DNA from: an uncultured bacterium
GTDB lineage: Bacteria; Eisenbacteria; RBG-16-71-46; CAIMUX01; WJJG01
Direction: 5' to 3'
Length of the DNA stretch: 64,000 bases
Assembly: GCA_964573295.1 (NCBI GenBank)
Contig: CAZNJE010000002.1
Coordinates: 31,351-95,350 of the forward strand
Shown here: one piece after another, positions 1 through 64,000 of the stretch
Layout of the letters: each line of letters begins with the position of its first letter
How positions within the stretch are numbered: position 1 is the stretch's first letter
Notes under the pieces: generated by a model
Told to the model about the DNA's origin: nothing
Databases searched by the model: none
What the model saw: only the letters and a program-made list of their open reading frames with translations
Program-made: the position numbers and the translations under genes

Positions 1-1593
1 TGAAGGGAATCGCTTCCAGTGATCCGGCATCAGGATGTAGAGATTCTCGGTAAAGGAGAGGATGCCGTGGGGGTGCGTGTGGATCGGATTGAGCGTCTCG
101 TAGGTGAACAGATAGCGCCAGATCAGGGGGATCGCACAACCGGCACTCACGGCGAGGATCGACTGGCCCACCCGGCGCACGCCTTCAGACCGCCAAGGTC
201 GGAAGAGGAGCATGGCCAGGAAGAAGACGCCCAGCGAGAAGAGCACGTACACCGCCGCGAAGATGTGGGTCGCCGTGGCCCCGAAGGCGGCCAGCGCCAC
301 CACGATGAGCACCTTGCGCCGCCCGATCCGCAGGATGTACTCCAGGGAGCCCGCGAGGGTGGCCCAGGCCAGTACGAACCCCATCTGGCTCCCATAGCCC
401 AGCCGCAGAAACGTACCCCGATTGATTTCTCCAAAGAAGACGAACGCCAAGAACGTGGCGAACAGGGCCGAACCCTCACTGCGCAGGAGCCGGCGGGCGA
501 AGGAGTGGAACACCACCAGCGCCAGAGGCATCAGTAAGCCCGGTAGCAGATCCCACAGGTGCAAGACCGATGTGTGACAGAGCACCGCTTGAACGGCGAA
601 CAAGACATGGAAGAAGCCCTTCCGGGCGTCGACGGCAGCACCGTCACCGTCAATGTAGAAGGTCGTGCGCGGCAGGATGCGGTCACGTTCGACCATCTCG
701 CGCAGAGAACTGACGTGATCCAAAGCGTCGGTGTCGAATCCGAACATACCACCCGCGTAAAACCCCAACGCCGACGCCGATGCCACGAGCACTCCGAGCA
801 CGAGTAGGGTCGCCCAGCGTGGTGCGACCGGGTGATCCTTCTTGTGCTGGTCACCAAGCCGGTAGGCCTCGCGCATGATGCGCTGCATGACCGGGTTGAC
901 CTGCTGTTGGGCCAGAAACAGGTCCGCTTGGGTGGGATCGTCCGCCCCCGCGCTGGCCGCCCCCATGCTGGCCGCGCCCGCGCTAGCCGCGTCCGGCGCG
1001 TTCCCCTCCGGCTCTCCGCCAGACCGCGCGCCGGTTGGCTTCCCACGGGCAGTCCCGGGGCCCCGCTCATCGGCTCCCGATATCTCGAACCCCGGCAGGG
1101 TGGAAGCCGCAACCGCCCTCTCCTCTGCTTCCCGTCGGCGAACCGAACGCGCGTTGCGCAAGTCCCGGACGAGCAGGAGCAGGGCCAATACGAAGACGAC
1201 CCCGGCCAGGGCCCAGATGAGCGTCGAGAGCCGGCCCAGGACGAAGGGGCTCGTGCCGGGGTCCGGCACGGGCCCCAACCCCACATCTCCCCCAAAGAAC
1301 CACCCTACCAGGGCCACGGCGGAGAAGATGAAGACGCTGAGCCCGAACGCCCGTGTCAGTCGGGCCGCCAGTCCGATCGTCGACCGTGGCAGTACGAGCA
1401 GGTGGAGGACCCATCCCGGCAACAAATAAAGGAGCGGGGCACCCAGCAGCACGCGGATGGTCTCGGGCAAGAGGGGCGCCGACAGGTACAGCGCCGGATA
1501 GGCCAATGGGCTGGCCAGCCACATCAGATTGAGTGGACTGATGCGCCGACGCATCAAAGGCGTCTGGTCGACCTCGCGATCCCCGGCTTCCAT
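1..1593 (-). CDS. Polytopic membrane protein (5' partial; runs off window start), possible GT-C-type glycosyltransferase paired with the upstream GT2
   Basis: Hand translation of the minus frame from ATG at 1593 stays open to position 1 (not in the ORF track because no stop lies inside the window). It shows multiple hydrophobic helices and a low-complexity loop (GAASAGAASMGAASAG). It starts 25 nt downstream of the GT2 stop, an arrangement typical of polyprenyl-P-sugar synthase plus membrane glycosyltransferase pairs. Confidence 0.45.
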   Translation of the reverse strand, partial: MEAGDREVDQTPLMRRRISPLNLMWLASPLAYPALYLSAPLLPETIRVLLGAPLLYLLPGWVLHLLVLPRSTIGLAARLTRAFGLSVFIFSAVALVGWFFGGDVGLGPVPDPGTSPFVLGRLSTLIWALAGVVFVLALLLLVRDLRNARSVRRREAEERAVAASTLPGFEISGADERGPGTARGKPTGARSGGEPEGNAPDAASAGAASMGAASAGADDPTQADLFLAQQQVNPVMQRIMREAYRLGDQHKKDHPVAPRWATLLVLGVLVASASALGFYAGGMFGFDTDALDHVSSLREMVERDRILPRTTFYIDGDGAAVDARKGFFHVLFAVQAVLCHTSVLHLWDLLPGLLMPLALVVFHSFARRLLRSEGSALFATFLAFVFFGEINRGTFLRLGYGSQMGFVLAWATLAGSLEYILRIGRRKVLIVVALAAFGATATHIFAAVYVLFSLGVFFLAMLLFRPWRSEGVRRVGQSILAVSAGCAIPLIWRYLFTYETLNPIHTHPHGILSFTENLYILMPDHWKRFPS

Positions 1594-1617
1594 GCCTCGC
1601 TCACGGCCTCCCCGAGA

Positions 1618-2289
1618 TCAACTGAACCGCTTCTTGAATAGGAAAGACAGGTTCTCCCAGCCATCGCGCCATTTGCGGAGCTTCACCTCACCCACTCGCG
1701 GCTCGTACTTGATGTGGTACTCCGCGAATCGCATGTCCGGGTGTCGGGCGGCCTCGATCTTGATCTCCTGCGAGAAAGGCATGCCGTCGCTGGTTACACT
1801 CAGCTTCTCGAGCACCGATCGCTTGAAGACCCACATGCCGGATTGAGAATCGGCCATCTTCTGCCCGAAGAGCAGCCAGGTAACAACGGTGAGCAGCCAG
1901 TTGCCGAACTTGTTGGTGGCATTCATCGCTCGCGGGTCCTTGAGCGGGAAGCGCGCCGCGGAAATAAAGTCGAGTCCTTCGGCGACCAGGTGATCGAGCA
2001 GTCCCGGAATCTCCTCGGGCGGATAGGTGCAGTCGGCATCCATCGTGACGATCACATCCTGCGTGGCCGCCGCCATGCCGGCCTTGTAAGCCGCCCCGTA
2101 TCCCTGGCGCGACTCGAAGACGACCTTGGCACCGAGTTGCTCGGCCACTTCCTGGGTGCGGTCGGTGGAGTTGTTGTTCGCAACCACGATTTCGTCGACG
2201 AAGTCCGGCAAGCGCTTGATGACCGCCTGGATGCCTTCCTCCTCGTTGTAGGCTGGGATCACCACGCTGATCGTAAGATCTTGATACAA
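1618..2289 (-). CDS. Family 2 glycosyltransferase (polyprenyl-phosphate sugar synthase / DPM1-like)
   Basis: ISVVIPAYNEEEGI...TMDADCTYPPEEI motifs (GT-A DxD) with a C-terminal amphipathic tail. Likely TTG start at 2289, directly preceded by GGAGGAGAGG. The ORF-track frame extends to 2346. Confidence 0.85.
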   Translation of the reverse strand: MYQDLTISVVIPAYNEEEGIQAVIKRLPDFVDEIVVANNNSTDRTQEVAEQLGAKVVFESRQGYGAAYKAGMAAATQDVIVTMDADCTYPPEEIPGLLDHLVAEGLDFISAARFPLKDPRAMNATNKFGNWLLTVVTWLLFGQKMADSQSGMWVFKRSVLEKLSVTSDGMPFSQEIKIEAARHPDMRFAEYHIKYEPRVGEVKLRKWRDGWENLSFLFKKRFS

Positions 2290-2726
2290 CCTCTCCTCCT
2301 GGGCCGCATGTGTGAGGATCCGGCCGCTTCCAGCGACCGGCCCCAATTCAAACTGGGCTGTGCGTCAAACAGCAGGTAGCCACCACCCTCCAAAATACGC
2401 TTCCGCCTAGTGTATCGGACGATTCGGTCCGGTTCCAGCACGGCGAGTGACCTGCTGGCGGGCATCCAGCAAGGCGACCGATCGCCCCGAATGGCTGATC
2501 CCCACCAATCCGCCCTTCTGCGCGCAACAGACTTGCGCCCGCAAACCCCTGCAGAAAAGACGATTACAGATATCGCCAGGAGGGAACGATGCATAGATCG
2601 GATGCTAGAATGCGACCGCGGTCTCACCTCAGGCAGGGCACCCGCATTCCTCGGCGGACCAACTGACGGTTCAGTGAACGGGAAACGAGGCCTTCTCGGG
2701 CCGCAACGAGCGAGGAAGTGTACGCG

Positions 2727-4727
2727 ATGAAAAACTGGACGGTGGGCAAGAAGATCACATTCGGCTTCGGATTCGTGGTGTTGGCTCTGGCCGGCGTGTC
2801 CCTGTGGTCGGTCGTGGGCGTGGGCACGATCGTCAAGAACGCCGAGGAGGTCATCGGGGGTAACGTGCTGCGCGGTGAGATGGTCCAGCGTGAAGTAGAC
2901 CATCTCAGCTGGGCCAACGCGGTCAACGCCTTGCTGAACGATGATTCGGTCACCGAGCTGTGCGTCGAGACCGATCCCCACAACTGCGCCTTCGGCCAAT
3001 GGTACTATGGCGAAGGGCGCCAGCACGCCGAAGAGCTGGTGCCGGAGATCGCCGGAGACCTGCGAGCCATCGAGTCGTGGCACGATCAGCTCCACGCCTC
3101 GGCCGCCGAGATCGGCAAGGTCTTCCACCAGGCCGATTTGGGCCTGAGTGCCGAGTTGCAAGCGAAAAAGGTGGACCATCTGCGCTGGGCCGCCGTGATC
3201 CAGGACGCCATGCTCGACCAGAGCTGCACGCATGCCGATGTGCAGACCGATCCCCGCCAGTGCAAGTTCGGCCAGTGGTACTACTCCGACCAGGTGCGTC
3301 GACTACGCTCGGAGGATCCGGAGTTCGATGCGGTCTGCCAAGCGGTCGAGGCCCCGCACCGCAAGCTGCACGAGAGCGCTGTCCACATCAACGATCTCTT
3401 GATCGAGGACCAGCGCGCCGAGGCGCTCGAACACTACAATACGCACACCGCCCTCCTCGCGGATCAAACCTGCCAGGCGATCGACGACATCATCGCCTGG
3501 AACGAGCGGGCCGTCGACGGACTCCAGGCCGCGCAGCAGATCTATGCCCAGGAAACTCAACCTTCGCTCGCGCAGGTGCAGGGATATCTGGGCGCGATTC
3601 GTGACAAGGTAACCGACAACGTCATGACCGATGAGCAGATGCTGGCCAGCGCCACCCAGACCCGCTTCGGCGTACTGGCGATCAGCATCGTCGCCGGTGT
3701 GATCGCCATCCTGCTCGCGATCACGATCACCGCCGGCATCAAGAAGCTGCTCACCCGGATCGCCACCGCACTCGAGGAAGGCGCCGCCCAGGTCTCGAGC
3801 GCCGCCAACCAGGTCTCCAGCTCGAGCCAGTCGCTGGCCGAGGGCTCGGCCGAGCAGGCCGCCTCGATCGAGGAGACCTCCAGCAGCCTCGAGGAACTGG
3901 CCTCGATGACCCGCCGCAACGCCGACAACGCCGGCGAGGCTAACACGCTGGCCGCCACGGCCCAGGCCAATGCCACGAAGGGCGGCGAGGCCATGCAGCG
4001 GATGGGCACGGCCATCGACGACATCAAGGGTTCCTCGGACGAAACGGCCAAGATCGTCAAGACGATCGATGAGATCGCCTTCCAAACAAATCTGCTCGCC
4101 CTCAATGCCGCGGTCGAGGCCGCCCGCGCCGGCGAGGCCGGCAAGGGCTTCGCGGTGGTGGCCGAAGAGGTGCGCACCTTGGCCCAACGTTCGGCCGAGG
4201 CCGCCAAGAACACCGCCGATCTCATCACGCAGGCGGTGACAAAGGCCGAGAGCGGCGTCTCGATCAGCCGCGAGGTGGCCGAGGTGCTGAAGGAGATCGA
4301 CCATGGGTCGACCCGGGTCAACGAACTGATCGGGCAGATCACGACGGCCAGCCGCGAGCAAGCCGAGGGCGTGGACCAGATCAACACCGCCGTCTCTCAG
4401 ATGGACCAGGTGATCCAGTCGAATGCGGCCAACTCTGAGGAAACCGCCGCGGCGGCCGAAGAGATGAGCGCCCAGGCCGAAGAGCTCGACTACAACGTGG
4501 CCGAGCTGCAGCGGATGGTCCGCGGCTACGCGCACGATCGTCCGGGCCGGTCGCGCCGTGGGCCGCAGGCCGCGCGGCAGCGGGCCACGCGGCAGCGGGA
4601 AGAGAGTCCAGTTGAGACGCCGGTGGTCGCTAATCTGGAAATTGATACGGTGCAAACGAGGCAACTGGGGAATGCGGGGATGGTCATCCCAATCGACGAT
4701 CACGAGGAGATCGCCGCGAGCTCTTAG
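2727..4727 (+). CDS. Methyl-accepting chemotaxis protein with tandem CZB-like domains between two TM helices
   Basis: N-terminal TM, then two repeats carrying DHLxW...CxFGQWYY...HxxLH (CZB-like 3His/1Cys signature), a second TM, then the MCP signalling domain ([42 protein letters not shown]). ATG at 2727 lies 8 nt after GAGGAAG. Confidence 0.9.
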
Positions 4728-4862
4728 GAGGTATCCGCCGGGCGTTCAAACGAATGTCCGGCGCGTATTGCGCAGACCGAGGGCTTTCGCGCCACACGGA
4801 GCCGGGCCGGGCCGGGCTGGGCCGGGCCGGGCTGGGCCGGGCCAGCTCGTGTGTGCCCCAGC

Positions 4863-6524
4863 TTAGGAGTCTACGACGGCGTAGTCTCGGGACATCACCG
4901 GCTGCGCACATCTTGACAAGCGGGGCGCCCCCCGAGCAGCCTCGAGCCGGGGAGCATGTGTCGCGGACGAATGGATCTGCCGATCCAGGTGCTGCTCCAG
5001 GTACCGAGCGAACGGCCCCAGGTGCAGATAGAGTGCGGCGAAACTGACGACCGACCGCAGCGCGCGAGGGTTGTGCAGCAGGCAATCGGACAGCGCGCGC
5101 CAGAAGTGCGGGCGCGCCTCTTGATCGCGCACTCCCAGCTGGAAGCCGATCTCGAGGAAGGAGCGCACGTTCCGGACACGAACCCTCAGCGGGCGACGCG
5201 GTCCCGGCCGTGCCATGTTGAGATCGCGCGCCATGCGGCGCACCCGGCCGAAGAAAGCGCTGGGATGGTAGATCGATCGCAGGATATCGCGGTAATCCCT
5301 GAGGACATCCGCGCGCGCCCGGAGGGTCTCGAAGTTCAGTCCAGAGCTACACTGGTCCCCCGCGTCCATCGAAGCGAGGGTGTCTCCATCCACATGAAGG
5401 CGCCCCTCCAACCGCAAGCGTCTAGAAAGCTGCGTATTGGGCAGCGCATAGAGCAGGCCCACCATGCAAACTGGAATGGCCGCCTCCTCGATGCAGGCGA
5501 TCATCCCATCCGAGACGGAACCGTCCTCACCATCGAGCCCCACGATGAAGCCAGCGTTGACAAAGATACCCGCCTGATGAATCCTGCGCACACTTTCCGT
5601 GATGTCCTTGAGGACGTTTTGAGTCTTCTGGGCCTTCAGAAGCGCGCTCTTGTCCGGCGATTCGATGCCGACGAACACAGCGAAGAAGCCGGCGTTGCGC
5701 ATTAGGGACAAGAGGTCCGCATCCTCTGCCAAGTTGATGCTGGCCTCGCTCGTGAACTCAAATGGGATACCCCGGCGCTTCTGCCAGGCACCCAGCGCGG
5801 TGAGGAAGCTTCGTGCAGCCCGGCGATTGCCAATGATGTTGTCGTCCACGAAATCGACATGCCCGCGGTACCCGAGGTCATACAGGCAATCGAGCTCGCC
5901 GAGAATCTGATCGGTCTGCTTGAACCGTGGCACCCGGCCGTTGAGTTCGATGACGTTGCAGAACTCACAATTGTACGGACATCCGCGGGAGAACTGAACG
6001 CCGACGTGCATGTAGTGCTCGAGTTTGAGCAGATCGAAGCGCGGAATCGGTGAGCGCTTCAGATCCGGAAACCCCTCGGCGGTGAAGAGGCCACGGGTGT
6101 CACCACGCCGCCAGGCGGTGACGAACGCATCCATCACGTCCTCGGCTTCACCCAAGACGCGGAACTCGGCCTCCACATAGCGATCGGGACTGGCGGTCAC
6201 GTCCGGACCACCCACTACGACCGGTCTACCCGCCGAATGGGCCCGTTCAATGATCCGCAAAGCGTGGAGCTGCTGGGGCAGCATACTCCCCAACATCACC
6301 AGGTCGGCCCACTCGATGTCGCCATCCAGCAAGTCCTCGGTATTGCAGTCGACCAATCGCACATTCCACTCACGGGGCAGCAGTGCGGCCACGGTGATGA
6401 GACCCAGGGGAGCAGCCAGGTACCGCGCTCCCACGACAGCGCAGGTTTCCTTGTAGTTCCAGAACGAGTGCAGACTGAAGCGTGGACTGACGAGGAGCAC
6501 TCTCGGATCGCATTGTCGGGTCAT
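4863..6524 (-). CDS. B12-binding domain radical SAM protein (DUF4070-type C-terminus)
   Basis: N-terminal cobalamin-binding-like region (LLVSPRF...DLVMLGSM), CxxxCxxC radical SAM cluster motif (RGCPYNCEFC), long C-terminal extension. Confidence 0.85.
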   Translation of the reverse strand: MTRQCDPRVLLVSPRFSLHSFWNYKETCAVVGARYLAAPLGLITVAALLPREWNVRLVDCNTEDLLDGDIEWADLVMLGSMLPQQLHALRIIERAHSAGRPVVVGGPDVTASPDRYVEAEFRVLGEAEDVMDAFVTAWRRGDTRGLFTAEGFPDLKRSPIPRFDLLKLEHYMHVGVQFSRGCPYNCEFCNVIELNGRVPRFKQTDQILGELDCLYDLGYRGHVDFVDDNIIGNRRAARSFLTALGAWQKRRGIPFEFTSEASINLAEDADLLSLMRNAGFFAVFVGIESPDKSALLKAQKTQNVLKDITESVRRIHQAGIFVNAGFIVGLDGEDGSVSDGMIACIEEAAIPVCMVGLLYALPNTQLSRRLRLEGRLHVDGDTLASMDAGDQCSSGLNFETLRARADVLRDYRDILRSIYHPSAFFGRVRRMARDLNMARPGPRRPLRVRVRNVRSFLEIGFQLGVRDQEARPHFWRALSDCLLHNPRALRSVVSFAALYLHLGPFARYLEQHLDRQIHSSATHAPRLEAARGAPRLSRCAQPVMSRDYAVVDS

Positions 6525-6654
6525 CGACGCCCTCCTGCAAGGTCATGCGGGTCTAGCGCAATGTGGTTACGATTCGGGCAAGTTCGTGGGCTGGGGGTGA
6601 GGGTGAGGGTGAGGGGACGCCAACAGGACGCCCCCCCACAAGAACGAATCCGCT

Positions 6655-6936
6655 CTACCAGCGGCCGCGGCCGCCACCCGAGCGATCCTCGCGAGGCTTC
6701 GCCAGGTTGACCTTCAGGTTGCGACCCTGGAAGTCCTTTCCATCAAGACTCTTGATGGCTTCCTGGGCATCCTCCGAGTTGGCCATCTCCACGAATGCGA
6801 ATCCACGGGGCCGGCCCGTATCCCGATCCGTGATGACCTTGGCCGATGTCACCTCGCCGTGAGACTGGAACAGCTCCTGCAAGCTATCCTCGGTGACTTC
6901 GAAGGGCAGATTTCCGACATACAGTTTGTTCGACAT
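6655..6936 (-). CDS. RRM-type RNA-binding protein (glycine-rich tail)
   Basis: RNP2 LYVGNL and RNP1 RGFAFVEM, C-terminal RSGGGRGRW. Internal ATG at 6936 follows AGAGAGG. Confidence 0.9.
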   Translation of the reverse strand: MSNKLYVGNLPFEVTEDSLQELFQSHGEVTSAKVITDRDTGRPRGFAFVEMANSEDAQEAIKSLDGKDFQGRNLKVNLAKPREDRSGGGRGRW

Positions 6937-7316
6937 GACAGAACCTCTCTTGTTGACGACCGGTCGCCGCATCGAACTGCAGTCGTCTCTTTGTACACTG
7001 ACCTGAGATTACCGTGAGGTGAGCTGCGGTAGGACCGCTGGACCATGGATGCGTCTTCAGACCCAAGAGGTGCTGGTATCAGCGCGACGAGGGATGGAGA
7101 GGTTTCGGGTTCAGCAACGAGTCTGACCGGCAGGCCAACTGTGCGGATCGGGTTTGGCTAGCTAACAACTCCTTCGCAAGCCTAGAACTCAGGCTCTTTG
7201 TGCCAGGCGGCATCGCCACTTGCGGCACCACCCAGACACAGAGATAGCATCGACCATGGAGACCCAGAAGTCCAGACATTTCGGACAAAATTGGGCGCCG
7301 GCATGCCAAGATCCAC

Positions 7317-8732
7317 TCAGGCGGCCTCCTCCAGCGGTTCGACCTCTTCGTCACGTCGGTCCGCTGGAGCCATGTCACCGCCGCCGACGACCCCCACCAG
7401 CGCCTGGACCATGACCCTCAACCGTTCCGCGTGGGTCGTGAGTTCCTCGGAGGCACAGGCCGTTCCCTGTGCGCTGTCTCGGGTCTGCTGGGTGACGGTC
7501 GAGACGCGCGTGACGGAGTCGTTCACCTGGGAAATTCCCTGCGCCTGCTCTCTCGAGTTCGAGGCAATCGTATCCACGAGACCCTTGACCGACTCGGCCC
7601 CCTCCGTGATGGAGGTGAGCGCGCCGGCGACCTCGGCACTGATGCGAACGCCGTTAGCAGCCTTCCCCAGCGATGCTTCGATCATCTCAGCAGTGTTTCG
7701 GGCGGCTTCGGCGCTACGCTGCGCCAGGTGGCGAACTTCTTCGGCAACGACGGCGAAGCCCTTTCCGGCCTCCCCGGCGCGGGCCGCCTCGACAGCGGCG
7801 TTGAGGGCCAACAGGTTGGTCTGAAACGCGATCTCATCGATCGTCTTCACGATCTTCGCGGTCATGTCCGAGGAGTCCTTGATCTCATGGATGGCCTGGG
7901 AGAGCTGAGCCATGGCCTGGACACCATGTGCGGCGTCCGTCTTCGACTTTCCGGCCTCGGCACTGGTCGTTTCGGCATCGGAGGCGGCTTGGCTGGTCAT
8001 GATCGTCATCCGCTCCAGGCTGCCGGATGTGTCTTCCAGCTCCGTCGCCTGGATCCGACTGCCTTCGGCCAACGACTGGCTTGTAGCAGAGACACTTCTG
8101 GCAACAGTGGTAAGCAAGGAGCCCACGGTGCGGAGATCTCCGATCACGCTGTAGATCGGCTTCGTGATCCGATGGATGACGAATAGCCCCACCACAGCGG
8201 CACCCACGACGACGATCAGCGCAATGACCGCCGAGGTCGCCGAATTGCGCATCGCCTGGGCTTGAAGAAAGTTTTTCGAGAAGGTCACCCGCAGGAAACC
8301 GTGTTCGGTGCCATCCGAATCTCGAAGGGGCATCACGATGTGCAGGGCCTTGCCCTCGTGGGTCGCGGTCAGCTCCGATGGCGGTTCCTGCAGAGGTTCG
8401 TCCTGATCCGCCCCCGAGAGAGAGGCCACCCACGCTAGGTCTTCATCGTAGACCCAGGCATCGGCAATCGTGGCTTGCTCGCAGTCTTCTTCACTCCGAA
8501 GCGACTCGAGCGTTCGATTCAGAGCCGCCCCTTCGTCGAGGAATGACGATTTCAGGCCCACAATGACATTCTGTGCCAATTGCTCGGTGATAAACCGAGC
8601 ATCGACTTCCAGCATGTCCGTGGCCAGATCCCGCGCCTGGCGGGAAGCAATCACGGTCAGAAGCACGCTAACGAGAACGCCGGTCGAGATCATCACCGCG
8701 GCGAGTTTCACTCGCATCGAAAGCGGCCTCAT
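7317..8732 (-). CDS. Methyl-accepting chemotaxis protein (paralog of 2727-4727)
   Basis: TM1, ~170-aa periplasmic region, TM2, then an MCP signalling domain whose core is identical to the first MCP ([42 protein letters not shown]). ATG at 8732 after GGGAGAG. Confidence 0.85.
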
Positions 8733-8860
8733 GCTGCTCTCCCTATGTGCGACATGCGCGACACTGCTTGTCCCCCCGATTGGCTGCGGCCCAACAGCGC
8801 CCGATGATCCTCCTCTGTGGAAGAGCCTCATGCAAGGAGGCAACAAGGAGGCAAACGTGC

Positions 8861-10924
8861 CTACTGCAGAATCCGGACGCCTCCCACAAAGGTGCGCTCG
8901 ATCGCATCGGCAAAGCCGTACTGCTGTTCGCCATCGCTGAACAGGTTGCGTACGCCCAGGAACGGCATGAGGGATCCACCCACGTGGAAGGCGACCTGGG
9001 CATTGGCGTTCAGCCCGGCGGGGATCGTCGCGACCCCCAGCAGACCGGAGAACTCTTGCTCTCCGGAGAACGTACCGTTTGTGTTGACATCGATCCGGCG
9101 GGATACTCGGTAGTTGAGGTCGAAACCGCCGTAGACCGTCGGGGTCGTCTGGATGGACGTGTCTAGCTCCGATTGAAGCTGGGGTTCGTCATCGTACTGG
9201 GTGTCTTGGAGAGTCGCGAAGAACCGAGCATTCAACCCGCGAAACAGGTCGGCTTCGATAGCCACCGTTCCACAATACTGCGTCGCCCTGAGGTCGTGGT
9301 TGAAGTACTCGTACTCGATGACCAGCACGTCGTCGTCGGTCGAGGTTCCCTTGTAGAGAAGATCGCCGAACTCTTCGAGCTGCGAGACTGAACCCTGGAC
9401 GTCGAGCGTGATCAGGGGCAGCGATGTGGTCCGCCACCCAATTTCGTAGGTGGTCATGTTCAGGGCATGGAGGTCCGGATTGCCTTGATACCGGATCTCC
9501 GCCAGTTCCAGGGACATTCTGTGGTCGATGTGCGTCTCGAGCATGCTGGGTGCCTTGTTCGCATAGTAGGCTACGCCACGGAAGATGTTGCGCACATTGG
9601 GCATGTAGGTCGCAGCGAACTGGAAGGATGGATACATGTTGTCGGTGTGCTCGTAGCGGTCGCCCCGCAGCGCCCCGAGGAAGCGCCAGTGGCCGGCGGG
9701 CTTGTAGTCCAGCAGCAGCGACGCGGCCGCGTTCACGATGCTCTGGGACCCGCCGATGAACGGGCCGTCGTATTCCGCAAGCCGATAGCTGAGGCCGGGC
9801 CGGATCTTCAGTCGCTTCACGTTCAGATCATGCTCGACAACCCCCTCCAGGATGGTCAGGTCATATTGCCAGTCCTCCAGGCCCGCCACCCTCTGATCCC
9901 CTCCCAAGATGGACAGCTGGGCCCGGGTGGCGTCGTTCAGGGTCAGCTTCAGATCCGCATAGCTGCTGGTCGAGCCGTTGGTCGATAGGGGCGTGATCAG
10001 GTTGTTCACATAGACCTTCTGCGCCTCCGAATCCTGCCAACCGGCGCTCAACTCCAAATGGGCGTCGCGACCCAACTGATAGGCCATGAGGCCGTTGAGG
10101 GCGAGCGTCTTCAGAGACCTGTCCGGGTTCGGGTATCGAGCATCGATGTCTGCGACCAGATCGTCGGGAGTCAACACCGAGTGGAGATCGTCGTGCGACA
10201 CGTACCTTCCACTGGACCACTCGTAGTAGGTGTCGGTATGACGGTCACGGGTCTCGTAATTGACCGCGAAGAGCGCAGAGGCTTGCGGTCCCTTGTAGCT
10301 CATGGTCCCGCTGGCCTTGTAGGCGTCATGGCCGGCCACCTGAGAGGCGCCGTTGACCTGCAGGCCCTTCGCCTCGGGCTGAGTGGTGACGATGTTGATG
10401 ACGCCGGCCACGGCGTTGGGACCGTAGAGCGCCGAGGATGGCCCGCGGATGACCTCGATCCGTTTGACGTTGTTGATATCCACCGGCAGGGTGTCCCAGA
10501 ACGTACCACTGGCGAAGTGGTTGTATACAATGCGATAGTCGATCATCACCAGCGTGATGGCGTTCGAGGGCAAGGGCAGCATCGAGTTGACCGTGGCATT
10601 GTCGAACCCGCGCAGATGAACATCGTAGTTGCCGGGACTCTGCTCCCGGACGATCATCCCGGGAACCAGCCGGAGCGCCTCCGGAATGGACGTAGCCCCG
10701 GATTGGATGATTTCATCACGCTGCAGCACCGACACATCGAGGGGGGCCTCGAACAAGACCTCGGGCGTCTTGGTAATCGCCTCGATGACCTCGACGTTCA
10801 TGAGGTCATCCAGGGACAGGTCGGCGTAGTTGCCCTGCGCGATGGCCCCGGACACCGTACCGAAACAGGTCATCAGGACGCAGGCTGCCCGGAATGTCCT
10901 CCGACTCCTCTGCTTTGCTTCCAT
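8861..10924 (-). CDS. TonB-dependent outer-membrane receptor
   Basis: Signal peptide, plug domain ([23 protein letters not shown]...[30 protein letters not shown]), long beta-barrel region. AGGAG SD. Confidence 0.85.
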
Positions 10925-10978
10925 CGTACGCTCCTATGTCATGAATTGCGTGGTCGATTGCAGCCTGGATGGGTTCCC

Positions 10979-12340
10979 CTACGGTAGCTGGCCATGCTCA
11001 TCGAGCCACGACCAGCCCTCTAGCCAGAGATCATCGCCGAAGGAGCCCACGTAGGTGGCCGACGCGTCGAAGAACGGGTCATTCGGGAGTTGATCGGCGT
11101 TCTCAGCCTTGAGCGCCTCGCCTCCCATCGCGGGAAGCGGGTCGATCGACTCACTCCCCAGAGTCATGTCGATCGTTCCCAGTCCGGGGTCGATCTCGCG
11201 CACGCTCAGGAGGGAAACCACGTCGTCGTGAAGGGCGGAGGCCTTGCAGTCATGGATGATACCACTCGGGGAGAAGTAGATCGCGTTGGGTCCGCTGGCC
11301 GGAGCCTCGGCAACGATGAGGTCGAGGGAGGCCTGGTCCTTCACTCGCAGTCCGACGCCGTTCCCATTCAATATCAGTACGTTGCGGAAGTCGCCGCCGG
11401 TCCCCTCGCGCAACCGGATCATCTCGTCAGCGCCATCCCCGTCGGGCGTGCCGCCATCCGGACCCAGAAGCGTCACGTTGCAGAACTGAGGATAGGACCG
11501 GGGCTGAGCATCCATGTTGGAGCCGTCGTTGTCCATCTCGAATCCTCGCCCGCAGAAATCTCGGCCCAGGACGGCGAAGAGGAACTGCCCCTTGCCTTGG
11601 TATCCCAGGTCGCTGTCGAAGCAGTCGTCGCCGCAGTAGGCCGCACACAGATACTTGACGTTCACGGTTCCGCCGAAGAACTCGAAACCATCATCCTGGT
11701 TCCACGCCACTTCGCAGTGTTCAACGACCGTCCCACTGCCGACGCCCGCGAAGGTCATGCCGTTGATCTCATTGCCCTCGCCGATTTCTCGTCCGCCGTA
11801 CCAGACCCGTACGTATCGCAGGATGCCGCTGCTGTCGGTGGGATCATCCCCCCCATAGGACACGCCCGCGATGCCTTCGACGAAGAGTTCCCCGCTTCTG
11901 TTGACGGGAGCCTTGCCCAAGAGTACCAGCCCGCCCCAAAGACCACGCTGCGGGAGGACATCCTCCGAAAACGCGGTGGTGAAGGTAATCGGCTTGTCGC
12001 GGGTTCCATCGGCGATGATCTGTGCCCCGGGTTTGACCACCAACACCGAGGCGCGTCCGACTTGGTCATAGGGCAAGCCCTTGATGACGGTTCCGGGCTC
12101 GATCGTGAGTGTCACCCCTTCATCGACGAAGGTCTGACCGGTGAGGAGGTATTCGTTCTCGGCCGAGAGGTGCATGTCCTCGGCAATCGTGCCACTCAGC
12201 TGAATGACGTCGCTCGATGGTTGCGTAGCGCTGTCCTTGGTGCATCCCGTTGGAACGACTGCGGCCAGACTGAGAAGCGCAAGCGTTCGAATCCAGCGCT
12301 TGCCGCATACCGGCCTGACAATTCTCATCACGGATATCAT
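10979..12340 (-). CDS. Lipoprotein of unknown function (Gly/Asp-rich, possibly beta-helical)
   Basis: Signal peptide with lipobox (VVPTGC) and GGAGG SD. Immediately upstream of, and co-oriented with, the TonB-dependent receptor. Confidence 0.6.
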   Translation of the reverse strand: MISVMRIVRPVCGKRWIRTLALLSLAAVVPTGCTKDSATQPSSDVIQLSGTIAEDMHLSAENEYLLTGQTFVDEGVTLTIEPGTVIKGLPYDQVGRASVLVVKPGAQIIADGTRDKPITFTTAFSEDVLPQRGLWGGLVLLGKAPVNRSGELFVEGIAGVSYGGDDPTDSSGILRYVRVWYGGREIGEGNEINGMTFAGVGSGTVVEHCEVAWNQDDGFEFFGGTVNVKYLCAAYCGDDCFDSDLGYQGKGQFLFAVLGRDFCGRGFEMDNDGSNMDAQPRSYPQFCNVTLLGPDGGTPDGDGADEMIRLREGTGGDFRNVLILNGNGVGLRVKDQASLDLIVAEAPASGPNAIYFSPSGIIHDCKASALHDDVVSLLSVREIDPGLGTIDMTLGSESIDPLPAMGGEALKAENADQLPNDPFFDASATYVGSFGDDLWLEGWSWLDEHGQLP

Positions 12341-12376
12341 CGCCTACCTCCAGTGATCGTATCCACGGCACCTGAC

Positions 12377-12889
12377 CTACTTGTGGATTTGAGCGAGACT
12401 GAGTATGGCTTCATCCCACTCTCGTGATTCCTTCTTCGAGGAGGTCACGTTCAAGAGAATCCTCGGCTTGCTGGCGACTACACCGACTCCCAGGGTCACG
12501 CCCTCTTCCACGAGATGCGGCAGGCCGGTCAAGGAAAGGACATGGTTGGATTGAGTGAACGCCAGCGCGTCGGACAAGCTCGCTTCGTCTCCGATGAACA
12601 TGGCCGCCGGAACGGAGGAAGGCAGGGCATCGCCCTGCTCGACCGATGCAAGCGTGGCCCCGCCAATGCTGCGGCCTTCCAGCTTTTTCAGCTCCTCGGC
12701 CACCGCCGGCGCACCCAGAACATAGATCGTGATGTCTCCTCCCAAGGACTTGTCGAAAGCCATCGCTTTCGAAAGAAGGGCGGCTTGTAGATTGGGAGGC
12801 GCCTCGGTGACTTCCTGTGCCAGCGGATCACTGGGAACTACCAGCAGCGCAAGTACAGCACATAGCCCGATTGCAGCCTTCGTCGCCAT
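12377..12889 (-). CDS. Secreted periplasmic protein, YfiR/DUF4154-like
   Basis: Cleavable signal peptide. Ala/Leu-rich ~150-aa mature region whose hydrophobic periodicity resembles YfiR-type proteins commonly found beside TonB receptors. GAGGGGA SD. Family assignment is tentative. Confidence 0.45.
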   Translation of the reverse strand: MATKAAIGLCAVLALLVVPSDPLAQEVTEAPPNLQAALLSKAMAFDKSLGGDITIYVLGAPAVAEELKKLEGRSIGGATLASVEQGDALPSSVPAAMFIGDEASLSDALAFTQSNHVLSLTGLPHLVEEGVTLGVGVVASKPRILLNVTSSKKESREWDEAILSLAQIHK

Positions 12890-13376
12890 GCTATGTCTCC
12901 CCTCGTAGTGCGTTCGGCACGAGATTGGTTCCTTCTACACGTGCACCGGTTTCGAGGCTCACCTTCCCGGCCATCCAAGGAAGCCGTTGGGACAACGGGG
13001 TATCGACCCGGCTGGCGCAAGATGCCTGTGATGGTGATCTTCTGAGTTCTCGGCCTTCTGCCACCGTCGTCGTACAACCTCTCGCTGCCGGACTCGCTCT
13101 CGTTTGCGGTCGGGGGACGCGTTCGTCCACTACATGTGCTTGATCGGCGAAACCGGCGCACTACTTATGTTAGGAACATGTTAGCATCGTGTGTGCGTCT
13201 TGCTGCTCCGTACTGATCGTGGAGGCCGCGCGAGGACCCACACTGAGATCCGCGCACCCGCGGTCGGCGAGCAGCAAACACACAGTAAACACACGGCAAA
13301 CAGATCCCAATGCAGAAACCCCCTCCACGACTCGCTCACAAGCCGTGGAGGGGGCCGAACTCCAGTCGAGATGCCG

Positions 13377-16127
13377 CTAGCGTACGATCAGGAATCGTCC
13401 CTCCTGCTCCCCACCGCGGCCCGCGACCCGGTAAAGATACATCCCCGCGGTCACCGGCTGGCCGTGCTCGTCGCGGCCGTCCCAGTGAAGGCCCCCGACG
13501 CCCGCGGGCAACAGGCTCTCGAGGCCGCGTACCTGGCGTCCCTGGAGATCGAAGATGCTCGCCCGCACCAGGCCCCCCTGGCCGAGCTCGAAGCGTAGCG
13601 TGGTCGTGCCGGGACCCGGGTTGGGCGCGGCGCCCAGCAGGCGAAGCCCGCTCGCCAGACGGTTCTCCGCGATGCCCTGGCTGCCCTCGACGGCAAAGCT
13701 CGCCGCCGGCATGCACAGGCCCGCTTCTTCGCCGTCATCGGCGTAGGCGCGCCAGAAGTAGGTGCCGTCGGCCAGCGGCGCCGATACGGTCCAAGCTGTC
13801 TCAGATGCGCCTTCGGGCACACCGGCCGTACTCGTGACCAGGTCGGTCAACAACGCGTCCGCGTAGATCTGGAACCCGTAGGTCAACTCGTCGCCGGGAT
13901 CTGGATCGACGGCGTTGCTCACCACGAGCGTCGGCACGGACGTGTGGACGGTCTCGCCCTCACCGGGGCTCACGAGCGCCGGCGCACCCGGCGCCTGGTT
14001 TCCCGAAAGCAGGCTGGAGATGACGACGTCGTCGATATACCAACCCTCGCCGCCGGTGTTGCCGTCGGAGCCGAAGCGGAAACGGAACTGCGCCACTCCT
14101 TCCACCCCATCGAGGGTCACCGTGCCGGCGGTCCAGTCGAAGGAACCCGAGTAAACCGGCGTGTCCTCGGCAAACGGGCCCGGCTGGCTGGAGGCGCGGA
14201 TCGTGTGCGTGTAGCCCTCATCGGGCAGGACCTGCCCCCACGGCGTTCCGTTGACGGTCATCTCCACGATCCCGCCGTCATAGGCCCGGCCGGTCCAATA
14301 ACTGCTATCCTCGGCATCCATCCAGTGCCAGAAGGCGAGCTGCGTCAGGCCACCGATGGTGACCTCGGGGGTCTCGAGCACGCCGTCGGCCAGGCCCGTG
14401 TAGTCACCTGAGCCCGTGCTGCCGAACTTCCAGCTCGTGGCGCCTCCGGCGGTGTGGTTGCGGGTACCGCTCATGTGCCACTCGTCGTTGTAGCCGCTGC
14501 TCTCCACGTGATGGGTCCAGTCGCCTTGGCCGGACTCGATGTCGTCGGCGAAGACGACCGGCAGGTCACCGACCATGTACTCATGCTCGAAGGTGACCTC
14601 GAACCCATCGGCGGTCACCACGAAGCACAAGGGCATCCGATGCCCGGCCGGACAATCGGCGGCCACGGTGAAGCTGAGCGGGTTGCCGGCGTTGTCGCCC
14701 TCGCCGCGGGCCGGAATCCCGCCCAGCGACGCCTGGGCGGCACCCAGCTGCACGTAGGGATCATCGGTTACCAGGGTGACGACCGCGTTGGCGGCCGCCT
14801 CGGCAATCGCATCGTTGCGCAGCGTGAGCACCAGCTCGCAGGTCTCGCCCGGATCGGGCTTCCCGTCCATGTTGCCGCCGCTCAGGGCCAGATCCAGCAG
14901 CGTGAGGTAGATGCCCGCGGTCTTCATCAAGTAGATGTTCTTCGGAATGTTCTCGGCCACCAGGCCGGGGATCTCCGAGTCGGCCGGCCAGAAGCCCGAA
15001 CCGTCGACCTCGGTACAGAAGCTGTAGATCTTCGGCTTGCTCGTCTGCTCACCGTAGGCCCAGTCGGTCGTCGTACCCGAGCAGCTGTAGCCGATCGTCT
15101 CCCCCGCCTGGCCGATCGCATAGCCCGCTGAGCCGTTCATCGCCTGAGCAACCTCGCGGAAGAGGGCGTCATCCTCCGTGTGGGAAGTCGTCCACGACCA
15201 GGGAATGAGAATGGCGCCGTAGACGCTGTGGTAAGAATCGTGCGAGACAAACTCGTGGGCATTGATGAAGTTGACCATTGCCTGCACGCACGGCTCCGAT
15301 GCCGGCTCCGGACCCAGGTAGACGTCGCTGCAGGGATCATAGCTGATACCGCCATGGTCCCACATGTACGGATAGTTGCGGTTCGGGTCCACGCCGTAGC
15401 AGCTGCTGCCGGCGTTGTCTCGCCGGTTCTTGCGCCACATGCCCCCGCCGCCCGGGTAGGTTTGCTCGTTGTACAGATACCCGTCAGGATTGACCACCGG
15501 GACGAAGTAGGTTTGCCGGTTGTCGACCAGGTAGGTGATCTCCGGATCGGTGCCGTAATTTTCGCAGAGGGAACGGATGGTCTCGATCAAGACGTTCACC
15601 GTGATCGGCTCGCGCGCGTGGTGGAGTGCGTCGAAGAGCACCTCGGGCTCGTCGGGCTCGTCGACCTCGACATTGTCCGACAGCTTCACGGCCCAGATGT
15701 GATTGCCTTCGTGCGTGGTCCCCAGCGAGAACTTCTCGCTCAGAATTTCGGGATAGAGCGAGCTGAACTCATCGAGATAACCCACCATCTCAGTGTAGGT
15801 GTAGAAGTCGCCGAAATTGCGCTCCGAAGTACGTTGCGAGGCGTAATGCTCTTCCATGTCCGGGATCTGGATCTCGACGACGAAGCCGAGCCGCTCCAGC
15901 CGGCGGATCTGATCGTCGTGGCTCACCAGGATCAGCTCCTCCCCTGGCACGAACTCCATGATGTCGAGATCGGGAACCTCGCGCGCCAGATTCTGCAGAT
16001 CCGCCGCATCGACCCACTGCAGCCGCACCTGCACTTTGGGGTGAGAACCGGTGTAGGCATCCGCAACGCCGCAGGCGCTGACGCAGATGCCCAAGAGAAT
16101 CATGAACAGGACCAGCCGTGGGTGCAT
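13377..16127 (-). CDS. M14-family zinc carboxypeptidase with C-terminal T9SS-type (Por_Secre_tail / FlgD-Ig-like) sorting domain
   Basis: Lipoprotein-like signal (GICVSAC), M14 motifs (HAREPIT, VNPDGY), C-terminal tail ...APNPGPGTTTLRFEL...IFDLQGRQVRGL...GMYLYRV. Confidence 0.85.
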   Translation of the reverse strand: MHPRLVLFMILLGICVSACGVADAYTGSHPKVQVRLQWVDAADLQNLAREVPDLDIMEFVPGEELILVSHDDQIRRLERLGFVVEIQIPDMEEHYASQRTSERNFGDFYTYTEMVGYLDEFSSLYPEILSEKFSLGTTHEGNHIWAVKLSDNVEVDEPDEPEVLFDALHHAREPITVNVLIETIRSLCENYGTDPEITYLVDNRQTYFVPVVNPDGYLYNEQTYPGGGGMWRKNRRDNAGSSCYGVDPNRNYPYMWDHGGISYDPCSDVYLGPEPASEPCVQAMVNFINAHEFVSHDSYHSVYGAILIPWSWTTSHTEDDALFREVAQAMNGSAGYAIGQAGETIGYSCSGTTTDWAYGEQTSKPKIYSFCTEVDGSGFWPADSEIPGLVAENIPKNIYLMKTAGIYLTLLDLALSGGNMDGKPDPGETCELVLTLRNDAIAEAAANAVVTLVTDDPYVQLGAAQASLGGIPARGEGDNAGNPLSFTVAADCPAGHRMPLCFVVTADGFEVTFEHEYMVGDLPVVFADDIESGQGDWTHHVESSGYNDEWHMSGTRNHTAGGATSWKFGSTGSGDYTGLADGVLETPEVTIGGLTQLAFWHWMDAEDSSYWTGRAYDGGIVEMTVNGTPWGQVLPDEGYTHTIRASSQPGPFAEDTPVYSGSFDWTAGTVTLDGVEGVAQFRFRFGSDGNTGGEGWYIDDVVISSLLSGNQAPGAPALVSPGEGETVHTSVPTLVVSNAVDPDPGDELTYGFQIYADALLTDLVTSTAGVPEGASETAWTVSAPLADGTYFWRAYADDGEEAGLCMPAASFAVEGSQGIAENRLASGLRLLGAAPNPGPGTTTLRFELGQGGLVRASIFDLQGRQVRGLESLLPAGVGGLHWDGRDEHGQPVTAGMYLYRVAGRGGEQEGRFLIVR

Positions 16128-16464
16128 TGTGTGCCTCCTCCTGGTAGGGTGCCGACCATGCCACTCCGTGGATTGTGGGGCGGTCCACGAATCAGGCGAT
16201 GGGCTGGCCGCGGAACAGGCCCCAGACGGGCGACTATACGAGCGTATTCTACCATGAATTCCCTGGATCTGCCTGCCCGATTGACCTTTGACGCGTCTGC
16301 CCCTCGGCCCGTTCGCCCATGGCCCGATTGTCCCTTTGAGCTGATTGACCCTCGTCGGGTCGTCCCGTACATTTCACCGGCACCCGCCGTCGCCGAAGCT
16401 GGCCGCTGCGGGAATGCGGAGTGGGATATCGCGATCAGAAACCAGCCAGGGAGGGGGCTGCGAC

Positions 16465-17229
16465 ATGGCAGAAGAGGCGCGGACTCAAGATCTTGCGGAG
16501 CAGGTGGCCATCGTCACCGGGTCGGCGCGGGGCATCGGCAAGTCGATCGCCTTGGCGCTCGCCCGCCGGGGGGCCGACGTGGTCATCACTGACATCGACG
16601 CAGAGGCCGCCCACGCCACCAGCCAGGAGATCACGGCGCTGGGCCGCCGGTCGCTGGCCATCCGTTGTAACGTTGCCAAGAAGCTCGACGTCGAGGCTCT
16701 GGTCAAGACCACGATCGATGAACTCGGCCGGCTCGACATCTACGTCAACAACGCCGGTATCACCCGCGATGGACTCATGATCCGCATGAGCGAGGAACAA
16801 TGGGATCTGGTGCTGGACATCAACCTCAAGGGCACCTTCTTCGGATGCCAGGTGGCCGGCAAGGCCATGATGAAGGCCCGCCGCGGGCGCATCGTCAATC
16901 TGGCCTCGATCATGGGCCTGGTGGGCAACGTCGGTCAGGCCAACTACGCGGCCTCGAAGGGTGGCGTGATCGCTCTCACCCGCTCGGCCGCGAAGGAGAT
17001 GGCCGCTCGCAACATCAACGTCAACGCCATCGCGCCCGGCTTGATCGAGACCGAGATGACCCGCGAGTTGCCGGAGAAGAGCAGGCAGCAGTTCCTGGAG
17101 ACGGTGCCCCTCAAGCGGGTGGGCCGGCCCGAGGACGTCGCCAATCTGGTATGCTTCCTCTGCTCGCAGGAGTCGAGCTACATCACCGGCCAGGTCATCG
17201 TGATCGACGGTGGGCTGACCATCAGCTAG
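16465..17229 (+). CDS. fabG: 3-oxoacyl-ACP reductase (SDR family)
   Basis: [13 protein letters not shown] Rossmann motif, NNAG, YAASKGG catalytic motif. Near full-length similarity to FabG. Confidence 0.9.
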
Positions 17230-17541
17230 CTGACTGCCCCGGGGAGATGGGCAGACCCCCGGGCGAAGCGCCCCGCATGCCGCAACTCTCAAGTGGGAGT
17301 GCGGTCCGTGGCAGGGGTGCAGTCCACGCAACAGGCAGAGGAGTCGGGATTGGCCGAAAACCACCAGCGCACCGGACACGAGCATCCGGACTCGCCGGAT
17401 CCGGATGCCCCGGGCCTCTTTGATCCGGATCGGCAGCCGCGGGGCAATGAAGGGCCGGACCGCCAACTGCTGAACCTGGACACCGTCTTCGAAGATGACG
17501 AGTTCTGCCGCGCCGAAAGCCGCATTCGCAGCTCGAAGCGC

Positions 17542-18747
17542 ATGCTGGTCGAGCTTCTGGAGGAACTCGTCGCCATCCGATCGGCGAACCCCCCGGGCGA
17601 GAACTACCTGGAGTGCGCCCTGCTCCTCAGCGAACGCTTGCGCGACATGGGTTTCCAGCCCCGCCTGATCGAGGTCCCACTGCACGAACTGCGCCGGATC
17701 GGACTGCCCACGAACCGCCCGCGCCCCTCGGTACTCACCAGCTTCGGCGACGAATCCCCCGAGGCCCCGACGCTGCACTTCCACGCTCATTACGACGTCG
17801 TGCCCGCCGACGGCGATACGCTGTTCGGCTTGCGAGTGGAGGGCGACGATGCACTGGGCCGCGGGACGGCCGACATGAAGGGCGGTATCGTCTCGCTCTT
17901 CTTGGCCCTCTCGGCGTTGAAGCTCCTGCGTCCCCGGCTGCGCGGGCGCGTCTTGCTTTCCCTGGTTCCCGACGAGGAGACCGGCGGTGCAGCGGGTACC
18001 GAATACCTTTTCCGGGCCGGGGTCCTGCCTCGTGGCTCCCTGGGTATGTTGACTCCGGAACCGACGAGCGGCCGTATCTGGCACGGCAACCGCGGCGCGA
18101 TCTCACAGCTCCTCACGGTGAGCGGCGAGATGGCCCATGTCGCCGTGCAGCACCAGGGCCGCAACGCCTTCGAGGGCATGCTCGAGTTGGGTCAGATGCT
18201 CACGGATTTGAAGCAGACCGTCGAGTCTCGCCGCGTCGACGGTCCGGACCTGGGGATCGAGGGGCCGCCCTCGGTTCTTCTCCTGGGCGGCGTGACGCGT
18301 GGGGGCACCAATTTCAATGTGGTGCCCGAGATGGTGAGTTTCTCGGTGGACCGCCGTTTCCACCCGGGGGAGAACCAGCAAGAAGTTGCCCGGGAACTCG
18401 ATCGCCTCTACCGGCGCTTCCGCCGCTCCGGCTGGGACCTGGACGTCCGCTTACTGCAGAAGGGCGCCGCCTCCTTCACCCCCAGCGACACCCCCCTGGC
18501 CGCGAGCCTCGGCCACATGGTACGTGCAGTCACCGGCGAGAGTCCGGGGTTCGGTTTGTGCCCGGGCATTCTCGAGACGCGATTCTTCCTTGAGAACGAC
18601 ACCCCGGCTCTGGCCTACGGACCCGGCGAGCTGGCTGTGAGCCACACCCAACACGAACGGGTGAACCTCACGCGCATCATGGATGTGGCCTGCATCTACG
18701 CTCGGATGGCCTGGGCGCTGCTGGGCGACCACCCTCCGCGGGGCTAG
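17542..18747 (+). CDS. M20-family metallopeptidase (ArgE/DapE/CPG2-like)
   Basis: HFHAHYDVVPA and GRGTADMKGG metal-binding motifs. The N-terminus MLVELLEELVAIRS is typical of M20 proteins. The ORF is open from a GTG at 17293, so an N-terminal extension cannot be excluded. Confidence 0.8.
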   Translation: MLVELLEELVAIRSANPPGENYLECALLLSERLRDMGFQPRLIEVPLHELRRIGLPTNRPRPSVLTSFGDESPEAPTLHFHAHYDVVPADGDTLFGLRVEGDDALGRGTADMKGGIVSLFLALSALKLLRPRLRGRVLLSLVPDEETGGAAGTEYLFRAGVLPRGSLGMLTPEPTSGRIWHGNRGAISQLLTVSGEMAHVAVQHQGRNAFEGMLELGQMLTDLKQTVESRRVDGPDLGIEGPPSVLLLGGVTRGGTNFNVVPEMVSFSVDRRFHPGENQQEVARELDRLYRRFRRSGWDLDVRLLQKGAASFTPSDTPLAASLGHMVRAVTGESPGFGLCPGILETRFFLENDTPALAYGPGELAVSHTQHERVNLTRIMDVACIYARMAWALLGDHPPRG

Positions 18748-18826
18748 GCCGCAACCACTCGCCACAGGCTCAGGCCGCAACCACTCGCCACAGACTCAGG
18801 CCGCGATCCTACGCCGCGGGCCCAGC

Positions 18827-21496
18827 CTACTCCACCACCACGATCCGGCGGGTCATCTCTTGCCCCGAGGCCTGCGCACGGATGAAATAGATACCCGTCG
18901 GCACCGCATGACCCCGCTGGTCGCGTCCATCCCAATTGATGGCCGTCTCGCCCCCGTCGAGCACGCCCAGCAGAAGGGTCCGCACGCGCCGGCCGGCGGC
19001 ATCGAATAGCTCGACCCGCGCCTCGTTCGCCGAAGGCATGCGCAGCCGCAGCGTGGTTTCCCCCGAAGTCAGCGAGGGTTCGGGCCGGCTCAGGTGCAAG
19101 CGTCCTCCCGCCAGAACATCCGGCACGCCCTGCGAGCTGCTCAGAAGATACTCCACGGTGTTCTCGAGAAGCTGGCCGGCCAGGGCGCCATCGGTGAGCG
19201 CATCGTAGTCGATGGCCAGGAACACGATCTGCCCCTCGCCGCGACCGGGCATGTCATAGACCAGGATGCCGGCACCATCCGGATAGCTGCTCGTGCCGTA
19301 GACCACCGTGGCGTCGGCCAGTGGCGAGGCCGCGTCCTGATCGCCGAAGTAGTCGTAGGTCACATCCAGCGTCGACGGCAGCGCGTTTGGCAAGGTGGCC
19401 AGCGGATGGTCGCTCTGGCTCGTCCGCAGCACGAGGTCTCCGGCGTTGTCGGTGTGGTAGTCGGATAGATGCAGCACCTCGCTCGCGATCTCGGGGTAAC
19501 CCGGACTCGAGAGCGCATCGTAGGCCACCTCGCCGCCCTCGACGACCAGCTTGCCGCCGCCGGCCACGTAGCTGAGCATGGCTTCCCGGCGTCCTTCCAT
19601 CCGCAAGGGGTTCTTGTACGAGCCTGCGCTCCAGAACACGAGGTCGTAGCCGCCCCAGGTAGCCGGCTGAGTCGTGACGATCGTCTCGCGCGTCGCGCGG
19701 TAACCGAGCGCGGTTAGATCCTCGGTCACGATATTCGTGGGGTTCTCGTCGGAGACGACCAGAATCTCGGCCCTCGCGGGAGGCAGCGCGAAGTCGAGCG
19801 TCTGGTTGCCGCTCACCGTCTGGGTCTCGGTGACCGACACGTGACCGGGTGCGCTCGCCACGATCTCGTAGGTCCCCGCCGGTACTTCGGCGGTGTACTG
19901 GGCCGTGGTCTCATCGGCTTCCACCTGAAGGAACAGCTCCCCGGTGTCACTCCGGTAGACCGCCACCATGGCACCGGTGAGCGGCTGACCCGTCCCGGCC
20001 TGGTTCACGACGCCCGAGACATCGTACCAGGAACCGGCACGCTGAAGATGCACATCGTGGACCGTCGAGACGCCCTCGCTCACGGCGAGCGGCGACGAGG
20101 TGTAGGGCTGGTAGCCGTAGGACTCGATCTCCAGCGTGTAGGTGCCCGGCTCGAGCATGCGGTGGTAGAAGCCGCCGTGCGCATCGTTGTAGATTGCTTT
20201 GCCGATTTCGCCCACGTCGATCGTCGCTGGTACGGGGTTGCCGGTAGCAGCGTCGGTGATCACGCCCTCGATGCCGTTGCGCGCTTGGGCCAGCAGCCAC
20301 AGCATGGCGTCGCGATTCTCGTCCCAGAAGCTGGGCAGCTGATAGGCCGGCGGCCACTTGACGTTGCTGAGCTCAATACAGAAATGGAGTTCGTTGCGCC
20401 AGTTGTACGCCCAATCCTGGAAGCCGCCGTGGATGACGTACCATTCCCAGCCGATCGTGACGCCCTGGTAGAATTGGCCGCTGTTCCACATCGGCGGGTT
20501 GCGATACGAGTAGCCCAGCGCCAGGTTGTGTATCTGGTCGTGGTCGGGCGTGTATTGCCCGTAGAAGCAGTCCCACGGATAGTTCACCACCAGCGCCCCG
20601 CCGTGGTAGTTGACGCCGATCGTGAAGTTGTAGTCGTACTGCCAGATCATCATGTGCTGGACTTCGGTGGGCCGGCCCTCGGGGTCATCGTTGGGATCCT
20701 CGAGCGGGTCGGGGAAATTGCGGTTCAGGTCGTAACCGCTCGCGTTGTAGCGCGTGCCGGCGGCGTTGCCGTCCGGGTTGTGCAGGGGGCAGATCCAAAT
20801 CTCGAGATCGTCGACCAGGGCGGTCAGGTCCGGGTCGATGCCGTAGTTCTCCACCAAGAGCCGGATCAAATAGACGCACATCTCCATGCCCACCACCTCA
20901 TCACCATGGATCGTGGCGGTGTACTTGAAGGCCGGCTCGGGCTCATCCTCGGTCACGTTGTCCGAGAGCTTGAGCATCCACAGCTCCCGACCCTCCTCCG
21001 ACTGCCCGATCGATGTGAGCATCGCGATATCGGGATGGTCGCTGGCGATCTGCTGCAATTCCGCCGTCAGGGACTCGTAGGTGTGATAGTCCTCACGCCC
21101 CGGGGCGCGCAGGCCGGCGTCGACATCAGCCTTGAACTGCAGGAAGGCCCTACGCGCCTGGTTCGGAATGGCCTGGATCCGGTAGCCCGCCGACTCGAGA
21201 TCGGCGAAGGCGGCGTCATCGACGTAGGCCGTCACCCGCGCCCCGTCGAACTGATCGATATCGATCTCCCCAGCCTCGAGGGCCGACAACTCGAAGGGCG
21301 TGGCCACCTCGATCTGGACCGGGAAACGTCCCGTAAAGGGACAGCGATCCGCCTCGGTCGGCAAAGAGCCCTCGGAGGGAACCGCCTCGGCCAGGGCGAT
21401 CGTCACGGCTCCCCATCCCGTGAACAGAAGCAAGCAGGCCAGCGCGGTTGCGAGGTGCTGGATTGCGTTCGGGAGCCATCGGGCCATTCGGCGCAT
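18827..21496 (-). CDS. M14-family zinc carboxypeptidase with carboxypeptidase-regulatory-like and T9SS-type C-terminal sorting domains
   Basis: Signal peptide, HGDEVVG / NPDG M14 motifs, C-terminal ...TTLRLRMP...VELFDAAGRRVRTL...GIYFIRA tail. AGGAGG SD. Confidence 0.85.
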   Translation of the reverse strand: MRRMARWLPNAIQHLATALACLLLFTGWGAVTIALAEAVPSEGSLPTEADRCPFTGRFPVQIEVATPFELSALEAGEIDIDQFDGARVTAYVDDAAFADLESAGYRIQAIPNQARRAFLQFKADVDAGLRAPGREDYHTYESLTAELQQIASDHPDIAMLTSIGQSEEGRELWMLKLSDNVTEDEPEPAFKYTATIHGDEVVGMEMCVYLIRLLVENYGIDPDLTALVDDLEIWICPLHNPDGNAAGTRYNASGYDLNRNFPDPLEDPNDDPEGRPTEVQHMMIWQYDYNFTIGVNYHGGALVVNYPWDCFYGQYTPDHDQIHNLALGYSYRNPPMWNSGQFYQGVTIGWEWYVIHGGFQDWAYNWRNELHFCIELSNVKWPPAYQLPSFWDENRDAMLWLLAQARNGIEGVITDAATGNPVPATIDVGEIGKAIYNDAHGGFYHRMLEPGTYTLEIESYGYQPYTSSPLAVSEGVSTVHDVHLQRAGSWYDVSGVVNQAGTGQPLTGAMVAVYRSDTGELFLQVEADETTAQYTAEVPAGTYEIVASAPGHVSVTETQTVSGNQTLDFALPPARAEILVVSDENPTNIVTEDLTALGYRATRETIVTTQPATWGGYDLVFWSAGSYKNPLRMEGRREAMLSYVAGGGKLVVEGGEVAYDALSSPGYPEIASEVLHLSDYHTDNAGDLVLRTSQSDHPLATLPNALPSTLDVTYDYFGDQDAASPLADATVVYGTSSYPDGAGILVYDMPGRGEGQIVFLAIDYDALTDGALAGQLLENTVEYLLSSSQGVPDVLAGGRLHLSRPEPSLTSGETTLRLRMPSANEARVELFDAAGRRVRTLLLGVLDGGETAINWDGRDQRGHAVPTGIYFIRAQASGQEMTRRIVVVE

Positions 21497-21841
21497 GTCA
21501 ATTCCTCCTGATCTCCTCCCGCTGCGAGCGGGGTCCCGTGGGCTGCTGCGGCGGTCCTTCTTCGTCTCGAGCGGCCGGAGAGGCCGAAACCGGTTCAGGC
21601 AGACAGAACCGTTTACAATTGTATCATCTCTGAGCCCCTGATTTCATGGGGTTCGCTGCGCAACCCTCCATAACTAAAGGAGCCCAGCACTAAAGGAGTC
21701 AAGCAACTGGCCGATCTCCCAAGCGTGGCGATGCCTCGATGTGGCCGTGGCCCGCCTTCAGCATGATGGATGCTGCATAGATGCTCTTTACTGATTGGTG
21801 TCCACGGATCGGTGCCCACGGAGACTGGAAGGGGGCCCTGC

Positions 21842-22426
21842 ATGCGCCCAGCCATCTCGTCTGCCCAGGAGCTCGCGCTGCGCCGACGCTACGATGCGTG
21901 TCTGGCTCAGATTCTCATCTGGAGCGAGGACATCGCCTCTCCAGACGAGTTCGCTCTGCGCAGCCTTGCGAAGATCGGCGAAACCGCCTCGGTATCAAGG
22001 GCTTACATCTTCCGCTTCGATTACCCGGCCCGACGGATCCGCAACACCCATGAATGGACCGCTCCAGGCATACCGGCGCTCTTGGGCCTCGAGGTGGGCT
22101 TCGACGAGTTCCCCTTCTGGGTGGCCCAGCTCCAGGCCGGCCGGATGATCGTGGGCAGCGAGATCCGGCGGGATCTCCCGGCCGAAGTCCATGAAATTCT
22201 GACGCTTCAAGACATCGTGAGCATACTGGTCGGCCCGGTGAGGCTAGCCCACCGGGTGTGGGGATTCTTGGGTCTCGATGAATGCACCGCACTGCGGGAA
22301 TGGTCACCAGCCGAGATCGAGCTCTTCGGCTGTTTGTGTCGCGCGATGGGGGCGTGTCTGGAGCGGTCGGGCCTCGGGGCGGCAGCTTCCCCGAGAGCCT
22401 CCGAACGCCAGATACCTGCGTCTTGA
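21842..22426 (+). CDS. GAF domain protein
   Basis: ~190-aa product with GAF-like core (SRAYIFRFD...WTAPGIP...GFLGLDE). ATG at 21842 after GGAAGGGGG. Confidence 0.5.
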   Translation: MRPAISSAQELALRRRYDACLAQILIWSEDIASPDEFALRSLAKIGETASVSRAYIFRFDYPARRIRNTHEWTAPGIPALLGLEVGFDEFPFWVAQLQAGRMIVGSEIRRDLPAEVHEILTLQDIVSILVGPVRLAHRVWGFLGLDECTALREWSPAEIELFGCLCRAMGACLERSGLGAAASPRASERQIPAS

Positions 22427-22459
22427 CCCGGTTGCTGCCACAGGATAACTTTCTGACTT

Positions 22460-22978
22460 ATGAACCACACAGATCCCACCCCACAGAAAGCGGTGGCGGA
22501 CGATCAGTTTGCAATTGACGCCGCCCGCATGTTGCGCAACGCGGGATTGAAGGTGACCCGTACGCGGGTTGGTCTTCTCAACCTGCTCGCGCGAAAGAGC
22601 CGTCATCTCACCGCCGACGAGATCACGGCCGGCCTGCATGCCGAGGGCATCCGGCTGGATCGGGTGACCGTCTACCGCAACATCGAACGTCTGCTGGACG
22701 TGGGTATCTTCGTGGCCTCGTTCCTGCCGGGCCGGGCCTTGCGTGTAGGCCTGTGCCGGTGTCCGGATGCCCCCCATCATCATCACATCGTGTGCCTGCA
22801 TTGCGGCAGGCTGGCCGAGACGCAAGGTTGTCTCGTGTCGGATCGCTGGGAAGACCTTCGCCAGGAGCTCGAAGCCCAAACCGGGTTTGCACTGGAAGGA
22901 CACGTCATGCAGTATGTCGGCGTGTGTCCGGAGTGCCGAGCCGCCGGCAAGCGTGGCACCGGTGCCGAATTCCGTTGA
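22460..22978 (+). CDS. Fur-family metalloregulator (Fur/Zur/PerR)
   Basis: N-terminal winged-helix region (LKVTRTRVGLLNLLA...HLTADEI) and C-terminal HHHH...C..C...C..C metal sites. Confidence 0.8.
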   Translation: MNHTDPTPQKAVADDQFAIDAARMLRNAGLKVTRTRVGLLNLLARKSRHLTADEITAGLHAEGIRLDRVTVYRNIERLLDVGIFVASFLPGRALRVGLCRCPDAPHHHHIVCLHCGRLAETQGCLVSDRWEDLRQELEAQTGFALEGHVMQYVGVCPECRAAGKRGTGAEFR

Positions 22979-23038
22979 TCCATTCGTTCCGCAAGAGGTC
23001 GCCTTCGCCCATCGAGGCGGGCGTGGTGGGAGATTTGC

Positions 23039-25117
23039 ATGAAGTGGTGGCGGACGCCCGTTTCCGATAGACCCGTCCTGCCCCTGGCATTCTGGGGCTT
23101 CGCAATCCTGGCCTTCACGATCCTGGCCCCGACCTGGCTCACGGGCTGCACGGGCTCATCCGCTCACCGTCCCGCGCAGGCGGATGCCGGCCCCGCGCCC
23201 GACGGGGATTCATCGAGGACCGAGGATCCGAGCACAACCGATGCGTACGGCCGGACCCTCGGATCCGGCGACCTCGACCCGTCCGGCCGGAACGATGGAG
23301 TCGCCAGGATCGATGCCGCCGGAAGCGACTCTTCACAAACCGATGCCGACTGGCTCATCGACAGTCTCGCCGTACCGGTCGACTCCCTCAATCTTCCGGG
23401 CGCGTTCCAGGTCGATTTGCCGGACATCTCCGACAGCCTGGCCGCCGCTACCGAAGCGCAGCTTCCCTCGGTGGACGAGATCTTCGACTACCCGATCGAG
23501 TTCAACCGCCGCGTGCTGGCGTGGATCGACTTCTATCTGGGTCGCGGTCGGCGCAGCTTCGACCACAGTTTGGAAAGGTCCGGCCGTTACTTGGCGATGG
23601 CGCGCAGGATCTTTGCCGAGGAAGGCGTTCCGCAAGACCTGGCTTCCCTGGCGCACGTGGAGAGCGGATTCCGGCACAACGCGCAGTCACCGGCGCGCGC
23701 CTTGGGGCTCTGGCAGTTCATGCGCGGCACGGCCCGCCGCTACGGACTGCGGTGCGATGCCTATGTCGACGAGCGGCTCGATCCGGAGAAGTCGACCCGG
23801 GCCTGCGCCCAGCATCTCCGCGACCTCTACGCCGAGTACGGCGACTGGTACTTGTCCCTGGCCGCCTACAATGCCGGTGCCGGCAAGGTGAACCGGGCCA
23901 TCCGCAAGACGCGCGAGCGCAACTTCTGGGACATCGCGCGCACCCGCTACCTGGTCAACGAAACACGCAACTTCGTCCCGGCGATCCTGGCGGCAACGAT
24001 CCTGGCCAAGAGCCCAGGTGCCTATGGTTTCAAGGAAACGACCGAGCCACCGCTCGAGTACGACACGATCACGGTCGACACCCCGACCGATCTGCGCGTG
24101 CTCTCGGCCGCCGCGGGCATCCCGCTCGCCGAGCTGGTTGATCTCAACCCCGCGCTGTTGCTGATGCAAACCCCTCGCGGGGAACCCTATACCGTTCACG
24201 TGCCCGCAGGCTTCGGTGAGGCGGTGGCAGCCGCCCTCGGCGAGATTCCGCCCGAGAAACGGCTCGTGCATCACCGGCACGTGGTTCGCAGTGGACAGAC
24301 ATTGGGAGGGCTGGCCCACCGCTATGGCACCACGGTTGGCGCCATTCAGGACGCCAACGGGATGGGCCGCAGAACGACAATCTACGCCGGCGATACGCTG
24401 TTGATCCCCAGTCGTCACGGAGGTCTCGGCGATCTCGCCCTGGCGGCCGGCCCGGACGGCACGATCAAGCATACCGTGCGACGGGGAGAGTGTCTGTCGA
24501 ATATCGCCGCGCACTACCGGGTCAAAGTCGGCGCGATCAGCTCCGCCAACGGACTGGCCGACCCCCGTCGCATCTACCCGGGCCAAGTGCTCGCGATCCC
24601 TTTGCCTCCCGACCGGCTCCTGACCCAGCTCGCCGAACGCGATCCGGTGGGGCTGGGCTCGGGCGGCGCTCTGCCGGTACGCGCTCAGAACAACTCCGAC
24701 TCGCTGGGCCGGGTGGCCAGCACGGCCCACATCGTGGAGCAAGCCCGCGAGGCCATCAAGCTCGAGGAAGCCCGTGCCGCCGAGGAAAACCGCCGGCTAC
24801 CGAGCCCCACACTGCACACGGTGCGGCGCGGTGACACCCTCTCGGAGATCGCCACGCGCTACGACGTGCGCGTATCCGAGTTGCGTCGCTGGAACGGGTT
24901 GGGGCGCTCGAGCTTGATCTATCCCGGCCAGGATCTGCGAGTCGCCCCGCCCGACGGGAACCCCTCCGGCGAATCGCGGGTGCACGTAGTACAGCGCGGT
25001 GAGTCGCTGTGGACGATTGCTCAGCGCTACGGGGTGCGGGTCTCCGATCTCACCCAGTGGAACGACATCAGCCGGGGGGGGATCATCCGGCCTGGCCAGA
25101 AGCTCCTGCTATACTAG
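23039..25117 (+). CDS. mltD: Membrane-bound lytic murein transglycosylase D-like protein (SLT domain plus four LysM domains)
   Basis: Lipobox LTGC. SLT core (ESGF..NAQSPARALGLWQFM...YNAGAGKV). Four C-terminal LysM repeats (HTVRRGDTLSEIA...RWNGL). Confidence 0.85.
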   Translation: MKWWRTPVSDRPVLPLAFWGFAILAFTILAPTWLTGCTGSSAHRPAQADAGPAPDGDSSRTEDPSTTDAYGRTLGSGDLDPSGRNDGVARIDAAGSDSSQTDADWLIDSLAVPVDSLNLPGAFQVDLPDISDSLAAATEAQLPSVDEIFDYPIEFNRRVLAWIDFYLGRGRRSFDHSLERSGRYLAMARRIFAEEGVPQDLASLAHVESGFRHNAQSPARALGLWQFMRGTARRYGLRCDAYVDERLDPEKSTRACAQHLRDLYAEYGDWYLSLAAYNAGAGKVNRAIRKTRERNFWDIARTRYLVNETRNFVPAILAATILAKSPGAYGFKETTEPPLEYDTITVDTPTDLRVLSAAAGIPLAELVDLNPALLLMQTPRGEPYTVHVPAGFGEAVAAALGEIPPEKRLVHHRHVVRSGQTLGGLAHRYGTTVGAIQDANGMGRRTTIYAGDTLLIPSRHGGLGDLALAAGPDGTIKHTVRRGECLSNIAAHYRVKVGAISSANGLADPRRIYPGQVLAIPLPPDRLLTQLAERDPVGLGSGGALPVRAQNNSDSLGRVASTAHIVEQAREAIKLEEARAAEENRRLPSPTLHTVRRGDTLSEIATRYDVRVSELRRWNGLGRSSLIYPGQDLRVAPPDGNPSGESRVHVVQRGESLWTIAQRYGVRVSDLTQWNDISRGGIIRPGQKLLLY

Positions 25118-25353
25118 CCTCGCCTGGTTCCTCGACTGGCTCGGCTGGATTCGCAGAGTAGCCCGGTCCGGCTCGCAGGACCGGCCGGCTGGGATCCGGC
25201 GCGCTCGTACCCTATCGGCGCCCACACTCGACTCCGCGAAGCGTCCGCGGCAGGACCGTGATTCTGTGCCGCTGCCTAGCCCCATGCGCAATGCAAACAG
25301 GCCAAGTGAAGTGGATCGAACTCGCTTTGCCTGGCACGCCGAGGGGGGATCCC

Positions 25354-26802
25354 ATGCACAAGTTTCCGTTCGTTGGGCGGTCGTTCCTGTTCGTTGGCCA
25401 GCCACCCTCGTTCGTTAGGCAGTCGCTCCCCTTTGCTGGACGGCCGCTCCCCTTTGCTGGACAGTCGCTCCCCTTTGCTGGACAGTCGCTCCTGTTCGCC
25501 ACGTTCAGGCTCCTCCTGGCCGGGTTCTCGCTCTGTGCTCTTCTTCCCTCCTCGGCCTTGGCGGAGCACTGGGTGGTCGATCCATCCGGCGGCGGTGACT
25601 TCACCCACATTCAACCCGCCATCGAAGCGGCAACGCCCGGGGACGAGATCGAGGTTCTGGCAGGCACGTATGCGGAGGAACTCGATTACCTGGGCAAGGA
25701 TTTGCGCGTCTTCGCCAGCCAAGGTCCAGATGTCACCGTACTCACCCCTCCCGTCCCGACCACTCGCTCGACCCATCTGGTCACGTTCGCATCGGGTGAG
25801 GGCTCGGCAGCCAGTCTCGAAGGCTTCACGCTCAGCGCTTCCTCGGGGCCTCTCGTCGCGAGCCTGGGCGGTACGGGCGGCGGGGCGATCGGCTGCTACG
25901 GTAGCGAGCCGCAGATCCTCGGCTGCGTCTTCCTGCAGAACGAAGCGGATTACGGCGGGGGCATTCTGCTGATCGACGCCAACCCAACCATCTCGGGATG
26001 CACGTTCCTCGAGAATCTCGCGCATATCAGCGGTTCGGCGATCGCGGGGCCCAATTCGGCGCCGAGCATTCTCGAATGCCGTTTCGAGGACAATGAGGCC
26101 GTGACCGGTTCGGGAACGGTGCAGCTAGCCCTTCCCTGCGACATCGTGGCCTGCGAGTTCATCAACAACCGCGCGCACAGCGGCGGCGCGATCAGCTGTC
26201 CGTACGATACCGCCAACCTCCTCATCAAAGGGTGCACCTTCGAATCGAACCAGTCGACCGTCACCCATGGCGGCGCCATCCGCATTCACGAGGCCAGCCC
26301 AACGATCGAGTCCTGCACCTTCGTCGACAACCGGGCGGCTCTCGACGGCGGCGCGATCTTCACAGTCGATGGCGGTTCGGCCGAGCTGCGCCACTGCACC
26401 TTCTACTTCAACCTTGCCCAGCGCAGCGGAGGCCACCTGGCGGTGCTCAACGGGGCCACCCCCCTGATCGAGAACTGCATTCTCTCCGAGGCCCTGGGCG
26501 GCTACGGCGTCTTCGTCGACAGCGCCCTGCCGGCGTTCGTGTGCAACGCGTTCTGGAACAATCACCCCCTGAACTTCCTGAACTTCGAGGATCCCTCAGG
26601 CACCGACGGCAACTTCACGGCCGATCCTCTGTTCTGTGATGTGTTCAGCTACGACTTCACAATCGATACAAACTCACCCTGCGCCGAAGAAAACAACCCG
26701 CTCTGCGGCCAGATCGGGCGCTTCGGCGTGGCGTGTGGCGGCGTCCGCTGCCATTGCATCAGCTGGGGACACTTGCGAACGCGGTTCGATCCGCGGCCCT
26801 AG
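25354..26802 (+). CDS. Secreted right-handed parallel beta-helix repeat protein with N-terminal heptapeptide repeat array
   Basis: ATG at 25354, 5 nt after GAGGGGGG. N-terminus F[VA]G[RQ]xLP x6 encoded by 21-bp tandem repeats, then a hydrophobic signal/anchor. Many PbH1-like repeats (GGAI.., C.F..N, SGG) follow. Confidence 0.7.
   Translation: MHKFPFVGRSFLFVGQPPSFVRQSLPFAGRPLPFAGQSLPFAGQSLLFATFRLLLAGFSLCALLPSSALAEHWVVDPSGGGDFTHIQPAIEAATPGDEIEVLAGTYAEELDYLGKDLRVFASQGPDVTVLTPPVPTTRSTHLVTFASGEGSAASLEGFTLSASSGPLVASLGGTGGGAIGCYGSEPQILGCVFLQNEADYGGGILLIDANPTISGCTFLENLAHISGSAIAGPNSAPSILECRFEDNEAVTGSGTVQLALPCDIVACEFINNRAHSGGAISCPYDTANLLIKGCTFESNQSTVTHGGAIRIHEASPTIESCTFVDNRAALDGGAIFTVDGGSAELRHCTFYFNLAQRSGGHLAVLNGATPLIENCILSEALGGYGVFVDSALPAFVCNAFWNNHPLNFLNFEDPSGTDGNFTADPLFCDVFSYDFTIDTNSPCAEENNPLCGQIGRFGVACGGVRCHCISWGHLRTRFDPRP
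25365..25500 (+). repeat. 21-bp tandem repeat x6 (in frame, N-terminus of the beta-helix protein)
   Basis: gttcgttgggcggtcgttcct / gttcgttggccagccaccctc / gttcgttaggcagtcgctccc / ctttgctggacggccgctccc / ctttgctggacagtcgctccc x2, seen directly in the sequence. Confidence 0.9.
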
Positions 26803-27075
26803 CCCAAACGCGGCCCTAGCCCAGACGCGGCTCGAGCCCAGACGCGGCTCGAGCCTGAACGCAGCTTCGGCACCAACGGTCGAGGAGACGAAATGCACCC
26901 AGCCCTCCATACCTACCAATCGGCACACCAACACCCCGGTCGCCGCGCGCCGGCATGCATCTCGGTCCACAGAACCACGCCAACCACGCGAACCGGACCG
27001 ACCTCCCCAGCCGCAGCGACCGCGCGAAACGGTGCGACTACGCGAAACGGTGCGACTACGCGAAACGGTGCGCCC

Positions 27076-27786
27076 ATGCCGGCCGGGACGCCCTTGAGAG
27101 CCCGAGCGCTCCCAGGAATCAGGTCACTTCCGCGAACCACGTCGTTCCTCGGGACCTTGGTACCTCTGGTTCCCTTGGTTCCCTTGGTTCCTTTGGCTCC
27201 TTTGGCACTCTTGACTGTTCTCACTCTCACGGCCCTCTGGACGCCGAACGCCACGGCTCAGGTCGAGGCCGCCGACCCGGTCACCGAAAGCGCATCCGCC
27301 CAGGTCGAGGCCGCCGACCCGGTCACCGAAAGCGCATCCGAAGCCGGAGGTGTCAGCAGCACCGCGGCCGATTCTCTGCTCATCCAGGTTCGTAAAGTGA
27401 TTGAGCCCAGCGACGGCACGACAGTGCTCCATTTCCACGCCACCGAGCGTTGCGCCGACTGCATCCTGATCGAGACCTACGCCCGAGACGCGATCGAAGA
27501 GCAGTTCGTCTCAGAGCTCGAGGATGGTCAGCTAACATTCCGGCTGATCAACATCGACGAGCCACGAAACGCTCCTTTGCGCGAGTACTACGACATCGAC
27601 GACACCATGGTCGTGCTGACCCGCTGGCGAGACGGCCAGCAGCTCGAGTGGATGGCCCTTTGGGAGGTCTGGGACTATGTCGAGGATCCTCTCTCGATGG
27701 GCTTGTATGTCACCGACGAAGTATTCAGCTATGTCGAGAAGGACGAGCGCGAGCGGGAGGAAGCCGCCGTTTCGGGTAATGACTAG
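27076..27786 (+). CDS. Secreted hypothetical protein (repeat-containing N-terminus)
   Basis: ATG at 27076. Signal peptide with (LVP)x3 from a 9-bp repeat, AQVEAADPVTESAS x2 from a 42-bp repeat, then a ~150-aa acidic domain (HFHATERCADCILIE...). No family recognised. Confidence 0.5.
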   Translation: MPAGTPLRARALPGIRSLPRTTSFLGTLVPLVPLVPLVPLAPLALLTVLTLTALWTPNATAQVEAADPVTESASAQVEAADPVTESASEAGGVSSTAADSLLIQVRKVIEPSDGTTVLHFHATERCADCILIETYARDAIEEQFVSELEDGQLTFRLINIDEPRNAPLREYYDIDDTMVVLTRWRDGQQLEWMALWEVWDYVEDPLSMGLYVTDEVFSYVEKDEREREEAAVSGND

Positions 27787-27894
27787 CCCCCCGCGCCGGC
27801 TGATACGGCAAACGCCCTGGCGGGAAGTAGACGTTGGAAGGCCTACGCCGTAGGCGGACGGCAGACGCTGGAAGACAAACGCTTATGATCGCCT

Positions 27895-28608
27895 ATGATC
27901 CCTAGAGTCTTGCTCGATCGGGCCCCGGTTCCCCTGAGTTCCGAAGAGCTGCACCTCTACCAGCGCGGCTCGGAGTACTCGATCTGGATCGGCCAGACCC
28001 AGCTCATGACAAGCCAGACACACGGTTCCGAAGAACGGCTTGGGGAGCTGGCCTGCCAACCGCTGGCCACCAAACGGAAGCCCCAACTCCTAATCGGAGG
28101 GCTGGGCATGGGCTTCACGCTGGCGGCGGCCCTACGCCAGCTGCCGCCCGGGGCGCAGGTCACCGTAGCCGAGCTGATCCCCGCCGTCGTGGCTTGGAAC
28201 CGCGGTCCGCTGGCCCATCTCGCCGGTCACCCCCTTGGAGATCATCGAGTCACCGTTCGCGAGATGGACGTCGCTGTCATCCTGAGGACCCCCGACCGGC
28301 CGTTCGATGCGATTCTCATGGACGTCGACAACGGCCCCGAAGGATTGACCCGTGAGGAAAACGACTGGCTCTATGACTTCACGGGTCTGGGCATCACCTA
28401 CGCGGCCCTCAAGCCCGGCGGCGTGCTCACCGTGTGGTCCTCCCACCCCGACCAAGCGTTCACCCGTCGTCTGCGCCAGGTAGGCTTCACCGTGGAGGAG
28501 ATACCCGTGCGGGCGACTGGCGGAGGCAAGGGCGCGCGACACTTGATCTGGGTGGCAAGACGAGCACGCCGGAATGTTGTCAAGGCAAAACGGCGTAACT
28601 CATTCTGA
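27895..28608 (+). CDS. Short spermidine/spermine synthase-like (PABS-fold) class I methyltransferase-family protein
   Basis: LLIGGLGMGFT glycine-rich nucleotide/SAM motif, DAILMDVDNGPEGL acidic motif, ~237 aa. Confidence 0.55.
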   Translation: MIPRVLLDRAPVPLSSEELHLYQRGSEYSIWIGQTQLMTSQTHGSEERLGELACQPLATKRKPQLLIGGLGMGFTLAAALRQLPPGAQVTVAELIPAVVAWNRGPLAHLAGHPLGDHRVTVREMDVAVILRTPDRPFDAILMDVDNGPEGLTREENDWLYDFTGLGITYAALKPGGVLTVWSSHPDQAFTRRLRQVGFTVEEIPVRATGGGKGARHLIWVARRARRNVVKAKRRNSF

Positions 28609-29796
28609 ATCAACGAGTTATCATTGGATTCCGGAATCAAGGCCTAAGTCCTTGCAAGACAAAGAGTTTCGCTGTTTGCCCTTGTCAAATTTGGAGTTCG
28701 CTAAAGTATGTCGTCGTCCAGAAGCGCGACCTCAGGCTGGACAGGGCTGAACCGTGCCGGCCAGCGGCTGACCCATGCCAGCCCGCAGATAACCCGTGCC
28801 AGCCCGCAGATAACCCGTGCCAGCCCGCAGATGGCCGCTTAGCGCCAGCCCCTTTCCCGAAATGGGATGGTGGGCGGGAGCACTCGATCCACGACAGGAG
28901 GCCGCGGAGAATATCAACGCACCCTGGGCTTGTCTCACACGAATCTCAGACGAATCATCGAATTCGGTCTTGGCTTGGCGATTTTGCCAAATTACAATCT
29001 TCCCAATCTTCTTGTTGTTTCCGATCACGCCGTCGAGGAAGCTCCTCATGGATTCCGTACATAGCGCACAGCTCGAGGCACGCGCCCAGACTCTGAAGGC
29101 GATGGCTCGCCCCTTGTGGCCTTGCTCTACGCGGGAGCGGCCGTCAGCGTCCTCGCCATCATTCTCACCGCACGGATCCTGGGCCCGGAGTTCGCCGTCG
29201 AAATCCCATCCGCCCCGGGCGGTGAAGCGCACAGATAGAGAAGGCCGGAGCGATCCCGCCTCCTCCGACAACTCCACCCGGAGCAAGAGCACGAGTCGAT
29301 GGAGTATCTCTTCACAGAGTTGACCAATGCAGTCCAGGGCTCACTGGCCACCGCGTTCTTGGCCGCGCAGGTGGCCGCGCAGGTAGCCGCGCAGGTGGCC
29401 GCGCAGGTGGCCGCGCAGATGGCCGCGTTCACCTCGGGCGTTCTCAGCGTCCTCCTCAGCCCCTGCCGCCTTGCCAGCATCCCGGTCATCGCAGCCCATG
29501 ACAACCGGCTCTATGGCGGAGCCCTGCTGTTGCTCTGCGGTGTGGGGCACCGCGCGGTGATCGTCGCCGCCGGGATCTCGGCCGGCTGGGTGCACCGCGA
29601 CATGAACTGGAACGAGGCCTCCCGAGGCGGCCTCTGGTTGCGCTGCGCGAGGTTCGCTGTCGGGCTCATGGGGACTGGTGCCCACTCTCGGGCCGGATGG
29701 GCTGGTGCCCAGCAATGGACCCGAAGACAAGAGTTCTGAGAACCTGGTTCACACTGCTCGATCGCATGGTCGGGTTGGAAGGAGAACAAGTTCACC

Positions 29797-31002
29797 ATGG
29801 CAACGAAAGCTTGCATCACCAAGGAGCCCACAGGGCTCGGCTTCTTCGAACGCTACCTGACCCTGTGGGTGTTGCTCTGCATCGGCCTGGGGATCGTCTT
29901 GGGCCGGCTCGCGCCGGGGATAGCGCGCACGCTTGATGGTCTCGCGATCTACAGCGACGGCGCGCCGGTCGTCTCGATTCCCATCGCGATCTGCCTCTTC
30001 TTCATGATGTATCCAATCATGGTCAAGATCGACTTCGGGGAGGTGCTGCGTGCGGGGCGCAATGCGAAGCCGGTGACCCTGACGTTGGTCATCAACTGGC
30101 TCGTCAAGCCATTCACGATGTACGCCATCGCGTTCCTGTTCCTGGGGGTGCTCTTCCGGCAGTTCATCGGCCCCGAGGCGGTCGATCACGTCAAGATGCC
30201 CTTGGGACTGGACCTGGCCGTGGGCGAGATCTACGGGTCGGGCCGGGTCGTCCTCGTCGACGGCGTCAAGATGCTGGCCGTACCGCTGTGGCGCAGCTAT
30301 CTGGCCGGATGCCTTCTGCTGGGCATCGCCCCCTGCACGGCGATGGTGCTGGTCTGGGGCCACTTGGCCCGCGGCAACGCCGCCCACACCCTCGTCATGG
30401 TGGCGATCAACTCGCTGACCATGCTCGTTCTCTACGGCGTGCTGGGAGGATTCTTGCTGGGCGTGGGCCGCCTGCCCGTTCCTTGGCAGGCACTGCTGCT
30501 CTCGATCGGCGTCTACGTCGCCCTGCCCTTGGTGGCCGGCTATCTGTCACGCCGATGGGTCGTCTCCGCCAAGGGCGAGGCCTGGTTCCAGGAGAAGTTC
30601 CTGCACATCTTGACCCCCATCACGATCATTGCGCTCCTGCTCACCCTGGTGTTGCTCTTCTCCTTCAAGGGCGATGTCATCCTGGGAAATCCGCTGACCA
30701 TCGTCTGGATCGCGATTCCGCTCTTCTTGCAGACGGTCCTGATCTTCGCCGTGACCTACGCCCTGGCCAAGGTCCTGGGCCTGAGCTATCCGGATGCGGC
30801 CCCGTCGGCGATGATCGGCGCCTCGAACCACTTCGAGGTCGCCATCGCCACCGCGACGATGCTCTTCGGGTTGTCATCGGGCGCCGCGCTCGCTACGGTC
30901 GTGGGCGTCCTGATCGAGGTGCCCGTCATGCTCATGCTGGTGCGCATCTGTCTGCGGACGGCCGGTTGGTTTCGCCATGGGCCGGAGGGGGAAACGCCAT
31001 GA
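29797..31002 (+). CDS. acr3: ACR3-family arsenite efflux transporter
   Basis: 10-TM profile with near full-length similarity to Acr3/ArsB-type proteins ([13 protein letters not shown]..., GIAPCTAMV...). Confidence 0.9.
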
Positions 31003-31415
31003 AGAGCTATCGCAAGGAACTGTGGTTCGATATCAAGCGGCGCCGGGAGCTGATCAACATCACGCCCGATGTGGAGGCCTGCCTGCACGAGAGCGGCATT
31101 CAAGAGGGTCTGCTGCTCTGCAACGCCATGCACATCACGGCCAGCGTCTTCATCAACGACGACGAGTCCGGCCTCCATCACGACTACGAAGTCTGGCTCG
31201 AGAAGCTGGCGCCGGAGAAGCCGCACTCCCAGTACCGTCACAACAACGGCGAGGACAATGCCGACGCCCACCTGAAACGCACGATCATGGGTCGCGAAGT
31301 GGTCGTGGCAGTCACCGGCGGCAAACTGGACTTCGGCCCCTGGGAGCGAATCTTCTACGGCGAGTTCGATGGGTTGCGGCGCAAGCGGGTGTTGGTAAAG
31401 ATCATCGGCGAGTAG
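30999..31415 (+). CDS. YjbQ/UPF0047-family protein (secondary thiamine-phosphate synthase-like)
   Basis: Full-length similarity to YjbQ family ([14 protein letters not shown]......G.L.....HIT.S...N.......D...WLE...P....Y.H...G...AH...). Confidence 0.75.
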
Positions 31416-31455
31416 CGCTGGCGCGGTTGCGGGGCACAATGAGATGCGCTGACGT

Positions 31456-31574
31456 CGCACGATCGGATGCCCCACGATCGGATGCCCCACGATCGGGTGC
31501 CCCACGATCGGATGCCGCACCATCGGATGCCGCACGATCCGACGTCGTATGATCGGTCGTAGCACGATCGGCAC
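31456..31574. repeat. 15-bp tandem repeat x8 (c[ac]cacgatcggatgc) in the intergenic region upstream of the cydA-like operon
   Basis: Read directly from the sequence. Copies degenerate toward the 3' end. Confidence 0.9.
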
Positions 31575-31625
31575 ATCTTCCTACTCATAAGCTACTTAAC
31601 TAGATAGTACCTGGACAAAGTCTCA

Positions 31626-31636
31626 CCCCCCCCCCC
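31626..31636. repeat. Homopolymeric C11 tract
   Basis: Eleven consecutive C at 31626-31636, about 180 nt upstream of the cydA'-like start. Confidence 0.9.
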
Positions 31637-31816
31637 AAGCGCCACCATATTTCAGTTGCGAGCTCCGGCGGCATCCCTATCATGGCCGCCAGTTCCGGCT
31701 ACCCATCCTCAGTGTGCGTCCGCGTCACAGCGCATGCTGCCAGCCACACCCGCAACGGGCCGGGACTCATCGTCAAACCCGTGGTCGTCGACCTCTAGCC
31801 GATCGAGGAATTGCCC

Positions 31817-32881
31817 ATGGATCCCAGCGTGCTGATCCCGATCCCCGACTCGATCCCTGTTCATTGGGGTTGGTTCAAGTTCCTTCTGATCCTGACCTTC
31901 GTGCTCCACCTGCTCCTCATGAACCTCATGCTGGGCGGTGGGCTGCTGGCGCTGGGGCGCCGGCTGCGCGGGCAGGCCCCGACGGAGGAAGCTCGCAGTC
32001 TCCCGGTCTTGATCGCCCTCACGATCAACCTCGGGATCCCGCCGCTGCTCTTCGTGCAGGTGCTCTTCGGCCAGTTCCTCTACAGCAGCTCGGTGCTGAT
32101 GGCCGTGGGGTGGATCCTCGTGATCCCGGTGTTGATCGCCGCCTACTACGCGGCCTATGGGTTCGTGCACGGCGAGAAAGGGGGCGGAACGGCCGGCACG
32201 GTGTGGCTTTTCATCTCGACCCTCTTGATGCTCTTCATCGGGTTCATGCTGTCGAACAACATGACCTTGATGCTGCGGCCCGAGCGTTGGAACGTCTACT
32301 TTGCCCATCCAGGGGGCACCTATCTCAATCTGTCCGAACCGACGCTGATCCCGCGCTACCTGCATTTCGTCATGGCCTCGGTGGCGGTGGCGGGCCTGGG
32401 CCGGGCCATCTACTACCGCGTCCGCGGACCGCGGGCTGGAGAAGACGCCGGGAGCGAGGCCCAACGCGAGAAAGAGGTTCGAGGCGGATTGCGCATCTTC
32501 GGTTGGAGCACGCTTGCACAGATGGCGATCGGGCTCGTCTTCTGGATGCTCTTGCCCGAGCGGATCAACCGCCTCTTCATGGGCACCAGCCTGGTGCACA
32601 CATTCCACCTGTGGATCGGGGTGCTGCTGGCGGCACTGGCCGTCCACTTCGCCTTCCGCGGGCGGGTGTGGCTGACGACAGTCCTGACGCTGGTGACCAT
32701 CGTCTTGATGGTGGTGGTCCGCGACATGGTGCGCACCGCCTACCTGGAGCCGGTCTTCCATCCGGGCGATCTGACGGTCGTTCCGCAGGCAAATTCCCTG
32801 GTCTTCTTCCTGATCTCACTGGTCGTGGTCACCGGTGTCCTCTACTGGATGCTGCGCCAGGCGTGGAAGGCCAAGGCCTGA
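31817..32881 (+). CDS. Cytochrome bd subunit-I (CydA)-like membrane protein, short form lacking Q-loop (CydA'-like)
   Basis: 8-9 TM helices. N-terminal FVLHLLLMNLMLGGGLLALGRRLRG parallels CydA helix-1 heme-ligand His context. ATG at 31817 after CGAGGAA (TTG at 31811 is also possible). Confidence 0.7.
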   Translation: MDPSVLIPIPDSIPVHWGWFKFLLILTFVLHLLLMNLMLGGGLLALGRRLRGQAPTEEARSLPVLIALTINLGIPPLLFVQVLFGQFLYSSSVLMAVGWILVIPVLIAAYYAAYGFVHGEKGGGTAGTVWLFISTLLMLFIGFMLSNNMTLMLRPERWNVYFAHPGGTYLNLSEPTLIPRYLHFVMASVAVAGLGRAIYYRVRGPRAGEDAGSEAQREKEVRGGLRIFGWSTLAQMAIGLVFWMLLPERINRLFMGTSLVHTFHLWIGVLLAALAVHFAFRGRVWLTTVLTLVTIVLMVVVRDMVRTAYLEPVFHPGDLTVVPQANSLVFFLISLVVVTGVLYWMLRQAWKAKA

Positions 32882-32907
32882 GTCCCTAGAACGCACGAGG
32901 TGATGCT

Positions 32908-35595
32908 GTGAACTATCCCTTTTGGCAGGTCCCGGCCATCGGCGGCGGACTGCTCATTGCCATCATTGCCATCCTGCACGTCTACATCGCCCATCTGGCG
33001 GTCGGCGGCGGACTGTTCCTGGTATTGACCGAGCGCAAGGCGCGCCGGGAGCAGGACGAGGGGCTTCTGGCCTACGTCAAGAAGCACACCCGGTTCTTCC
33101 TGCTGCTCACGATGGTCTTCGGCGGGGTCACCGGCGTGGGCATCTGGTTCATCATCTCCCTGGTCCATCCCCAGGGCACCTCGGCCCTGATTCACAACTT
33201 CGTCTTCGGATGGGCCATCGAGTGGACTTTCTTCATCGGTGAAATCGTCGCGCTTCTGCTCTACTACTACCTGTGGGACCGCCTCGCGCCGAAGGTGCAC
33301 ATGGCCCTCGGCTGGCTCTACTTCATCTTCGCCTGGCTGAGCCTCTTCGTCATCAATGGCATCCTGACCTTCATGCTGACCCCCGGACGCTGGTCGGCCA
33401 CGCTGGGGTTCTGGGACGGCTTCTTCAATCCCACCTTCTGGCCGTCCCTTCTCTTCCGCACCGGCATGGCGCTCACGATCGCCGGGATCTTCGGCCTGGT
33501 GACCGCCGCGTTCTCGAAAGAGCCATACCGGCAGAAGGTGATCCGCTATTGCGGCACCTGGATCCTGGTGCCCTTCGCGCTCACGATCGTGGGAGGCCTG
33601 TGGTACCTGGGGAGCATTCCAGCGCAGCCGCTCGAGAATATCCAGATTCGTAACCCCGAAGTGATCCCCTTCACGCACGTCTTCCTGTGGACGAGCGCCA
33701 TCGTCTTCGTGGGCGGGTTGATCGCCTTGCTGCGCCTGTCGCCGGGACTGCAACGGCTGACCGCGGTCGTCGTCATGCTGATCGGTCTCAGCTGGATCGG
33801 CGGATTCGAGTACGTACGCGAGATCGCGCGCAAGCCTTACGTCATCTTCGGCTACATGTACTCGAGCGGGGTCACGCCGGCGCAGGCCGAACAGATGAGC
33901 GAGACCGGATTCCTGTCGCAGGCGAAGTGGGCAGTCCACAAGGAGGTGACGCCCGAGAACCGGATCGAGGCCGGCAAGGAGCTTCTGACCCACCAATGCC
34001 TGATCTGTCACACGGTGGGCGGTTACAACGACGTCCTGAAACAGACCGCGAAACACAATCTGATCGGCATGACCGCCCAGCTCAGCGGCCAGGGCAAGAT
34101 CAACACCTACATGCCGCCCTTCCTGGGCACCGAGGCGGAGAAGGATGCGCTCGCCGGCTACCTCATCGAGGATCTCCATGGCAAGCAGGAGGATCCTTTC
34201 CCGGCCATCGACGTGGCGCGCAAGGAATTCACGGTGCCCGAGTTCGATCCGGAGAATGACGACTATGTCCTCCTCGCCTGGAACGACCTGGGCATGCACT
34301 GCCTCAGTGACAGCGATCCGTGGTGGGTGATCCTGCCCCCGGCGAACTCGCTGTGGGCACAGCTGGTGCGCCGCGGGCCCAGCCCCGAGTTCGTCACCGA
34401 GGGCGTGGAGCTTCGCTATGAGGTCGAGACGGGCTTCGAGCACCCCGAGCGTCACGTCGAGTTCTGGGACCACGTCGCCTCGAACTTCGGCGCCACCCTC
34501 GAGCCGCCGACCGGCCTGGCCGGCAACGCCATGAGCGGCCACATGGAGCCCAAGGAGGGCGTGGCCGCGTTCGTGGCCGAACTGGTGCCGGTCGTGCCCT
34601 ACCCAGACAGCGGCATCTACGACCCCTACCCCACCTTCACGATCGAGGCCTACGACACCGCGACCGGCGAGCGGATCGCCCAGACGCGCATGGTGGCGCC
34701 CACCAGCTCCGAGATGGGTTGCAAAAATTGCCACGGCGGCGAGTGGAGGTTCCAGAATCAGGCCGGCTTCACGGCCGAGACCAGCCGCGACATCCTCCGC
34801 GTGCACGATCGGATGAGCCGCACGAACCTGCTGGCCGAGGCCGAGGCGGGTAGTCCCAAGATCTGCGGCGCCTGCCATCAGGACCTGGCCCTGGGCACCG
34901 AGGGAGATCCCGAGCTACTGAACCTCCCCACCGCCATTCACGGCTTCCACGCCAACTACATGCCCGACATGGAGGAGACCGCATGCCTCCTGTGCCATCC
35001 ATCCCGTTGGGACGGGGCCACCCGTTGCCTGCGAGGCCGGCACGGATCGCAGGTAGGCCTCACCTGCGTCGAATGCCACGGCACCCTGGAGGACCACGCG
35101 CTCTCGCTGGTGAAGCATGAGCACGAGGCGGGCAAGAAGGGCGCAGCCCGGCTCATGGCGCACCTGGAGCCCGATGCGGTGGCTTCGGTGGAGGAGATCA
35201 ACGGCCGGATGCCCTGGATCCACGAGCCCGACTGCCTGAATTGCCATCGCGCCTTCGAGCTACCCGACAGCGTCAAGGCCACCATCACCCACCAGGCCTT
35301 CCTCGACGCCGATGTGATCATGCAGTTCAACGCCTTCAACGAATGGACCACCGGCGGCGACCAGCTCTACCGCAACCGCACCGACTCGCGGGGCGTGATG
35401 TGCATCGCCTGTCACGGATCGCCGCATGCGATCTATCCGGCCGAGAACGCGATGGCCGAGGATCTGGATAACATTCCGCCCTTGCAGTACCAGGGCATCG
35501 CGGGCACCATCGGAACCGAGACAAGCTGCACAGTTTGCCACACGGTCCCGCGGACCCAGGAAGGCCATCACCGCCGCATCCTCTACCGTGATTAG
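32908..35595 (+). CDS. CydA-like quinol-binding membrane domain fused to a periplasmic octaheme c-type cytochrome domain
   Basis: Residues 1-310 align to CydA landmarks (ILHVYIAH helix-1 His; AIEWTFFIGE; LWDRLAPKVHM versus E. coli GWDRLGKVQHM). The C-terminal ~540 aa carry eight CxxCH motifs (CLICH, CKNCH, CGACH, CLLCH, CVECH, CLNCH, CIACH, CTVCH). GTG start with CGAGG SD. Confidence 0.85.
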   Translation: MNYPFWQVPAIGGGLLIAIIAILHVYIAHLAVGGGLFLVLTERKARREQDEGLLAYVKKHTRFFLLLTMVFGGVTGVGIWFIISLVHPQGTSALIHNFVFGWAIEWTFFIGEIVALLLYYYLWDRLAPKVHMALGWLYFIFAWLSLFVINGILTFMLTPGRWSATLGFWDGFFNPTFWPSLLFRTGMALTIAGIFGLVTAAFSKEPYRQKVIRYCGTWILVPFALTIVGGLWYLGSIPAQPLENIQIRNPEVIPFTHVFLWTSAIVFVGGLIALLRLSPGLQRLTAVVVMLIGLSWIGGFEYVREIARKPYVIFGYMYSSGVTPAQAEQMSETGFLSQAKWAVHKEVTPENRIEAGKELLTHQCLICHTVGGYNDVLKQTAKHNLIGMTAQLSGQGKINTYMPPFLGTEAEKDALAGYLIEDLHGKQEDPFPAIDVARKEFTVPEFDPENDDYVLLAWNDLGMHCLSDSDPWWVILPPANSLWAQLVRRGPSPEFVTEGVELRYEVETGFEHPERHVEFWDHVASNFGATLEPPTGLAGNAMSGHMEPKEGVAAFVAELVPVVPYPDSGIYDPYPTFTIEAYDTATGERIAQTRMVAPTSSEMGCKNCHGGEWRFQNQAGFTAETSRDILRVHDRMSRTNLLAEAEAGSPKICGACHQDLALGTEGDPELLNLPTAIHGFHANYMPDMEETACLLCHPSRWDGATRCLRGRHGSQVGLTCVECHGTLEDHALSLVKHEHEAGKKGAARLMAHLEPDAVASVEEINGRMPWIHEPDCLNCHRAFELPDSVKATITHQAFLDADVIMQFNAFNEWTTGGDQLYRNRTDSRGVMCIACHGSPHAIYPAENAMAEDLDNIPPLQYQGIAGTIGTETSCTVCHTVPRTQEGHHRRILYRD

Positions 35596-35606
35596 AGGGA
35601 GCCGTC

Positions 35607-36098
35607 ATGAGCGAACAGAAGTCGACGCACGCGATGGAAGGCGCCGCCGCGAGGTTTGAACAGGTCGAGGGCTTGATCTACGTACTCGCCGGGATTCTGC
35701 TGGCGGTCGTAGCCGTCGTCATCCTCGGCCATGCGGTCTACATGTTCATCGACCACATCATGAAGGGAGACTTCGGCAGCGCGGTGATCACGATGCTCGA
35801 GGAGCTGCTCCTGGGACTCATGGCCGCCGAGCTCCTCTACACGGTCACCGTCTCGCTCCGTACGCACAGCCTCTCGGCCGAACCGTTTCTGATCGTGGGG
35901 ATGATCGCCGCGGTGCGCCGAATCTTGACGATCTCGGTCGAGGCGGCCCACCTGTTCGCCAAGGATCCGGAGAAATTCAAGCTGGCGCTCTATGAGATCG
36001 GCCTGCTGACCGTGGCGGTCTTGATCCTGGTCATCTCCGTCTACGTGCTGCGCAAGGCGCGCCAGACCTCGCCCGGCGATCTGAGACCGGCCGGCTGA
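35607..36098 (+). CDS. PsiE-like (phosphate-starvation-inducible E family) small membrane protein
   Basis: 163 aa, 4 TM, helix pattern resembling PsiE. ATG follows GAGGGA, 12 nt after the cytochrome stop. Confidence 0.5.
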   Translation: MSEQKSTHAMEGAAARFEQVEGLIYVLAGILLAVVAVVILGHAVYMFIDHIMKGDFGSAVITMLEELLLGLMAAELLYTVTVSLRTHSLSAEPFLIVGMIAAVRRILTISVEAAHLFAKDPEKFKLALYEIGLLTVAVLILVISVYVLRKARQTSPGDLRPAG

Positions 36099-36108
36099 TT
36101 CGCACGCC

Positions 36109-37158
36109 ATGGCAGCTCGCGAGGTGGACGTGCAAGCCGGGCAACACCGGCTCCGACTGGACCGATTCCTCCGCGAGGCCTGCCCGGAGCTCAGCCACAA
36201 GGACATCGAGCGGCTGCTACGGACCGGGGCGGTCGAGATCTTCTCGGGATCCTCATCCGGAGTTTCGGAGCAGGGGCACGAGGAGCGGGGCCGAGTCGGT
36301 AACCACCGAACCTATGTGAAGCGGGGTGATCGGGTGCGCATCCGCGACCACCCGCAGGACGCAAAGACCGGTTCCGAACAGCCGGCGGCCCCCCCACGCA
36401 TCCTCGAGCGCTCAGCGCACCTTCTCGTCGTCGGCAAGCCACCCGGCATGCCGACCGTGCCGGTAGCCAGCGAGACGAAGGCCGATGGAAAGAAGGCCGA
36501 CAGGGCGAAGGCCGACAGGGCGAAGGCCGACAGGGCGAAGGCCGGCGCTCGGACGAGTCTCCTCGAGTGGGTTTCCAACGAACTGGCTGGTGAGGAGCCT
36601 CGACTTCATCCGGGCGTCCTCCATCGTCTGGATCAGGCCACCTCGGGGATCCTGCTCTTCTCGCTCAGCCCTACCGGACACCGCGTGGTGACGAGGCTTC
36701 TTCGCCAGCGAACGCTCGAGAAGCGATACCTGGGTGTGATCCGCGGCCAGCTATCACCAGCAACCGGAAGCATAGAACTGCCGCTGATGCGGGATGCATC
36801 GGGGCGGATGCGCGCCGCTGCCGCCGGCGCCCCCAGCCGGACCGGCTACCGCACGATCGAGTCGGGGAATGGGTGGAGCCTCCTCGAACTGGATCTCCAC
36901 ACCGGCCGCTTCCATCAGCTCCGGGCTCATCTGGCCGCGCTCCGCCATCCCCTCCTGGGGGATGACCGCTACGGCAGTCCCACACCCGAACTCACGCCGC
37001 CGCGCTTGTGGCTCCATGCCGCCCGGTTAGCGTTCCCACCCGAAGAGGCAAGGCGGCTTGGAGTACCTGCAACCCTGGTGTGCCCTCTCTGGCCGGATCT
37101 CGAGGCTCACCTTTCCACGTGCCTCCGTACCCACCCACGCGGCCGGGCCGGCAGCTGA
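36109..37158 (+). CDS. RluA-family 23S rRNA/tRNA pseudouridine synthase (S4 domain N-terminus)
   Basis: HRLDQATSGILLF catalytic motif, ...RFHQLRAHL. In-frame (KADRA)x3 insertion from a 15-bp repeat. Confidence 0.85.
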   Translation: MAAREVDVQAGQHRLRLDRFLREACPELSHKDIERLLRTGAVEIFSGSSSGVSEQGHEERGRVGNHRTYVKRGDRVRIRDHPQDAKTGSEQPAAPPRILERSAHLLVVGKPPGMPTVPVASETKADGKKADRAKADRAKADRAKAGARTSLLEWVSNELAGEEPRLHPGVLHRLDQATSGILLFSLSPTGHRVVTRLLRQRTLEKRYLGVIRGQLSPATGSIELPLMRDASGRMRAAAAGAPSRTGYRTIESGNGWSLLELDLHTGRFHQLRAHLAALRHPLLGDDRYGSPTPELTPPRLWLHAARLAFPPEEARRLGVPATLVCPLWPDLEAHLSTCLRTHPRGRAGS

Positions 37159-37219
37159 TCAGATCCCGGCCCGCGTACCCACCCGCGCGGCCGGGCCGGC
37201 AGCTGATCAGGTCCCGGCC
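37126..37219. terminator. Duplicated ~48-bp element with GGCCGGG...CCCGGCC stem-loop between convergent rluA-like and TDT transporter genes
   Basis: Two direct copies (37126-37171 and 37174-37219), each containing a 7-bp inverted repeat flanking a 17-nt loop. Positioned at the 3' ends of both convergent genes. Confidence 0.45.
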
Positions 37220-38229
37220 TCGGCAGCAGCCGTCGCCGCTGGCTTCGGCTCGCCCTCCGGTACGCAGATCTCACCAGCGAAGGCCGCGCGAATCGTGCGG
37301 ATGAGAACGACCACGACGACCACCGTCGCGAATGCCAACATCGCCATGCTGGCGAAGCGCATCACGAGGAAGCCGGTCAAATGGTAGTAGAGCATCGTCG
37401 CGATACTGATGGCCGCCAGGGGGAAGGTGTAGGCCCACCAGGACACGAAGTAGGGCGTCTTGCGGAAGCGGTTGGCCATGGTGAGCAGCAGCAAGAAGGT
37501 GAAGAGCGCCATCATGTAGAGCACCCGGTGGAAGTCGCCGAAGCTGCCGGTCAGCTTGTAGAGGGAGATGAATCCGACCGCCGGTGGGGCCAACATGATC
37601 GCCAGGGTGGGAATGAGCTTCTTCGGCAAGGGATCATGAAAGAAGACGCGGTAGAGCACGATCGCGAACAGCGCGACCCAGTAGAACAGTCCACCACTGA
37701 AGAAGAACCAGGACAGTTCCTTGTTGGCGATGTCAACCCCGGCGACCGGCACCAGGATGTTGCCCACGGCGGGGATGAACCACGCCGGGTTGAAGCTGTG
37801 CACGTGAAGGTCCCGCGTGATCCATTCGTGCAGGATTCGCATCGTGTAGATCAGATGGAGGGGCATGCCGATCCACCACAGCACAGCGGCGAGGCCCGGC
37901 TGCAGATGCATGAATCCAATGGCGAGCAGCAGCAAGGAAATTGAGATCGCCGGAAAGAAGTTTACTTTGACGTCGTGATTGAACTCTTCGGCCACCCGAT
38001 GAGGGTAGCGGCTCAGTTTCGCCACATAGAGCAGGGTCAGGATCACGAACCAGACGGCCGCCACATAAAGGATGACCTGACCGATCACGCCGGGCCAGTC
38101 CAGAATGGCCGCGGCGCGAAGGTAGGCGATCGCCAGGCCGCACAGGCCCATGACCGAGCCGTATAGGGTGATGGGGAAGTGGGCCAACCGTGAAGCCCCC
38201 ATATTGGGGGAAGATGAATGCGCGTTCAT
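37207..38229 (-). CDS. TDT-family (TehA / C4-dicarboxylate / SLAC1-like) anion transporter
   Basis: 10-TM profile and similarity to the tellurite-resistance/dicarboxylate transporter family. ATG at 38229; upstream ORF-track residues lack support. Confidence 0.8.
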   Translation of the reverse strand: MNAHSSSPNMGASRLAHFPITLYGSVMGLCGLAIAYLRAAAILDWPGVIGQVILYVAAVWFVILTLLYVAKLSRYPHRVAEEFNHDVKVNFFPAISISLLLLAIGFMHLQPGLAAVLWWIGMPLHLIYTMRILHEWITRDLHVHSFNPAWFIPAVGNILVPVAGVDIANKELSWFFFSGGLFYWVALFAIVLYRVFFHDPLPKKLIPTLAIMLAPPAVGFISLYKLTGSFGDFHRVLYMMALFTFLLLLTMANRFRKTPYFVSWWAYTFPLAAISIATMLYYHLTGFLVMRFASMAMLAFATVVVVVVLIRTIRAAFAGEICVPEGEPKPAATAAAEAGT

Positions 38230-38525
38230 ACCAGTCCCTTCGTCCTGCTCAATCCGTCTCGTGTTTTCACCGCTCTTTGGCCAGGCGACGACCCGATGCA
38301 AAACCGTAGCAAGACGCTGAAGTTCCCCGCACAGACAGGCTGCGACGATGAAATCGCGATGATACCATCCGGATACGTGCGCCGGGATGGCGGGACCACA
38401 GCTATGCTCGGGACAGCGGCCTCGGAACAGCATCTGACGGCAAGCGAGACGAGGCCGACCTCGCGCGCTAACGTCTTGCTATGCAATGATCTACGAAAAA
38501 CACGGAAGCGTCGGGGAGGAGGGTC

Positions 38526-39458
38526 TTGGATCAGCAATCCAGAGCCTATCTGCACGGACTGGGCGCCGTGCTGGCGTGGTCGACCGTGGCATCGGCCTTC
38601 AAGCTGACGCTGCGGGAGCTGACGCCGGTGGCCATGCTCTTCTACGCGTCCCTGACCTCCCTGCTCATCCTGCTGGCCATCTTGACCTGGCAGGGCCGTC
38701 TGGGGGTCTTGAGGCAGATCCGGGGTCGCGAGTGGCTCGCCTATGCCGGGCTCGGGTTCCTCAACCCGTTTCTCTACTACACGATCCTCTTCCGCGCCTA
38801 CCAGCTCCTGCCCGGCCAGGAGGCTCAGGCTCTCAATTACACCTGGGCCATCACGCTGGCGCTCTTGTCGATTCCGATTCTGAAGCAGCGTATCCGGCCC
38901 GCCAGCCTCGTGGCGCTCGTGATCAGCTTTGCGGGGGTCTGGGTCATCTCCACACGGGGGGACGTGTTCTCGACGCACTTCGCCGAGCCGGTGGGCGTGC
39001 TGCTGGCGGTGGGCAGTTCGGTCGTTTGGGCGCTCTTCTGGATCGGCAACGTGCGCGATCCTCGGGACGAGATCGTCAAGCTGGCCCTGTGTTTCGTCTT
39101 CGGTACCGCCTTCGTGGGCCTCTACGCCCTGGCAACCGGGGATCCCTTGGCGGTGCGGTGGCCGGGGGTCGCCGGGGCAATCTACGCCGGCCTCTTCGAG
39201 ATGGGTCTCACGTTCGTCCTGTGGCTCACGGCCCTGCGGCTCTCACGCACGACCGCGCAGGTAGGCAACCTCATCTTCCTGTCGCCCTTCATCTCACTGG
39301 TGCTGCTTCACTTCGTGGTCGGTGAGGAGATCTTCCGCTCCTCGATCGTGGGGCTGGTACTCATCCTCGCCGGCATCGCCCTGCAGCGGCGCACCGACCG
39401 GATCACTCGGCAAACCGCGCCAGTGAGCCAACCCGCCGCCGGCAGCTGTGATCCGTGA
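38526..39458 (+). CDS. EamA/DMT-family transporter
   Basis: Two EamA-like 5-TM halves. TTG start preceded by GGGGAGGAGGG. Confidence 0.8.
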   Translation: MDQQSRAYLHGLGAVLAWSTVASAFKLTLRELTPVAMLFYASLTSLLILLAILTWQGRLGVLRQIRGREWLAYAGLGFLNPFLYYTILFRAYQLLPGQEAQALNYTWAITLALLSIPILKQRIRPASLVALVISFAGVWVISTRGDVFSTHFAEPVGVLLAVGSSVVWALFWIGNVRDPRDEIVKLALCFVFGTAFVGLYALATGDPLAVRWPGVAGAIYAGLFEMGLTFVLWLTALRLSRTTAQVGNLIFLSPFISLVLLHFVVGEEIFRSSIVGLVLILAGIALQRRTDRITRQTAPVSQPAAGSCDP

Positions 39459-39536
39459 GCCCACCCGCCCGGCCGGCAGCAGTGAACCGTGAGCCACCCG
39501 CCCGGCCGGCGGCCGCGAGACCGCAAGCTGGGCGCG

Positions 39537-40832
39537 TCAATCGGTTGCCTGCACCACGCGACGCATGAACTGATCACCCACCATCAGGCCGAGGGCGCCG
39601 TGCCTGGCCTGTACCTCGTCGAAGGCGGTCGTCTCGTCCGGCTCATCACCGCGCCGCCAGATGGCGACCGGCACCGGATCACGTCCGTGCTGGCCCGTCT
39701 CGACCGGCGTCGGATGATCGGGCAGAACGGCCAGCGTCCACTGCGGGCTGCGGCCCTCGAGGCCTTCCAGGATCGGGCGCACCAGCCGGTCGTCGAGGTA
39801 CTCGATGCAACGGATCTTGAGATCCAGATCGCGCGCGTGCCCCGCCTCGTCCGAAGCCTCCACGTGGACGTAGACGAGATCGTGATCGCGCAGAGCCTCC
39901 AGACAGGCTTCGGCCTTGCCCTCGTAGTTGGTGTCGTGCAAGCCGGTGGCCCCCGGCACCCGGATGACGTCCATGCCGGCATAGACCCCGAGACCCATGA
40001 TCAAGTCCACGGCGGAGATGACGGCGCTGCGAACGCCGTATAGCTCCTGGAGCGTCTTCATCCGGGGCCGGCATCCGGGCGACCAGGTCCAGATGCAGCT
40101 GGCCTCGTCCTGGCCCTTTTCTCTCCGTGCCACGTTGATGGGATGGTCACGCAGGATCTCCAGCGAACGGCGGTAGATCTCGCGCAGGCGCTCAGCGGTT
40201 GCCTCGGGGGCTGGCCCGGCGGTGCCCTCGGCGGTTGGCCCGGCGGTGCCCTCAGCGGCTTCAGTGCCCGCCCGCGGCAGGAGGTCTTCGGCCAGATCGT
40301 CGAGGTGATCGTGCGGTGGCGCGCATACTACCGCCGAGCTGGCCCATCCGCCGCGCAGCAGTAGAAGATGCCGGTAGCTGATTCCCGGATAGAACTGGAT
40401 GGGCCGGTCACCCCGCCCCCCGCCGAGCTCGCGATCCAGATCCCGGATCAAGCGCGAGGCTTCCTCACTCGAGATATGGCCTGCCGAGTGGTTCTTGATC
40501 CGGCGGGAAACCGGCGATACGGCATCGTGGAGGCAGATCAGATTGCAGCGCAGGGCCACGTCATCCTCGGCCACCTCCACCCCCATACTAGCGGCTTCCA
40601 GCACCGCCCGACCCTGGGAGACCTTGGCCGCGTCGTAGCCCAGGACCGCCAGGTTGGCCACAGCCGAGTCGGCTGGGCCCGTCTCCCCAATAGTGCGCAG
40701 GCAGCCCATGCGCCCCTGGCGTGCCACCTGGTCGATGGTGGGCTTCTGGGCCACCATCAACGGGGTCAGGCCGCCAAGGCGTTCGATGGGCACGTCCGAC
40801 ATGCCGTCGCCAAGCACGATGACTGACTTCAT
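39537..40832 (-). CDS. Cofactor-independent phosphoglycerate mutase (ApgM)-family protein; by context the 'proposed homoserine kinase' type
   Basis: Full-length ApgM-family similarity (MKSVIVLGDGMSD...HDTNYEGK...HVEASDEAGH). Immediately downstream of thrC in the same orientation. In-frame (AEGTAGP)x2 from a 24-bp repeat. Confidence 0.8.
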   Translation of the reverse strand: MKSVIVLGDGMSDVPIERLGGLTPLMVAQKPTIDQVARQGRMGCLRTIGETGPADSAVANLAVLGYDAAKVSQGRAVLEAASMGVEVAEDDVALRCNLICLHDAVSPVSRRIKNHSAGHISSEEASRLIRDLDRELGGGRGDRPIQFYPGISYRHLLLLRGGWASSAVVCAPPHDHLDDLAEDLLPRAGTEAAEGTAGPTAEGTAGPAPEATAERLREIYRRSLEILRDHPINVARREKGQDEASCIWTWSPGCRPRMKTLQELYGVRSAVISAVDLIMGLGVYAGMDVIRVPGATGLHDTNYEGKAEACLEALRDHDLVYVHVEASDEAGHARDLDLKIRCIEYLDDRLVRPILEGLEGRSPQWTLAVLPDHPTPVETGQHGRDPVPVAIWRRGDEPDETTAFDEVQARHGALGLMVGDQFMRRVVQATD

Positions 40833-40871
40833 GACTCTCCTCTGCCGACGCGCGGGCGACCGGCATCACCG

Positions 40872-42230
40872 CTATCGGTACGTCCGCACCAGATAGTCCT
40901 TGAACGCGTCGTAGTCGGTCTCGAGTTCGACGTAGTTCTCGCTCTTCTCGTCCAGTCCCTGGAGACTGGCCGGCAGCTCCGGATCGATCTTGATGAGTTC
41001 GCGGATCTCTTCAGGAAACTTCGCTGGGTGGGCGGTCTCGAGCGAGACGGCGATCTGTCCGGCGGCCTGCGGCTCGGCGGTGAGATAACGCTGAAGCCCG
41101 GCCCACCCCACGGCGCCGTGCGGCTCCAGAATGGTCTCATGGTCGGTGTAGGTCCGCACGATCGTCGCACGCGTCGCTTCATCGTCGATGCTGGTAGCAA
41201 AAAGGTCCTCGCGCATGCGCGACAGATCCGGAGCCCGGTGGAGCCGCCCCACCTCATCCATGTGACCGCCGTAGAGATCCACCACCCGGGCCAGGTTCGA
41301 TGGGTGTCCCACGTTCATCGCGTTGCTGATGCAGCGTCGCGAGGGCTCGATCTTCTCGTAGCGACCGGTGGCCAAGAAGCACGGGAACTCATCGTTGGCA
41401 TTGGTGGCGATCACGAAGCGGTGAACGGGCAGGCCCATCTGAAAAGCCAGGAGGCCGCCCATCATGTCGCCGAAATTGCCCGAAGGCACCGAGAAGATCA
41501 CCGGTTGACCGCCAGCCGCATCGGTGAGCTGCACGGCCGCATACACGTAGTAGACCGACTGAGGCAGCAAGCGGCCGATGTTGATCGAGTTGGCCGAAGA
41601 CAGATTCAGATCCACCAGATCCGGATCCGCGAAGGCCTGCTTCACCAACGCCTGGCAGTTATCGAACTTGCTGTCCAGCGCCAGGGTGGCCACGTTGCCG
41701 CCCAAGGTCGTCATCTGACGGCGCTGTCGGTTCGACACCTCGTGGATCGGGAAGAGCACGACCACCCGGATGCCCTCGACGCCCTGGAAGGCGTGGGCGA
41801 TCGCCGATCCGGTATCGCCCGAGGTCGCCGTCAAGATCAGGATCTCCCGCCCCCGCTCGCGCGCCAGGCGCCCCAGTGCCCGGCCCATGAACCGGGCCGC
41901 GAAGTCCTTGAAAGAAGCGGTCGGGCCCTGGTCGAGCCGCATCACGTAGCGATCCCTCTCGACGCGCTCCAGGGGCACCGCGAAGTCGTAGGCGTCGTGA
42001 CAGATCTCGCGCAAGGCGTCGGGTGTGAAGCTGCCGTCGGCGAACGGGGTCATGATCTGGGCCGCCAGTTCCGGGTAGCTTTTCTCACGCGCCGCCTTCA
42101 GGAATCCCGGCCGGAAGCTGGGGATGGGGCGAGGCATGAAGAGTCCCCTGTCGCCGGCTTGTCCCTGAAGCAGCGCGCCGGCCAGATCCGCCTCGGGCAC
42201 GTTGTGATTCGTGCTGTAGTAGGTCGTCAT
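40872..42230 (-). CDS. thrC: Threonine synthase
   Basis: PLP-enzyme motifs (FKDFAARFM, SGNFGDMMGG) with full-length ThrC similarity. GGAGGA SD. Confidence 0.9.
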   Translation of the reverse strand: MTTYYSTNHNVPEADLAGALLQGQAGDRGLFMPRPIPSFRPGFLKAAREKSYPELAAQIMTPFADGSFTPDALREICHDAYDFAVPLERVERDRYVMRLDQGPTASFKDFAARFMGRALGRLARERGREILILTATSGDTGSAIAHAFQGVEGIRVVVLFPIHEVSNRQRRQMTTLGGNVATLALDSKFDNCQALVKQAFADPDLVDLNLSSANSINIGRLLPQSVYYVYAAVQLTDAAGGQPVIFSVPSGNFGDMMGGLLAFQMGLPVHRFVIATNANDEFPCFLATGRYEKIEPSRRCISNAMNVGHPSNLARVVDLYGGHMDEVGRLHRAPDLSRMREDLFATSIDDEATRATIVRTYTDHETILEPHGAVGWAGLQRYLTAEPQAAGQIAVSLETAHPAKFPEEIRELIKIDPELPASLQGLDEKSENYVELETDYDAFKDYLVRTYR

Positions 42231-42257
42231 GGGTCCTCCGCGAGCGGCTGCTCCGCA

Positions 42258-43763
42258 CTAGTTCCCGGGCCTGGCGTAGGATGCGCCTCCCACACTGAAG
42301 GCCGACGGCACACTCACCGTCACCCGCCCGGTGATGGCGGCCAGCGCTTGGTCGAGGTCGGCGATGATATCATCAGTATGCTCGCCACCCACACACAGAC
42401 GCACCAAGTTCGGCGGAATGTCGGCCATTTTGCGTCCTTCTTCACCCTGTTGTGAATGCGTCGAGATCGCCGGGATCGTGGCGACCGACTTGATCCGTCC
42501 CAGGTCGGTGGCCCGCCAGATACGCTGCATGGCATCGAAGACCGTGCGGGTCGGCGCCGCCCCGCCCTTGACGCGGAAGGACATGAGGTGGCCGTAGCGG
42601 TTGACCTTCTCCCCGTACTGCTTATCAAACTCACTGTCGACCAGATACAGATAGCGGCTGGCCAACTCGTGCAGAGGATGCCCGGGGAGACCGAGGTAGT
42701 CGACCTGCTCGATCTGCGGGTGCGAGCCCAGGAATTCAGCCACGGCCATCGTGTTGCGACTGAAGAGATCCACCTTCGACCGTAACGTGCGAATGTCGTT
42801 GAGTGAGAGGATCGCGTTCATGGGCGAGAGGTTCTGCCCGTTGTCGCGGTTGGGCAGCGTCTTCAAGTACATGGCGAAATCGCTGGTCATTTCCTCGGAG
42901 GCATACCGACAGGTCAAGTTCTTGCGCGCGATCACCGCGCCGGCAATGCCGAAGCCCGAGGAGGTCAGCGTCTTGGTCACCGACTGGATGACGACGTCGG
43001 CGCCGTGGCAGAGCGGTCGCAGCAGCGCTGGTGAAGCGACCGTGTTGTCGATGATGAGCGGCAGACCGTGCTGGTGCGCGATCTGGGCTACGCGCTCCAG
43101 ATCGAAGAAGGCCTGGCCGGGATTCGACGGCAGCTCGCCATAGAGAAAGCGCGTGTTCTCATCGATCTTCGAGACCCACTCCTCGGCATCGGCTGAGTTG
43201 ATCACCCACCGGCACTCGATACCCCGCTCCTGCATCTTACGGACGGCAAACTGCTGGAACGTACCGCCGTAGACCTGGCAGGTAGCGACAAAGTTGATCG
43301 GCCGGCTGGGCTCCTTGGAATCGACACACAGGAAGGCGTCGGTGGCACTCAGGATCGCCGCCATGCCCGAGGAGGTGGCCACGCAGGAGGTCTCCCCGTC
43401 GAAACCGTACCCCTCGAGCATCGCCAGGGTGTTCTCGAGATAGTAGAGACTGGGGTTGGCGATGCGCGAATAGCACCAGGTCGGGATCTGGTAGCCGAGC
43501 GCCGCTTCCATCTCGTCGGAATCGCGATAGGCCTGCGAGGACGCCATGTAGATCGGTTCGATGATCGAGCCCTGATTGTGATTCAGAGCCTCGTTCATCG
43601 TGTAGAGGCCGTGGACGGCGATCGTGTCGAATCGGCAGGCGCGCATCTTGCCAAGCGCCTCGGCACGCTGCTGAGCCGCCACCTCGGCCGCCTTCACGTA
43701 ACGGGCCACGCCGCCGTCTCCCGCGCTGCCTGTGTTCTGCTGCTGCATGCTTTCATCCGCCAT
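42258..43763 (-). CDS. PLP-dependent Cys/Met-metabolism enzyme (O-acetylhomoserine aminocarboxypropyltransferase / MetY-like)
   Basis: Family similarity including the SVTKTLTSSG lysine region. AGGAGGGG SD. Confidence 0.8.
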   Translation of the reverse strand: MADESMQQQNTGSAGDGGVARYVKAAEVAAQQRAEALGKMRACRFDTIAVHGLYTMNEALNHNQGSIIEPIYMASSQAYRDSDEMEAALGYQIPTWCYSRIANPSLYYLENTLAMLEGYGFDGETSCVATSSGMAAILSATDAFLCVDSKEPSRPINFVATCQVYGGTFQQFAVRKMQERGIECRWVINSADAEEWVSKIDENTRFLYGELPSNPGQAFFDLERVAQIAHQHGLPLIIDNTVASPALLRPLCHGADVVIQSVTKTLTSSGFGIAGAVIARKNLTCRYASEEMTSDFAMYLKTLPNRDNGQNLSPMNAILSLNDIRTLRSKVDLFSRNTMAVAEFLGSHPQIEQVDYLGLPGHPLHELASRYLYLVDSEFDKQYGEKVNRYGHLMSFRVKGGAAPTRTVFDAMQRIWRATDLGRIKSVATIPAISTHSQQGEEGRKMADIPPNLVRLCVGGEHTDDIIADLDQALAAITGRVTVSVPSAFSVGGASYARPGN

Positions 43764-43766
43764 GGC

Positions 43767-44258
43767 TTACCCCTCCTGTGTGGTCGGGCTGCCGGCCCGG
43801 ACCGACTCGAGTGCGTACCCGTCGTCCTCTTTGACCGTCGAGAGGATCAGGAAGGTCTCCTGCTTCTCGAGGCCGCGGAGACCCGCCAGGGTGTGCTTGG
43901 CGAGCTCGCGGAGGTGATCGATGTCCCGCACGACCACATGCAGGATGTAGTCGTACTGCCCGGTGACGTGGTAGCAGGCCTTCACCTCCGGAACGCTCCG
44001 CACCTGCGCCTCGAAGGCATCGATCACGCCCGGTTCGTGCCGGTTGAGATTGATCTGAACCATGGCCTGCACGTGCAACCCCAGGGCATGGGGATCGAGT
44101 CGCGCGTGATAGCCGGTGATGACACCGCGCTCCTCCAGGCGCCGCACGCGTTCCAAGGTGGTCGAGGGAGCCAAGCCCGACTGGCGTGACAGCTCGACGT
44201 TGGTCACCCTGCCCTGCGCCTGCAACAGAGAGGCCAGTTTGAGATCGGTGGTGTCCAT
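43767..44258 (-). CDS. Lrp/AsnC-family transcriptional regulator
   Basis: HTH (DLKLASLLQAQGRVTNVELSRQSGLAPSTTLERVRRLE) plus RAM domain. Confidence 0.85.
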   Translation of the reverse strand: MDTTDLKLASLLQAQGRVTNVELSRQSGLAPSTTLERVRRLEERGVITGYHARLDPHALGLHVQAMVQINLNRHEPGVIDAFEAQVRSVPEVKACYHVTGQYDYILHVVVRDIDHLRELAKHTLAGLRGLEKQETFLILSTVKEDDGYALESVRAGSPTTQEG

Positions 44259-44541
44259 GGCGGAATCCTATCGTTGAATATTCGTAAATCACAAGCACTC
44301 ACGAGTCCTTTATTCGACAAAGCGGCCGAATTGCAAGATCATTATTCACCTTTATTGCATCCAGATCGAATCTGACTCGATCTCCCCATCACCTACTCCA
44401 GCCCATGAGAATGGCGGCCCCAGCACGCTGCCGGGGCCGCCTCTATTGTCCTCAGACTGATCCGCAATCGCTTCCGCAATCGCTCGGCAATCGCTCCGCG
44501 ATGTCTCCGGGATGTCTCCGCGATTCTCCGCTACTCCTCCG

Positions 44542-45366
44542 CTACTTCTCCGCCTGATGCATCACGACCTGCGGGAAGGGAATCTCGATGCCGTTGGTGT
44601 CGAACTCCTCCTTGATCTTGCGCGTCAGGTCGAACTTGACGCCCCAGTAGTCGGAGGTCTTCACCCAGGGACGAGCGACCAGGTTCACACTGGAGTCGGC
44701 CAGCTCGGATACGGCGATCTGATACGCCGGATCTTTGAGCACGCGCTCGTCGGACTCGAAGGTCTTCTTGATGATCTCCTCGGCCTTGGCGATCGAGGAG
44801 CCGTAGCCGATGCCGAAGACCATGTCGACCCGGCGGGTGTCGTTGGCGGTGATGTTCTTGATCGTGTCGCCGAAGATCTTGCTGTTGGGAATCATGATCC
44901 TGATGTTATCCGGCGTGGTCATCTCGGTCGTGAAGATGCCCATGTCCCGGATCGTGCCGGCGGCCCCGCCCGCGTCCACGTAGTCACCGATCTTATACGG
45001 CCGGAACACCAGCAGCATGATCCCGGCCGCGAAGTTCGAAAGCGAGCCCTGCAGCGCAAAACCGATGGCGAAGCCGGCCGCACCCAAGACGGCGACCAGC
45101 GAGGCGGTCTCGACCCCGAAGTTGCCCAAGGCGGCCACCACCGCGAAGATGATCACCAGGTAGTAGACGATTGCGCTCGTGAAACCCACGATGGCCGGAT
45201 CGGTCTTCGAACGGGTCATGGCGTTTCGAACCAACTTGCGCGCCCAGCCAGCAACGATGCGACCGGCGATCAGCACCAGAATGGCGCCGATCACACTTAT
45301 CCCGTAGGTGGTCGCGAACTTGACGATCGTGTTCATGATCTGTTCCATCGTGCTCAGTTCTTCCAT
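44542..45366 (-). CDS. MscS-family small-conductance mechanosensitive channel
   Basis: 3 TM plus MscS beta-domain (FRPYKIGDYVDAGGAAGTIRDMGIFTTEMTTPDN). GAGGAGGAGAGG SD. Confidence 0.85.
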   Translation of the reverse strand: MEELSTMEQIMNTIVKFATTYGISVIGAILVLIAGRIVAGWARKLVRNAMTRSKTDPAIVGFTSAIVYYLVIIFAVVAALGNFGVETASLVAVLGAAGFAIGFALQGSLSNFAAGIMLLVFRPYKIGDYVDAGGAAGTIRDMGIFTTEMTTPDNIRIMIPNSKIFGDTIKNITANDTRRVDMVFGIGYGSSIAKAEEIIKKTFESDERVLKDPAYQIAVSELADSSVNLVARPWVKTSDYWGVKFDLTRKIKEEFDTNGIEIPFPQVVMHQAEK

Positions 45367-45468
45367 CTGCCTCTCCTCCTCACCGGCGCCGCCCGGGGCG
45401 CCTCACTTGTGTCGATCTCGTGATCGCGATACCGATCTCCTGGTCGTCCTCTCTAGCACCAAGAGGGG

Positions 45469-46395
45469 TTAGAACAGCGTGTAGCTCAAGCCCAAACCCA
45501 ACGTCTCGCGGAACCGGCCACGCTCGTCGATCTCCTTGTCGTACAGCAGCTCGGCAAACAGGCTCACCTGGATGTATTTGGCGACATTGGCCGAGAAGGT
45601 GTTCTCCCAGGCCAGGTCAGCGGTCTTCCAGTCGTCGTTCTCGAACTCGTCTTCTTCGGAGTTGAAGAGCGCTTGGAAGACGCGCAGCTTCGAGACGTAC
45701 TTCAGGTTGTCGCCGCCGAAGGTGTGGGCGAAATCGGTGACCCACTCCAGGCCGCCGTCGGTGACGCTCTCGCTGTCGACCTCCTCGGGATCATAGTCGA
45801 CGACATTCTTCATGAGATGCTGCCGCATGGCGAAACCGACGCGGGAGAAGAGCTCAGTCTGCTCATTCTTGAGGATGCTGCGCCCCAGGCCCACCGATTC
45901 GGTCAAGGTGATCGGGTCGAGGGCCTTATTCAAACTCTGCGTCGAATCCGCCTCGTTCGTGTGCACCTTGTAGAACTGACTCTCGAAGGTGAACGCGGCA
46001 TAGGGGTCGGCGAAATAGCCCAGGGTCATTCGCAATAACGACTCGAAAAACATCCGGTCGGTCGACTTCTCCGGCGACTCCCATTGGCGCTTGCGGTCAT
46101 CACCGATGTACTCGTTGTGCGTCTGCCCGAAAGCCAGCTTCAGTGTGTTACGCCAGTCGAACTGCTCGCTGAGCCTTTTCTCGGCCGTGACGTTGGCCTT
46201 GGCCGTCCAGATGATCGAGCCGTTCTCCTCGCCATCCCACGAATCGCTGTAGCTGGCCTGGTTGAGGTTGAGCGACAGATCCGCCGTCGTCTGCCAGCCG
46301 GTCACGGGTTCTTCCTGCCCGGCCGCCACGCCTACTCCCATACCCGCTGCCATCAGCAGCCCTACCCACAGCGACACCATCATCCTCGTCTTCAT
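45469..46395 (-). CDS. Putative outer-membrane beta-barrel protein
   Basis: Signal peptide, alternating amphipathic beta-strand pattern, C-terminal ...LGLSYTLF aromatic terminus. GGAGG SD. Confidence 0.55.
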   Translation of the reverse strand: MKTRMMVSLWVGLLMAAGMGVGVAAGQEEPVTGWQTTADLSLNLNQASYSDSWDGEENGSIIWTAKANVTAEKRLSEQFDWRNTLKLAFGQTHNEYIGDDRKRQWESPEKSTDRMFFESLLRMTLGYFADPYAAFTFESQFYKVHTNEADSTQSLNKALDPITLTESVGLGRSILKNEQTELFSRVGFAMRQHLMKNVVDYDPEEVDSESVTDGGLEWVTDFAHTFGGDNLKYVSKLRVFQALFNSEEDEFENDDWKTADLAWENTFSANVAKYIQVSLFAELLYDKEIDERGRFRETLGLGLSYTLF

Positions 46396-46732
46396 GGCAC
46401 AAGATCCTCCCTGGCGTGACCAGATCTCGGCCGTGCCACGACCCGTCCGGGCACGACACGTCCCCGTGATGAATTCACGCCCCTTTTGGGGTTCTCCTAT
46501 CGAGAGTGGTCTTGAGATTGCACTCTACGTTTCACACGTTCTGCGGGGCCGGAGAAGCGCACGGCCCGCCCACTTCACGGCCAGCATGATGAAGCGAACC
46601 ATCGTTGCAAGAGAAGGTTCCGTCCCGCGGAGCCTGGGAATGGTGGAGGACAACGCTTGCCGATGTCAAGCGCGCGTGGCCGGAGATGCCTGTCACGAGA
46701 GGGCCCGAGGCCACCTAAGCGCAAGCCCCGAG

Positions 46733-46864
46733 GGCCCATCTGCGCCGCCCCCGAGCCTCCTTGGCGCCAGCCCGGCGGCCCATCTGCGCCGCCCCCGAGC
46801 CTCCTTGGCGCCAGCCCGGCGGCCCATCTGCGCCGCCCCCGAGCCTCCTCAGCGCCGGCTGGTC
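46733..46864. repeat. 44-bp tandem repeat x3 downstream of glnS
   Basis: cccatctgcgccgcccccgagcctccttggcgccagcccggcgg repeated with a 44-nt period (46735, 46779, 46823). Confidence 0.9.
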
Positions 46865-48569
46865 AGGGTTGTATCGACTTCTTGATCTTCGCCCAAGTGT
46901 CGCGCAGGGTCACCGTCCGGTTGAACACGGGCGCCGCGGGACTCGAGTCTTCCGAATCCATGCAGAAATAACCCTGGCGCTCGAACTGCAGAAAATCCCC
47001 TATTCGAGCCTCGGCCGCCGCGGGCTCGACCTTGCAACCTGGCAGAACCGTGAGGGAGTCGGAATTGATGCTGTCGACGAACGACCCCCCCTCGGGCACC
47101 TCCTGCGGGTTCTCCTTGGTGAAGAGGTGGTCGTAGAGGCGGACCTCGGCATCATGGGCGTGCTGAGCCGATACCCAGTGCAACGTAGCTTTCACCTTGC
47201 GGCCGTCGGGCGCGTTCCCGCCCCGCGTGGCAGGATCATAGGTGCAGCGCAACTCGACGATCTCGCCGGTGGCTGGGTCCTTGACGACTTCCTCGCACTT
47301 GATGAAATAAGCGTAGCGCAGGCGCACCTCCCGGCCGGGGCCCAGACGGAAGAACTTCTTGGGCGGGTCCTCCATGAAGTCATCACGCTCGATGTAGAGC
47401 TCACCGGAGAACGGGACCATTCGAGTACCGGCCGAAGCGTCCTCGGGGTTGTTGATGCACTCGACCTCTTCGGCCTCATTCACCGGGTAGTTCGTGATCA
47501 CGACCTTGAGCGGCTTGAGAACCGCCATGAGCCGCTGGGCCCGCTTGTTCAGGTCCTCCCGCAGGCAGAACTCGAGCAGGGCCAGGTCCACCACGTTCTC
47601 GCGTTTGGCGATTCCGATACGTCCCAGGAAGTCGCGGATCGCGGGCGGCGAATAGCCCCGCCGACGCATCCCCTTGAGGGTGGGCATCCGTGGGTCGTCC
47701 CAGCCGGCCACGTAGCCTTCCTCCACGAGCTGGCGCAGACGACGCTTGCTCAGCACCGTGTTGGTCATGTTCATGCGGGCGAACTCATACTGCTTCGAGG
47801 GAAAGACCCCCAGGGTCTCGATGTACCAGTCGTAGAGCGGCCGGTGATCGACGAACTCGATCGAACACAGCGAATGGGTCACCCGCTCGATCGAATCCGA
47901 CAGGCAGTGGGTGAAGTCGTACATCGGGTAGATGCACCATGTGTCCCCGGTCCGGTGGTGGTGCGCACGAAGGATGCGGTAGACCACCGGATCGCGCATG
48001 TTTAGGTTGCCGGCCGCCATGTCGATCTTCGCCCGCAGGGTCCGGGACCCGTCGGGAAATTCCCCGGCTCGCATGCGCGTGAACAGATCCAGGTTCTCCT
48101 CGATCGAGCGATCTCGGAAGGGGCTCTCCTTGCCCGGCTCGGTGAGCGTGCCCCGGTACTCGCGCATCTGGTCGGGTGTGAGGTCGCAGACGTAGGCCTT
48201 GCCCATCTTGACCAGCTGGATCGCGTAGTCGTAGAGCTGCTCGAAGTAGTCGGAGGCGAAGTAGAGCCGGTCCTCCCAGTCGTAGCCGAGCCAGCGAATG
48301 TCGGCCTGGATGCCGTCGACGAACTCCTGCTCTTCCTTGATCGGGTTGGTGTCGTCGAAGCGCAGGTTGCACTGGCCACCGAATTCCTCGGCCACGCTGA
48401 AGTTCAGGTGAATCGCCTTGGCGTGCCCGATGTGGAGATATCCGTTCGGCTCCGGGGGAAAGCGAGTCTGAACGGTCTCGTGCTTCCCCGCGGCCAGATC
48501 GGTCTGGATGATCGCCCGCACGAAATCCACCTGGGCCGTCTCGTTCGAGTTCTTCGTCGGATCGCTCAT
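46863..48569 (-). CDS. glnS: Glutaminyl-tRNA synthetase
   Basis: HIGH ([12 protein letters not shown]) and KMSKS-like (VLSKRR) motifs, anticodon-binding beta-barrels. ATG at 48569. Confidence 0.9.
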
Positions 48570-48678
48570 GTGAACATCTCTCCCGCGCGAGGCCTTCGCG
48601 CTCCATGTCTCCGCAGCGACTCTCCGGGGCATTCGTGTGATGCCATCGGGCTCGCCCTCGGCCGCCCGATCGCGCTCT

Positions 48679-48750
48679 CCCTCGCTGGTCGGACCGGGTG
48701 CCCCCTCGCTGGTCGGACCGGGCACCCCCCCGCTGGTCCGACCGGGCCGA
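48679..48750. repeat. 24-bp tandem repeat x3 between gltX and glnS
   Basis: ctcgctggtcggaccgggtgcccc-like units at 48681, 48705 and 48729. Confidence 0.85.
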
Positions 48751-48756
48751 CCCGAC

Positions 48757-50250
48757 CTACTCACCTCCGAAGAGAGCGGCGTACTCCTTCTCCAGTTTCT
48801 TGAGCCGTTTCGAGGAGACGCCACCCAGCAGCTCGATCGCCCGGCGCAATCGCATGCGCACCATGTCCGAGCCCAGCACCTCCATCGAGCCGTAGAGCGG
48901 CGTCCACACCTTGGTGCCACTCAAGGCCACATAGAGCGGCAAATTGAGGTCGCGGACCTTGACCTCGATCCGCTCGGCGATCTGCTTCAGGCAACCCTCG
49001 ATCCGTTCGGCGGTGAACTCCCGCAGCTTCTCGAGCTCCCAGACCACCATCTGCAGAATCGCTACCAGGTCTTCCACCTCCTTGCCCTTCATTTTCAGCT
49101 GCTCGAGATCCACCGCCACCTCGTCGCTGAAGAAGGGTGCGGTCAAACGGCCCCAGTCGGCCATCGTCTCGAGCCGGGGATGGATCAAGGGCATGATGCG
49201 GTCGAAAGTCTCGGTGTTCAAGGCCCAGGCTTCGAGCTGGCGCCGCAGGCCCTGGTCGTCGTAATCCTCGCGCAGGTACCGGCCGTTGAGCCAGCGCAGC
49301 TTGTCGGTGTCGAAGACCGGCCCGCCCAGGGAGATATCCTCCAGCTTCAGGTGCTCGGCCATCTGCTCGCGGGTGAACTTCTCCTCCCCATCGGGCATCA
49401 ACCAGCCCATCATCCCCAGGAAGTTCAGCAGCGCTTCGGGCAAATAGCCGGCGCGCCGGTAGTAGTGGATCGAGGTCGGGTTCTTGCGCTTCGAGAGCTT
49501 GGTCTTGTTGGCATCGTTGTTGCGCAAGAGGGGCAGGTGGCAGAAGACCGGAGGCTCCCACCCGAAATGCTCGTAGAGCTTCAGGTGCTTCGGCACCGAG
49601 TTGATCCACTCCTCGCCGCGGATGACGTGGGTCACCCCCATCAGATGGTCATCGACCACGTTGGCCAGATGGTAGGTCGGCAACCCGTCGGACTTCATGA
49701 TCACCTGGTCGTCGACCGAGGCCCAGTCCTTGCGAATCTCGCCGCGCAGGAGATCGTGCATCACGCACTCGCCTTCCAGCGGGATCTTAATCCGGACCAC
49801 GTGCGGCTCTCCCGCCTTCGCCCGGCGTTGCGCCTCTTCGGGCGGGATCGACCGGCAGTGGCGGTCGTAGCCCAACTGGGAGGCCTTCTCGGCCTGCAGG
49901 CGGACCCGCATCTCATCGAGCCGCTCCTTCGTGCAGAAGCAGCGGTAGGCGTGCCCGGCCTCCAGCAGGCGCTCCACGTGCTCGGTGTAGATTGCCGAGC
50001 GCTCGCTCTGGCGGTATGGCGCGTGCGGACCGCCCACATCGGGCCCTTCGTCCCACTGCAACCCGAGCCAGCGCAGCGAGGAAAGGATGGCCTCCTCGGA
50101 CTGCTTGGTGGAACGTACCTGGTCGGTGTCCTCGATGCGAAGGATGAACGTGCCGCCGCGGCCCTTCGCGAAGGCGTGGTTGAACAGCGCCTGGTACGCC
50201 GTACCGACGTGGGGATCCCCGGTCGGCGAAGGCGCGATGCGGGTGCGCAC
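48757..50250 (-). CDS. gltX: Glutamyl-tRNA synthetase
   Basis: HIGH ([12 protein letters not shown]) and KLSKR motifs. A GTG at 50250 gives the canonical (M)[11 protein letters not shown]-terminus. The ORF stays open to 50457, encoding a Pro-rich low-complexity extension. Confidence 0.85.
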
Positions 50251-50690
50251 CTCAGTTGATGGTGATGGTGTCGGGGGTGGCGGTACCGGCGGTGGTGTCG
50301 GCGGTGGCGGTGGTGGCGGTGGTGGCGGTGCCGGCGGTGGTGTCGGCGGTGTGGACGATGCCATGGAAGACCTCATGATGGTGTCCCACGTGGAACGACC
50401 TGCCTCGCAATTGCCTACGAAAAGTCCCTGCAAGAGCCCCTGCAAGAGCCCCTGCAAGAGCCCCTACGAAGAGCCCCTGCGAAAAGAGCTGATACCGCAT
50501 GCGGGCCCGATGTGGGCCCGCATGTGAAGAGAGAATGTTCGGGGTTTCAAGGGCCGGAGTCAAGCCAAGCCTGGAACGGCTCGACTCACGCGGCCCACCG
50601 TCCGGTCGATAGGGACCGTCGTAGAACACAAAGAGGTCGCCGGCGTCACCCTCAGGCAACCGCCGTCCGAGACCAACCGCCCAACGTCCT

Positions 50691-53657
50691 CTACCGCGAG
50701 ATCACGATCCGCGCCGTCCGATCCAGACCCTGGTCCCGGGACGCCAGACGCAGGAAATACACACCGCTACCAGCCGTCTGCCCCGCCTGATCCCGGCCGT
50801 CCCAGCGCAACAAGTGCAGGCCGCCGTCCAGATGGCCGTCGTGCAGGGTGCGCACTCGCCTACCACCGGCATCGTAGAGGGCCAGCTCCACATCGGCGCC
50901 CTGCGGCAAGGCCAGGCGAATATGGCTGCCGCCGAGGGTGGGGCTACTGGCACTGAAACTGAGCGCGGAGGCGAAGGCCGTCTCACCCGGCACCGAGGAA
51001 ACCGCGTCACCGAAGTTGAAGGTCACCTCATCGATCCAGAAACCAGGACCGTTGACGTATCCGTCCGAGCCAAACTGCACGCGGAAGGCGAACTCCTCGG
51101 AGGCATACTCGGAGACATCGAAGACCGCGCCGGTCCACTCTCCGGTCGAACCCGACCAACCCGGCTCGTAAGCGATGCCCGAGAGCGAAACCGACGGGTA
51201 ACCGCCATAGGGGTGTACGGTCACCCACGCATTCGTGGCCGCCGACCACACCTGGACGTTGGCGCCGTCGTAGCCGGTCTCGGTCTCGCACCAGTAGTGG
51301 AAACTCAGGAAGAACACCTCTTCGCCGGAGAAGTCGTAGGTGGGGCTGGTCAGAAGCCCGTAGACGTTGTCACCGTAGTTGGCGTCCATGCCAACGCCGA
51401 AGCAGTAGTCACCGCTGAAGCCCGCGGAGGGCCCGCCGGCGGTCGGCGTGGCACGCTCCCAGATCGGATCGGAGGCGAACCCGCCGTCGCCTCCCTCGAA
51501 GTCCTCCTCAGCCGGTGAGAGCTGCCCGATCAGGCTGAACTCGGTGCGAACGTCTTCGGGAATCACCAGGCTGTCGACGTCGGCCCCGTAGCCGGGCAGA
51601 TCGTCGAAGCGGAAGGTGTACGTGCGCCCGGCCGGGAAGCCGGCCAGTGTCCAGCGGCCGTCGGAGCCGGTGAGGGTGGGTTCGATCGGCGCGTCCATGG
51701 GCGTGACCCGTACACCGGCCAGTGGCGTAGCGCCATCGTCGGCGAACGCGTAACCGCGCACATCGACGAGCGTCCGCGGCTCGAGAGCGAGGTCGCCCGG
51801 CGTGGTGACGCCGCCTTCAATCATGACCGGCACGACCGCCGGCTGATGGTAGTAGGCATCGAAGGTGAGGGTATAAGCATCCGCCAGCAGCGGCAGCTCG
51901 TAGATGCCGTCGGCTCCGGTCATGGTGAATGCGCCGGTCTCCGCCACCCGCACCATCACCCCCTGGAGCGCCTCGCCGGTGACCGCATCGGTCACCTGGC
52001 CGGCCACCTCGCCGATACCGCTCTGGGCCAAGGTCCAGGCGGCGGTCAGATCCGGCCGCGGGCCGATCTGCTTCCACCCGGTCTGCGGCGTTCCGGTGGC
52101 CACGAGGATGTCCCGCGCCAGCTTGGCGTTGAGCTCGATTCCGTAGGCCGCTTTGCTGAGACCCTGGAGCACGGCCACCGAACCGGTCACGATCGGCGAC
52201 GCGCTGGAGGTACCGCTGAAGCCGGCCGTGTACCACTCGGTCTCGTCCCCGCCCTGCAGGTCACCGTACCCGGTGGTGACGACCGAGTACCCCCAGCCGT
52301 GCAGATCCACTCGGCTGCCGTAATTCGTGAACCAGGCCGGTTCGAGTTCCTCTCCGTTGGTGGCGCCGCAGATGATTGCCCCCGAATCCCGGAAGTCGCG
52401 GTCGAAGAGGTTCTGGTAGACCGGGTCGTCCAGATCCTGCTCGCCGTTGCCGGCCGCCTCTACGCAGATGCGGCCGCTGGCGGTGGCCAGCAGGATCGCG
52501 TCGAAGTTATCCTGCCAGAATTCCATGCAGACATAGCCGTGCTGGCCCGAGCCGGTGGCGTTGGGGCCGGGGGAATGCAGCTCGATCAGGAAGATGTCGC
52601 CCTCATCCAGCGCCGCGGCGCATGTGTTGATGGCATCGGCCACCGAGAGTTCAGCGATCGAGACGCCGCCGACCTCGACCTCGTGGGCAATACCGGTGAC
52701 GCCGAAACCGTTGCTCACGCCGCGGATCTCACCCACCACCGCAGTGCCGTGATTACGCCAGCCGACATCGTTGTAGCTGCCGCCGGCCGTGAAGAACGGA
52801 TCCGGCAGGTCCTCGTGATCCCACTTCCAGGCGCCCTCGATGTCGAGGACCTTGACCGACTCGCCCTTGCCACCCGGTAAGGCCCAGACACCTTCGGCGT
52901 CCACGCCGGTGGGCGCCGGGTCCAGATAGCCCTGCTGGTATTCGAAGTTGGGGGTCGGGGGGATGGGATCGCCTCCGGCCAGGGGCACGAGGACGGGCAA
53001 GCCATCGGCCACACGGGACTCCGCGGACGCCTCGGGGGCTGCCACGCCACGGACGGCCAATTCGGCAGCTGCGGCGCGGGGGTCATAGGTGCCGGTGAAC
53101 GCATCGAACCCGAGCGCGGCGGGCACGGCCACCGGCTCGAGGAAGGCCGTCTCGACGGCCGGGTCCCTGAGCAGCTCTTCCAGAAGCGCCAGCAGCTCCT
53201 CCCGCTTGGGCTCAACCTGCGGCACGAGCCGGACGTAGCGATTGAGATTGGGCAGGTCCAGACCTGTGCGCGCCTCGGCGCGGGCCCGCTCGGCGTCGAT
53301 CGCCTCGGGACTGCGCGAGAAGTGCCGCTTGACCTCGAAAGGCACCGCCTGCGACGCCATCAGATGCGCGATCCGCGTGCGGGCGGCTTCGGCGGCGGAG
53401 ACTTCCGGCCCAGCGCCTGCGGTGGCGCCCAGGACGGTCAGACGGCCATGATTGGCCTCCAGGCCGGAATCCTCGGCGAACTTGACCACGATGCGCCCCG
53501 TGGGCGCGGCGGTCTGGTGATCCAGCGCCGAGGCCTTCGGCGCGGCGCCCCACCCCAGCGCCGCCGCCGGCGAAAGGTTCGCCAGTGTCACTGCGACCAC
53601 GGTCACCAGAGCCAACAATGAGATCGCGCCCAAGGCGCGGAACGTCTTCGAGTTCAT
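50691..53657 (-). CDS. S8-family subtilisin-like serine peptidase with C-terminal T9SS-type sorting domain
   Basis: Signal peptide from ATG 53657 (SD GGAGGGGGG), His (HGTAVVGEI) and Ser (GTSSASP) catalytic motifs, C-terminal ...IRLALPQGADVELALYDAGGRRVRTL...GVYFLRL tail. Confidence 0.85.
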   Translation of the reverse strand: MNSKTFRALGAISLLALVTVVAVTLANLSPAAALGWGAAPKASALDHQTAAPTGRIVVKFAEDSGLEANHGRLTVLGATAGAGPEVSAAEAARTRIAHLMASQAVPFEVKRHFSRSPEAIDAERARAEARTGLDLPNLNRYVRLVPQVEPKREELLALLEELLRDPAVETAFLEPVAVPAALGFDAFTGTYDPRAAAAELAVRGVAAPEASAESRVADGLPVLVPLAGGDPIPPTPNFEYQQGYLDPAPTGVDAEGVWALPGGKGESVKVLDIEGAWKWDHEDLPDPFFTAGGSYNDVGWRNHGTAVVGEIRGVSNGFGVTGIAHEVEVGGVSIAELSVADAINTCAAALDEGDIFLIELHSPGPNATGSGQHGYVCMEFWQDNFDAILLATASGRICVEAAGNGEQDLDDPVYQNLFDRDFRDSGAIICGATNGEELEPAWFTNYGSRVDLHGWGYSVVTTGYGDLQGGDETEWYTAGFSGTSSASPIVTGSVAVLQGLSKAAYGIELNAKLARDILVATGTPQTGWKQIGPRPDLTAAWTLAQSGIGEVAGQVTDAVTGEALQGVMVRVAETGAFTMTGADGIYELPLLADAYTLTFDAYYHQPAVVPVMIEGGVTTPGDLALEPRTLVDVRGYAFADDGATPLAGVRVTPMDAPIEPTLTGSDGRWTLAGFPAGRTYTFRFDDLPGYGADVDSLVIPEDVRTEFSLIGQLSPAEEDFEGGDGGFASDPIWERATPTAGGPSAGFSGDYCFGVGMDANYGDNVYGLLTSPTYDFSGEEVFFLSFHYWCETETGYDGANVQVWSAATNAWVTVHPYGGYPSVSLSGIAYEPGWSGSTGEWTGAVFDVSEYASEEFAFRVQFGSDGYVNGPGFWIDEVTFNFGDAVSSVPGETAFASALSFSASSPTLGGSHIRLALPQGADVELALYDAGGRRVRTLHDGHLDGGLHLLRWDGRDQAGQTAGSGVYFLRLASRDQGLDRTARIVISR

Positions 53658-53950
53658 AGCTTTCCCCCCTCCGGCCTCGACCCTCCCTAGTGAGGGCCGG
53701 TGGGCACTCGGATACGTTCCACAATTATACCGCATCCGAGGGCCGTCCCCGCCGGTGACGCCACGGGAGTGGCGCATTCCACGCAAGACCTCCACTCCCG
53801 CAACCCCCTGGCGCGGAAATGTTTCCGTCCGTGAGGCTGAAGGCGGCCGGATGGAACGTCGTCTCAATGCGCGCCCTGGGCGTGGCTCTCCGGCTGCCCG
53901 TGGGGCCGGCGAGCGCCGCCCCCCAGGTGTCTCCTGGTGCCTGAGCGGTC

Positions 53951-54379
53951 GTGGCCGCGCAAGCCAAGAAGTTGCGGTGGCAGCCACCCGAACCACAGAA
54001 TCAACCCCAACCGGCCACTGGCAGCCCTTTGGGCAGCTGCGCGGATTGGAGCGATCAAGACACGGTGTACAAAGGAGACGAGGAGTTCGGACAACTCCGC
54101 GAACTGAGTCGGGCGTACACGATGGTGGTCAGCGATTCAGTTCGCGTGCAGAACCGGATCAAGAGCCTCTATCGTTCGCGAGGGATTCCTGCCATCGGCA
54201 AGGAGGTCTACGCGCCAGCGGCACGGGAGAAGTCGCTGCGGAAGCTTCCCGCGAAAACGCGCCCCCTGGCGGCGCTCCTTTACCAGGAACTTGACGGAGT
54301 GCGCGATCTGCAGAAGCGGTCGGAGAAGGAGATGCTCGCCGAAGCCCGCCAGCACAAGATCACCCACGTTCTGTGGTGA
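53951..54379 (+). pseudogene. IS110-family transposase remnant (central linker region only)
   Basis: 142-aa ORF resembling the region between the DEDD and Transposase_20 domains of IS110-family transposases (LRELSRAYTMVV..VRVQNRIKSLY...LRKLPAKTRPLAALLYQEL). It lacks both the catalytic N-terminus and the C-terminal domain. It sits at the edge of a lower-GC segment. Confidence 0.35.
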
Positions 54380-54495
54380 ATGTCGAACTTAGCGGCCAGT
54401 TCCTCGGTGATCTTGTCCTCTCCCCAACCGGGCGTGTCGGCAGAGATGCGTTTGATGAAGGCGCGGACCACGCCGGCCAGCAACGTCGCCTCGTT

Positions 54496-55731
54496 TCAGT
54501 CCGTCCACCTGCCAAACATTGGCACAACTTCCAGCGGCCTGCCGATCAGGTCTTCCGCGTCACGGCCGTTGCCGTCTGGTGGCCCCGCGTTGAAGGCCTT
54601 CTCGACCGGCTTCCAGTTGCGGCAAAGAACGACGTCATCGGTGCTCAACCAGAAGACCCGGTCGACGGCTGGGTCGCAATCGAGTACGACCTGAACTTGC
54701 TCGCAGAAGATCCCGTTCCGATCGAATACATCCCAGACCTGGTAGATTCCTGGCGGCGGATCCAGGGCGCCACGACTCGGCAGCACCCAGAGCTTCCCAT
54801 CGGCGGCGATGCGCATGTCCATGATGTCAGGATCCGTCGGGGCCTCCCGGTACTCCATCACCAGACATCCACCCACTGATACCGATCGCACCGTGTGAAT
54901 GCTGTCCCGTTCGGAGGGGCGCCGAGAACGTGAGGGGTACTCGCGCGTGATTTTCCTGATGACATCTCCGCTCACCGATGTTTGCGTGATGCTGTAGTCA
55001 TTTCGTTCCCCCGCGAGATAGACTGACGTGTCATCGCAAGCGAATCCTGAGATCTGGTACTGCTCGGTCTCGTGACAGACCGGTACATCATCCGAGTAGA
55101 AGAAGTCGCACGTGGCAACATGATACACGGGACCGGGCGAGAAACCGAGCCGCACGCGAAGGAGGTGGCTTCTCGTTCGCGAGCCGGCCCTCCCCGCTTC
55201 GCGAATGGGATCCACATCTGCGCGGAGCGCGACAAGAAAGCCCCTGTTCCCGGCAAGATCATCCGCGACCACCTGATGGCCGGTTCCCGGAATGAACTCA
55301 CTTCCCAAATGCACGCCCTCAGTGCTGTACATGTGAATCGCGGCCGGACGGTGATCCAGAATGCAGACGGTGCTGTCATCCATCGCCAGAAGCTTCCATG
55401 GTACACGAAAGTCACCGGGGCCCTCGCCCGATTGACCAAAGCTCGCCACGCATTCCCCCCAGCGGTCAAACGCATGAACGGCGCACAATTGCCGGTCCAG
55501 CAAAAGCAAGCAGTCCCCAGCGTTGGTAAACGAGACTGGATAGCCAACCAAGCAATTGGCCCCGTCGGTGTCCAGCGGGCGACCCGACTCGAAGCCAAGT
55601 GTCTTGAGTCCCTGAGCCGGCTCGTCAGGGTTCTGGACAACCACAACGGCTCCCACAAGAGCACTCTGGGCGAGCAAGAATGCAACGCACAGAAGTAGCC
55701 TCAACACGGGCTTGTTCCCTCGCAAACGCAC
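54496..55731 (-). CDS. Secreted NHL-repeat six-bladed beta-propeller protein
   Basis: NHL-like repeats (FGQSGEGPGDFRVPWKLLAMDDSTVCILD; ...GIYQVWDVFDRNG). Putative signal peptide (R)LRGNKPVLRLLLCVAFLLAQSALVG starts at GTG 55731, or at a TTG at 55704 that overlaps the upstream stop as TTGA. Lower GC (~57%) than surroundings. Confidence 0.6.
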   Translation of the reverse strand: MRLRGNKPVLRLLLCVAFLLAQSALVGAVVVVQNPDEPAQGLKTLGFESGRPLDTDGANCLVGYPVSFTNAGDCLLLLDRQLCAVHAFDRWGECVASFGQSGEGPGDFRVPWKLLAMDDSTVCILDHRPAAIHMYSTEGVHLGSEFIPGTGHQVVADDLAGNRGFLVALRADVDPIREAGRAGSRTRSHLLRVRLGFSPGPVYHVATCDFFYSDDVPVCHETEQYQISGFACDDTSVYLAGERNDYSITQTSVSGDVIRKITREYPSRSRRPSERDSIHTVRSVSVGGCLVMEYREAPTDPDIMDMRIAADGKLWVLPSRGALDPPPGIYQVWDVFDRNGIFCEQVQVVLDCDPAVDRVFWLSTDDVVLCRNWKPVEKAFNAGPPDGNGRDAEDLIGRPLEVVPMFGRWTD

Positions 55732-55916
55732 AGGCCACTTGGCAAGAGACGGTAGAGGCACATTGTCTCGGTCGCAACGGAAACGCAGTGTCCGGCGGCA
55801 TTGCAGCCGAGCTTGGGACAAGGTGTCGGCTCGGAAGGTTGCTCTTCCGCCTGAGGCAGGACCAGAGCAGTGAAGATGGCAATCAGCAAGAGCACGCAGC
55901 ACAGAAGAGGTCTCAT
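55701..55916 (-). CDS. Small secreted cysteine-rich protein (71-aa precursor)
   Basis: ATG at 55916, 5 nt after AGGAGG. Signal peptide MRPLLCCVLLLIAIFTALVLPQA, mature ~47 aa with 7 Cys (CPKLGCNAAGHCVSVATETMCLYRLLPSGLCVCEGTSPC). Its stop overlaps the downstream propeller gene start. Confidence 0.5.
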   Translation of the reverse strand: MRPLLCCVLLLIAIFTALVLPQAEEQPSEPTPCPKLGCNAAGHCVSVATETMCLYRLLPSGLCVCEGTSPC

Positions 55917-55975
55917 GATATCCTCCTTCATATGTGTGAACTTCGGCACAGCACAGGACAGCAGGAGGGTTACAG

Positions 55976-56369
55976 AATGAAACTAGGCTGCGTGCAGCGT
56001 GTTCGTCAAGGCGCAACACGACTGTGCACGCCGCAATGCCGATCGGCCGTACTCAGCAGGAACTCCGTAAAGCACTCACGGACAGTAGTTTGGCAGATCG
56101 GCCTTCACGGTTATGGAAGACCCTACCTCTATGTCCGCGAGATCGCCCGCGTGGGCCGCCGGCCCGCGACCCTCGAACGGGTCGCGTCCACCCCTCTGGC
56201 AGATGTGCGAGAGGATCGCTGCTGGGAGGACCACATCTACCGCTACGCCAACACCGTTCCCCTGGTGGAGGAGGAAGACGCGCTGAAGGTCAACTGGTGC
56301 GAGGTAACCGTTACCTCAAAGAAGGGCAAACTCGGCCACGGCAAACAGCACCTCTCATCCGTGCCCTGA
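55976..56369 (+). CDS. Hypothetical small protein (131 aa), divergent from the Cys-rich peptide gene
   Basis: ATG 9 nt after GGAGGG. The C-terminal half has genome-typical high-GC3 codon usage. No recognisable domain. Confidence 0.3.
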
Positions 56370-56806
56370 CTCACTACATGTGCTTCCCTTCCTGGAAGGC
56401 ACTCATGGAGTTCATGATGCGTGGACTGGAGATCGGCCCGTACGAGGTCAAATGAGCCGCCCTCAGGGCGAGCTATGCCCGGGCGACTTCACTCACAGCT
56501 ATTGGGGCCCTCGCGACTGAGAAGTGACGCCCGCAACCGCGCTAACGCAGCCCCTTAGCGCCTCTCTTTCACCCCCAACCGGTCCACACCGGGGCCACGG
56601 CCCGGCCCCTCTGGACCCTTGGCCTTCTCCTGGATCCTGGGTAGCGGGATCTGCACGCCAGAATGAGAATTGCTGCGTGGGCTGCGGCTCCGCTTGATGT
56701 TTGGCTGCCGATTGCCGACTATCGGCAGAATCGCCGGCGGCCGGCCCGCGGCGACCCTGGCCAGGGTGGGGCCGCCACCATCTCAACCTCCAATCGAGGA
56801 ACGATC

Positions 56807-58201
56807 ATGAGCGAGAAAGCCTACAGCGGCAGCTGGAAGGAACAGCCCGAAGCCGCCGCCTACCTGGATGGTCTTTTCCATTCCTGCTTGCGGCACTTCC
56901 CGGCCTTGGAATGCTTGGCAGGCCGCGTGCTCGATGAAACCAGCTCGCGACTCTACGACTATGTCGACGCCTTCGTCCTGCCGGACACCGACGCGGTGAC
57001 CGGCCGGTTCGTGGAGCTCGGGTTCGCGGAAGAGCCCGGCGTGGCATGCGCGCCGACAGAGACGAGCTTCCATCACCCCGGCGCGATCTTCCCGCGCATA
57101 CTTCTGCGTTCGGGCGCCGGCGGCGACACGCCCCTCGGCATTCACCTACAGGTCGAGAGTCTCTCGCGCTGCCTGGCGGCGATCGGCCGGACGGCGGTGA
57201 TCGCAGGCGATCCGCTGGCCCCCTACCGCCGGGCCGTCCTGACCTCGACCGGCGAGTTGGAGTGGGTGCTGAGTGAGCGCCGCGGCACGCTCGATCACGT
57301 TCCGCCGCGGACGGCACCGGACCACGCGCACCGCTACCTCCTGGGAGTCGAGCGGTGGCTGCATCGCCAGCGCCGCTACGACCGCCTGGAAGACGGCCTG
57401 ACCGCGACCCTGAAACTGGCTCGCGATCTGGTGACCGACTTCGGCCGCGACGAAGCAGCCTGGATCGCCTTCGAGGCCGAGCGCATCTACTGGGAGCAGC
57501 GCAATCTGACCGCGCGCACGCAGAAGCGCCGTCTGGACGCTCTGGGCCTGGGCTGGGCCAACCATGATCACCACACCTTCCGCAGCTCGCGGCAGGCGTT
57601 CCCGCACCTCATCGAGACCCTCGAGACCTTCGGCTTCCAGTGCCGCGAGCAGTTCTACGCTGGGCGCGAGGCCGGCTGGGGCGCACAGGTTCTGGAGCAC
57701 CCGGTGTGCCGCATCGCCATCTTCGCCGACGTGGATCTGGCGCCCGAAGAGGTGGAGGGCGACTTCGCGCACAAGCCACTGCCCCCACGCGCAGAGCTGG
57801 GCACGGTGGGCCTCTGGTGCGCCCTCCACGGCGAGTCGATCCTGGAGGCGGGCCTCCACCACCTGGCCGGCCGGTTCGAATTCGACCGCTTTCGTGAAGA
57901 CATCACGCGCGAGGGCCGGGGAATGCTCGATCCGTTCGCCAACACCGACCTGCTGCGCCAGGCCTTCTCCGAAGGCGAGCGCTGGGCCGTCCCGCGGGAC
58001 CGCTTGGAGCGACTCGTCGCGCAGAAGGTCATCGATCAGGAGCAAGCCGACCGCTTCGGGACCCAGGGGGTGATCGGCAGCCACATCGAGAACATCCAGC
58101 GCGGACTGGGTTTCAAAGGCTTCAGCCAGAAGAGCGTGAGCGACATCATCCGGCGTACCGATCCCCGGGCCGAGGGCGCGAGCGCGGGAGGAGGCCAATG
58201 A
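56807..58201 (+). CDS. Hypothetical 464-aa protein, possibly DUF1338/HglS-like (not verified)
   Basis: ATG at 56807 after GAGGA. His-rich NHDHHTFRS segment. Its stop overlaps the start of the downstream 2-hydroxyacid dehydrogenase (ATGA). Confidence 0.6.
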   Translation: MSEKAYSGSWKEQPEAAAYLDGLFHSCLRHFPALECLAGRVLDETSSRLYDYVDAFVLPDTDAVTGRFVELGFAEEPGVACAPTETSFHHPGAIFPRILLRSGAGGDTPLGIHLQVESLSRCLAAIGRTAVIAGDPLAPYRRAVLTSTGELEWVLSERRGTLDHVPPRTAPDHAHRYLLGVERWLHRQRRYDRLEDGLTATLKLARDLVTDFGRDEAAWIAFEAERIYWEQRNLTARTQKRRLDALGLGWANHDHHTFRSSRQAFPHLIETLETFGFQCREQFYAGREAGWGAQVLEHPVCRIAIFADVDLAPEEVEGDFAHKPLPPRAELGTVGLWCALHGESILEAGLHHLAGRFEFDRFREDITREGRGMLDPFANTDLLRQAFSEGERWAVPRDRLERLVAQKVIDQEQADRFGTQGVIGSHIENIQRGLGFKGFSQKSVSDIIRRTDPRAEGASAGGGQ

Positions 58202-59367
58202 GCGACGCCTACGACAGCAGCAGGTCAGATGCGGTCTCCGATCCCTACGATGTGTTCTTCTACGAGGCCTTCGAGGAGGAGGCCGATTTGCTGGGGCAGT
58301 ACCTGCCCACCGACCTGCGTGCCGGCTTCACCTGGAAGACCATTCAAGAAACCGGCCAGGTCGAGCCAGCGGCGCCCATCATCAGTACGCGCACCCAGTC
58401 GGTCCTGCCCCCGGCCTGGGCGCCCAAGCTGCAGGCAATCCTGAGCCGCAGCACCGGTTACGACCACCTGATCCACTACCGGGAGACCACCGGCATCTCG
58501 CTGCCGTGCGGCTACCTGCCGCGCTACTGCCACAGGGCGGTTGCGGAGCAGGCCATGCTTCTGTGGACGGCCCTGCTACGCCGGCTCCCACGTCAGATCG
58601 AGCAGTTTCGCCACTTCGAGCGCGACGGGCTCACCGGCGCCGAGTGCAAGGGCAAGACCCTGATCGTGGTGGGCGTCGGCAACGTGGGCTCACAGGTCGT
58701 CCGTATCGGACAGGGTCTGGAGATGCGGGTCATCGGCGTCGACCTCGAGCCGAAGGACGACTCTGTGCCCTATGAGCCCATCGAGAAGGCGCTACCGCAC
58801 GCGGATGTGATCGCCTGCTGCATGAACCTGACGCCGGAGAACGTGGGCTACTTCAGTCGCGAGCGCCTGCTGGCGGCGCCGCGGGGCGTCGTGTTCGTCA
58901 ACGTCGCCCGCGGGCAGATGGCGCCCTCGCGAGTGTTGCTACCGTTGCTGAGAGACGGACACCTGGGCGGCGTGGGGTTGGACGTCTTTGCCGAGGAGAG
59001 CGCGCTCGCCGTTCAGCTCCGCGGGGAAGTGCCGGGGCAAGCCATCGCGGGCGTCGGCGATGCGAGCCCGTGCGCAACCGACACCGATGAAGCCGGACCT
59101 GGCGAAGCCGGACCTGACAAGACCGGACCTGACAAGACCGGCCCTGACGAGACCGGCCCTGGCAAAACCGGACCTGGCGAGACCGGTTCCGGTGAGGTGG
59201 CCGCGGAGGTGCGCGCCACACTCGAGTTGGCGCGCACGGCCGGCGCGATCCTGACCCCGCACAACGCCTTCAACAGTGTCGAAGCCGTGGATCGCAAGGC
59301 GCAGCAGAGCATCGAGCAGATCGAGGCGTTTCGGGGCGACGGCGCGTTTCTGTGGCCGGTGCCATAG
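58198..59367 (+). CDS. D-isomer-specific 2-hydroxyacid dehydrogenase family protein (NAD-binding) with a repeat-encoded loop insertion
   Basis: GKTLIVVGVGNVGSQV Rossmann motif, catalytic region (VNVARG...D, LTPHNAF His). In-frame (E/K)(A/T)GPx x7 insertion from a 15-bp repeat at 59089-59193. Confidence 0.8.
   Translation: MSDAYDSSRSDAVSDPYDVFFYEAFEEEADLLGQYLPTDLRAGFTWKTIQETGQVEPAAPIISTRTQSVLPPAWAPKLQAILSRSTGYDHLIHYRETTGISLPCGYLPRYCHRAVAEQAMLLWTALLRRLPRQIEQFRHFERDGLTGAECKGKTLIVVGVGNVGSQVVRIGQGLEMRVIGVDLEPKDDSVPYEPIEKALPHADVIACCMNLTPENVGYFSRERLLAAPRGVVFVNVARGQMAPSRVLLPLLRDGHLGGVGLDVFAEESALAVQLRGEVPGQAIAGVGDASPCATDTDEAGPGEAGPDKTGPDKTGPDETGPGKTGPGETGSGEVAAEVRATLELARTAGAILTPHNAFNSVEAVDRKAQQSIEQIEAFRGDGAFLWPVP
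59089..59193 (+). repeat. 15-bp tandem repeat x7 inside the 2-hydroxyacid dehydrogenase coding region (in frame)
   Basis: gaagccggacctggc / gaagccggacctgac / aagaccggacctgac / aagaccggccctgac / gagaccggccctggc / aaaaccggacctggc / gagaccggttccggt. Confidence 0.9.
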
Positions 59368-59432
59368 CGGCCGGCACAGCCCGGGGATGTTCTGGCCCGA
59401 TCACGAGAGCGCCCGCCTTTCGAGTCCGCGAG

Positions 59433-61484
59433 CTAGGCGCCGAACGCCTCGTCGATCGCGCCGCGCACCGTGTCCGCATCGGCTTCCGCCGCCAGGGTGA
59501 CCTGCATCCCTTCCTCCGCGCCCGCGGCGCGCTCGACCGCGTAGCGCGCGCCCGGATTGCCGGCCCATGCGCGGCGGGCCAGGCCGTGCGAAACGTCCCA
59601 GGAGAGCATGCCGCGGGCGCGCCGGTCGGCCTCGGCCGATCCGTCGAGCACCATACCGAAACCACCGTTGATGACCTCACCCCAGCCCACGCCGCCGCCA
59701 TTGTGAAGCGACACCCACGTGGCGCCGCGGAACGCGTCGCCCACGAAGTTCTGCACGGCCATGTCGGCGGTCAGTTGCGAGCCATCGAGGATGTTGGCCG
59801 TCTCGCGGTACGGCGAATCGGTCCCCGAGACGTCGTGATGGTCCCGGCCCAGCACGATCGGCGCGGTGACGCGTCCTGCGCGGATCGCCGCGTTGAAGGC
59901 CAGCGCGATATCGATCCGTCCTTGCCGGTCCGCATAGAGGATGCGGGCCTGCGAGCCGACCACCATGCGGTTCTCCTCGGCCTGTCGGATCCAGCGCACA
60001 TTGTCGAGCATCTGCTGCTTGATCTGCTCGTCCGCACTCGCGGCCATCTCTTCCAGGATTCCGGCGGCGAGCCGGTCGGTCGTGTGAAGGTCGGCCGGGT
60101 TGCCGGAGGTACAGACCCAGCGGAAGGGCCCGAACCCGTAGTCGAAGCACATCGGTCCCATGATGTCCTCGACGTAGGAGGGATAGGTGAAGCCGCCGTC
60201 TGGGCGGTTGATCCCCGGGGCCCCGGCGCGCGAGGCCTCGAGCAAGAAAGCGTTGCCGTAGTCCCAGAAGTTCATGCCGCGTGCGTGCAGGGAATGGATC
60301 GCGGCCACCTGGCGGCGCAGCGATTCCTGCACGCGCTCCGCGAAGCCCTCGGGATCGGCCGTCATCATGCGGTTGCTGTCTTCGAAGGGCAACCCGGCCG
60401 GGTAGTAGCCACCCAGGTAGGGATTGTGAAGCGAGGTCTGATCGCTCCCCAGCTCGACCGAGATGCCCTCCTTGGCAAGCCGCTCCCACAAGTCGACGAT
60501 GTTGCCCAGGTAGCCGATCGACACCGGCTTGCGCTCGGCCACGGCGCGATCGATGCGCGAGAGCAGTTTGTCCAGGTCCTCTTCGTATTCGTCCAGCCAG
60601 CCCTGTTCGTGACGGGTCTTGAGCGGCTTGGGGTTGATCTCGGCAATGACACCCACCGCGCCGGCGATCACCGCCGCCTTCGCCTGCGCGCCGCTCATGC
60701 CGCCCAGGCCGGAGGTCACGAACAGCTTTCCCTCCAGGCCCTGGCCGGGTTCGAGGCCGAGATACTTGCGGCCCGCGTTGAGCAGCGTGATGGTCGTGCC
60801 GTGGACGATCCCCTGCGGGCCGATGTACATGAAACTGCCGGCAGTCATCTGCCCGTAGCTGGTAACGCCCAGGGCCGAGAGCCGGTCGTACTCGGCCCGC
60901 GAGCTGTAGTTGGGAATCACCATGCCGTTGGTGACAACCACCCGTGGCGCTTCCGGGTGCGAGGGGAACAGGCCCAGCGGGTGCCCCGAGTAGAGCACCA
61001 GCGTCTGCTCCTCGGTCATCTCACAGAGGTACTTCATCGTCAGCAGGTACTGCGCCCAGTTCTGGAAGACCGTGCCGTTGCCGCCGTAGGTCACCAGCTC
61101 GTAAGGATGCTGCGCGACCCGCTTGTCGAGGTTGTTCTGGATCATCAGCATGATCGCGGCGGCCTGCTTCGTTCGGGCGGGGTAGTCGCCGATCGGACGG
61201 GCCTTCATCTCGTAACTCGGGCGAAACCGGCGCATGTAGATGCGTCCATCGTTGGCCAGCTCGCGCGCGAACTCCGGCGCCAGGCTCTCGTGCATGGTTT
61301 GGGGGAAGTAGCGCAGCGCGTTCTGCAGCGCCAGCTCCTGCTCCCGCCGGGACAACACCTGCGGACGGACCGGCGCGTGGTTGATGCCCGGTTCCTCGGG
61401 GGGCATCTCGGGGATCGACGCCGGGATCCCCTGCCGGATGGCATCCTGGAACGATTGGCGCACCTGGGTGTCGCTGCTTGTCAT
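59433..61484 (-). CDS. hutU: Urocanate hydratase (long form)
   Basis: Full-length urocanase similarity (YGGNGTVFQNW, GQMTAGSFMYIGPQGIVHGT, NAD-binding GLGGMSGAQ). ATG at 61484 after GGGAGG. Confidence 0.9.
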   Translation of the reverse strand: MTSSDTQVRQSFQDAIRQGIPASIPEMPPEEPGINHAPVRPQVLSRREQELALQNALRYFPQTMHESLAPEFARELANDGRIYMRRFRPSYEMKARPIGDYPARTKQAAAIMLMIQNNLDKRVAQHPYELVTYGGNGTVFQNWAQYLLTMKYLCEMTEEQTLVLYSGHPLGLFPSHPEAPRVVVTNGMVIPNYSSRAEYDRLSALGVTSYGQMTAGSFMYIGPQGIVHGTTITLLNAGRKYLGLEPGQGLEGKLFVTSGLGGMSGAQAKAAVIAGAVGVIAEINPKPLKTRHEQGWLDEYEEDLDKLLSRIDRAVAERKPVSIGYLGNIVDLWERLAKEGISVELGSDQTSLHNPYLGGYYPAGLPFEDSNRMMTADPEGFAERVQESLRRQVAAIHSLHARGMNFWDYGNAFLLEASRAGAPGINRPDGGFTYPSYVEDIMGPMCFDYGFGPFRWVCTSGNPADLHTTDRLAAGILEEMAASADEQIKQQMLDNVRWIRQAEENRMVVGSQARILYADRQGRIDIALAFNAAIRAGRVTAPIVLGRDHHDVSGTDSPYRETANILDGSQLTADMAVQNFVGDAFRGATWVSLHNGGGVGWGEVINGGFGMVLDGSAEADRRARGMLSWDVSHGLARRAWAGNPGARYAVERAAGAEEGMQVTLAAEADADTVRGAIDEAFGA

Positions 61485-61836
61485 GTCTGCCTCCCAGAAG
61501 TCATTGGCATCGGTCGTGTTGTGCGGCTTGGCCGCGTGACAGCGTTCCACGCATCTCCCACGCACCCGAGGGCGCGTACACGTGTCACCGGCGCGGAATC
61601 AGAGCCTGCCGTCAGCGCGGGCGATGATAGCGCGGATGCGGCGGAGCTGGCCACTCTGTTCTGTCCGAGGGCTCAGGCTGCACCACCGTACTGACGATGG
61701 GGGTACCAGAGAGGCGACTCAGCGCACCCGGAAGCAACAGGCAGCCCGGCCAGCCTGGCCACCCGACCCGGCCCGGCCCGGGAGTAGCCCGGACGCCCCG
61801 CAGGCCGCCATTCGTTCTCGACCGAAGGAGCCAGAT

Positions 61837-63243
61837 ATGCCAAGACGCTTCCGCGATCTCGATCGATGGTCGCATCCAACATCAGCCTGGAAAAAGGTGG
61901 CCACTCTCGCAGGCCTCCTGGTGTTCCTCGCACCGGTCTCCTGCGAAGACGATCACGGCACCGTGCCCACCACAGACGACCCGGAACTCACGCCCGCGGG
62001 CGGCACCCTGATCACGCACGTGGCCTCACCGGAGAACGGCCTCATCGCCGTTCGCGTGGCGCTCCCCGATGCTCCGCGCTACCCCGAAGGGGCGCCGGTG
62101 GTGGTGCACGCCTCCACGTTCTTCGCGGGCGAGCGCACCTTCCACCAGCACTTCGACTCCCCGCGCGTCGGCGCCATCGCGGTCTCCTACCTCCGTCCCG
62201 GAATCACCGACCCCCAGACCGGGGCCAGCAGCAGCGGAACGACCGACTACGGAGGCCCGAATCACCTGGCGGCGCTACGCGATGTGATCCGCTTCGCCTG
62301 CGGCGCGACTCCCGACACGGCGGGCCGCACGATCGACGAGCTGGTGGCCGTGACACCGCTCACCGGCAACGTCGGTCTGTTCGCATCCTCCCATTCAGGG
62401 ATCGTGGCCACGAACGTTCTGGCCCATCACGGGGATCAGATGCCCAAGCTCCAGTATCTGGTGGGGCGCGAAAACCCCACGCGTGACGAGATGTACCCGC
62501 TCGAGATCGGCCACTTCACCGATACGCGGGAACAGATCGACAACCCGCACTATCACGCCGAGGAGTACACGCCCACCACCATCGTGGTCGACTATACCGG
62601 GTTGGCCTGGATCGACGATGGCATCACCCCCCACGGTCGGCCCGACTACGTCGACGGCGAGGGCAACCCGCTGGGCTACTTGCATCCGGTGATCTGCCCC
62701 AAGATGTGGAACCGGCGCTACTACTCCCGAAGTCTAACGGCTGCGCTCGTCGACAGCGGCGTGCTGGACCCGGAGACCAACTGGCCGGCCGATCTCGCCA
62801 CGCCGCAGCAGGCGCGCGAGGCGTGGTCCGAGCGAATCACCGTGCACAACTACCCCCGAATCCCCGCGGCCCTCTCCCAACTCAGAGTAATGCTCGTCTT
62901 CGCGGAGAAGGACCACGTGCAGGCCGCCCCCGACAAACCCCACATTCGGCAGGCCTACGACGGGTTCACCAACGGCGCCTCCCTACCCTGGGTACGGCTC
63001 AACCCGGACCGGGTCTACGCCCAGGCCGTCAATCCGGCCTACGGAAGCGAGATGCCCGACACGCCCGCCAACACGCCGCCTGATGACTGGATGAACGCGG
63101 AGGCCTTCGGCTTCCCCGACGTGACGGCCGATACGAAGTACGAGATCCCGCTGGCCGCCATCGCCGAGATGGCCGACCGGGTGCGAAGTGAGGACTGGAG
63201 CCCGAACCTGAATGCGATGTTGTACGAATACGAGGCCGATTAG
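61837..63243 (+). CDS. Lipoprotein of unknown function
   Basis: ATG at 61837, 8 nt after AAGGAG. Signal peptide with LAPVSC lipobox. ~450-aa mature domain without recognised motifs. Confidence 0.6.
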   Translation: MPRRFRDLDRWSHPTSAWKKVATLAGLLVFLAPVSCEDDHGTVPTTDDPELTPAGGTLITHVASPENGLIAVRVALPDAPRYPEGAPVVVHASTFFAGERTFHQHFDSPRVGAIAVSYLRPGITDPQTGASSSGTTDYGGPNHLAALRDVIRFACGATPDTAGRTIDELVAVTPLTGNVGLFASSHSGIVATNVLAHHGDQMPKLQYLVGRENPTRDEMYPLEIGHFTDTREQIDNPHYHAEEYTPTTIVVDYTGLAWIDDGITPHGRPDYVDGEGNPLGYLHPVICPKMWNRRYYSRSLTAALVDSGVLDPETNWPADLATPQQAREAWSERITVHNYPRIPAALSQLRVMLVFAEKDHVQAAPDKPHIRQAYDGFTNGASLPWVRLNPDRVYAQAVNPAYGSEMPDTPANTPPDDWMNAEAFGFPDVTADTKYEIPLAAIAEMADRVRSEDWSPNLNAMLYEYEAD

Positions 63244-63324
63244 GGGACGGTCTGCTGGCGAGAGCGCCGCAGATGAAATGACCGCCGGCGGAAAGTCCGC
63301 CGGCGAGCGAGACGCATCGCGCTT

Positions 63325-63990
63325 CTAGGATTCCTCGCGCGAGTCGGGCTCGGCGCCTGTCCCGGGCCCCGTGCGGCCCCGACCCTCCATCCACCGGTCC
63401 ATCAATCGGCCGGCGTGTTCACGGCATCCCAGACCAAAAGCCAGCGCGGCCGCCAGAGCCACGGCCCCGATGGTGATGCCGAAGAGCAGCCTTACGATAT
63501 CGCCGGCGATGCCCATCTGATCGAGCGCCATGAAGACGGCCAGCACCACCACGGCCACGCGGGTCACCGGGGCAAGCGAGGGGATCCGGTCGCCGACGAT
63601 CCCACCCACCGCATCCCCGGCCAGTCGGGCTACATAGAGGCCCAGGCCCAGAACGGCCAGGCCGAGCAGCACGTCTGCACCAAAGGCCAGGAAGCGGGTC
63701 ACCAGCTCCACGCCGAGCTGAAAGCCGATCAGGTCGCAGGCTTCGACCACCGCGAAGAGCAGGATCGCGGCGACGGTGATGTTCGCCGCGATCCGCGACG
63801 GCGCGCGCTTCGGATCCGGCGCTGGCACCCCGATCATGCGCGCGATGCGTTCGTCGCCAACCGCGCGCACCACCCGGGCCACCAGTTTGCCCAGCAGGCG
63901 GGCCGCCACATAGCCGACCGCCAGAACCAGCACCGCCAGTCCCAGATTCACCAGGTCATCGCCGAATTGATAGGTAAATTCTTCGAACAT
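63325..63990 (-). CDS. Membrane protein with conserved-TM-helix repeats (MscS-associated 'TM_helix' type)
   Basis: Three similar ~25-aa helices each followed by G-D/E motifs (LGLAVLVLAVGYVAARLLGKLV; ITVAAILLFAVVEACDLIG; AVVVLAVFMALDQMGIAG). GGAGA SD. Confidence 0.55.
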   Translation of the reverse strand: MFEEFTYQFGDDLVNLGLAVLVLAVGYVAARLLGKLVARVVRAVGDERIARMIGVPAPDPKRAPSRIAANITVAAILLFAVVEACDLIGFQLGVELVTRFLAFGADVLLGLAVLGLGLYVARLAGDAVGGIVGDRIPSLAPVTRVAVVVLAVFMALDQMGIAGDIVRLLFGITIGAVALAAALAFGLGCREHAGRLMDRWMEGRGRTGPGTGAEPDSREES

Positions 63991-64000
63991 GTCTGTCTCC

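Follow-up and report, generated by a model that had tools for sequence, protein, structure and literature searches.

Judged from their sequences, two adjacent genes in the 64-kb window (the whole stretch of DNA that was analysed) are the OR-C1b and OR-C1a subunits of Murali, Gennis and Hemp 2021 (10.1101/2021.01.16.426971), and the pair is a typical member of a widespread and already catalogued family. Of the three families in the cytochrome bd superfamily, OR-C alone is defined by covalent c-type hemes. Its definition includes the lack of a quinol site (Murali et al. 2021, 10.1101/2021.01.16.426971). In OR-C1a, 8 TM helices are followed by a C-terminal heme c extension in the periplasm that carries up to 8 CxxCH motifs; this subunit is expected to form one enzyme with OR-C1b, the 'b'-type subunits being without the two glutamates (Murali et al. 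2021). We assigned the genes to OR-C1 because the second, ORF2, passes the PF01654 (CydA) model, its landmark residues match in numbering, its 8 TM helices are followed by a heme c extension, and the adjacent ORF1 is a homologous paralogue. The initial annotation had described two adjacent bd subunit-I-type paralogues without CydB, the second fused to a periplasmic octaheme domain, and had related them to a family noted in surveys and without known function. This description held, and the family matches OR-C1. The octaheme-fused architecture is neither rare nor new, as OR-C1a/OR-C1b including the 8-heme form have already been published. No purified or assayed member was found in the OR-C literature. 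The features of the locus are as follows.

31656-31683, + strand: sigma-70-like promoter match (consensus only), in the 396-nt spacer upstream of ORF1
31817-32881, + strand: ORF1, OR-C1b-type subunit, 354 aa (ORF call, start and topology analysis)
32908-35595, + strand: ORF2, GTG start, RBS GAGGTG, 895 aa
32908-33837, + strand: ORF2 residues 1-310, CydA-like membrane domain (OR-C1a), 8 TM helices, N-out/C-out
33961-34164, + strand: ORF2 residues 352-419, class-I (c6/cbb3 subunit III-like) monoheme cytochrome c domain
34195-34707, + strand: ORF2 residues 430-600, heme-free beta-sandwich domain
34708-35592, + strand: ORF2 residues 601-895, heptaheme domain, CxxCH at 605, 653, 693, 720, 776, 832 and 874
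35607-36098, + strand: PsiE-like small membrane protein, 163 aa, PF06146 45.7 bits

Both genes were found on the + strand at the positions given above, with 26 nt between the end of ORF1 and the start of ORF2. ORF1 had been listed from TTG 31811, which gives 356 aa; ATG 31817 is favoured as the start by its RBS (GAGGA), by homologues and by a gene call made independently on the identical contig. The pair recurred in related loci, with an ORF1 homologue directly upstream of the fusion gene in 77/81. Beyond it no conserved neighbours were found in these loci: no quinol-dehydrogenase partner and no linked hydrogenase, formate dehydrogenase, sulfur or nitrogen metabolism genes. Among the ORFs of the 64-kb window there was no CydB (PF02322) and no other respiratory gene.

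PF01654 matched ORF2 residues 17-213 with 43.6 bits against a gathering threshold of 26.2, bearing out the CydA-like N-terminus first proposed, and the match spanned only profile positions 6-213 of 418. The strings AIEWTFFIGE and LWDRLAPKVHM were present. Alignment with E. coli CydA paired H24 with H19, E105 with E99, E112 with E107 and S145 with S140; H131 corresponds to H126. The numbering of H24, E105, E112, S145, H131, Y119, Y121, V77, W80 and F183 was identical to that of the OR-C1a reference WP_151150981 (Murali Supplementary Table 6). As in OR-C1a, ORF2 has the H19, E99 and E107 equivalents, a one-residue deletion between the glutamates, Y119/Y121, a CydA-homologous N-terminus, no Q-loop or b558 ligands, and periplasmic CxxCH motifs after 8 TM helices; the adjacent OR-C1b paralogue was recognised by gene order, hhalign and a bd-subunit fold. 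Across phylogenetically broad sequences H24, E105, E112, S145 and Y119 were kept in 74/74, Y121 in 69/74, and E301, R304, E305 and R308 in 73/74, the remaining sequence having a gap there.

The residues expected for quinol oxidation were missing from ORF2. F183 occupies the position of the b558 ligand H186 in 72/74 sequences, and the periplasmic loop between TM6 and TM7, the place of the Q-loop in canonical CydA, is 19 residues long. From this length and the extent of the Pfam match, no Q-loop was found in ORF2. The Murali table lists no counterpart of the b558 methionine M393 and none of the b595 ligand E445 (Murali et al. 2021); our pairing of E305 with E445 is tentative and comes from a 7-bit HMMER segment only. 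Of the features that had been singled out for checking, the Q-loop is thus absent, and the b595/d ligands would be represented by the conserved H24 and, tentatively, E305. The partial Pfam match, the short loop, F183 in place of the b558 histidine and the OR-C definition itself all speak against the quinol-reactive membrane module of the initial annotation. Three histidines, H29, H60 and H96, were invariant and specific to C1a.

ORF1, with about 9 predicted TM helices, gave no Pfam or NCBIfam match and no significant BLASTP similarity to ORF2. Its assignment as a CydA homologue is based on a family-profile match and on the predicted fold. The ORF1 family profile matched the ORF2 membrane domain with an hhalign probability of 96.6% (E 4.8e-10, 275 columns), and the AF2 model of ORF1 (pLDDT 87) gave Foldseek top matches that were all cytochrome bd subunits (CydA/CydB chains, TM up to 0.66-0.70). 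ORF1 and ORF2 thus share the bd-subunit fold. The ORF1 sequence contains neither a heme c motif nor the proton-channel glutamates. H33, H185 and M300 were invariant in the family alignment, and H185 falls at the H186-equivalent position, the b558 ligand site. Together with H29, H60 and H96 of C1a, these C1b residues point to a predicted cofactor set unlike that of canonical cytochrome bd.

Hydropathy and the positive-inside rule gave ORF2 8 TM helices with an N-out/C-out topology, placing all eight CxxCH motifs in the periplasm and none in cytoplasmic or TM segments, as first described. There were exactly eight, at residues 364, 605, 653, 693, 720, 776, 832 and 874, and since all eight were invariant across 120 homologues they are not there by chance. 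Heme 1 is at C364xxCH368 in the class-I c domain, with the invariant YM402PPF likely supplying its Met ligand; this domain scored 27.9 bits with PF13442 (GA 27) when scanned alone and gave profile matches to cytochrome c6 structures. The beta-sandwich, with the conserved motif W458-N-D-L-G-M-H464-C465...L-P-P-A-N480, had no Pfam or NCBIfam family match, and its structure-level matches were to a generic Ig-like fold only.

The heptaheme domain is distantly like domains II/IV of MtrC/MtrF. PF14522 and PF14537 passed their thresholds, PF22113 (MtrC/MtrF-like) reached 29.1 bits on ORF2, just under its GA of 30, and 35.3 bits on the relative P0242, and it is precomputed for most family members. MtrF 3pmq_A matched the module profile at only E 0.013, and no solved structure matched the whole module. 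Candidate distal heme ligands are H633, H678, H681, H712, H840 and H888, with position 712 alternating between His and Met across the family; R709 was near-invariant (340/344). Six distal ligands were kept across the whole module family and further histidines in the fused proteins, predicted to be enough together for seven hexacoordinate electron-transfer hemes. A relationship to octaheme HAO/OTR/ONR had been suggested; for these enzymes and for pentaheme NrfA we found neither similarity or profile matches nor their catalytic-heme signature (CxxCK, Lys or Tyr ligation), and the ORF2 heme motifs contained no CxxCK or other catalytic signature. The beta-domain and heptaheme module recurs in proteins that are secreted or exposed on the cell surface and that carry SLH, DUF11, CARDB and Ig domains; it also exists standalone, as in a D. 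alaskensis homologue.

Every defining feature of the published OR-C1a/OR-C1b is shared and nothing essential differs; the present locus adds the PsiE-like gene and a host outside Desulfovibrionia, its nearest named relative being a Candidatus Eisenbacteria MAG (62% identity). Beyond what was published, the 8-heme form occurs widely in groups other than Desulfovibrionia. By alignment OR-C1b keeps a histidine at the H186 position, and by profile the arm combines a class-I c domain with a beta-sandwich and a heptaheme module of MtrC-like type, which also occurs standalone. Hundreds of species encode OR-C, including sulfate reducers, Bacteroidota, Ignavibacteriota and related bacteria of sediments. 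Members are plentiful in Desulfobacterota and are found in Bacteroidota (including fermentative Bacteroidales), Ignavibacteriota and Gemmatimonadota; orthologues include Daes_0497 of Pseudodesulfovibrio aespoeensis and one in Draconibacterium orientale. The hosts are mostly anaerobic or microaerophilic, and many of them reduce metals or sulfur. Geobacteraceae, Desulfuromusa, Hydrosulfovibrio ferrireducens, Ignavibacteria and Calditrichia are among the hosts. Chitinophaga, Hydrotalea and Sphingobacterium have OR-C forms with a single heme or with two (Murali et al. 2021).

Canonical CydAB (E. coli bd-I, G. thermodenitrificans; qOR1-3) has a Q-loop and H186/M393, which ORF2 is without; its partner is CydB, whereas here a CydA paralogue takes that place and no CydB is recognisable by Pfam, and the eight covalent c-type hemes are found only on the present side. 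Because ORF2 has no Q-loop, no H186/M393 and no CydB, and has eight c hemes appended, quinol is unlikely to be the direct donor. The archaeal CydAA' (qOR4a/qOR4b, Caldivirga maquilingensis) likewise consists of two cydA paralogues without CydB, the second without the proton-channel glutamates; its 'a' subunit, however, keeps the quinol site and b558 and carries no heme c, whereas here both are lost and an octaheme arm is gained. The two duplications are treated as independent (Murali et al. 2021). As in MtrC, a beta-domain precedes the heptaheme part of ORF2. MtrC, MtrF and OmcA (PF22113, domains II/IV) carry five hemes per unit compared with seven here, and these relatives are at the cell surface whereas the ORF2 module is anchored to the inner membrane by its bd-type domain.

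The explanation we prefer, to which we give a little less than even credence, is that the OR-C1 pair takes periplasmic electrons through the octaheme arm to a bd-type site that reduces O2 or another small oxidant. Electrons would enter through the eight c hemes in place of heme b558 and the Q-loop, donated by periplasmic redox proteins, for instance a quinol oxidase of the alternative complex III/bc type or the pool of cytochrome c or c3. Electrons would pass to a buried b/d-type diheme site in ORF2, where O2, or another small oxidant (for example NO or H2O2), would be reduced with protons taken from the cytoplasm via E105/E112/S145. Since electrons would reach the site from the periplasm and protons from the cytoplasm, the enzyme would add to the proton motive force without acting as a pump. 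The pseudo-symmetric partner, in place of CydB/CydA', would be ORF1, whose invariant H33, H185 and M300 suggest that this subunit may itself carry a heme b. Physiologically, the pair would serve microoxic respiration or the detoxification of O2 in hosts that are mostly anaerobic or microaerophilic.

This inward flow of electrons is favoured by the conservation of H24, E105, E112 and S145 and of E301, R304, E305 and R308, the absent Q-loop, F183 in place of H186, an ORF1 without the two glutamates, the lack of a quinol-dehydrogenase partner or any other conserved gene nearby, ligands predicted to suffice for seven hexacoordinate hemes, the absence of a catalytic heme signature, and the one- and two-heme OR-C forms of Chitinophaga, Hydrotalea and Sphingobacterium, which are aerobes. 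Murali et al. 2021 likewise proposed that cytochrome c is the electron donor of OR-C. Against it, conserved residues are the basis from which heme d/b595 binding and O2 reduction are extrapolated, the pairing of E305 with E445 comes from a 7-bit HMMER segment, and the invariant residues of C1a and C1b hint at another cofactor set. Eight hemes and an Ig-like domain also far exceed what an oxidase needs for electron entry, the occurrence of the module in secreted and cell-surface proteins suits electron output to external acceptors at least as well, and many hosts reduce metals or sulfur.

A broader reading, which we regard as rather doubtful, is that OR-C1 is a quinone-independent respiratory enzyme whose covalent, MtrC-like octaheme arm directly wires a bd-type diheme site to carriers in the periplasm or even at the outer membrane or outside the cell, possibly with additional b hemes at H29/H96 of ORF2 and at H33/H185/M300 of ORF1 and with a further functional site in the beta-domain that involves H464, C465-C707 and R709. 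Extracellular or periplasmic electron pools would then be linked to the reduction of O2 or small oxidants in anaerobes or, alternatively, the enzyme would serve extracellular electron transfer as a new class of gateway in the inner membrane. The present locus is another, taxonomically distant OR-C1 member with nothing unique to it, and its value lies in the family. If OR-C reduces O2 with electrons from periplasmic cytochromes, models of oxygen tolerance and microoxic respiration in 'strict' anaerobes would change; if electrons flow the opposite way, OR-C would give extracellular electron transfer chains a new point of entry at the inner membrane.

The opposite, outward direction of the initial annotation, in which the membrane pair oxidises menaquinol at a non-canonical site, possibly in ORF1, and sends electrons through the eight c hemes to an acceptor in the periplasm or outside the cell, as an inner-membrane quinol dehydrogenase in the manner of CymA, ImcH or CbcL, appears unlikely. 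The MtrC/MtrF-like heptaheme module, common to cell-surface cytochromes, and the hosts from Geobacteraceae to Calditrichia listed above fit this direction, as do ORF1 H185 at the H186-equivalent position, the invariant M300 and the absence of a separate quinol dehydrogenase nearby. However, the Q-loop is absent from both subunits and ORF2 is without b558 ligands. The strict conservation of the proton-channel glutamates and the diheme-site histidine is also left unexplained, as a quinol dehydrogenase releases protons to the periplasm. Moreover, the family occurs in fermentative Bacteroidales, which are not known for extracellular electron transfer.

A cytochrome c:menaquinone oxidoreductase functionally like Qrc of sulfate reducers, in which electrons from periplasmic hydrogenase or formate dehydrogenase pass through cytochrome c3 and the octaheme arm to menaquinone with electrogenic uptake of cytoplasmic protons, is very unlikely. 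The conserved cytoplasmic proton path would suit the reduction of quinone no less than that of O2, members of the family are plentiful in Desulfobacterota, and NrfD-type quinone-interacting subunits have a related fold. In the E. coli structures, quinone sits in CydB at the place that the hemes take in CydA. Yet the invariant H24 and the conserved E305 (73/74) argue for hemes, not quinone, at the ORF2 site, no hydrogenase or formate dehydrogenase linkage was found, and the family extends to Bacteroidota, Ignavibacteriota and Gemmatimonadota, which are not known for a cytochrome c3/hydrogenase periplasm.

Catalysis by the periplasmic module itself, for example on a sulfur or nitrogen oxyanion at a heme whose distal side is formed by M463-H464-C465, C707 and R709 and with the bd-like pair serving only as membrane electron source or sink, is highly improbable: a co-varying periplasmic cysteine pair (232 sequences have both C465 and C707, 65 have neither and 15 have a single one) is most simply explained by a structural disulfide, H464, H730 and H887/H888 of the fused family suffice for all-bis-His hemes, and neither similarity to a catalytic multiheme family nor linked sulfur or nitrogen metabolism genes were found. 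The points in its favour are this co-variation, the conservation of R709, six universal distal ligands for seven hemes (leaving one heme variably or unusually ligated), a beta-domain in no known family and the heme-ligating cysteine of MccSep. Among sulfur-converting cytochromes, TsdA and SoxA for example, hemes lined by cysteine or arginine are typical.

The acr3 neighbourhood noted initially is real here and is not a family trait: acr3 lies at 29797-31002, with a yjbQ-like gene and the 396-nt spacer standing between it and ORF1, and only 2/81 related loci have it. The sigma-70-like match in that spacer was the one found in the region compared with 1.3 expected and is not significant alone. 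The PsiE-like gene described as appended to the pair was confirmed, starting 11 nt after the ORF2 stop. It is adjacent and on the same strand in 7/81 related loci, in two different gene orders, and is a possible accessory gene with a weak link to the pair.

Both genes of the pair lie on the + strand where the initial annotation had placed them, and the sequence strings that it quoted are present in ORF2. ORF1 had been listed from TTG 31811, but its start was reassigned to ATG 31817 because a GAGGA box lies 8 nt ahead of this codon and because homologue N-termini agree with it, as does a separate gene prediction made on an identical metagenomic contig. ORF2 follows after a gap of 26 nt and has a GTG start with GAGGTG ahead of it. 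Eight CxxCH motifs were found in ORF2, at residues 364, 605, 653, 693, 720, 776, 832 and 874. Upstream of ORF1 is a 396-nt spacer, beyond which lie a yjbQ-like gene and the ACR3 arsenite transporter gene. The genes discussed here are:

29797-31002, + strand, ACR3 arsenite efflux gene
31817-32881, + strand, ORF1, OR-C1b-type subunit, 354 aa from ATG 31817
32908-35595, + strand, ORF2, OR-C1a-type subunit with octaheme arm, 895 aa
35607-36098, + strand, PsiE-like gene (PF06146), beginning 11 nt past the ORF2 stop
37207-38433, - strand, TehA/SLAC1-type anion channel gene
38526-39458, + strand, EamA transporter gene

The cytochrome bd superfamily has been split into qOR, OR-C and OR-N (Murali, Gennis and Hemp 2021, bioRxiv 10.1101/2021.01.16.426971). 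OR-C1a was described as a cydA homologue of eight transmembrane helices that lacks a quinol-binding site, continues at its C-terminus into a periplasmic extension with heme c motifs (up to 8 in Desulfovibrionia) and is adjoined by a paralogue, OR-C1b (Murali et al. 2021). In Supplementary Table 6 of that work the OR-C1a reference has F183 where CydA has H186, lacks an equivalent of M393, and carries H24, E105, E112, S145, H131, Y119, Y121, V77 and W80; ORF2 has identical residues at identical numbers. The locus is a further member of OR-C1, a family already defined by bioinformatics and unexplored as to function, and a typical rather than an exceptional instance of it. Our literature search found no biochemistry of OR-C, later papers mentioning it solely as a phylogenetic class, and returned nothing for the locus tags of cultured OR-C carriers. 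The OR-C family merits biochemistry.

Hydropathy analysis of ORF2 resolved 8 helices with Lys and Arg concentrated in loops 1, 3, 5 and 7, suggesting a CydA-like topology with both termini outside and therefore a periplasmic location for all eight heme c sites. Alignment with E. coli CydA paired H24 with H19, E105 with E99, E112 with E107, H131 with H126 and S145 with S140. Thus ORF2 matches CydA and its CxxCH motifs are predicted to fall outside cytoplasmic and transmembrane segments, as the initial annotation had proposed. Among 74 phylogenetically broad OR-C1a sequences H24, H29, E105, W106, E112, Y119, S145 and R184 are invariant, while E301, R304, E305 and R308 are kept in 73, the last sequence being gapped there. 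The position of the b558 histidine is F183 in 72 of the 74. The periplasmic loop at the canonical Q-loop site is 19 residues long in ORF2; the Q-loop of canonical CydA has about 150 residues. The spacing of E105 and E112 shows the one-residue deletion described by Murali et al. The ORF2 segment F-E-Y-x-R-E305-I-A-R-K-P-Y aligned with the canonical A-E-x-G-R-Q-P-W, where E. coli has its heme b595 ligand, E445; as this segment scores 7 bits and has no counterpart in Murali's table, E305 is only tentatively equated with the b595 ligand. Three histidines of OR-C1a are absent from canonical CydA, H29 (74/74), H60 (72/74) and H96 (72/74), and the OR-C1a/OR-C1b pair may carry a cofactor set other than the three hemes of canonical cytochrome bd. 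The ORF2 histidine codons are:

32977-32979, + strand, H24
32992-32994, + strand, H29
33085-33087, + strand, H60
33193-33195, + strand, H96

ORF1 had no Pfam or NCBIfam match, and its similarity to ORF2 was not significant by BLASTP of the single sequences, so that the homology of the two became visible only with family profiles, which hhalign aligned over 275 columns (probability 96.6%, E 4.8e-10). The same program gave no meaningful alignment of the ORF1 family with the single E. coli CydA and CydB sequences. The AF2 model of ORF1 (pLDDT 87.1) had cytochrome bd subunits as its only top structural neighbours. Together the profile alignment and these neighbours identify ORF1 as a CydA homologue, and the proposal of two adjacent CydA homologues with no CydB was correct, for ORF1 at the level of profile and fold only. 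The ORF1 family has neither proton-channel glutamate. It does keep H33, the H19 equivalent, in all covering sequences, H185 in 63/64 and M300 in 65/65, and H185 aligns with ORF2 F183, that is with the b558-ligand position H186. Retention of these three residues suggests that the 'b' subunit may bind heme. Their codons, numbered from TTG 31811, are:

31907-31909, + strand, H33
32363-32365, + strand, H185
32708-32710, + strand, M300

The periplasmic arm of ORF2 divides into three parts:

ORF2 residues 352-419, class-I cytochrome c domain; PF13442 reaches its threshold with the segment scanned by itself, PDB matches are to cytochrome c6, and YM402PPF is invariant
ORF2 residues 430-600, beta-sandwich, confidently modelled, with generic Ig or macroglobulin-like structural neighbours only
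ORF2 residues 601-895, heptaheme part with seven hemes, matching generic c7/c3 models only

Pfam and NCBIfam searches with the heme-free residues 420-600 returned nothing at E<=1, and the heptaheme part reached 29.1 bits against the MtrC/MtrF domain II/IV model, for which the threshold is 30. No relationship of the arm to HAO, OTR, ONR, NrfA or MccA was detectable by profile or fold, leaving the suggested OTR/ONR/HAO kinship unsupported. The best PDB-sequence match of the module profile, 6i5b_A (E 7.5e-7), was rejected as a relative as the alignment was fragmented and covered heme motifs only. MccSep, a pentaheme selenoprotein polysulfide reductase considered for its conserved cysteine, had no detectable similarity to the arm, and the Caldithrix epsilon-Hao/Otr proteins are unrelated.

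A sensitive search with residues 420-895, the beta-sandwich and heptaheme module, gave homologues in 1141 representative proteins (P0241-P0390 included). Many lack a bd domain and are proteins of 400-600 aa with signal peptides, lipoboxes or single anchors; larger ones carry SLH, fn3/Ig, DUF11, CARDB, SusE or PASTA domains, a composition that indicates cell-surface proteins. In Oleidesulfovibrio alaskensis the periplasmic part is encoded alone (559 aa; protein P0415, locus L082:6001-7680). This standalone version and the many homologues without a bd domain argue that the module is an independent evolutionary unit grafted onto a bd core. The genomic contexts of P0415 and of a second standalone homologue, P0248, held no informative neighbours. 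The beta-domain has no Pfam model and the module family no solved structure. Alignment of 344 relatives showed H633, H678, H681, H840 and H888 to be essentially universal and R709 near-invariant (340/344), while in standalone proteins position 712 is either His or Met, the exchange that an axial ligand would be expected to show. Two non-heme cysteines co-vary in this alignment, with both present in 232 relatives, neither in 65 and a single one in 15:

34300-34302, + strand, C465, in the beta-domain motif WNDLGMHC beside H464
35026-35028, + strand, C707, in TxCLRGRH close to R709

The simplest reading is that they probably form a disulfide that links the beta-sandwich with the heme domain, and they are possibly part of a joint functional site.

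On present evidence the architecture first described stands, while the quinol reactivity assigned to the membrane pair is not supported, its quinol-handling parts being absent. With these parts gone, and with the strictest conservation falling on the residues that in canonical enzymes hold the diheme site and supply it with cytoplasmic protons, the data favour electron entry to OR-C1 by way of the c hemes over entry from quinol. Entry by this route is further favoured by the loss of the proton-path residues from the 'b' subunit, which other a/b pairs of the superfamily also show, by the fact that no partner gene is needed, and by a histidine count that permits ordinary hexacoordinate relay hemes for all seven of the module. 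It also agrees with the cytochrome c donor hypothesised for OR-C (Murali et al. 2021). Periplasmic electrons would pass to the c hemes of the ORF2 arm, and O2 or a related small oxidant would be reduced with them and with cytoplasmic protons, making the reaction electrogenic. We hold this heme c-fed reductase with a confidence slightly short of even. The chief argument against it comes from the module. The initial annotation had electrons flowing outward from a quinol dehydrogenase, which the cell-surface relatives of the module and MtrC/MtrF as its closest model would suit; given the missing quinol-handling parts we consider it unlikely. The same surface relatives and MtrC/MtrF match can be set against a heme c-fed reductase in favour of Qrc-like inward flow to menaquinone, with the pair as a quinone reductase, but this is quite improbable. 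A catalytic site in the periplasmic module itself, where relay hemes would suffice, likewise has little likelihood, and a small share of the probability is given to none of these four readings.

ORF2 matches more than 4000 proteins, the best 120 of these full-length at 51-100% identity, and when each species was represented by one genome, at least 596 species had a homologue. Cultured carriers include Draconibacterium orientale, Pseudodesulfovibrio, Desulfobaculum and Hydrosulfovibrio ferrireducens, and MAG carriers include many Desulfobacterota, Bacteroidales, Ignavibacteria, Calditrichia, Gemmatimonadales, Krumholzibacteriia and Eisenbacteria, the nearest named relative being an Eisenbacteria MAG protein (62% identity). 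Of 81 loci, 77 have an ORF1 homologue directly 5' of the fusion gene, and two of the other four are contigs without room upstream. No further conserved neighbour was found among the 81 loci, so the conserved unit is the two-gene pair. Recurrent de novo neighbour clusters (histidine kinases, response regulators, sigma-54 activators, ABC/HlyD, MscS) each occur in at most 9 loci. ACR3, with which a link had been suggested, is near OR-C1 in 2/81 loci and TehA in 1/81, and since ACR3, TehA/SLAC1 and EamA each accompany OR-C1 in at most 3/81, the apparent metalloid-resistance context is coincidental. Gene neighbourhood was rejected as a functional clue, as the pair alone recurs and conservation does not extend to ACR3, TehA/SLAC1, EamA or RluA. 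In 7/81 loci (L003, L016, L032, L038, L048 and L055 among them) a PsiE-like gene adjoins the pair on the same strand; it lies 3' of the fusion gene in the clade of the window and 5' of OR-C1b in Ignavibacteria, Calditrichia, Kapabacteria and Melioribacteraceae. The occurrence of both arrangements in lineages far apart hints that the PsiE-like protein is functionally linked to OR-C1, perhaps as an accessory subunit.

Elsewhere in the 64-kb window are genes for housekeeping functions, chemoreceptors and secreted peptidases, and no other respiratory genes. The peptidases include three large ones, two M14 carboxypeptidases and an S8 subtilase (13377-16127, 18827-21496 and 50691-53996, all on the - strand), each with a FlgD_ig-type domain at its C-terminus, suggesting that this organism uses a common signal for sorting or anchoring. 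Within the 396-nt spacer 5' of ORF1 is a 15-nt tandem repeat of about 8 copies (31451-31571, consensus GACGTAGCACGATCG), and similar short tandem arrays were observed at 26792-26866, 27023-27072, 27259-27340, 28752-28832, 29360-29427, 37126-37219 and 36492-36544, the last within an RluA-like ORF.

Follow-up and report, generated by a model that had tools for sequence, protein, structure and literature searches.

The locus examined here raises the question of whether a small cysteine-rich peptide and a beta-propeller, encoded by overlapping genes in a patch of unusual composition, form one functional unit, and if so of what kind and of what origin. It lies in a 64,000-nucleotide stretch of DNA (the window) from an uncultured bacterium of the Eisenbacteria. 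The two genes make up a self-contained operon of 1.47 kb on the minus strand (about 55961-54492). The peptide ORF (55916..55701, minus strand) encodes 71 aa from an ATG start, 5 nt upstream of which is the Shine-Dalgarno sequence GAAGGAGG (55929-55922; 55917..55929 with its 5-nt spacer). The propeller gene (54496..55707, minus strand) encodes 403 aa, running from a GTG start at 55707 to a stop codon at 54498-54496. Both genes share the start/stop overlap GTGTTGA (55701..55707, minus strand), in which the propeller GTG (55707) or, alternatively, TTG (55704) lies over the last Cys codon and the TGA of the peptide, implying that the two are translationally coupled. The initial annotation, made from the letters of this stretch, had described a 71-aa precursor with a strong Shine-Dalgarno site, a signal-like N-terminus and a Cys-rich region, its stop overlapped by the propeller start, and this gene structure is borne out. 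In all of the seven loci examined, a propeller start is possible between 6 and 0 nt ahead of the final base of the peptide stop codon, and a strong Shine-Dalgarno site precedes the peptide start by 5-7 nt, the motif at the same distance being AAGGAGG or AGGAGG in L015, L002, L012, L013, L005 and L061. Between 53600 and 56900 no promoter-like sites were found and terminator-like sites were no more common than in shuffled sequences, while an Rfam scan gave no match.

In the peptide precursor, a signal peptide is followed by a short linker, acidic and Pro-rich, and then by a Cys-rich domain of 39 residues, the last of which is the C-terminal Cys. We take the hydrophobic N-terminus to be a Sec-type signal peptide, which would predict export, although the window peptide has a P at -3 from the presumed cleavage site, which counts against this reading. 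The window peptide has seven Cys, all within the last 39 residues, in agreement with the 7-Cys mature region first described, but alignments show only six of them to be invariant across the family (C33, C38, C44, C53, C65 and C71); C63 and the CVC motif are found in the window lineage only. The conserved spacing is C-x4-C-x4/5-C-x8/9-C-x11/12-C-x5-C, and the six invariant Cys probably form three disulfides. With only seven sequences as input, AF2 modeled residues 31-70 as two beta-hairpins at a pLDDT of about 90. The Cys domain is hence predicted to fold autonomously as a mini-domain, which distinguishes it from a disordered RiPP core, and the mature product would be a folded mini-protein about 45 residues long. 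Trp is absent from every mature peptide of the family.

An exhaustive peptide profile search of 1.84 billion representative proteins found four real clusters of the family and no Rosetta-stone fusion of peptide and propeller. The large repeat proteins that it also returned (P0079, P0081-P0084) were discarded as spurious, P0081-P0083 belonging to unrelated repeat families in Pfam scans and P0084 being a long tandem repeat by sequence. A metagenome scan with the close-clade alignment gave distant NHL-like matches only and zero new pairs. The peptide had nothing except a spurious DUF1980 match in Pfam at E up to 1, the family had no match in NCBIfam, and a sequence profile of the peptide had no significant matches in the PDB (best E 0.53; COX-2 EGF domain, E 0.77). 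A fold search likewise gave no match for the peptide; since such searches have little power on a domain of 40 residues, only a close resemblance to CS-alpha/beta defensins, knottins, EGF or metallothioneins is excluded. Defensin, knottin and metallothionein had been suggested initially, and neither the Cys spacing nor the fold search agrees with any of them. Peptide, propeller and a neighboring divergent 131-aa ORF were all without matches to PADLOC and PHROG models. The pair as such, already described as unfamiliar, corresponds to no described system in Pfam, NCBIfam, PHROGs, PADLOC or the PDB, the last by both sequence and fold, and a full-text literature search returned no papers on DUF5128/PF17170 or NVEALA.

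The N-terminus of the propeller, MLRLLLCVAFLLAQSALVGA, resembles a signal peptide, and this protein would thus also be exported via a Sec-type signal. Its predicted fold is a closed propeller of six four-stranded blades, of NHL-like or DUF5128 type. The window propeller scores 21.0 bits (E 2e-4) against PF17170, for which the Pfam gathering cutoff is 22.9, and most family members recovered by the propeller profile carry precomputed PF17170 matches. The family profile matches the NHL domains of Thin, TRIM71, TRIM2 and Brat (E 1.9e-27 to 8.8e-12, in 1-4 stretches each), and the single window sequence gave no match to Pfam NHL at E up to 1. Taken with the signal-like N-terminus, the predicted fold and these profile matches uphold the secreted six-bladed NHL-type propeller of the initial annotation. 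In both fold and profile searches its best matches are NHL domains, and NHL-type propellers are typically binding platforms. It could, as an alternative, be an enzyme; matches to enzymes were no better than those to non-enzymatic propellers. Most of its relatives are found in Krumholzibacteriota MAGs.

The surroundings of the operon bear on its origin. In 500-bp windows, GC is 0.58-0.62 between 54000 and 56500 and 0.66-0.72 in the flanks, with 0.603 for the islet as a whole. A drop from about 68% to about 55-58% had been reported; the dip is real in windowed GC as well as in GC3, but it is shallower than that (58-62%). GC3 is 0.64-0.73 in the islet genes, as compared to 0.81 ± 0.056 (n=41) in the ORFs of the window. 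Total GC is equally low at 7800-11000 and 43700-46700, yet the genes there have normal GC3 (0.81-0.88); a few other ORFs, e.g. 7320-9188 and 12380-12934, also have GC3 near 0.68-0.69. In the 82%-identical relative the cassette is likewise low in GC compared to its own flanks. Propeller composition in the L002 and L005 lineages, on the other hand, is that of the host, which counts against a foreign origin.

Transposase debris is found on both sides. Downstream of the propeller lies a fragment of an IS110-family transposase (53951..54379, plus strand; HMM-aligned at about 54065-54358; GC3 0.73), reduced to the linker that joins the RuvC-like DEDD and C-terminal Tnp domains. It matches positions 113-215 of 343 in NCBIfam transpos_IS110 (E 1.2e-5), positions 111-149 of 155 (the last 39) in Pfam DEDD_Tnp_IS110 (E 0.005) and the PHROG 2199 transposase (E 5.6e-4), with no Pfam match to Transposase_20. 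It is a remnant in which both catalytic domains are missing, just as it had been described. The spacer between this remnant and the propeller stop codon (54380..54495) holds a 35-codon minus-strand fragment (54380-54483), which was considered as the N-terminal helix-turn-helix of an rve-type transposase and rejected, being without family or plasmid match. Positions 54336-54442 are missing by blastn from the 97.6%-identical relative L014. On the other side, blastn and pairwise alignment show that this same relative lacks a segment of about 468 bp (56056..56524), containing most of the 131-aa ORF as well as a decayed ISNCY-family (DDE_Tnp_1-like) transposase remnant (56217..56434, plus strand). 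When aligned with a 402-aa Nostoc ISNCY transposase, positions 56217-56333 of this remnant correspond to residues 234-272, 56334-56366 (GHGKQHLSS) to residues 323-331 and, after a frameshift, 56357-56434 to residues 370-395. It was detected by tblastn against plasmids (E 4e-4), annotated via WP_234711115.1 and matched by BLASTP (46% over 39 aa, E 9e-12). Conversely, tblastn of the ISNCY transposase against the window recovered two pieces lying in different frames (E 3.5e-8 and 1.6e-5), and with an internal deletion, rather than an uninterrupted DDE ORF of about 400 aa.

The 131-aa ORF (55977-56369), with AGGAGG upstream, is missing from the 82%-identical relative, and the 468-bp indel removes most of it in the 97.6%-identical one. 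By its alignment it is a chimeric reading frame over the frameshifted, internally deleted ISNCY-family DDE transposase. The idea that this divergent ORF with its own Shine-Dalgarno site completes the unit can hence be abandoned, although the site itself is present. A 14-nt repeat (54001/56569) and a 12-nt repeat (53794/56527) were considered as a target-site duplication or att site and rejected as chance-level for their length and composition; neither feature was found around the cassette.

Our proposal, with about an even chance of being correct, is that the operon forms an autonomous cassette that has moved horizontally, and that its two products are exported and work together in a stoichiometric complex. 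Five diverged lineages retain the pair as a unit, with propeller identities of 82%, about 40%, about 41% and about 25%, and the peptide is directly upstream of the propeller every time (L001/L015, L014, L002-4, L012, L013, L005/6 and L061/62). No peptide without a propeller was seen in the data retrieved. Peptide and propeller divergence are correlated, with r = 0.95 for 21 (non-independent) pairs of loci. In the 82%-identical relative (L015/L001), only window positions 54492-55961 have a homologous counterpart, the neighbors being different, and no gene besides the two is shared between contexts. In the proposed mechanism, the strong ribosome-binding site would drive translation of the 71-aa precursor, and ribosomes ending the peptide would restart on the overlapping start codon of the 403-aa propeller, therefore giving a fixed ratio of the two products. 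Both would be exported through Sec-type signal peptides, and the peptide would mature to a six-Cys mini-protein with two beta-hairpins that may dock on the propeller as a dedicated ligand or small subunit, resulting in a two-chain binding module, periplasmic or extracellular. Such a cassette would move independently of its neighbors. Here it sits within a patch of about 2.6 kb, foreign in synonymous-site composition and bracketed by the IS110 and ISNCY remnants, and mobile elements, now decayed, therefore most likely introduced or reshuffled it. The atypical composition and the IS debris make the horizontal acquisition first claimed plausible, as circumstantial evidence.

A different relation between the two products, which we consider unlikely, is that of substrate and enzyme. 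The periplasmic propeller would then process or modify the exported peptide, e.g. by trimming, cyclization or cross-linking, to yield a secreted bioactive peptide, thus constituting a minimal Sec-dependent maturation module. A small peptide gene immediately 5' of a larger gene, both with exported products, would suit this, as would a peptide that always ends in the invariant C-terminal Cys. Against it, the N-terminus of the peptide looks like a Sec signal peptide rather than a recognition leader, and the core is predicted to be folded and is extremely conserved. In none of the contexts is the pair accompanied by a maturase of any known class, a leader peptide, a transporter, a protease or an immunity gene. 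Coupling would furthermore give a roughly 1:1 output, whereas substrates are usually in excess, and the lack of any preference for enzymes among the propeller matches also argues against catalysis. An idea of protease inhibition, derived from an adjoining S8 subtilase, was dropped, as the protease is not a neighbor in the other loci.

Somewhat more improbable still is an antagonistic pair, in which the mini-protein is an antimicrobial, toxin or inhibitor that the propeller sequesters as immunity protein or carrier, or in which the peptide inhibits an activity of the propeller. Many secreted disulfide-rich mini-proteins act as toxins or inhibitors, toxin-immunity pairs show the same tight co-expression of two genes, and mobile-element debris and varying contexts are common for competition genes. 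Selection on the peptide is nevertheless purifying, not diversifying: dN/dS is 0.024 in the Cys domain (15 synonymous and 2 nonsynonymous differences), as compared to 0.55 in the signal/linker part and 0.16 in the propeller, a pattern pointing to a structural partner and not to an arms-race toxin. The missing PADLOC and PHROG matches speak against antagonism as well, and a soluble propeller of 400 aa would be abnormal as an immunity protein. The maturation and toxin readings offered initially thus find no specific support, given a predicted folded, strongly conserved domain without accessory genes. That the two are merely co-transcribed neighbors with unrelated functions, or in the extreme that the small ORF is no real gene, is very improbable: the window peptide has no family annotation, and some gene callers miss the peptide or start the propeller internally (382-aa form), but the pairing and the start/stop overlap are kept down to about 25% propeller identity, no propeller-less peptide was retrieved, and the coding signature in the Cys domain is decisive, so that the small ORF proposed initially stands as a conserved gene.

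A bolder version of the stoichiometric complex, of which we are rather doubtful, is that of an obligate two-chain exported complex of a bacterial kind not yet described, in which the six-Cys subunit creates or gates the binding or catalytic site of the propeller; this would be a split form of the disulfide-rich module plus propeller of eukaryotic receptors. In these (EGF by the LDL receptor's YWTD propeller, PSI by the Sema propeller), the propeller, of six or seven blades, is likewise accompanied by a Cys-rich module of about 40 residues rich in beta-hairpins. The peptide has a CP...G.C motif reminiscent of EGF, but the conserved spacing lacks C-x-C, and the window pair, unlike the mosaic receptors, consists of separate polypeptides. 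Among bacterial enzymes, methylamine and aromatic amine dehydrogenases (MADH/AADH) similarly combine a periplasmic propeller (heavy subunit) with a small, exported, Cys-rich and stoichiometric light subunit, and quinohemoprotein amine dehydrogenase has a propeller beta subunit with a small, cross-linked gamma subunit, also stoichiometric. The quinoprotein amine dehydrogenases have, however, seven blades instead of six, and their small subunits carry Trp-derived quinone cofactors (TTQ/CTQ) that require accessory genes (mauG or radical-SAM qhpD), while the peptide here is without Trp, has about 45 residues and six Cys, and comes with no accessory gene in any context. The likeness to them is one of functional analogy only. 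RiPP clusters would be expected to contain a non-Sec leader, a recognized maturase and usually a protease or transporter, a set not seen here (no Pfam or NCBIfam maturase matches). In Bacteroidota, genes for small NVEALA-family proteins presumably adjoin six-bladed propeller genes, according to database annotation; the likeness lies in a small exported-protein gene next to a DUF5128-like propeller gene, and the NVEALA motif is absent from the window peptide.

The peptide constitutes a new family of bacterial disulfide-rich mini-proteins, though the pay-off will be modest until an activity is found, as the module is rare and so far present only in uncultivated organisms. One of the closest comparisons is that with the DUF5128 (PF17170)/DUF4221-type propellers of the FCB group and the NHL domains (Brat, Mei-P26, TRIM71), which have in common with the window propeller the predicted six-bladed fold, the repeat motif type D-x-Q-L...V-F-D..G-x-F...G-x-G-P-G-x-F and an N-terminal export signal. 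With about 30% identity to the paralogues of Krumholzibacteria, the peptide-linked clade forms a small offshoot, and it alone has the motifs RDSI..RS.SVGGC and LCRNW and the upstream partner, which those paralogues lack. Bacteroidota, Krumholzibacteriota and related phyla contain many exported DUF5128/NHL-like propellers, and we know of no function assigned to the DUF5128/DUF4221-type bacterial propellers. A clade with a strictly coupled, conserved Cys-rich partner provides a concrete, testable hypothesis, namely that of a defined ligand or subunit, and if the two-chain complex holds true, it would give a first means of approaching the function of the large DUF5128 propeller family in the FCB group.

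Two overlapping genes occupy positions 54496-55929 on the minus strand. The first, running from an ATG at 55916 to a TGA at 55703-55701, encodes a cysteine-rich peptide precursor of 71 aa (MRPLLCCVLLLIAIFTALVLPQAEEQPSEPTPCPKLGCNAAGHCVSVATETMCLYRLLPSGLCVCEGTSPC), with the ribosome-binding site GAAGGAGG (55929-55922) five bases before the ATG. The second starts at a GTG at 55707 or a TTG at 55704, ends at 54496 and encodes a 403-aa beta-propeller protein; its possible starts and the peptide stop lie together in the string GTGTTGA. Both the strong Shine-Dalgarno sequence and the start-stop overlap described in the initial annotation were thereby recovered. In all loci compared, AAGGAGG or AGGAGG is found 5-7 nt ahead of the peptide start, and a propeller start is available between 6 and 0 nt ahead of the final base of the peptide's stop codon. 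The arrangement shows a tightly coupled operon encoding two proteins with putative export signals.

In an 82%-identical relative (L015, 7913-8023; also in L001), the GTGTTGA overlap is part of an array of 5.3 tandem copies of the 21-nt unit GTCCGTGTTGAGGCCGCTTCT, present once in the window. Either the propeller N-terminus there gains four VLRPLLS/VLRPLLC heptads, or the true start sits 84 nt downstream. Furthermore, the window's DNA for the signal peptides of propeller (55673-55703, MLRLLLCVAFLL) and peptide (55885-55915, MRPLLCCVLLL) shares 71% identity along 31 nt, which could reflect a partial duplication or chance.

A small ORF of the same architecture lies directly upstream in every locus with a propeller identity of at least about 40%, namely L014 (97.6% DNA identity, protein match 95%), L001/L015 (82%), L005/L006 (about 41%) and L002-L004, L012 and L013 (about 40%). 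When 1.84 billion representatives were searched exhaustively with a profile, only four genuine peptide clusters emerged (P0012, P0009, P0011 and P0080); the remaining hits, low-complexity or repeat proteins plus one doubtful 82-aa protein, were set aside. In P0080, the most diverged, an ATGA overlap leads into a gene whose product bears the NHL-type motif GSEGEGPGD. Peptide and propeller co-occur beyond the window, and their identities vary together (r = 0.95), as would fit a pair inherited as a unit. The peptide gene is absent beside Krumholzibacteria propeller paralogues at roughly 30% identity. These have a conserved neighborhood of their own (L007:3825-12947 and L010:2400-13275), with, in this order, acetate kinase, a PhzF-like gene, a 697-736-aa protein lacking annotation, two propellers in tandem and an RND efflux system (membrane-fusion protein and pump).

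Invariant peptide residues are C33, P34, L36, C38, G42, C44, T51, M52, C53, L54, Y55, P59, G61, C65, G67 and C71. The seven cysteines noted earlier in the mature region are present in the window, but only six are conserved across the family, the seventh (C63, within CVC) being confined to the window/L015 lineage. Between window and L015, the Cys domain differs by 15 synonymous and 2 nonsynonymous changes (dN/dS 0.024, as against 0.55 for the signal/linker part and 0.16 for the propeller), a clear coding signature in homologous loci. The AF2 model, built from 7 sequences, places residues 31-70 at pLDDT about 90, with two short beta-hairpins behind the signal helix. Model and substitution pattern together show a very strongly constrained six-Cys domain, predicted to fold independently. 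The spacing of its conserved cysteines differs from that of CS-alpha/beta defensins, EGF and knottins, and the suggested defensin-like or knottin nature found no support. Presumed signal-peptidase sites are AXA-like (ALA, AMA, AHA; PQA in the window), and cleavage there would yield mature peptides some 43-46 residues long.

The propeller N-terminus (MLRLLLCVAFLLAQSALVGA) resembles, as read from the sequence, a Sec signal peptide. Public records of the same sequence (P0018 and L063:501-1649, corresponding to 54496-55707) call an internal start 21 codons later, giving a 382-aa form that lacks this segment; since the hydrophobic N-terminus is kept in homologues, the 403-aa form is preferred. The peptide gene is overlooked entirely in one JGI record (L001), and annotations may be missing other small partners coupled in this way. 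Alone, the propeller scores 21 bits against Pfam DUF5128 ("6-bladed beta-propeller"; threshold 22.9). A word-indexed search gave only 8 homologues and a profile search about 60; PF17170 hits were precomputed for most of the latter, and several bore the label Krumholzibacteria. Relatives recovered by a genome scan share about 30% identity and come chiefly from Krumholzibacteriota MAGs. The AF2 model (52-row alignment) has six four-stranded blades (pLDDT 88.9, pTM 0.88), and the family profile matched NHL domains in PDB at E 1.9e-27, in agreement with the proposed NHL six-bladed fold. The protein adds a divergent new member to the uncharacterised DUF5128/NHL-like group, and the Pfam, homologue, AF2 and PDB-profile comparisons gave no pointer to a specific activity.

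Transposase debris surrounds the pair. To its left, 53951-54379 matches only the middle part of IS110 transposases, a fragment without both ends as first described. The divergent 131-aa ORF (55977-56369), by contrast, is to be dropped from the unit that it was said to complete. It has an upstream AGGAGG and coding-like GC1/2/3 (0.65/0.48/0.71), but is absent from L015/L001 by DNA comparison, and L014 lacks a ~468-bp stretch (about 56056-56524) holding its codons 27-131. Its residues 81-119 align at 46% identity with residues 234-272 of an ISNCY-family transposase (402 aa) from Nostoc punctiforme, the ORF's end GHGKQHLSS matches residues 323-331 of that protein, and residues 370-395 have a 54% match in an overlapping frame (56357-56434). 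The ORF is therefore a frameshifted, internally deleted transposase pseudogene; its first 26 codons are read-through of the peptide operon's upstream region. Window and L014, a contig from another MAG, differ by two indels, the ~468-bp stretch and one of 107 bp (54336-54442), both located where IS remnants border the cassette. Within the ~468-bp segment, some 229 nt ahead of the peptide, a Logan assembly of this sequence (L063) also breaks off, which suggests population-level variation there.

GC of the islet (53951-56460) is 60.3%, not the 55-58% first estimated, with flanks of 66-72% and a window mean of 64.3%. GC3 is 0.69 in the propeller, 0.64 in the peptide, 0.73 in the IS110 fragment and 0.71 in the ISNCY remnant frame, against 0.81 ± 0.056 for window ORFs, a real synonymous-site shift of about 2-3 SD. 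The drop is not unique: ORFs 7320-9188 and 12380-12934 have GC3 near 0.68-0.69, and 7800-11000 and 43700-46700 equal the islet in total GC (about 0.60) at normal GC3 (0.81-0.88). Low GC in these two stretches therefore stems from amino-acid composition, and total GC alone is an unreliable island marker in this genome. By eye, their translations look like TonB-dependent-receptor-like, MscS-like and outer-membrane-like envelope/membrane proteins. The pair is GC-poorer than its flanks also in L015, and not in the L002 and L005 lineages.

DNA homology to L015/L001 covers only 54492-55961, i.e. both genes plus 45 nt upstream, and flanking genes differ from locus to locus: an S8 subtilase and a 464-aa protein in the window, an MBL-fold hydrolase, a 5'-nucleotidase-like protein and ABC exporters in L001/L015, and fumarase-like, nitroreductase and MFS genes in L002/L003. 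Across these contexts, no maturase, transporter, protease or immunity-like gene accompanies the pair. Composition, IS remnants and non-syntenic contexts support horizontal movement of the cassette, as proposed, though no insertion scars were found at it. A 14-nt direct repeat (54001-54014, TCAACCCCAACCGG; 56569-56582, TCACCCCCAACCGG) lies close to both low-GC borders; chance alone would give about five repeats of this kind in the region, so it is probably no scar.

The adjoining subtilase (50691-53996, minus strand; 988 aa in a public record) is large and secreted, with CarboxypepD_reg, MAM-like and C-terminal FlgD_ig domains. FlgD_ig-like C-terminal regions recur in two window ORFs (13380-13667 and 18836-19099) and may be a common sorting or anchoring tag. 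Directly right of the islet, the 464-aa ORF (56807-58201, plus strand) has host-like GC3 (about 0.83-0.85) and no match in Pfam, NCBIfam, PHROGs or PADLOC.

What these data establish is a coupled operon, a constrained six-Cys domain, an NHL-type propeller and joint inheritance. As the most likely mechanism, to which we give about an even chance, we infer a stoichiometric complex of the two products outside the cytoplasm, in which the mini-protein would serve the propeller as its dedicated ligand or small subunit. This reading is favored by strong purifying selection, an autonomous fold in the prediction, coupling at roughly 1:1 and the lack of accessory genes, none of them decisive. A propeller enzyme with the peptide as its substrate is considered unlikely, and a toxin or inhibitor with its carrier or immunity protein somewhat less likely still. 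That the two are merely neighbors with unrelated functions is very unlikely.

Full-text searches for DUF5128, NVEALA and PF17170 found no literature, and a broader one gave unrelated papers only. The pairing recalls quinoprotein amine dehydrogenases with their heavy and light subunits, and eukaryotic receptors in which EGF is arranged with YWTD or PSI with Sema. It nevertheless lacks the defining features of each, as regards blade number, cofactor residues, accessory genes or the spacing of cysteines, and the peptide family is absent from Pfam, NCBIfam, PHROGs and PADLOC, in line with the initial view that the pairing is not a known system. The peptide-propeller pair is a real, rare and conserved module, a new variation on exported propeller proteins.

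Follow-up and report, generated by a model that had tools for sequence, protein, structure and literature searches.

The window, by which we mean the whole 64,000-nucleotide stretch of DNA analysed here, carries on its forward strand two overlapping genes, ORF A and ORF B, followed by a urocanase gene on the opposite strand. The features of the locus are as follows.

56796–56800, forward strand: GAGGA, ribosome-binding site of ORF A as read from the sequence, 6 nt before the ATG
56807–58201, forward strand: ORF A, 464 amino acids (ATG at 56807, TGA ending at 58201)
58186–58194, forward strand: GGGAGGAGG, ribosome-binding site for ORF B, within the 3' end of ORF A
58198–58201, forward strand: ATGA, stop of ORF A and start of ORF B, a direct reading of the letters
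58198–59367, forward strand: ORF B, 389 amino acids (ATG at 58198, stop ending at 59367)
59093–59186, forward strand: 15-bp tandem repeat of 6.3 copies inside ORF B, encoding GPDxT repeats
59433–61565, reverse strand: urocanase ORF (hutU), with all three urocanase domains present

The ATGA overlap described in an earlier sequence-only reading of this DNA is confirmed, and the same overlap occurs in the close relatives L004, L006 and L015. An in-frame longer version of ORF A begins at 56663; we place the start at 56807 because homologs are about 460 residues long and their alignments begin there. GC3 is 0.83–0.84 for both ORFs, which is typical of the window's genes and, together with the conserved homologs of both, indicates that they are real genes. 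Scans for promoters, terminators and Rfam families near the pair found nothing above background, and no transporter gene was found beside it. The hutU gene lies downstream, as had been stated, and is convergent to the pair. A functional link to hutU was rejected on account of this orientation and because L004 and L015, the closest relatives, are the only ones to keep the arrangement.

The predicted structure of ORF A exhibits a VOC fold like that of the DUF1338/HglS proteins (PF07063), a family that includes P. putida PP_5260, E. coli YdcJ and rice FLO7 and is represented by PDB entries 6w1g/6w1h, 2rjb and 6w1k as well as 3iuz and 3lho. The model contains the central VOC-type β-sheet domain of the DUF1338 crystal structures and the paired β-α-β-β-β modules, with the putative metal ligands on strands, that are a trait of the VOC superfamily. 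Its domains and putative site motifs are arranged as follows.

56807–57310, forward strand: N-terminal β-rich domain, approximately residues 1–168, extra to the DUF1338-like core (DSSP of the model)
57314–57541, forward strand: helical segment, approximately residues 170–245, preceding the catalytic domain (DSSP of the model)
57542–58171, forward strand: C-terminal VOC-type domain, approximately residues 246–455, in which the putative site for metal and substrate lies
57560–57592, forward strand: motif N-H-D-H255-H-T-F-R259-S-S-R262, with the putative first metal His and an Arg at His+4
57857–57862, forward strand: H351-H352 in GLHHLA, with H352 as the putative second metal His
58076–58105, forward strand: motif G-S-H-I-E428-N-I-Q-R-G, with E428 as the putative metal Glu

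Compared with HglS, ORF A has a β domain of about 170 residues and a helical segment ahead of the catalytic domain. Deleting the N-terminal domain does not weaken the match to DUF1338. In the family this domain has conserved D54, H90 and E157, while H55 is replaced by Ala in ORF A; hhalign of the N-terminal against the C-terminal domain gave a probability of 10%.

The resemblance to DUF1338/HglS that had been proposed for ORF A is supported by the predicted fold and by gene context, not by profile searches. PF07063 matched neither ORF A at E ≤ 0.1 nor any of 38 diverse family members at E ≤ 10, and an NCBIfam scan of ORF A gave no match. Alignment by hhalign of the family alignments A1 and A2 with a seven-sequence HglS/YdcJ alignment (A3) yielded a probability of 0.2–0.3%, where A3, five of whose HglS-branch sequences were obtained by tblastn of plasmids, represents the HglS/YdcJ branch only, the short DUF1338 proteins 6w1k, 3lho and 3iuz lying outside it. 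DUF1338 is itself internally very divergent, since YdcJ fails to find these three proteins by phmmer; a homologue search with E. coli YdcJ returned solely near-identical E. coli copies. Searches of PDB sequences with the family profiles (A1 and the domain-only A4) and with ORF A by phmmer retrieved no DUF1338 chain. Plasmids gave no tblastn match to ORF A, and in a search of representatives with the ORF A family all matches among those listed (the best 150) were family members.

The sole sequence-level matches are a weak one in the PDB to methylmalonyl-CoA epimerase (1jc4; E 0.07–0.12) and those to the Pfam Glyoxalase models PF00903 (E 0.052) and PF13669 (E 0.091), each found in one of the 38 family members. 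The VOC affiliation of ORF A is borne out by the fold of the model, while membership of the family in Pfam Glyoxalase did not hold. These matches are consistent with a reading in which ORF A is a VOC metalloenzyme that works without O2, for instance as an epimerase, isomerase or lyase of a 2-oxo or 2-hydroxy dicarboxylate, and whose chemistry would have more in common with methylmalonyl-CoA epimerase or glyoxalase I than with HglS. We consider this distinctly unlikely.

A 2-His-1-carboxylate site, which the sequence-only reading had proposed to look for in a predicted structure, is putatively formed by H255, H352 and E428, which are conserved, occur in the right order and all lie on predicted strands of the model. 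The His-rich NHDHHTFRS segment remarked on earlier within the 464-residue protein spans residues 252–260 (57560–57586), and the H255/R259 motif is invariant in family alignment A1. The three putative ligands are invariant in 40 of 40 aligned members and in 83 of 83 genome homologs, all 83 of which have the HRHE pattern. They are retained in 71 of 95 distant representatives, to be compared with the 86% in which the DUF1338 family keeps HHE. Judged by similar motifs, by position on the strands and by a single weak HMM alignment, H255-H-T-F-R259 appears equivalent to H70-GAI-R74 of HglS (read from 6w1g), with Arg at His+4 in both, and the E-x-x-Q-R-G pattern at E428 to E294-I-E-Q-R-G of HglS. H352, also invariant in the family alignment, aligns with H91 in the LHHMA of methylmalonyl-CoA epimerase 1jc4. 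The spacing from H255 to H352 is 97 residues, unlike that of HglS, in which the first His (H70) is near the N-terminus and a long insertion precedes H226. Arg74 of HglS binds the distal carboxylate (PMC7286885), as does Arg64 of FLO7, and the putative counterpart R259 would hold this group in ORF A.

Hydroxymandelate synthase (HMS) and 4-hydroxyphenylpyruvate dioxygenase (HPPD) are two-domain VOC Fe(II) enzymes without a Pfam match to ORF A. They bear on the reading that ORF A belongs to the same class of Fe(II) VOC-fold oxidative decarboxylases and acts, at least in the window's clade, on a substrate other than 2-oxoadipate. The substrate might instead be another 2-oxo-dicarboxylate or, as in HPPD/HMS, an aromatic 2-oxoacid, and ORF B would use the product of ORF A or supply its substrate. 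The extra N-terminal domain and the two-domain layout, which matches HPPD/HMS over the full length (Foldseek E ~1e-8), are consistent with this, as are the window, in which no lysine-pathway gene was found, the distinct dehydrogenase lineage of ORF B, for which there is no equivalog, and the contexts beyond lysine noted in the DUF1338 paper itself. However, neither structure nor context places ORF A nearest to HPPD/HMS: their structural scores to ORF A are below those of DUF1338, particularly for the catalytic part alone, and their contexts are aromatic whereas those of the ORF A family are aliphatic (lysine). The putative carboxylate-binding Arg at His+4 is likewise a feature of DUF1338 and not of HMS/HPPD. 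A different substrate of this kind seems rather unlikely.

ORF B is, by its sequence, an NAD-dependent D-isomer-specific 2-hydroxyacid dehydrogenase, in agreement with the previous assignment. It matches the NAD-binding domain PF02826 (2-Hacid_dh_C) at 3.7e-30, with 105 bits against a cutoff of 25.1; the catalytic domain PF00389 scores 19.7 bits, under the cutoff of 24.6, and the N-terminal region aligns with 8i5z from residue 14. The motifs GVGNVG, NVARG, DVFAEE and TPHNAF are conserved in all eight ORF B orthologs, and we take them to hold GxGxxG and the Arg/Glu/His catalytic positions. These positions, GxGxxG and 2-Hacid_dh_C are common to ORF B, HgdH (1xdw), D-lactate dehydrogenases and PGDH/SerA, from which ORF B differs by the GPDxT repeat, located in an insertion of about 60 residues specific to the window's lineage. 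ORF B scores far below every cutoff of the NCBIfam equivalogs (PGDH, GhrA/B, LdhA, VanH, PdxB), the best being PGDH with 82 bits against 454. In the PDB it matches 8i5z (1e-28), D-lactate dehydrogenases (1e-21 to 1e-23) and HgdH (2e-17), so that this (R)-2-hydroxyglutarate dehydrogenase is no closer than the D-lactate dehydrogenases.

Neighbourhoods were counted over 86 loci carrying ORF A homologs. A YdiJ-like FAD D-2-hydroxyglutarate dehydrogenase is nearby in 13 of these, L-lysine 6-transaminase (LAT) in seven, saccharopine dehydrogenase in six and aldehyde dehydrogenase in four, all of which are also neighbours of genuine HglS. This association with lysine catabolism and D-2-hydroxyglutarate dehydrogenase, a trait of DUF1338/HglS, is seen in the family and absent in the window; 55 of the 86 loci have no 2-hydroxyacid dehydrogenase ortholog, FAD oxidase, LAT, saccharopine dehydrogenase or aldehyde dehydrogenase. 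PfkB kinase and epimerase genes lie upstream of the ORF A homolog in about 20 loci, mostly of Chlamydiota. We judge this to be lineage synteny rather than a functional link, as these genes keep together in a single block among closely related genomes.

In the window's lineage and in Calditrichota, an NAD-type ORF B ortholog is the partner in place of the FAD dehydrogenase. It lies immediately 3' of the ORF A homolog in just eight of the 86 loci, which, with the lack of a specific functional assignment for ORF B, could mean that the two genes are co-transcribed without a common pathway, ORF A having the proposed function or another one and ORF B being a 2-hydroxyacid dehydrogenase unconnected with it. 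Yet the pairing persists among homologs diverged to 45–48% (ORF A) and 47% (ORF B) identity and between different flanking genes (L008, L023, L025, L026 and L040), the start/stop overlap is retained in close relatives, and other lineages fill the partner slot with an analogous FAD-type D-2-hydroxyacid dehydrogenase. We regard co-transcription without a common pathway as very unlikely.

The HglS–YdiJ pair of P. putida D-lysine catabolism converts 2-oxoadipate via D-2-hydroxyglutarate to 2-oxoglutarate. ORF A and ORF B resemble it in combining an oxygenase with a D-2-hydroxyacid dehydrogenase encoded by adjacent or nearby genes, although ORF B differs from YdiJ in fold and cofactor. From its predicted fold, its conserved putative metal-site residues and the genes beside its homologs, ORF A is probably an HglS-like iron enzyme. 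With moderate confidence, we favour the view that it is an unrecognised, deeply divergent HglS-type Fe(II) 2-oxoacid dioxygenase/decarboxylase, paired with the D-2-hydroxyacid dehydrogenase ORF B.

By analogy with HglS, we infer the metal, substrate, product and O2 use of ORF A and the direction of ORF B. A single non-haem Fe(II) would be bound in the VOC fold by H255, H352 and E428, and a 2-oxo-dicarboxylate would contact it via its 2-oxo-carboxylate end, with its distal carboxylate secured by R259. Oxidative decarboxylation and hydroxylation powered by O2 would follow and yield a D-2-hydroxyacid shortened by one carbon, most likely through the reaction 2-oxoadipate + O2 → D-2-hydroxyglutarate + CO2, late in lysine catabolism. 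The translationally coupled ORF B would most likely interconvert D-2-hydroxyglutarate and 2-oxoglutarate, replacing the FAD/Fe-S dehydrogenase YdiJ that is the partner of the ORF A family and of genuine HglS elsewhere. The two-step 2-oxoacid/2-hydroxyacid shunt suggested by the sequence-only reading finds support in the predicted fold and gene context. HgdH and SerA interconvert 2-oxoglutarate and D-2-hydroxyglutarate, and NAD-linked oxidation of the latter is thermodynamically uphill. An NAD-type partner instead of YdiJ would therefore alter the thermodynamics and perhaps the direction, and ORF B may act in reverse or on another substrate.

The ORF A family comprises more than 6000 clusters at 90% identity and is matched in at least 569 species genomes, where all members are annotated as hypothetical. 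The phyla include Chloroflexota, Planctomycetota, environmental Chlamydiota, Nitrospirota, Acidobacteriota and Calditrichota. One homolog (L054) belongs to an isolate, Schlesneria sp. T3-172 (NZ_CP172346.1). Many hosts are labelled Anaerolineae, Brocadiales or Desulfuromonadales/Pelobacter, which are mainly anaerobes and thus a poor fit with an obligately O2-dependent reaction. These lineages, among them a Pelobacter MAG with an operon of LAT, an FAD oxidase and an ORF A homolog, are consistent with the O2-independent metalloenzyme considered above. Together with the extra N-terminal domain, the many typically anaerobic MAG lineages also raise the possibility, which we hold to be a minor one, that the family is a new VOC enzyme type with a different reaction and not simply a second HglS. 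Such an enzyme could catalyse an O2-independent step or oxidatively decarboxylate another 2-oxo-dicarboxylate, coupled to NAD- or FAD-type D-2-hydroxyacid dehydrogenases.

In practical terms, the analysis yields a new annotation profile and points to well-defined enzyme assays. If ORF A is of the HglS type, its family offers those lineages a candidate, open to testing, for the enzyme that turns 2-oxoadipate into D-2-hydroxyglutarate in lysine catabolism, and the small group of VOC-fold intramolecular 2-oxoacid oxygenases (HPPD, HMS and HglS) would gain a branch missed by sequence models. The NAD-type partner ORF B would then represent an alternative to YdiJ for the handling of D-2-hydroxyglutarate.

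The window carries ORF A and ORF B as a self-contained two-gene unit, whose features, together with the predicted domains of ORF A, are as follows.

Features of the gene pair
56807-58201, + strand: ORF A, ATG start, TGA stop, 464 aa
Six bases 5' of the ORF A ATG, + strand: GAGGA (sequence reading)
56807-57310, + strand: extra N-terminal β-rich domain of ORF A, residues ~1-168 (predicted structure)
Residues 170-245, + strand: helical segment of ORF A (predicted structure)
C-terminal, + strand: DUF1338-like VOC domain of ORF A (predicted structure)
Within the 3' end of ORF A, ahead of ORF B, + strand: GGGAGGAGG
58198-59367, + strand: ORF B, ATG at 58198, 389 aa

As the sequence-only reading had stated, the two genes overlap as ATGA (ORF B ATG at 58198, ORF A end at 58201), and hutU lies downstream on the opposite strand, a convergent ORF at 59433-61565 with all three urocanase domains (Pfam). 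An alternative in-frame start at 56663 gives a longer ORF A; judging from the homologs, which are ~460 aa long and align from 56807, the start is 56807. Neither a lysine-pathway gene nor a canonical HglS, the DUF1338 (PF07063) enzyme that forms D-2-hydroxyglutarate (D-2-HG) from 2-oxoadipate, was found in the 64-kb window.

Several neighbouring genes have features of their own. The 507-aa ORF at 54496-56019 (-) has a weak, below-cutoff match to a β-propeller model (PF17170) and a GC3 of 0.65 against 0.8-0.88 in its neighbours, and is followed by a spacer (56020-56806). At locus L004, a 98%-identical relative, the genes between an S8 peptidase and ORF A are called at 184, 382 and 71 aa, unlike in the window; the ORF and spacer may be a recently exchanged segment. 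The 710-aa urocanase ORF (-) matches Urocanase_N only from residue 120, and its L004 relative is called at 694 aa; either it has a ~120-aa N-terminal extension or its true start lies further downstream. A 553-aa ORF at 61582-63240 (+), with a high GC3 of 0.82 and no Pfam match, is absent at the L004 position, where an MscS-like gene comes next after hutU. At 46866-50454 (-) a pair of class-I Glu/Gln-type tRNA synthetase genes lie side by side, one with the Gln-type C-terminal domains PF03950 and PF20974 and the other with a Glu-type Anticodon_2; because the called ORFs overlap by ~160 bases, one of the two probably begins further downstream.

ORF A had no match in Pfam or NCBIfam at E ≤ 0.1. 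At 90% identity its family splits into more than 6244 clusters and at 50% identity into ~1000; nearly all of the former are ~460 aa, and every one of them is named "hypothetical protein" and lacks Pfam domains. Relatives occur at 569 places or more in a one-genome-per-species collection, almost all in MAGs, from Chloroflexota, Planctomycetota, Chlamydiota, Nitrospirota, Acidobacteriota, Calditrichota, Gemmatimonadota and other phyla. The PF07063 match sought for this protein did not appear in any of 38 diverse members (Pfam, E ≤ 10), among which two Glyoxalase models matched one member each at E ~0.05-0.09. Against PDB sequences the family profiles matched only methylmalonyl-CoA epimerase (E 0.12; 0.066 with a domain-only profile). 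That alignment places GLHHLA of the family opposite GLHHMA of the epimerase, and H352 opposite H91, a metal ligand of the epimerase. Comparison with a profile of the HglS/YdcJ branch, built from 6w1g, E. coli YdcJ and five plasmid homologs, gave a probability below 1%. At the level of sequence, ORF A is no detectable DUF1338 member. This negative result is weakened because DUF1338 is itself very divergent: a phmmer search with E. coli YdcJ missed 6w1k, 3lho and 3iuz, and the HglS/YdcJ profile matched 3iuz only at E 0.006.

An AlphaFold model of ORF A from 40 sequences was confident (pLDDT 85, pTM 0.86), and Foldseek aligned it over its full length with 4-hydroxyphenylpyruvate dioxygenase and hydroxymandelate synthase in the PDB (E ~1e-8, low TM-scores). 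When residues 170-464 were modelled alone (pLDDT 90.9), DUF1338 structures scored higher than before, at 16.3, 16.0 and 15.6 (188-209 aligned residues, 2.7-3.4 Å), and hydroxymandelate synthase lower, at 12.4, which points to the three-part architecture listed above. The suggested resemblance to DUF1338/HglS holds for the fold of the predicted C-terminal VOC domain; the similar overall length (464 residues in the 6w1g chain) is coincidental. The N-terminal domain may be a VOC module that has degenerated, or may serve regulation or oligomerisation; when the two halves of ORF A were compared as profiles, only a weak hint of duplication emerged. Within this domain D54, H90, E117/D, E157 and R158 are conserved. 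Position 55 is usually His across the family. The window protein has Ala there, as do five of the nine sequences of the NAD-dehydrogenase class (the window and eight loci); elsewhere the position varies.

The His-rich NHDHHTFRS segment noticed earlier spans residues 252-260. HglS (6w1g) carries ER-H70-GAI-R74, IN-H226-LT and FG-E294-IEQRG, for which ORF A has D-H255-HTF-R259, GLH-H352-LA and HI-E428-NIQRG; the two proteins agree in residue order, in H-x3-R spacing and in the E-x-x-Q-R-G pattern. Arg74 of HglS holds 2-oxoadipate by its distal carboxylate, and the R74A variant has no activity; the HHE triad is kept in 86% of DUF1338 proteins, and the Arg in nearly all of those (PMC7286885). H255, R259, H352 and E428 each lie on a predicted strand. 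They are invariant in 40 of 40 aligned homologs, present in 83 of 83 genome-locus homologs regardless of context, and retained in 71 of 95 full-length representatives of the 50% clusters, whose divergent tail has lost one or more. The anticipated 2-His-1-carboxylate site is thus seen as conserved residues on predicted strands, and we infer that H255, H352 and E428 are its metal ligands. In a divergent sub-branch of the family alignment A2 (P0220, P0222, P0224, P0253, P0259, P0260, P0265, P0267) several of the four residues are lost together and the C-terminal GFKGF...TDPR tail is often missing; there R262, D310, R158 and R432 are more conserved than the putative ligands, and these proteins may be non-catalytic paralogs.

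Clustering of ORFs across 86 loci with an ORF A homolog gave five partners.

Partner genes of ORF A homologs
ORF B ortholog (47-90% identity), 8/86 loci: NAD-type 2-hydroxyacid dehydrogenase, 0-90 bp downstream, same strand
FAD-linked oxidase, 13/86 loci: best NCBIfam match is D-2-hydroxyglutarate dehydrogenase YdiJ
Class-III aminotransferase, 7/86 loci: L-lysine 6-transaminase (LAT)
Saccharopine dehydrogenase, 6/86 loci: PF03435 and PF16653
Aldehyde dehydrogenase, 4/86 loci: generic, without a specific equivalog

At least one partner occurs in ~31 of the 86 loci, the remainder being uninformative. Among the ORF B-ortholog loci, L004, L006 and L015 are close relatives of the window; L008 has a 59%-identical ORF A homolog and different flanks, and in L026 and L040 (Caldithrix MAGs), L025 (Calditrichaeota MAG) and L023 (unclassified MAG) ORF A is only 45-48% identical. 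The ~950-aa FAD oxidases are built like YdiJ, with an FAD domain and a GlpC-like Fe-S domain, and score 624 bits against the YdiJ model, below its equivalog cutoff; LAT exceeds its own (TIGR03251, 687 bits against 520.8). Two Nitrospirota MAGs (L042, L077) and one of Pelobacter (L067) carry LAT, FAD oxidase and homolog in this order and on a single strand; a third Nitrospirota MAG (L057) keeps the order with one opposite-strand ORF interposed. These partners are those described for genuine DUF1338 genes, for which L-lysine aminotransferases and "glycolate dehydrogenase"-like genes are frequent neighbours; the D-2-HG that HglS forms in P. putida is oxidised to 2-oxoglutarate by YdiJ (PP_4493) (10.1101/450254). 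Genuine HglS genes on Paracoccus and Rhizobium plasmids (L012, L013) have an FAD-binding oxidoreductase directly downstream, in Paracoccus with a 4-base overlap that resembles the coupling in the window, and a divergent LysR regulator upstream. Upstream of the homolog in about 20 of the uninformative loci (within L029-L090, mostly Chlamydiota) lie, on its strand, an NAD-dependent epimerase and a C-terminally extended PfkB-family kinase, which resemble LPS heptose genes; we judged this arrangement to be probably lineage synteny, a functional link being less likely.

ORF B matches PF02826 (2-Hacid_dh_C, 3.7e-30), in agreement with its reading as a D-2-hydroxyacid dehydrogenase. It and its orthologs keep GVGNVG, NVARG, DVFxxE and TPHNAF, which we take to be the sites of nucleotide binding and of Arg/Glu/His catalysis. 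The NCBIfam equivalog cutoffs are all far off (best PGDH, 82 bits where 454 are needed), and among solved structures 8i5z is nearest (1e-28), ahead of D-lactate dehydrogenases (1e-21 to 1e-23) and the (R)-2-hydroxyglutarate dehydrogenase 1xdw (2e-17), so ORF B is assigned to no single substrate. In different lineages two unrelated kinds of D-2-hydroxyacid dehydrogenase take the partner position, and this is the best reason to think that a D-2-hydroxyacid is the product or the substrate of ORF A. Between DVFxxE and TPHNAF, ORF B has a ~60-aa insertion with GPDxT pentapeptide repeats, encoded by a 15-bp tandem repeat (59093-59186, 6.3 copies, consensus CCGGACCTGACAAGA). The insertion is confined to the window's immediate lineage, being absent from more distant orthologs, and length varies among close relatives (389 aa in the window, 379 in L015, 354 in L004).

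ORF A is very probably a VOC metalloenzyme related to DUF1338, with a 2-oxo or 2-hydroxy dicarboxylate as substrate. With more moderate confidence we favour an HglS-like conversion of 2-oxoadipate to D-2-HG. Fe(II) would be bound by H255, H352 and E428, the metal would chelate the 2-oxo-carboxylate of 2-oxoadipate while R259 held the distal carboxylate, and O2 would drive oxidative decarboxylation and hydroxylation to D-2-HG, as in HglS; ORF B would connect D-2-HG and 2-oxoglutarate. The two-step 2-oxoacid/2-hydroxyacid shunt proposed earlier is supported by the predicted fold and by gene context elsewhere; the weak points of an HglS-type reading are the lack of sequence-level homology and of a lysine context in the window. 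NAD-linked oxidation of D-2-HG is thermodynamically unfavourable, and ORF B may therefore run reductively or have a different acid as its substrate. Labels of Anaerolineae, Brocadiales or Desulfuromonadales are borne by many of the carrier MAGs, such as L017-L020 (Anaerolineae), L086 (Kuenenia) and L067, the Pelobacter MAG with the full operon. These groups are mainly anaerobes, which is odd for an O2-dependent reaction and makes O2-independent chemistry in the family a possible alternative to the HglS-like one.

No description of a second HglS-like family was found in the literature, and no model in Pfam (2025 copy) or NCBIfam (June 2026) covers the ORF A family. It is best described as a deeply divergent branch of the DUF1338/HglS-type VOC oxygenases, not categorically new, which differs from DUF1338/HglS in its added N-terminal domain and, in the window's lineage, in its dehydrogenase partner. 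Above all, the finding offers many proteins now called "hypothetical" a function that can be tested.
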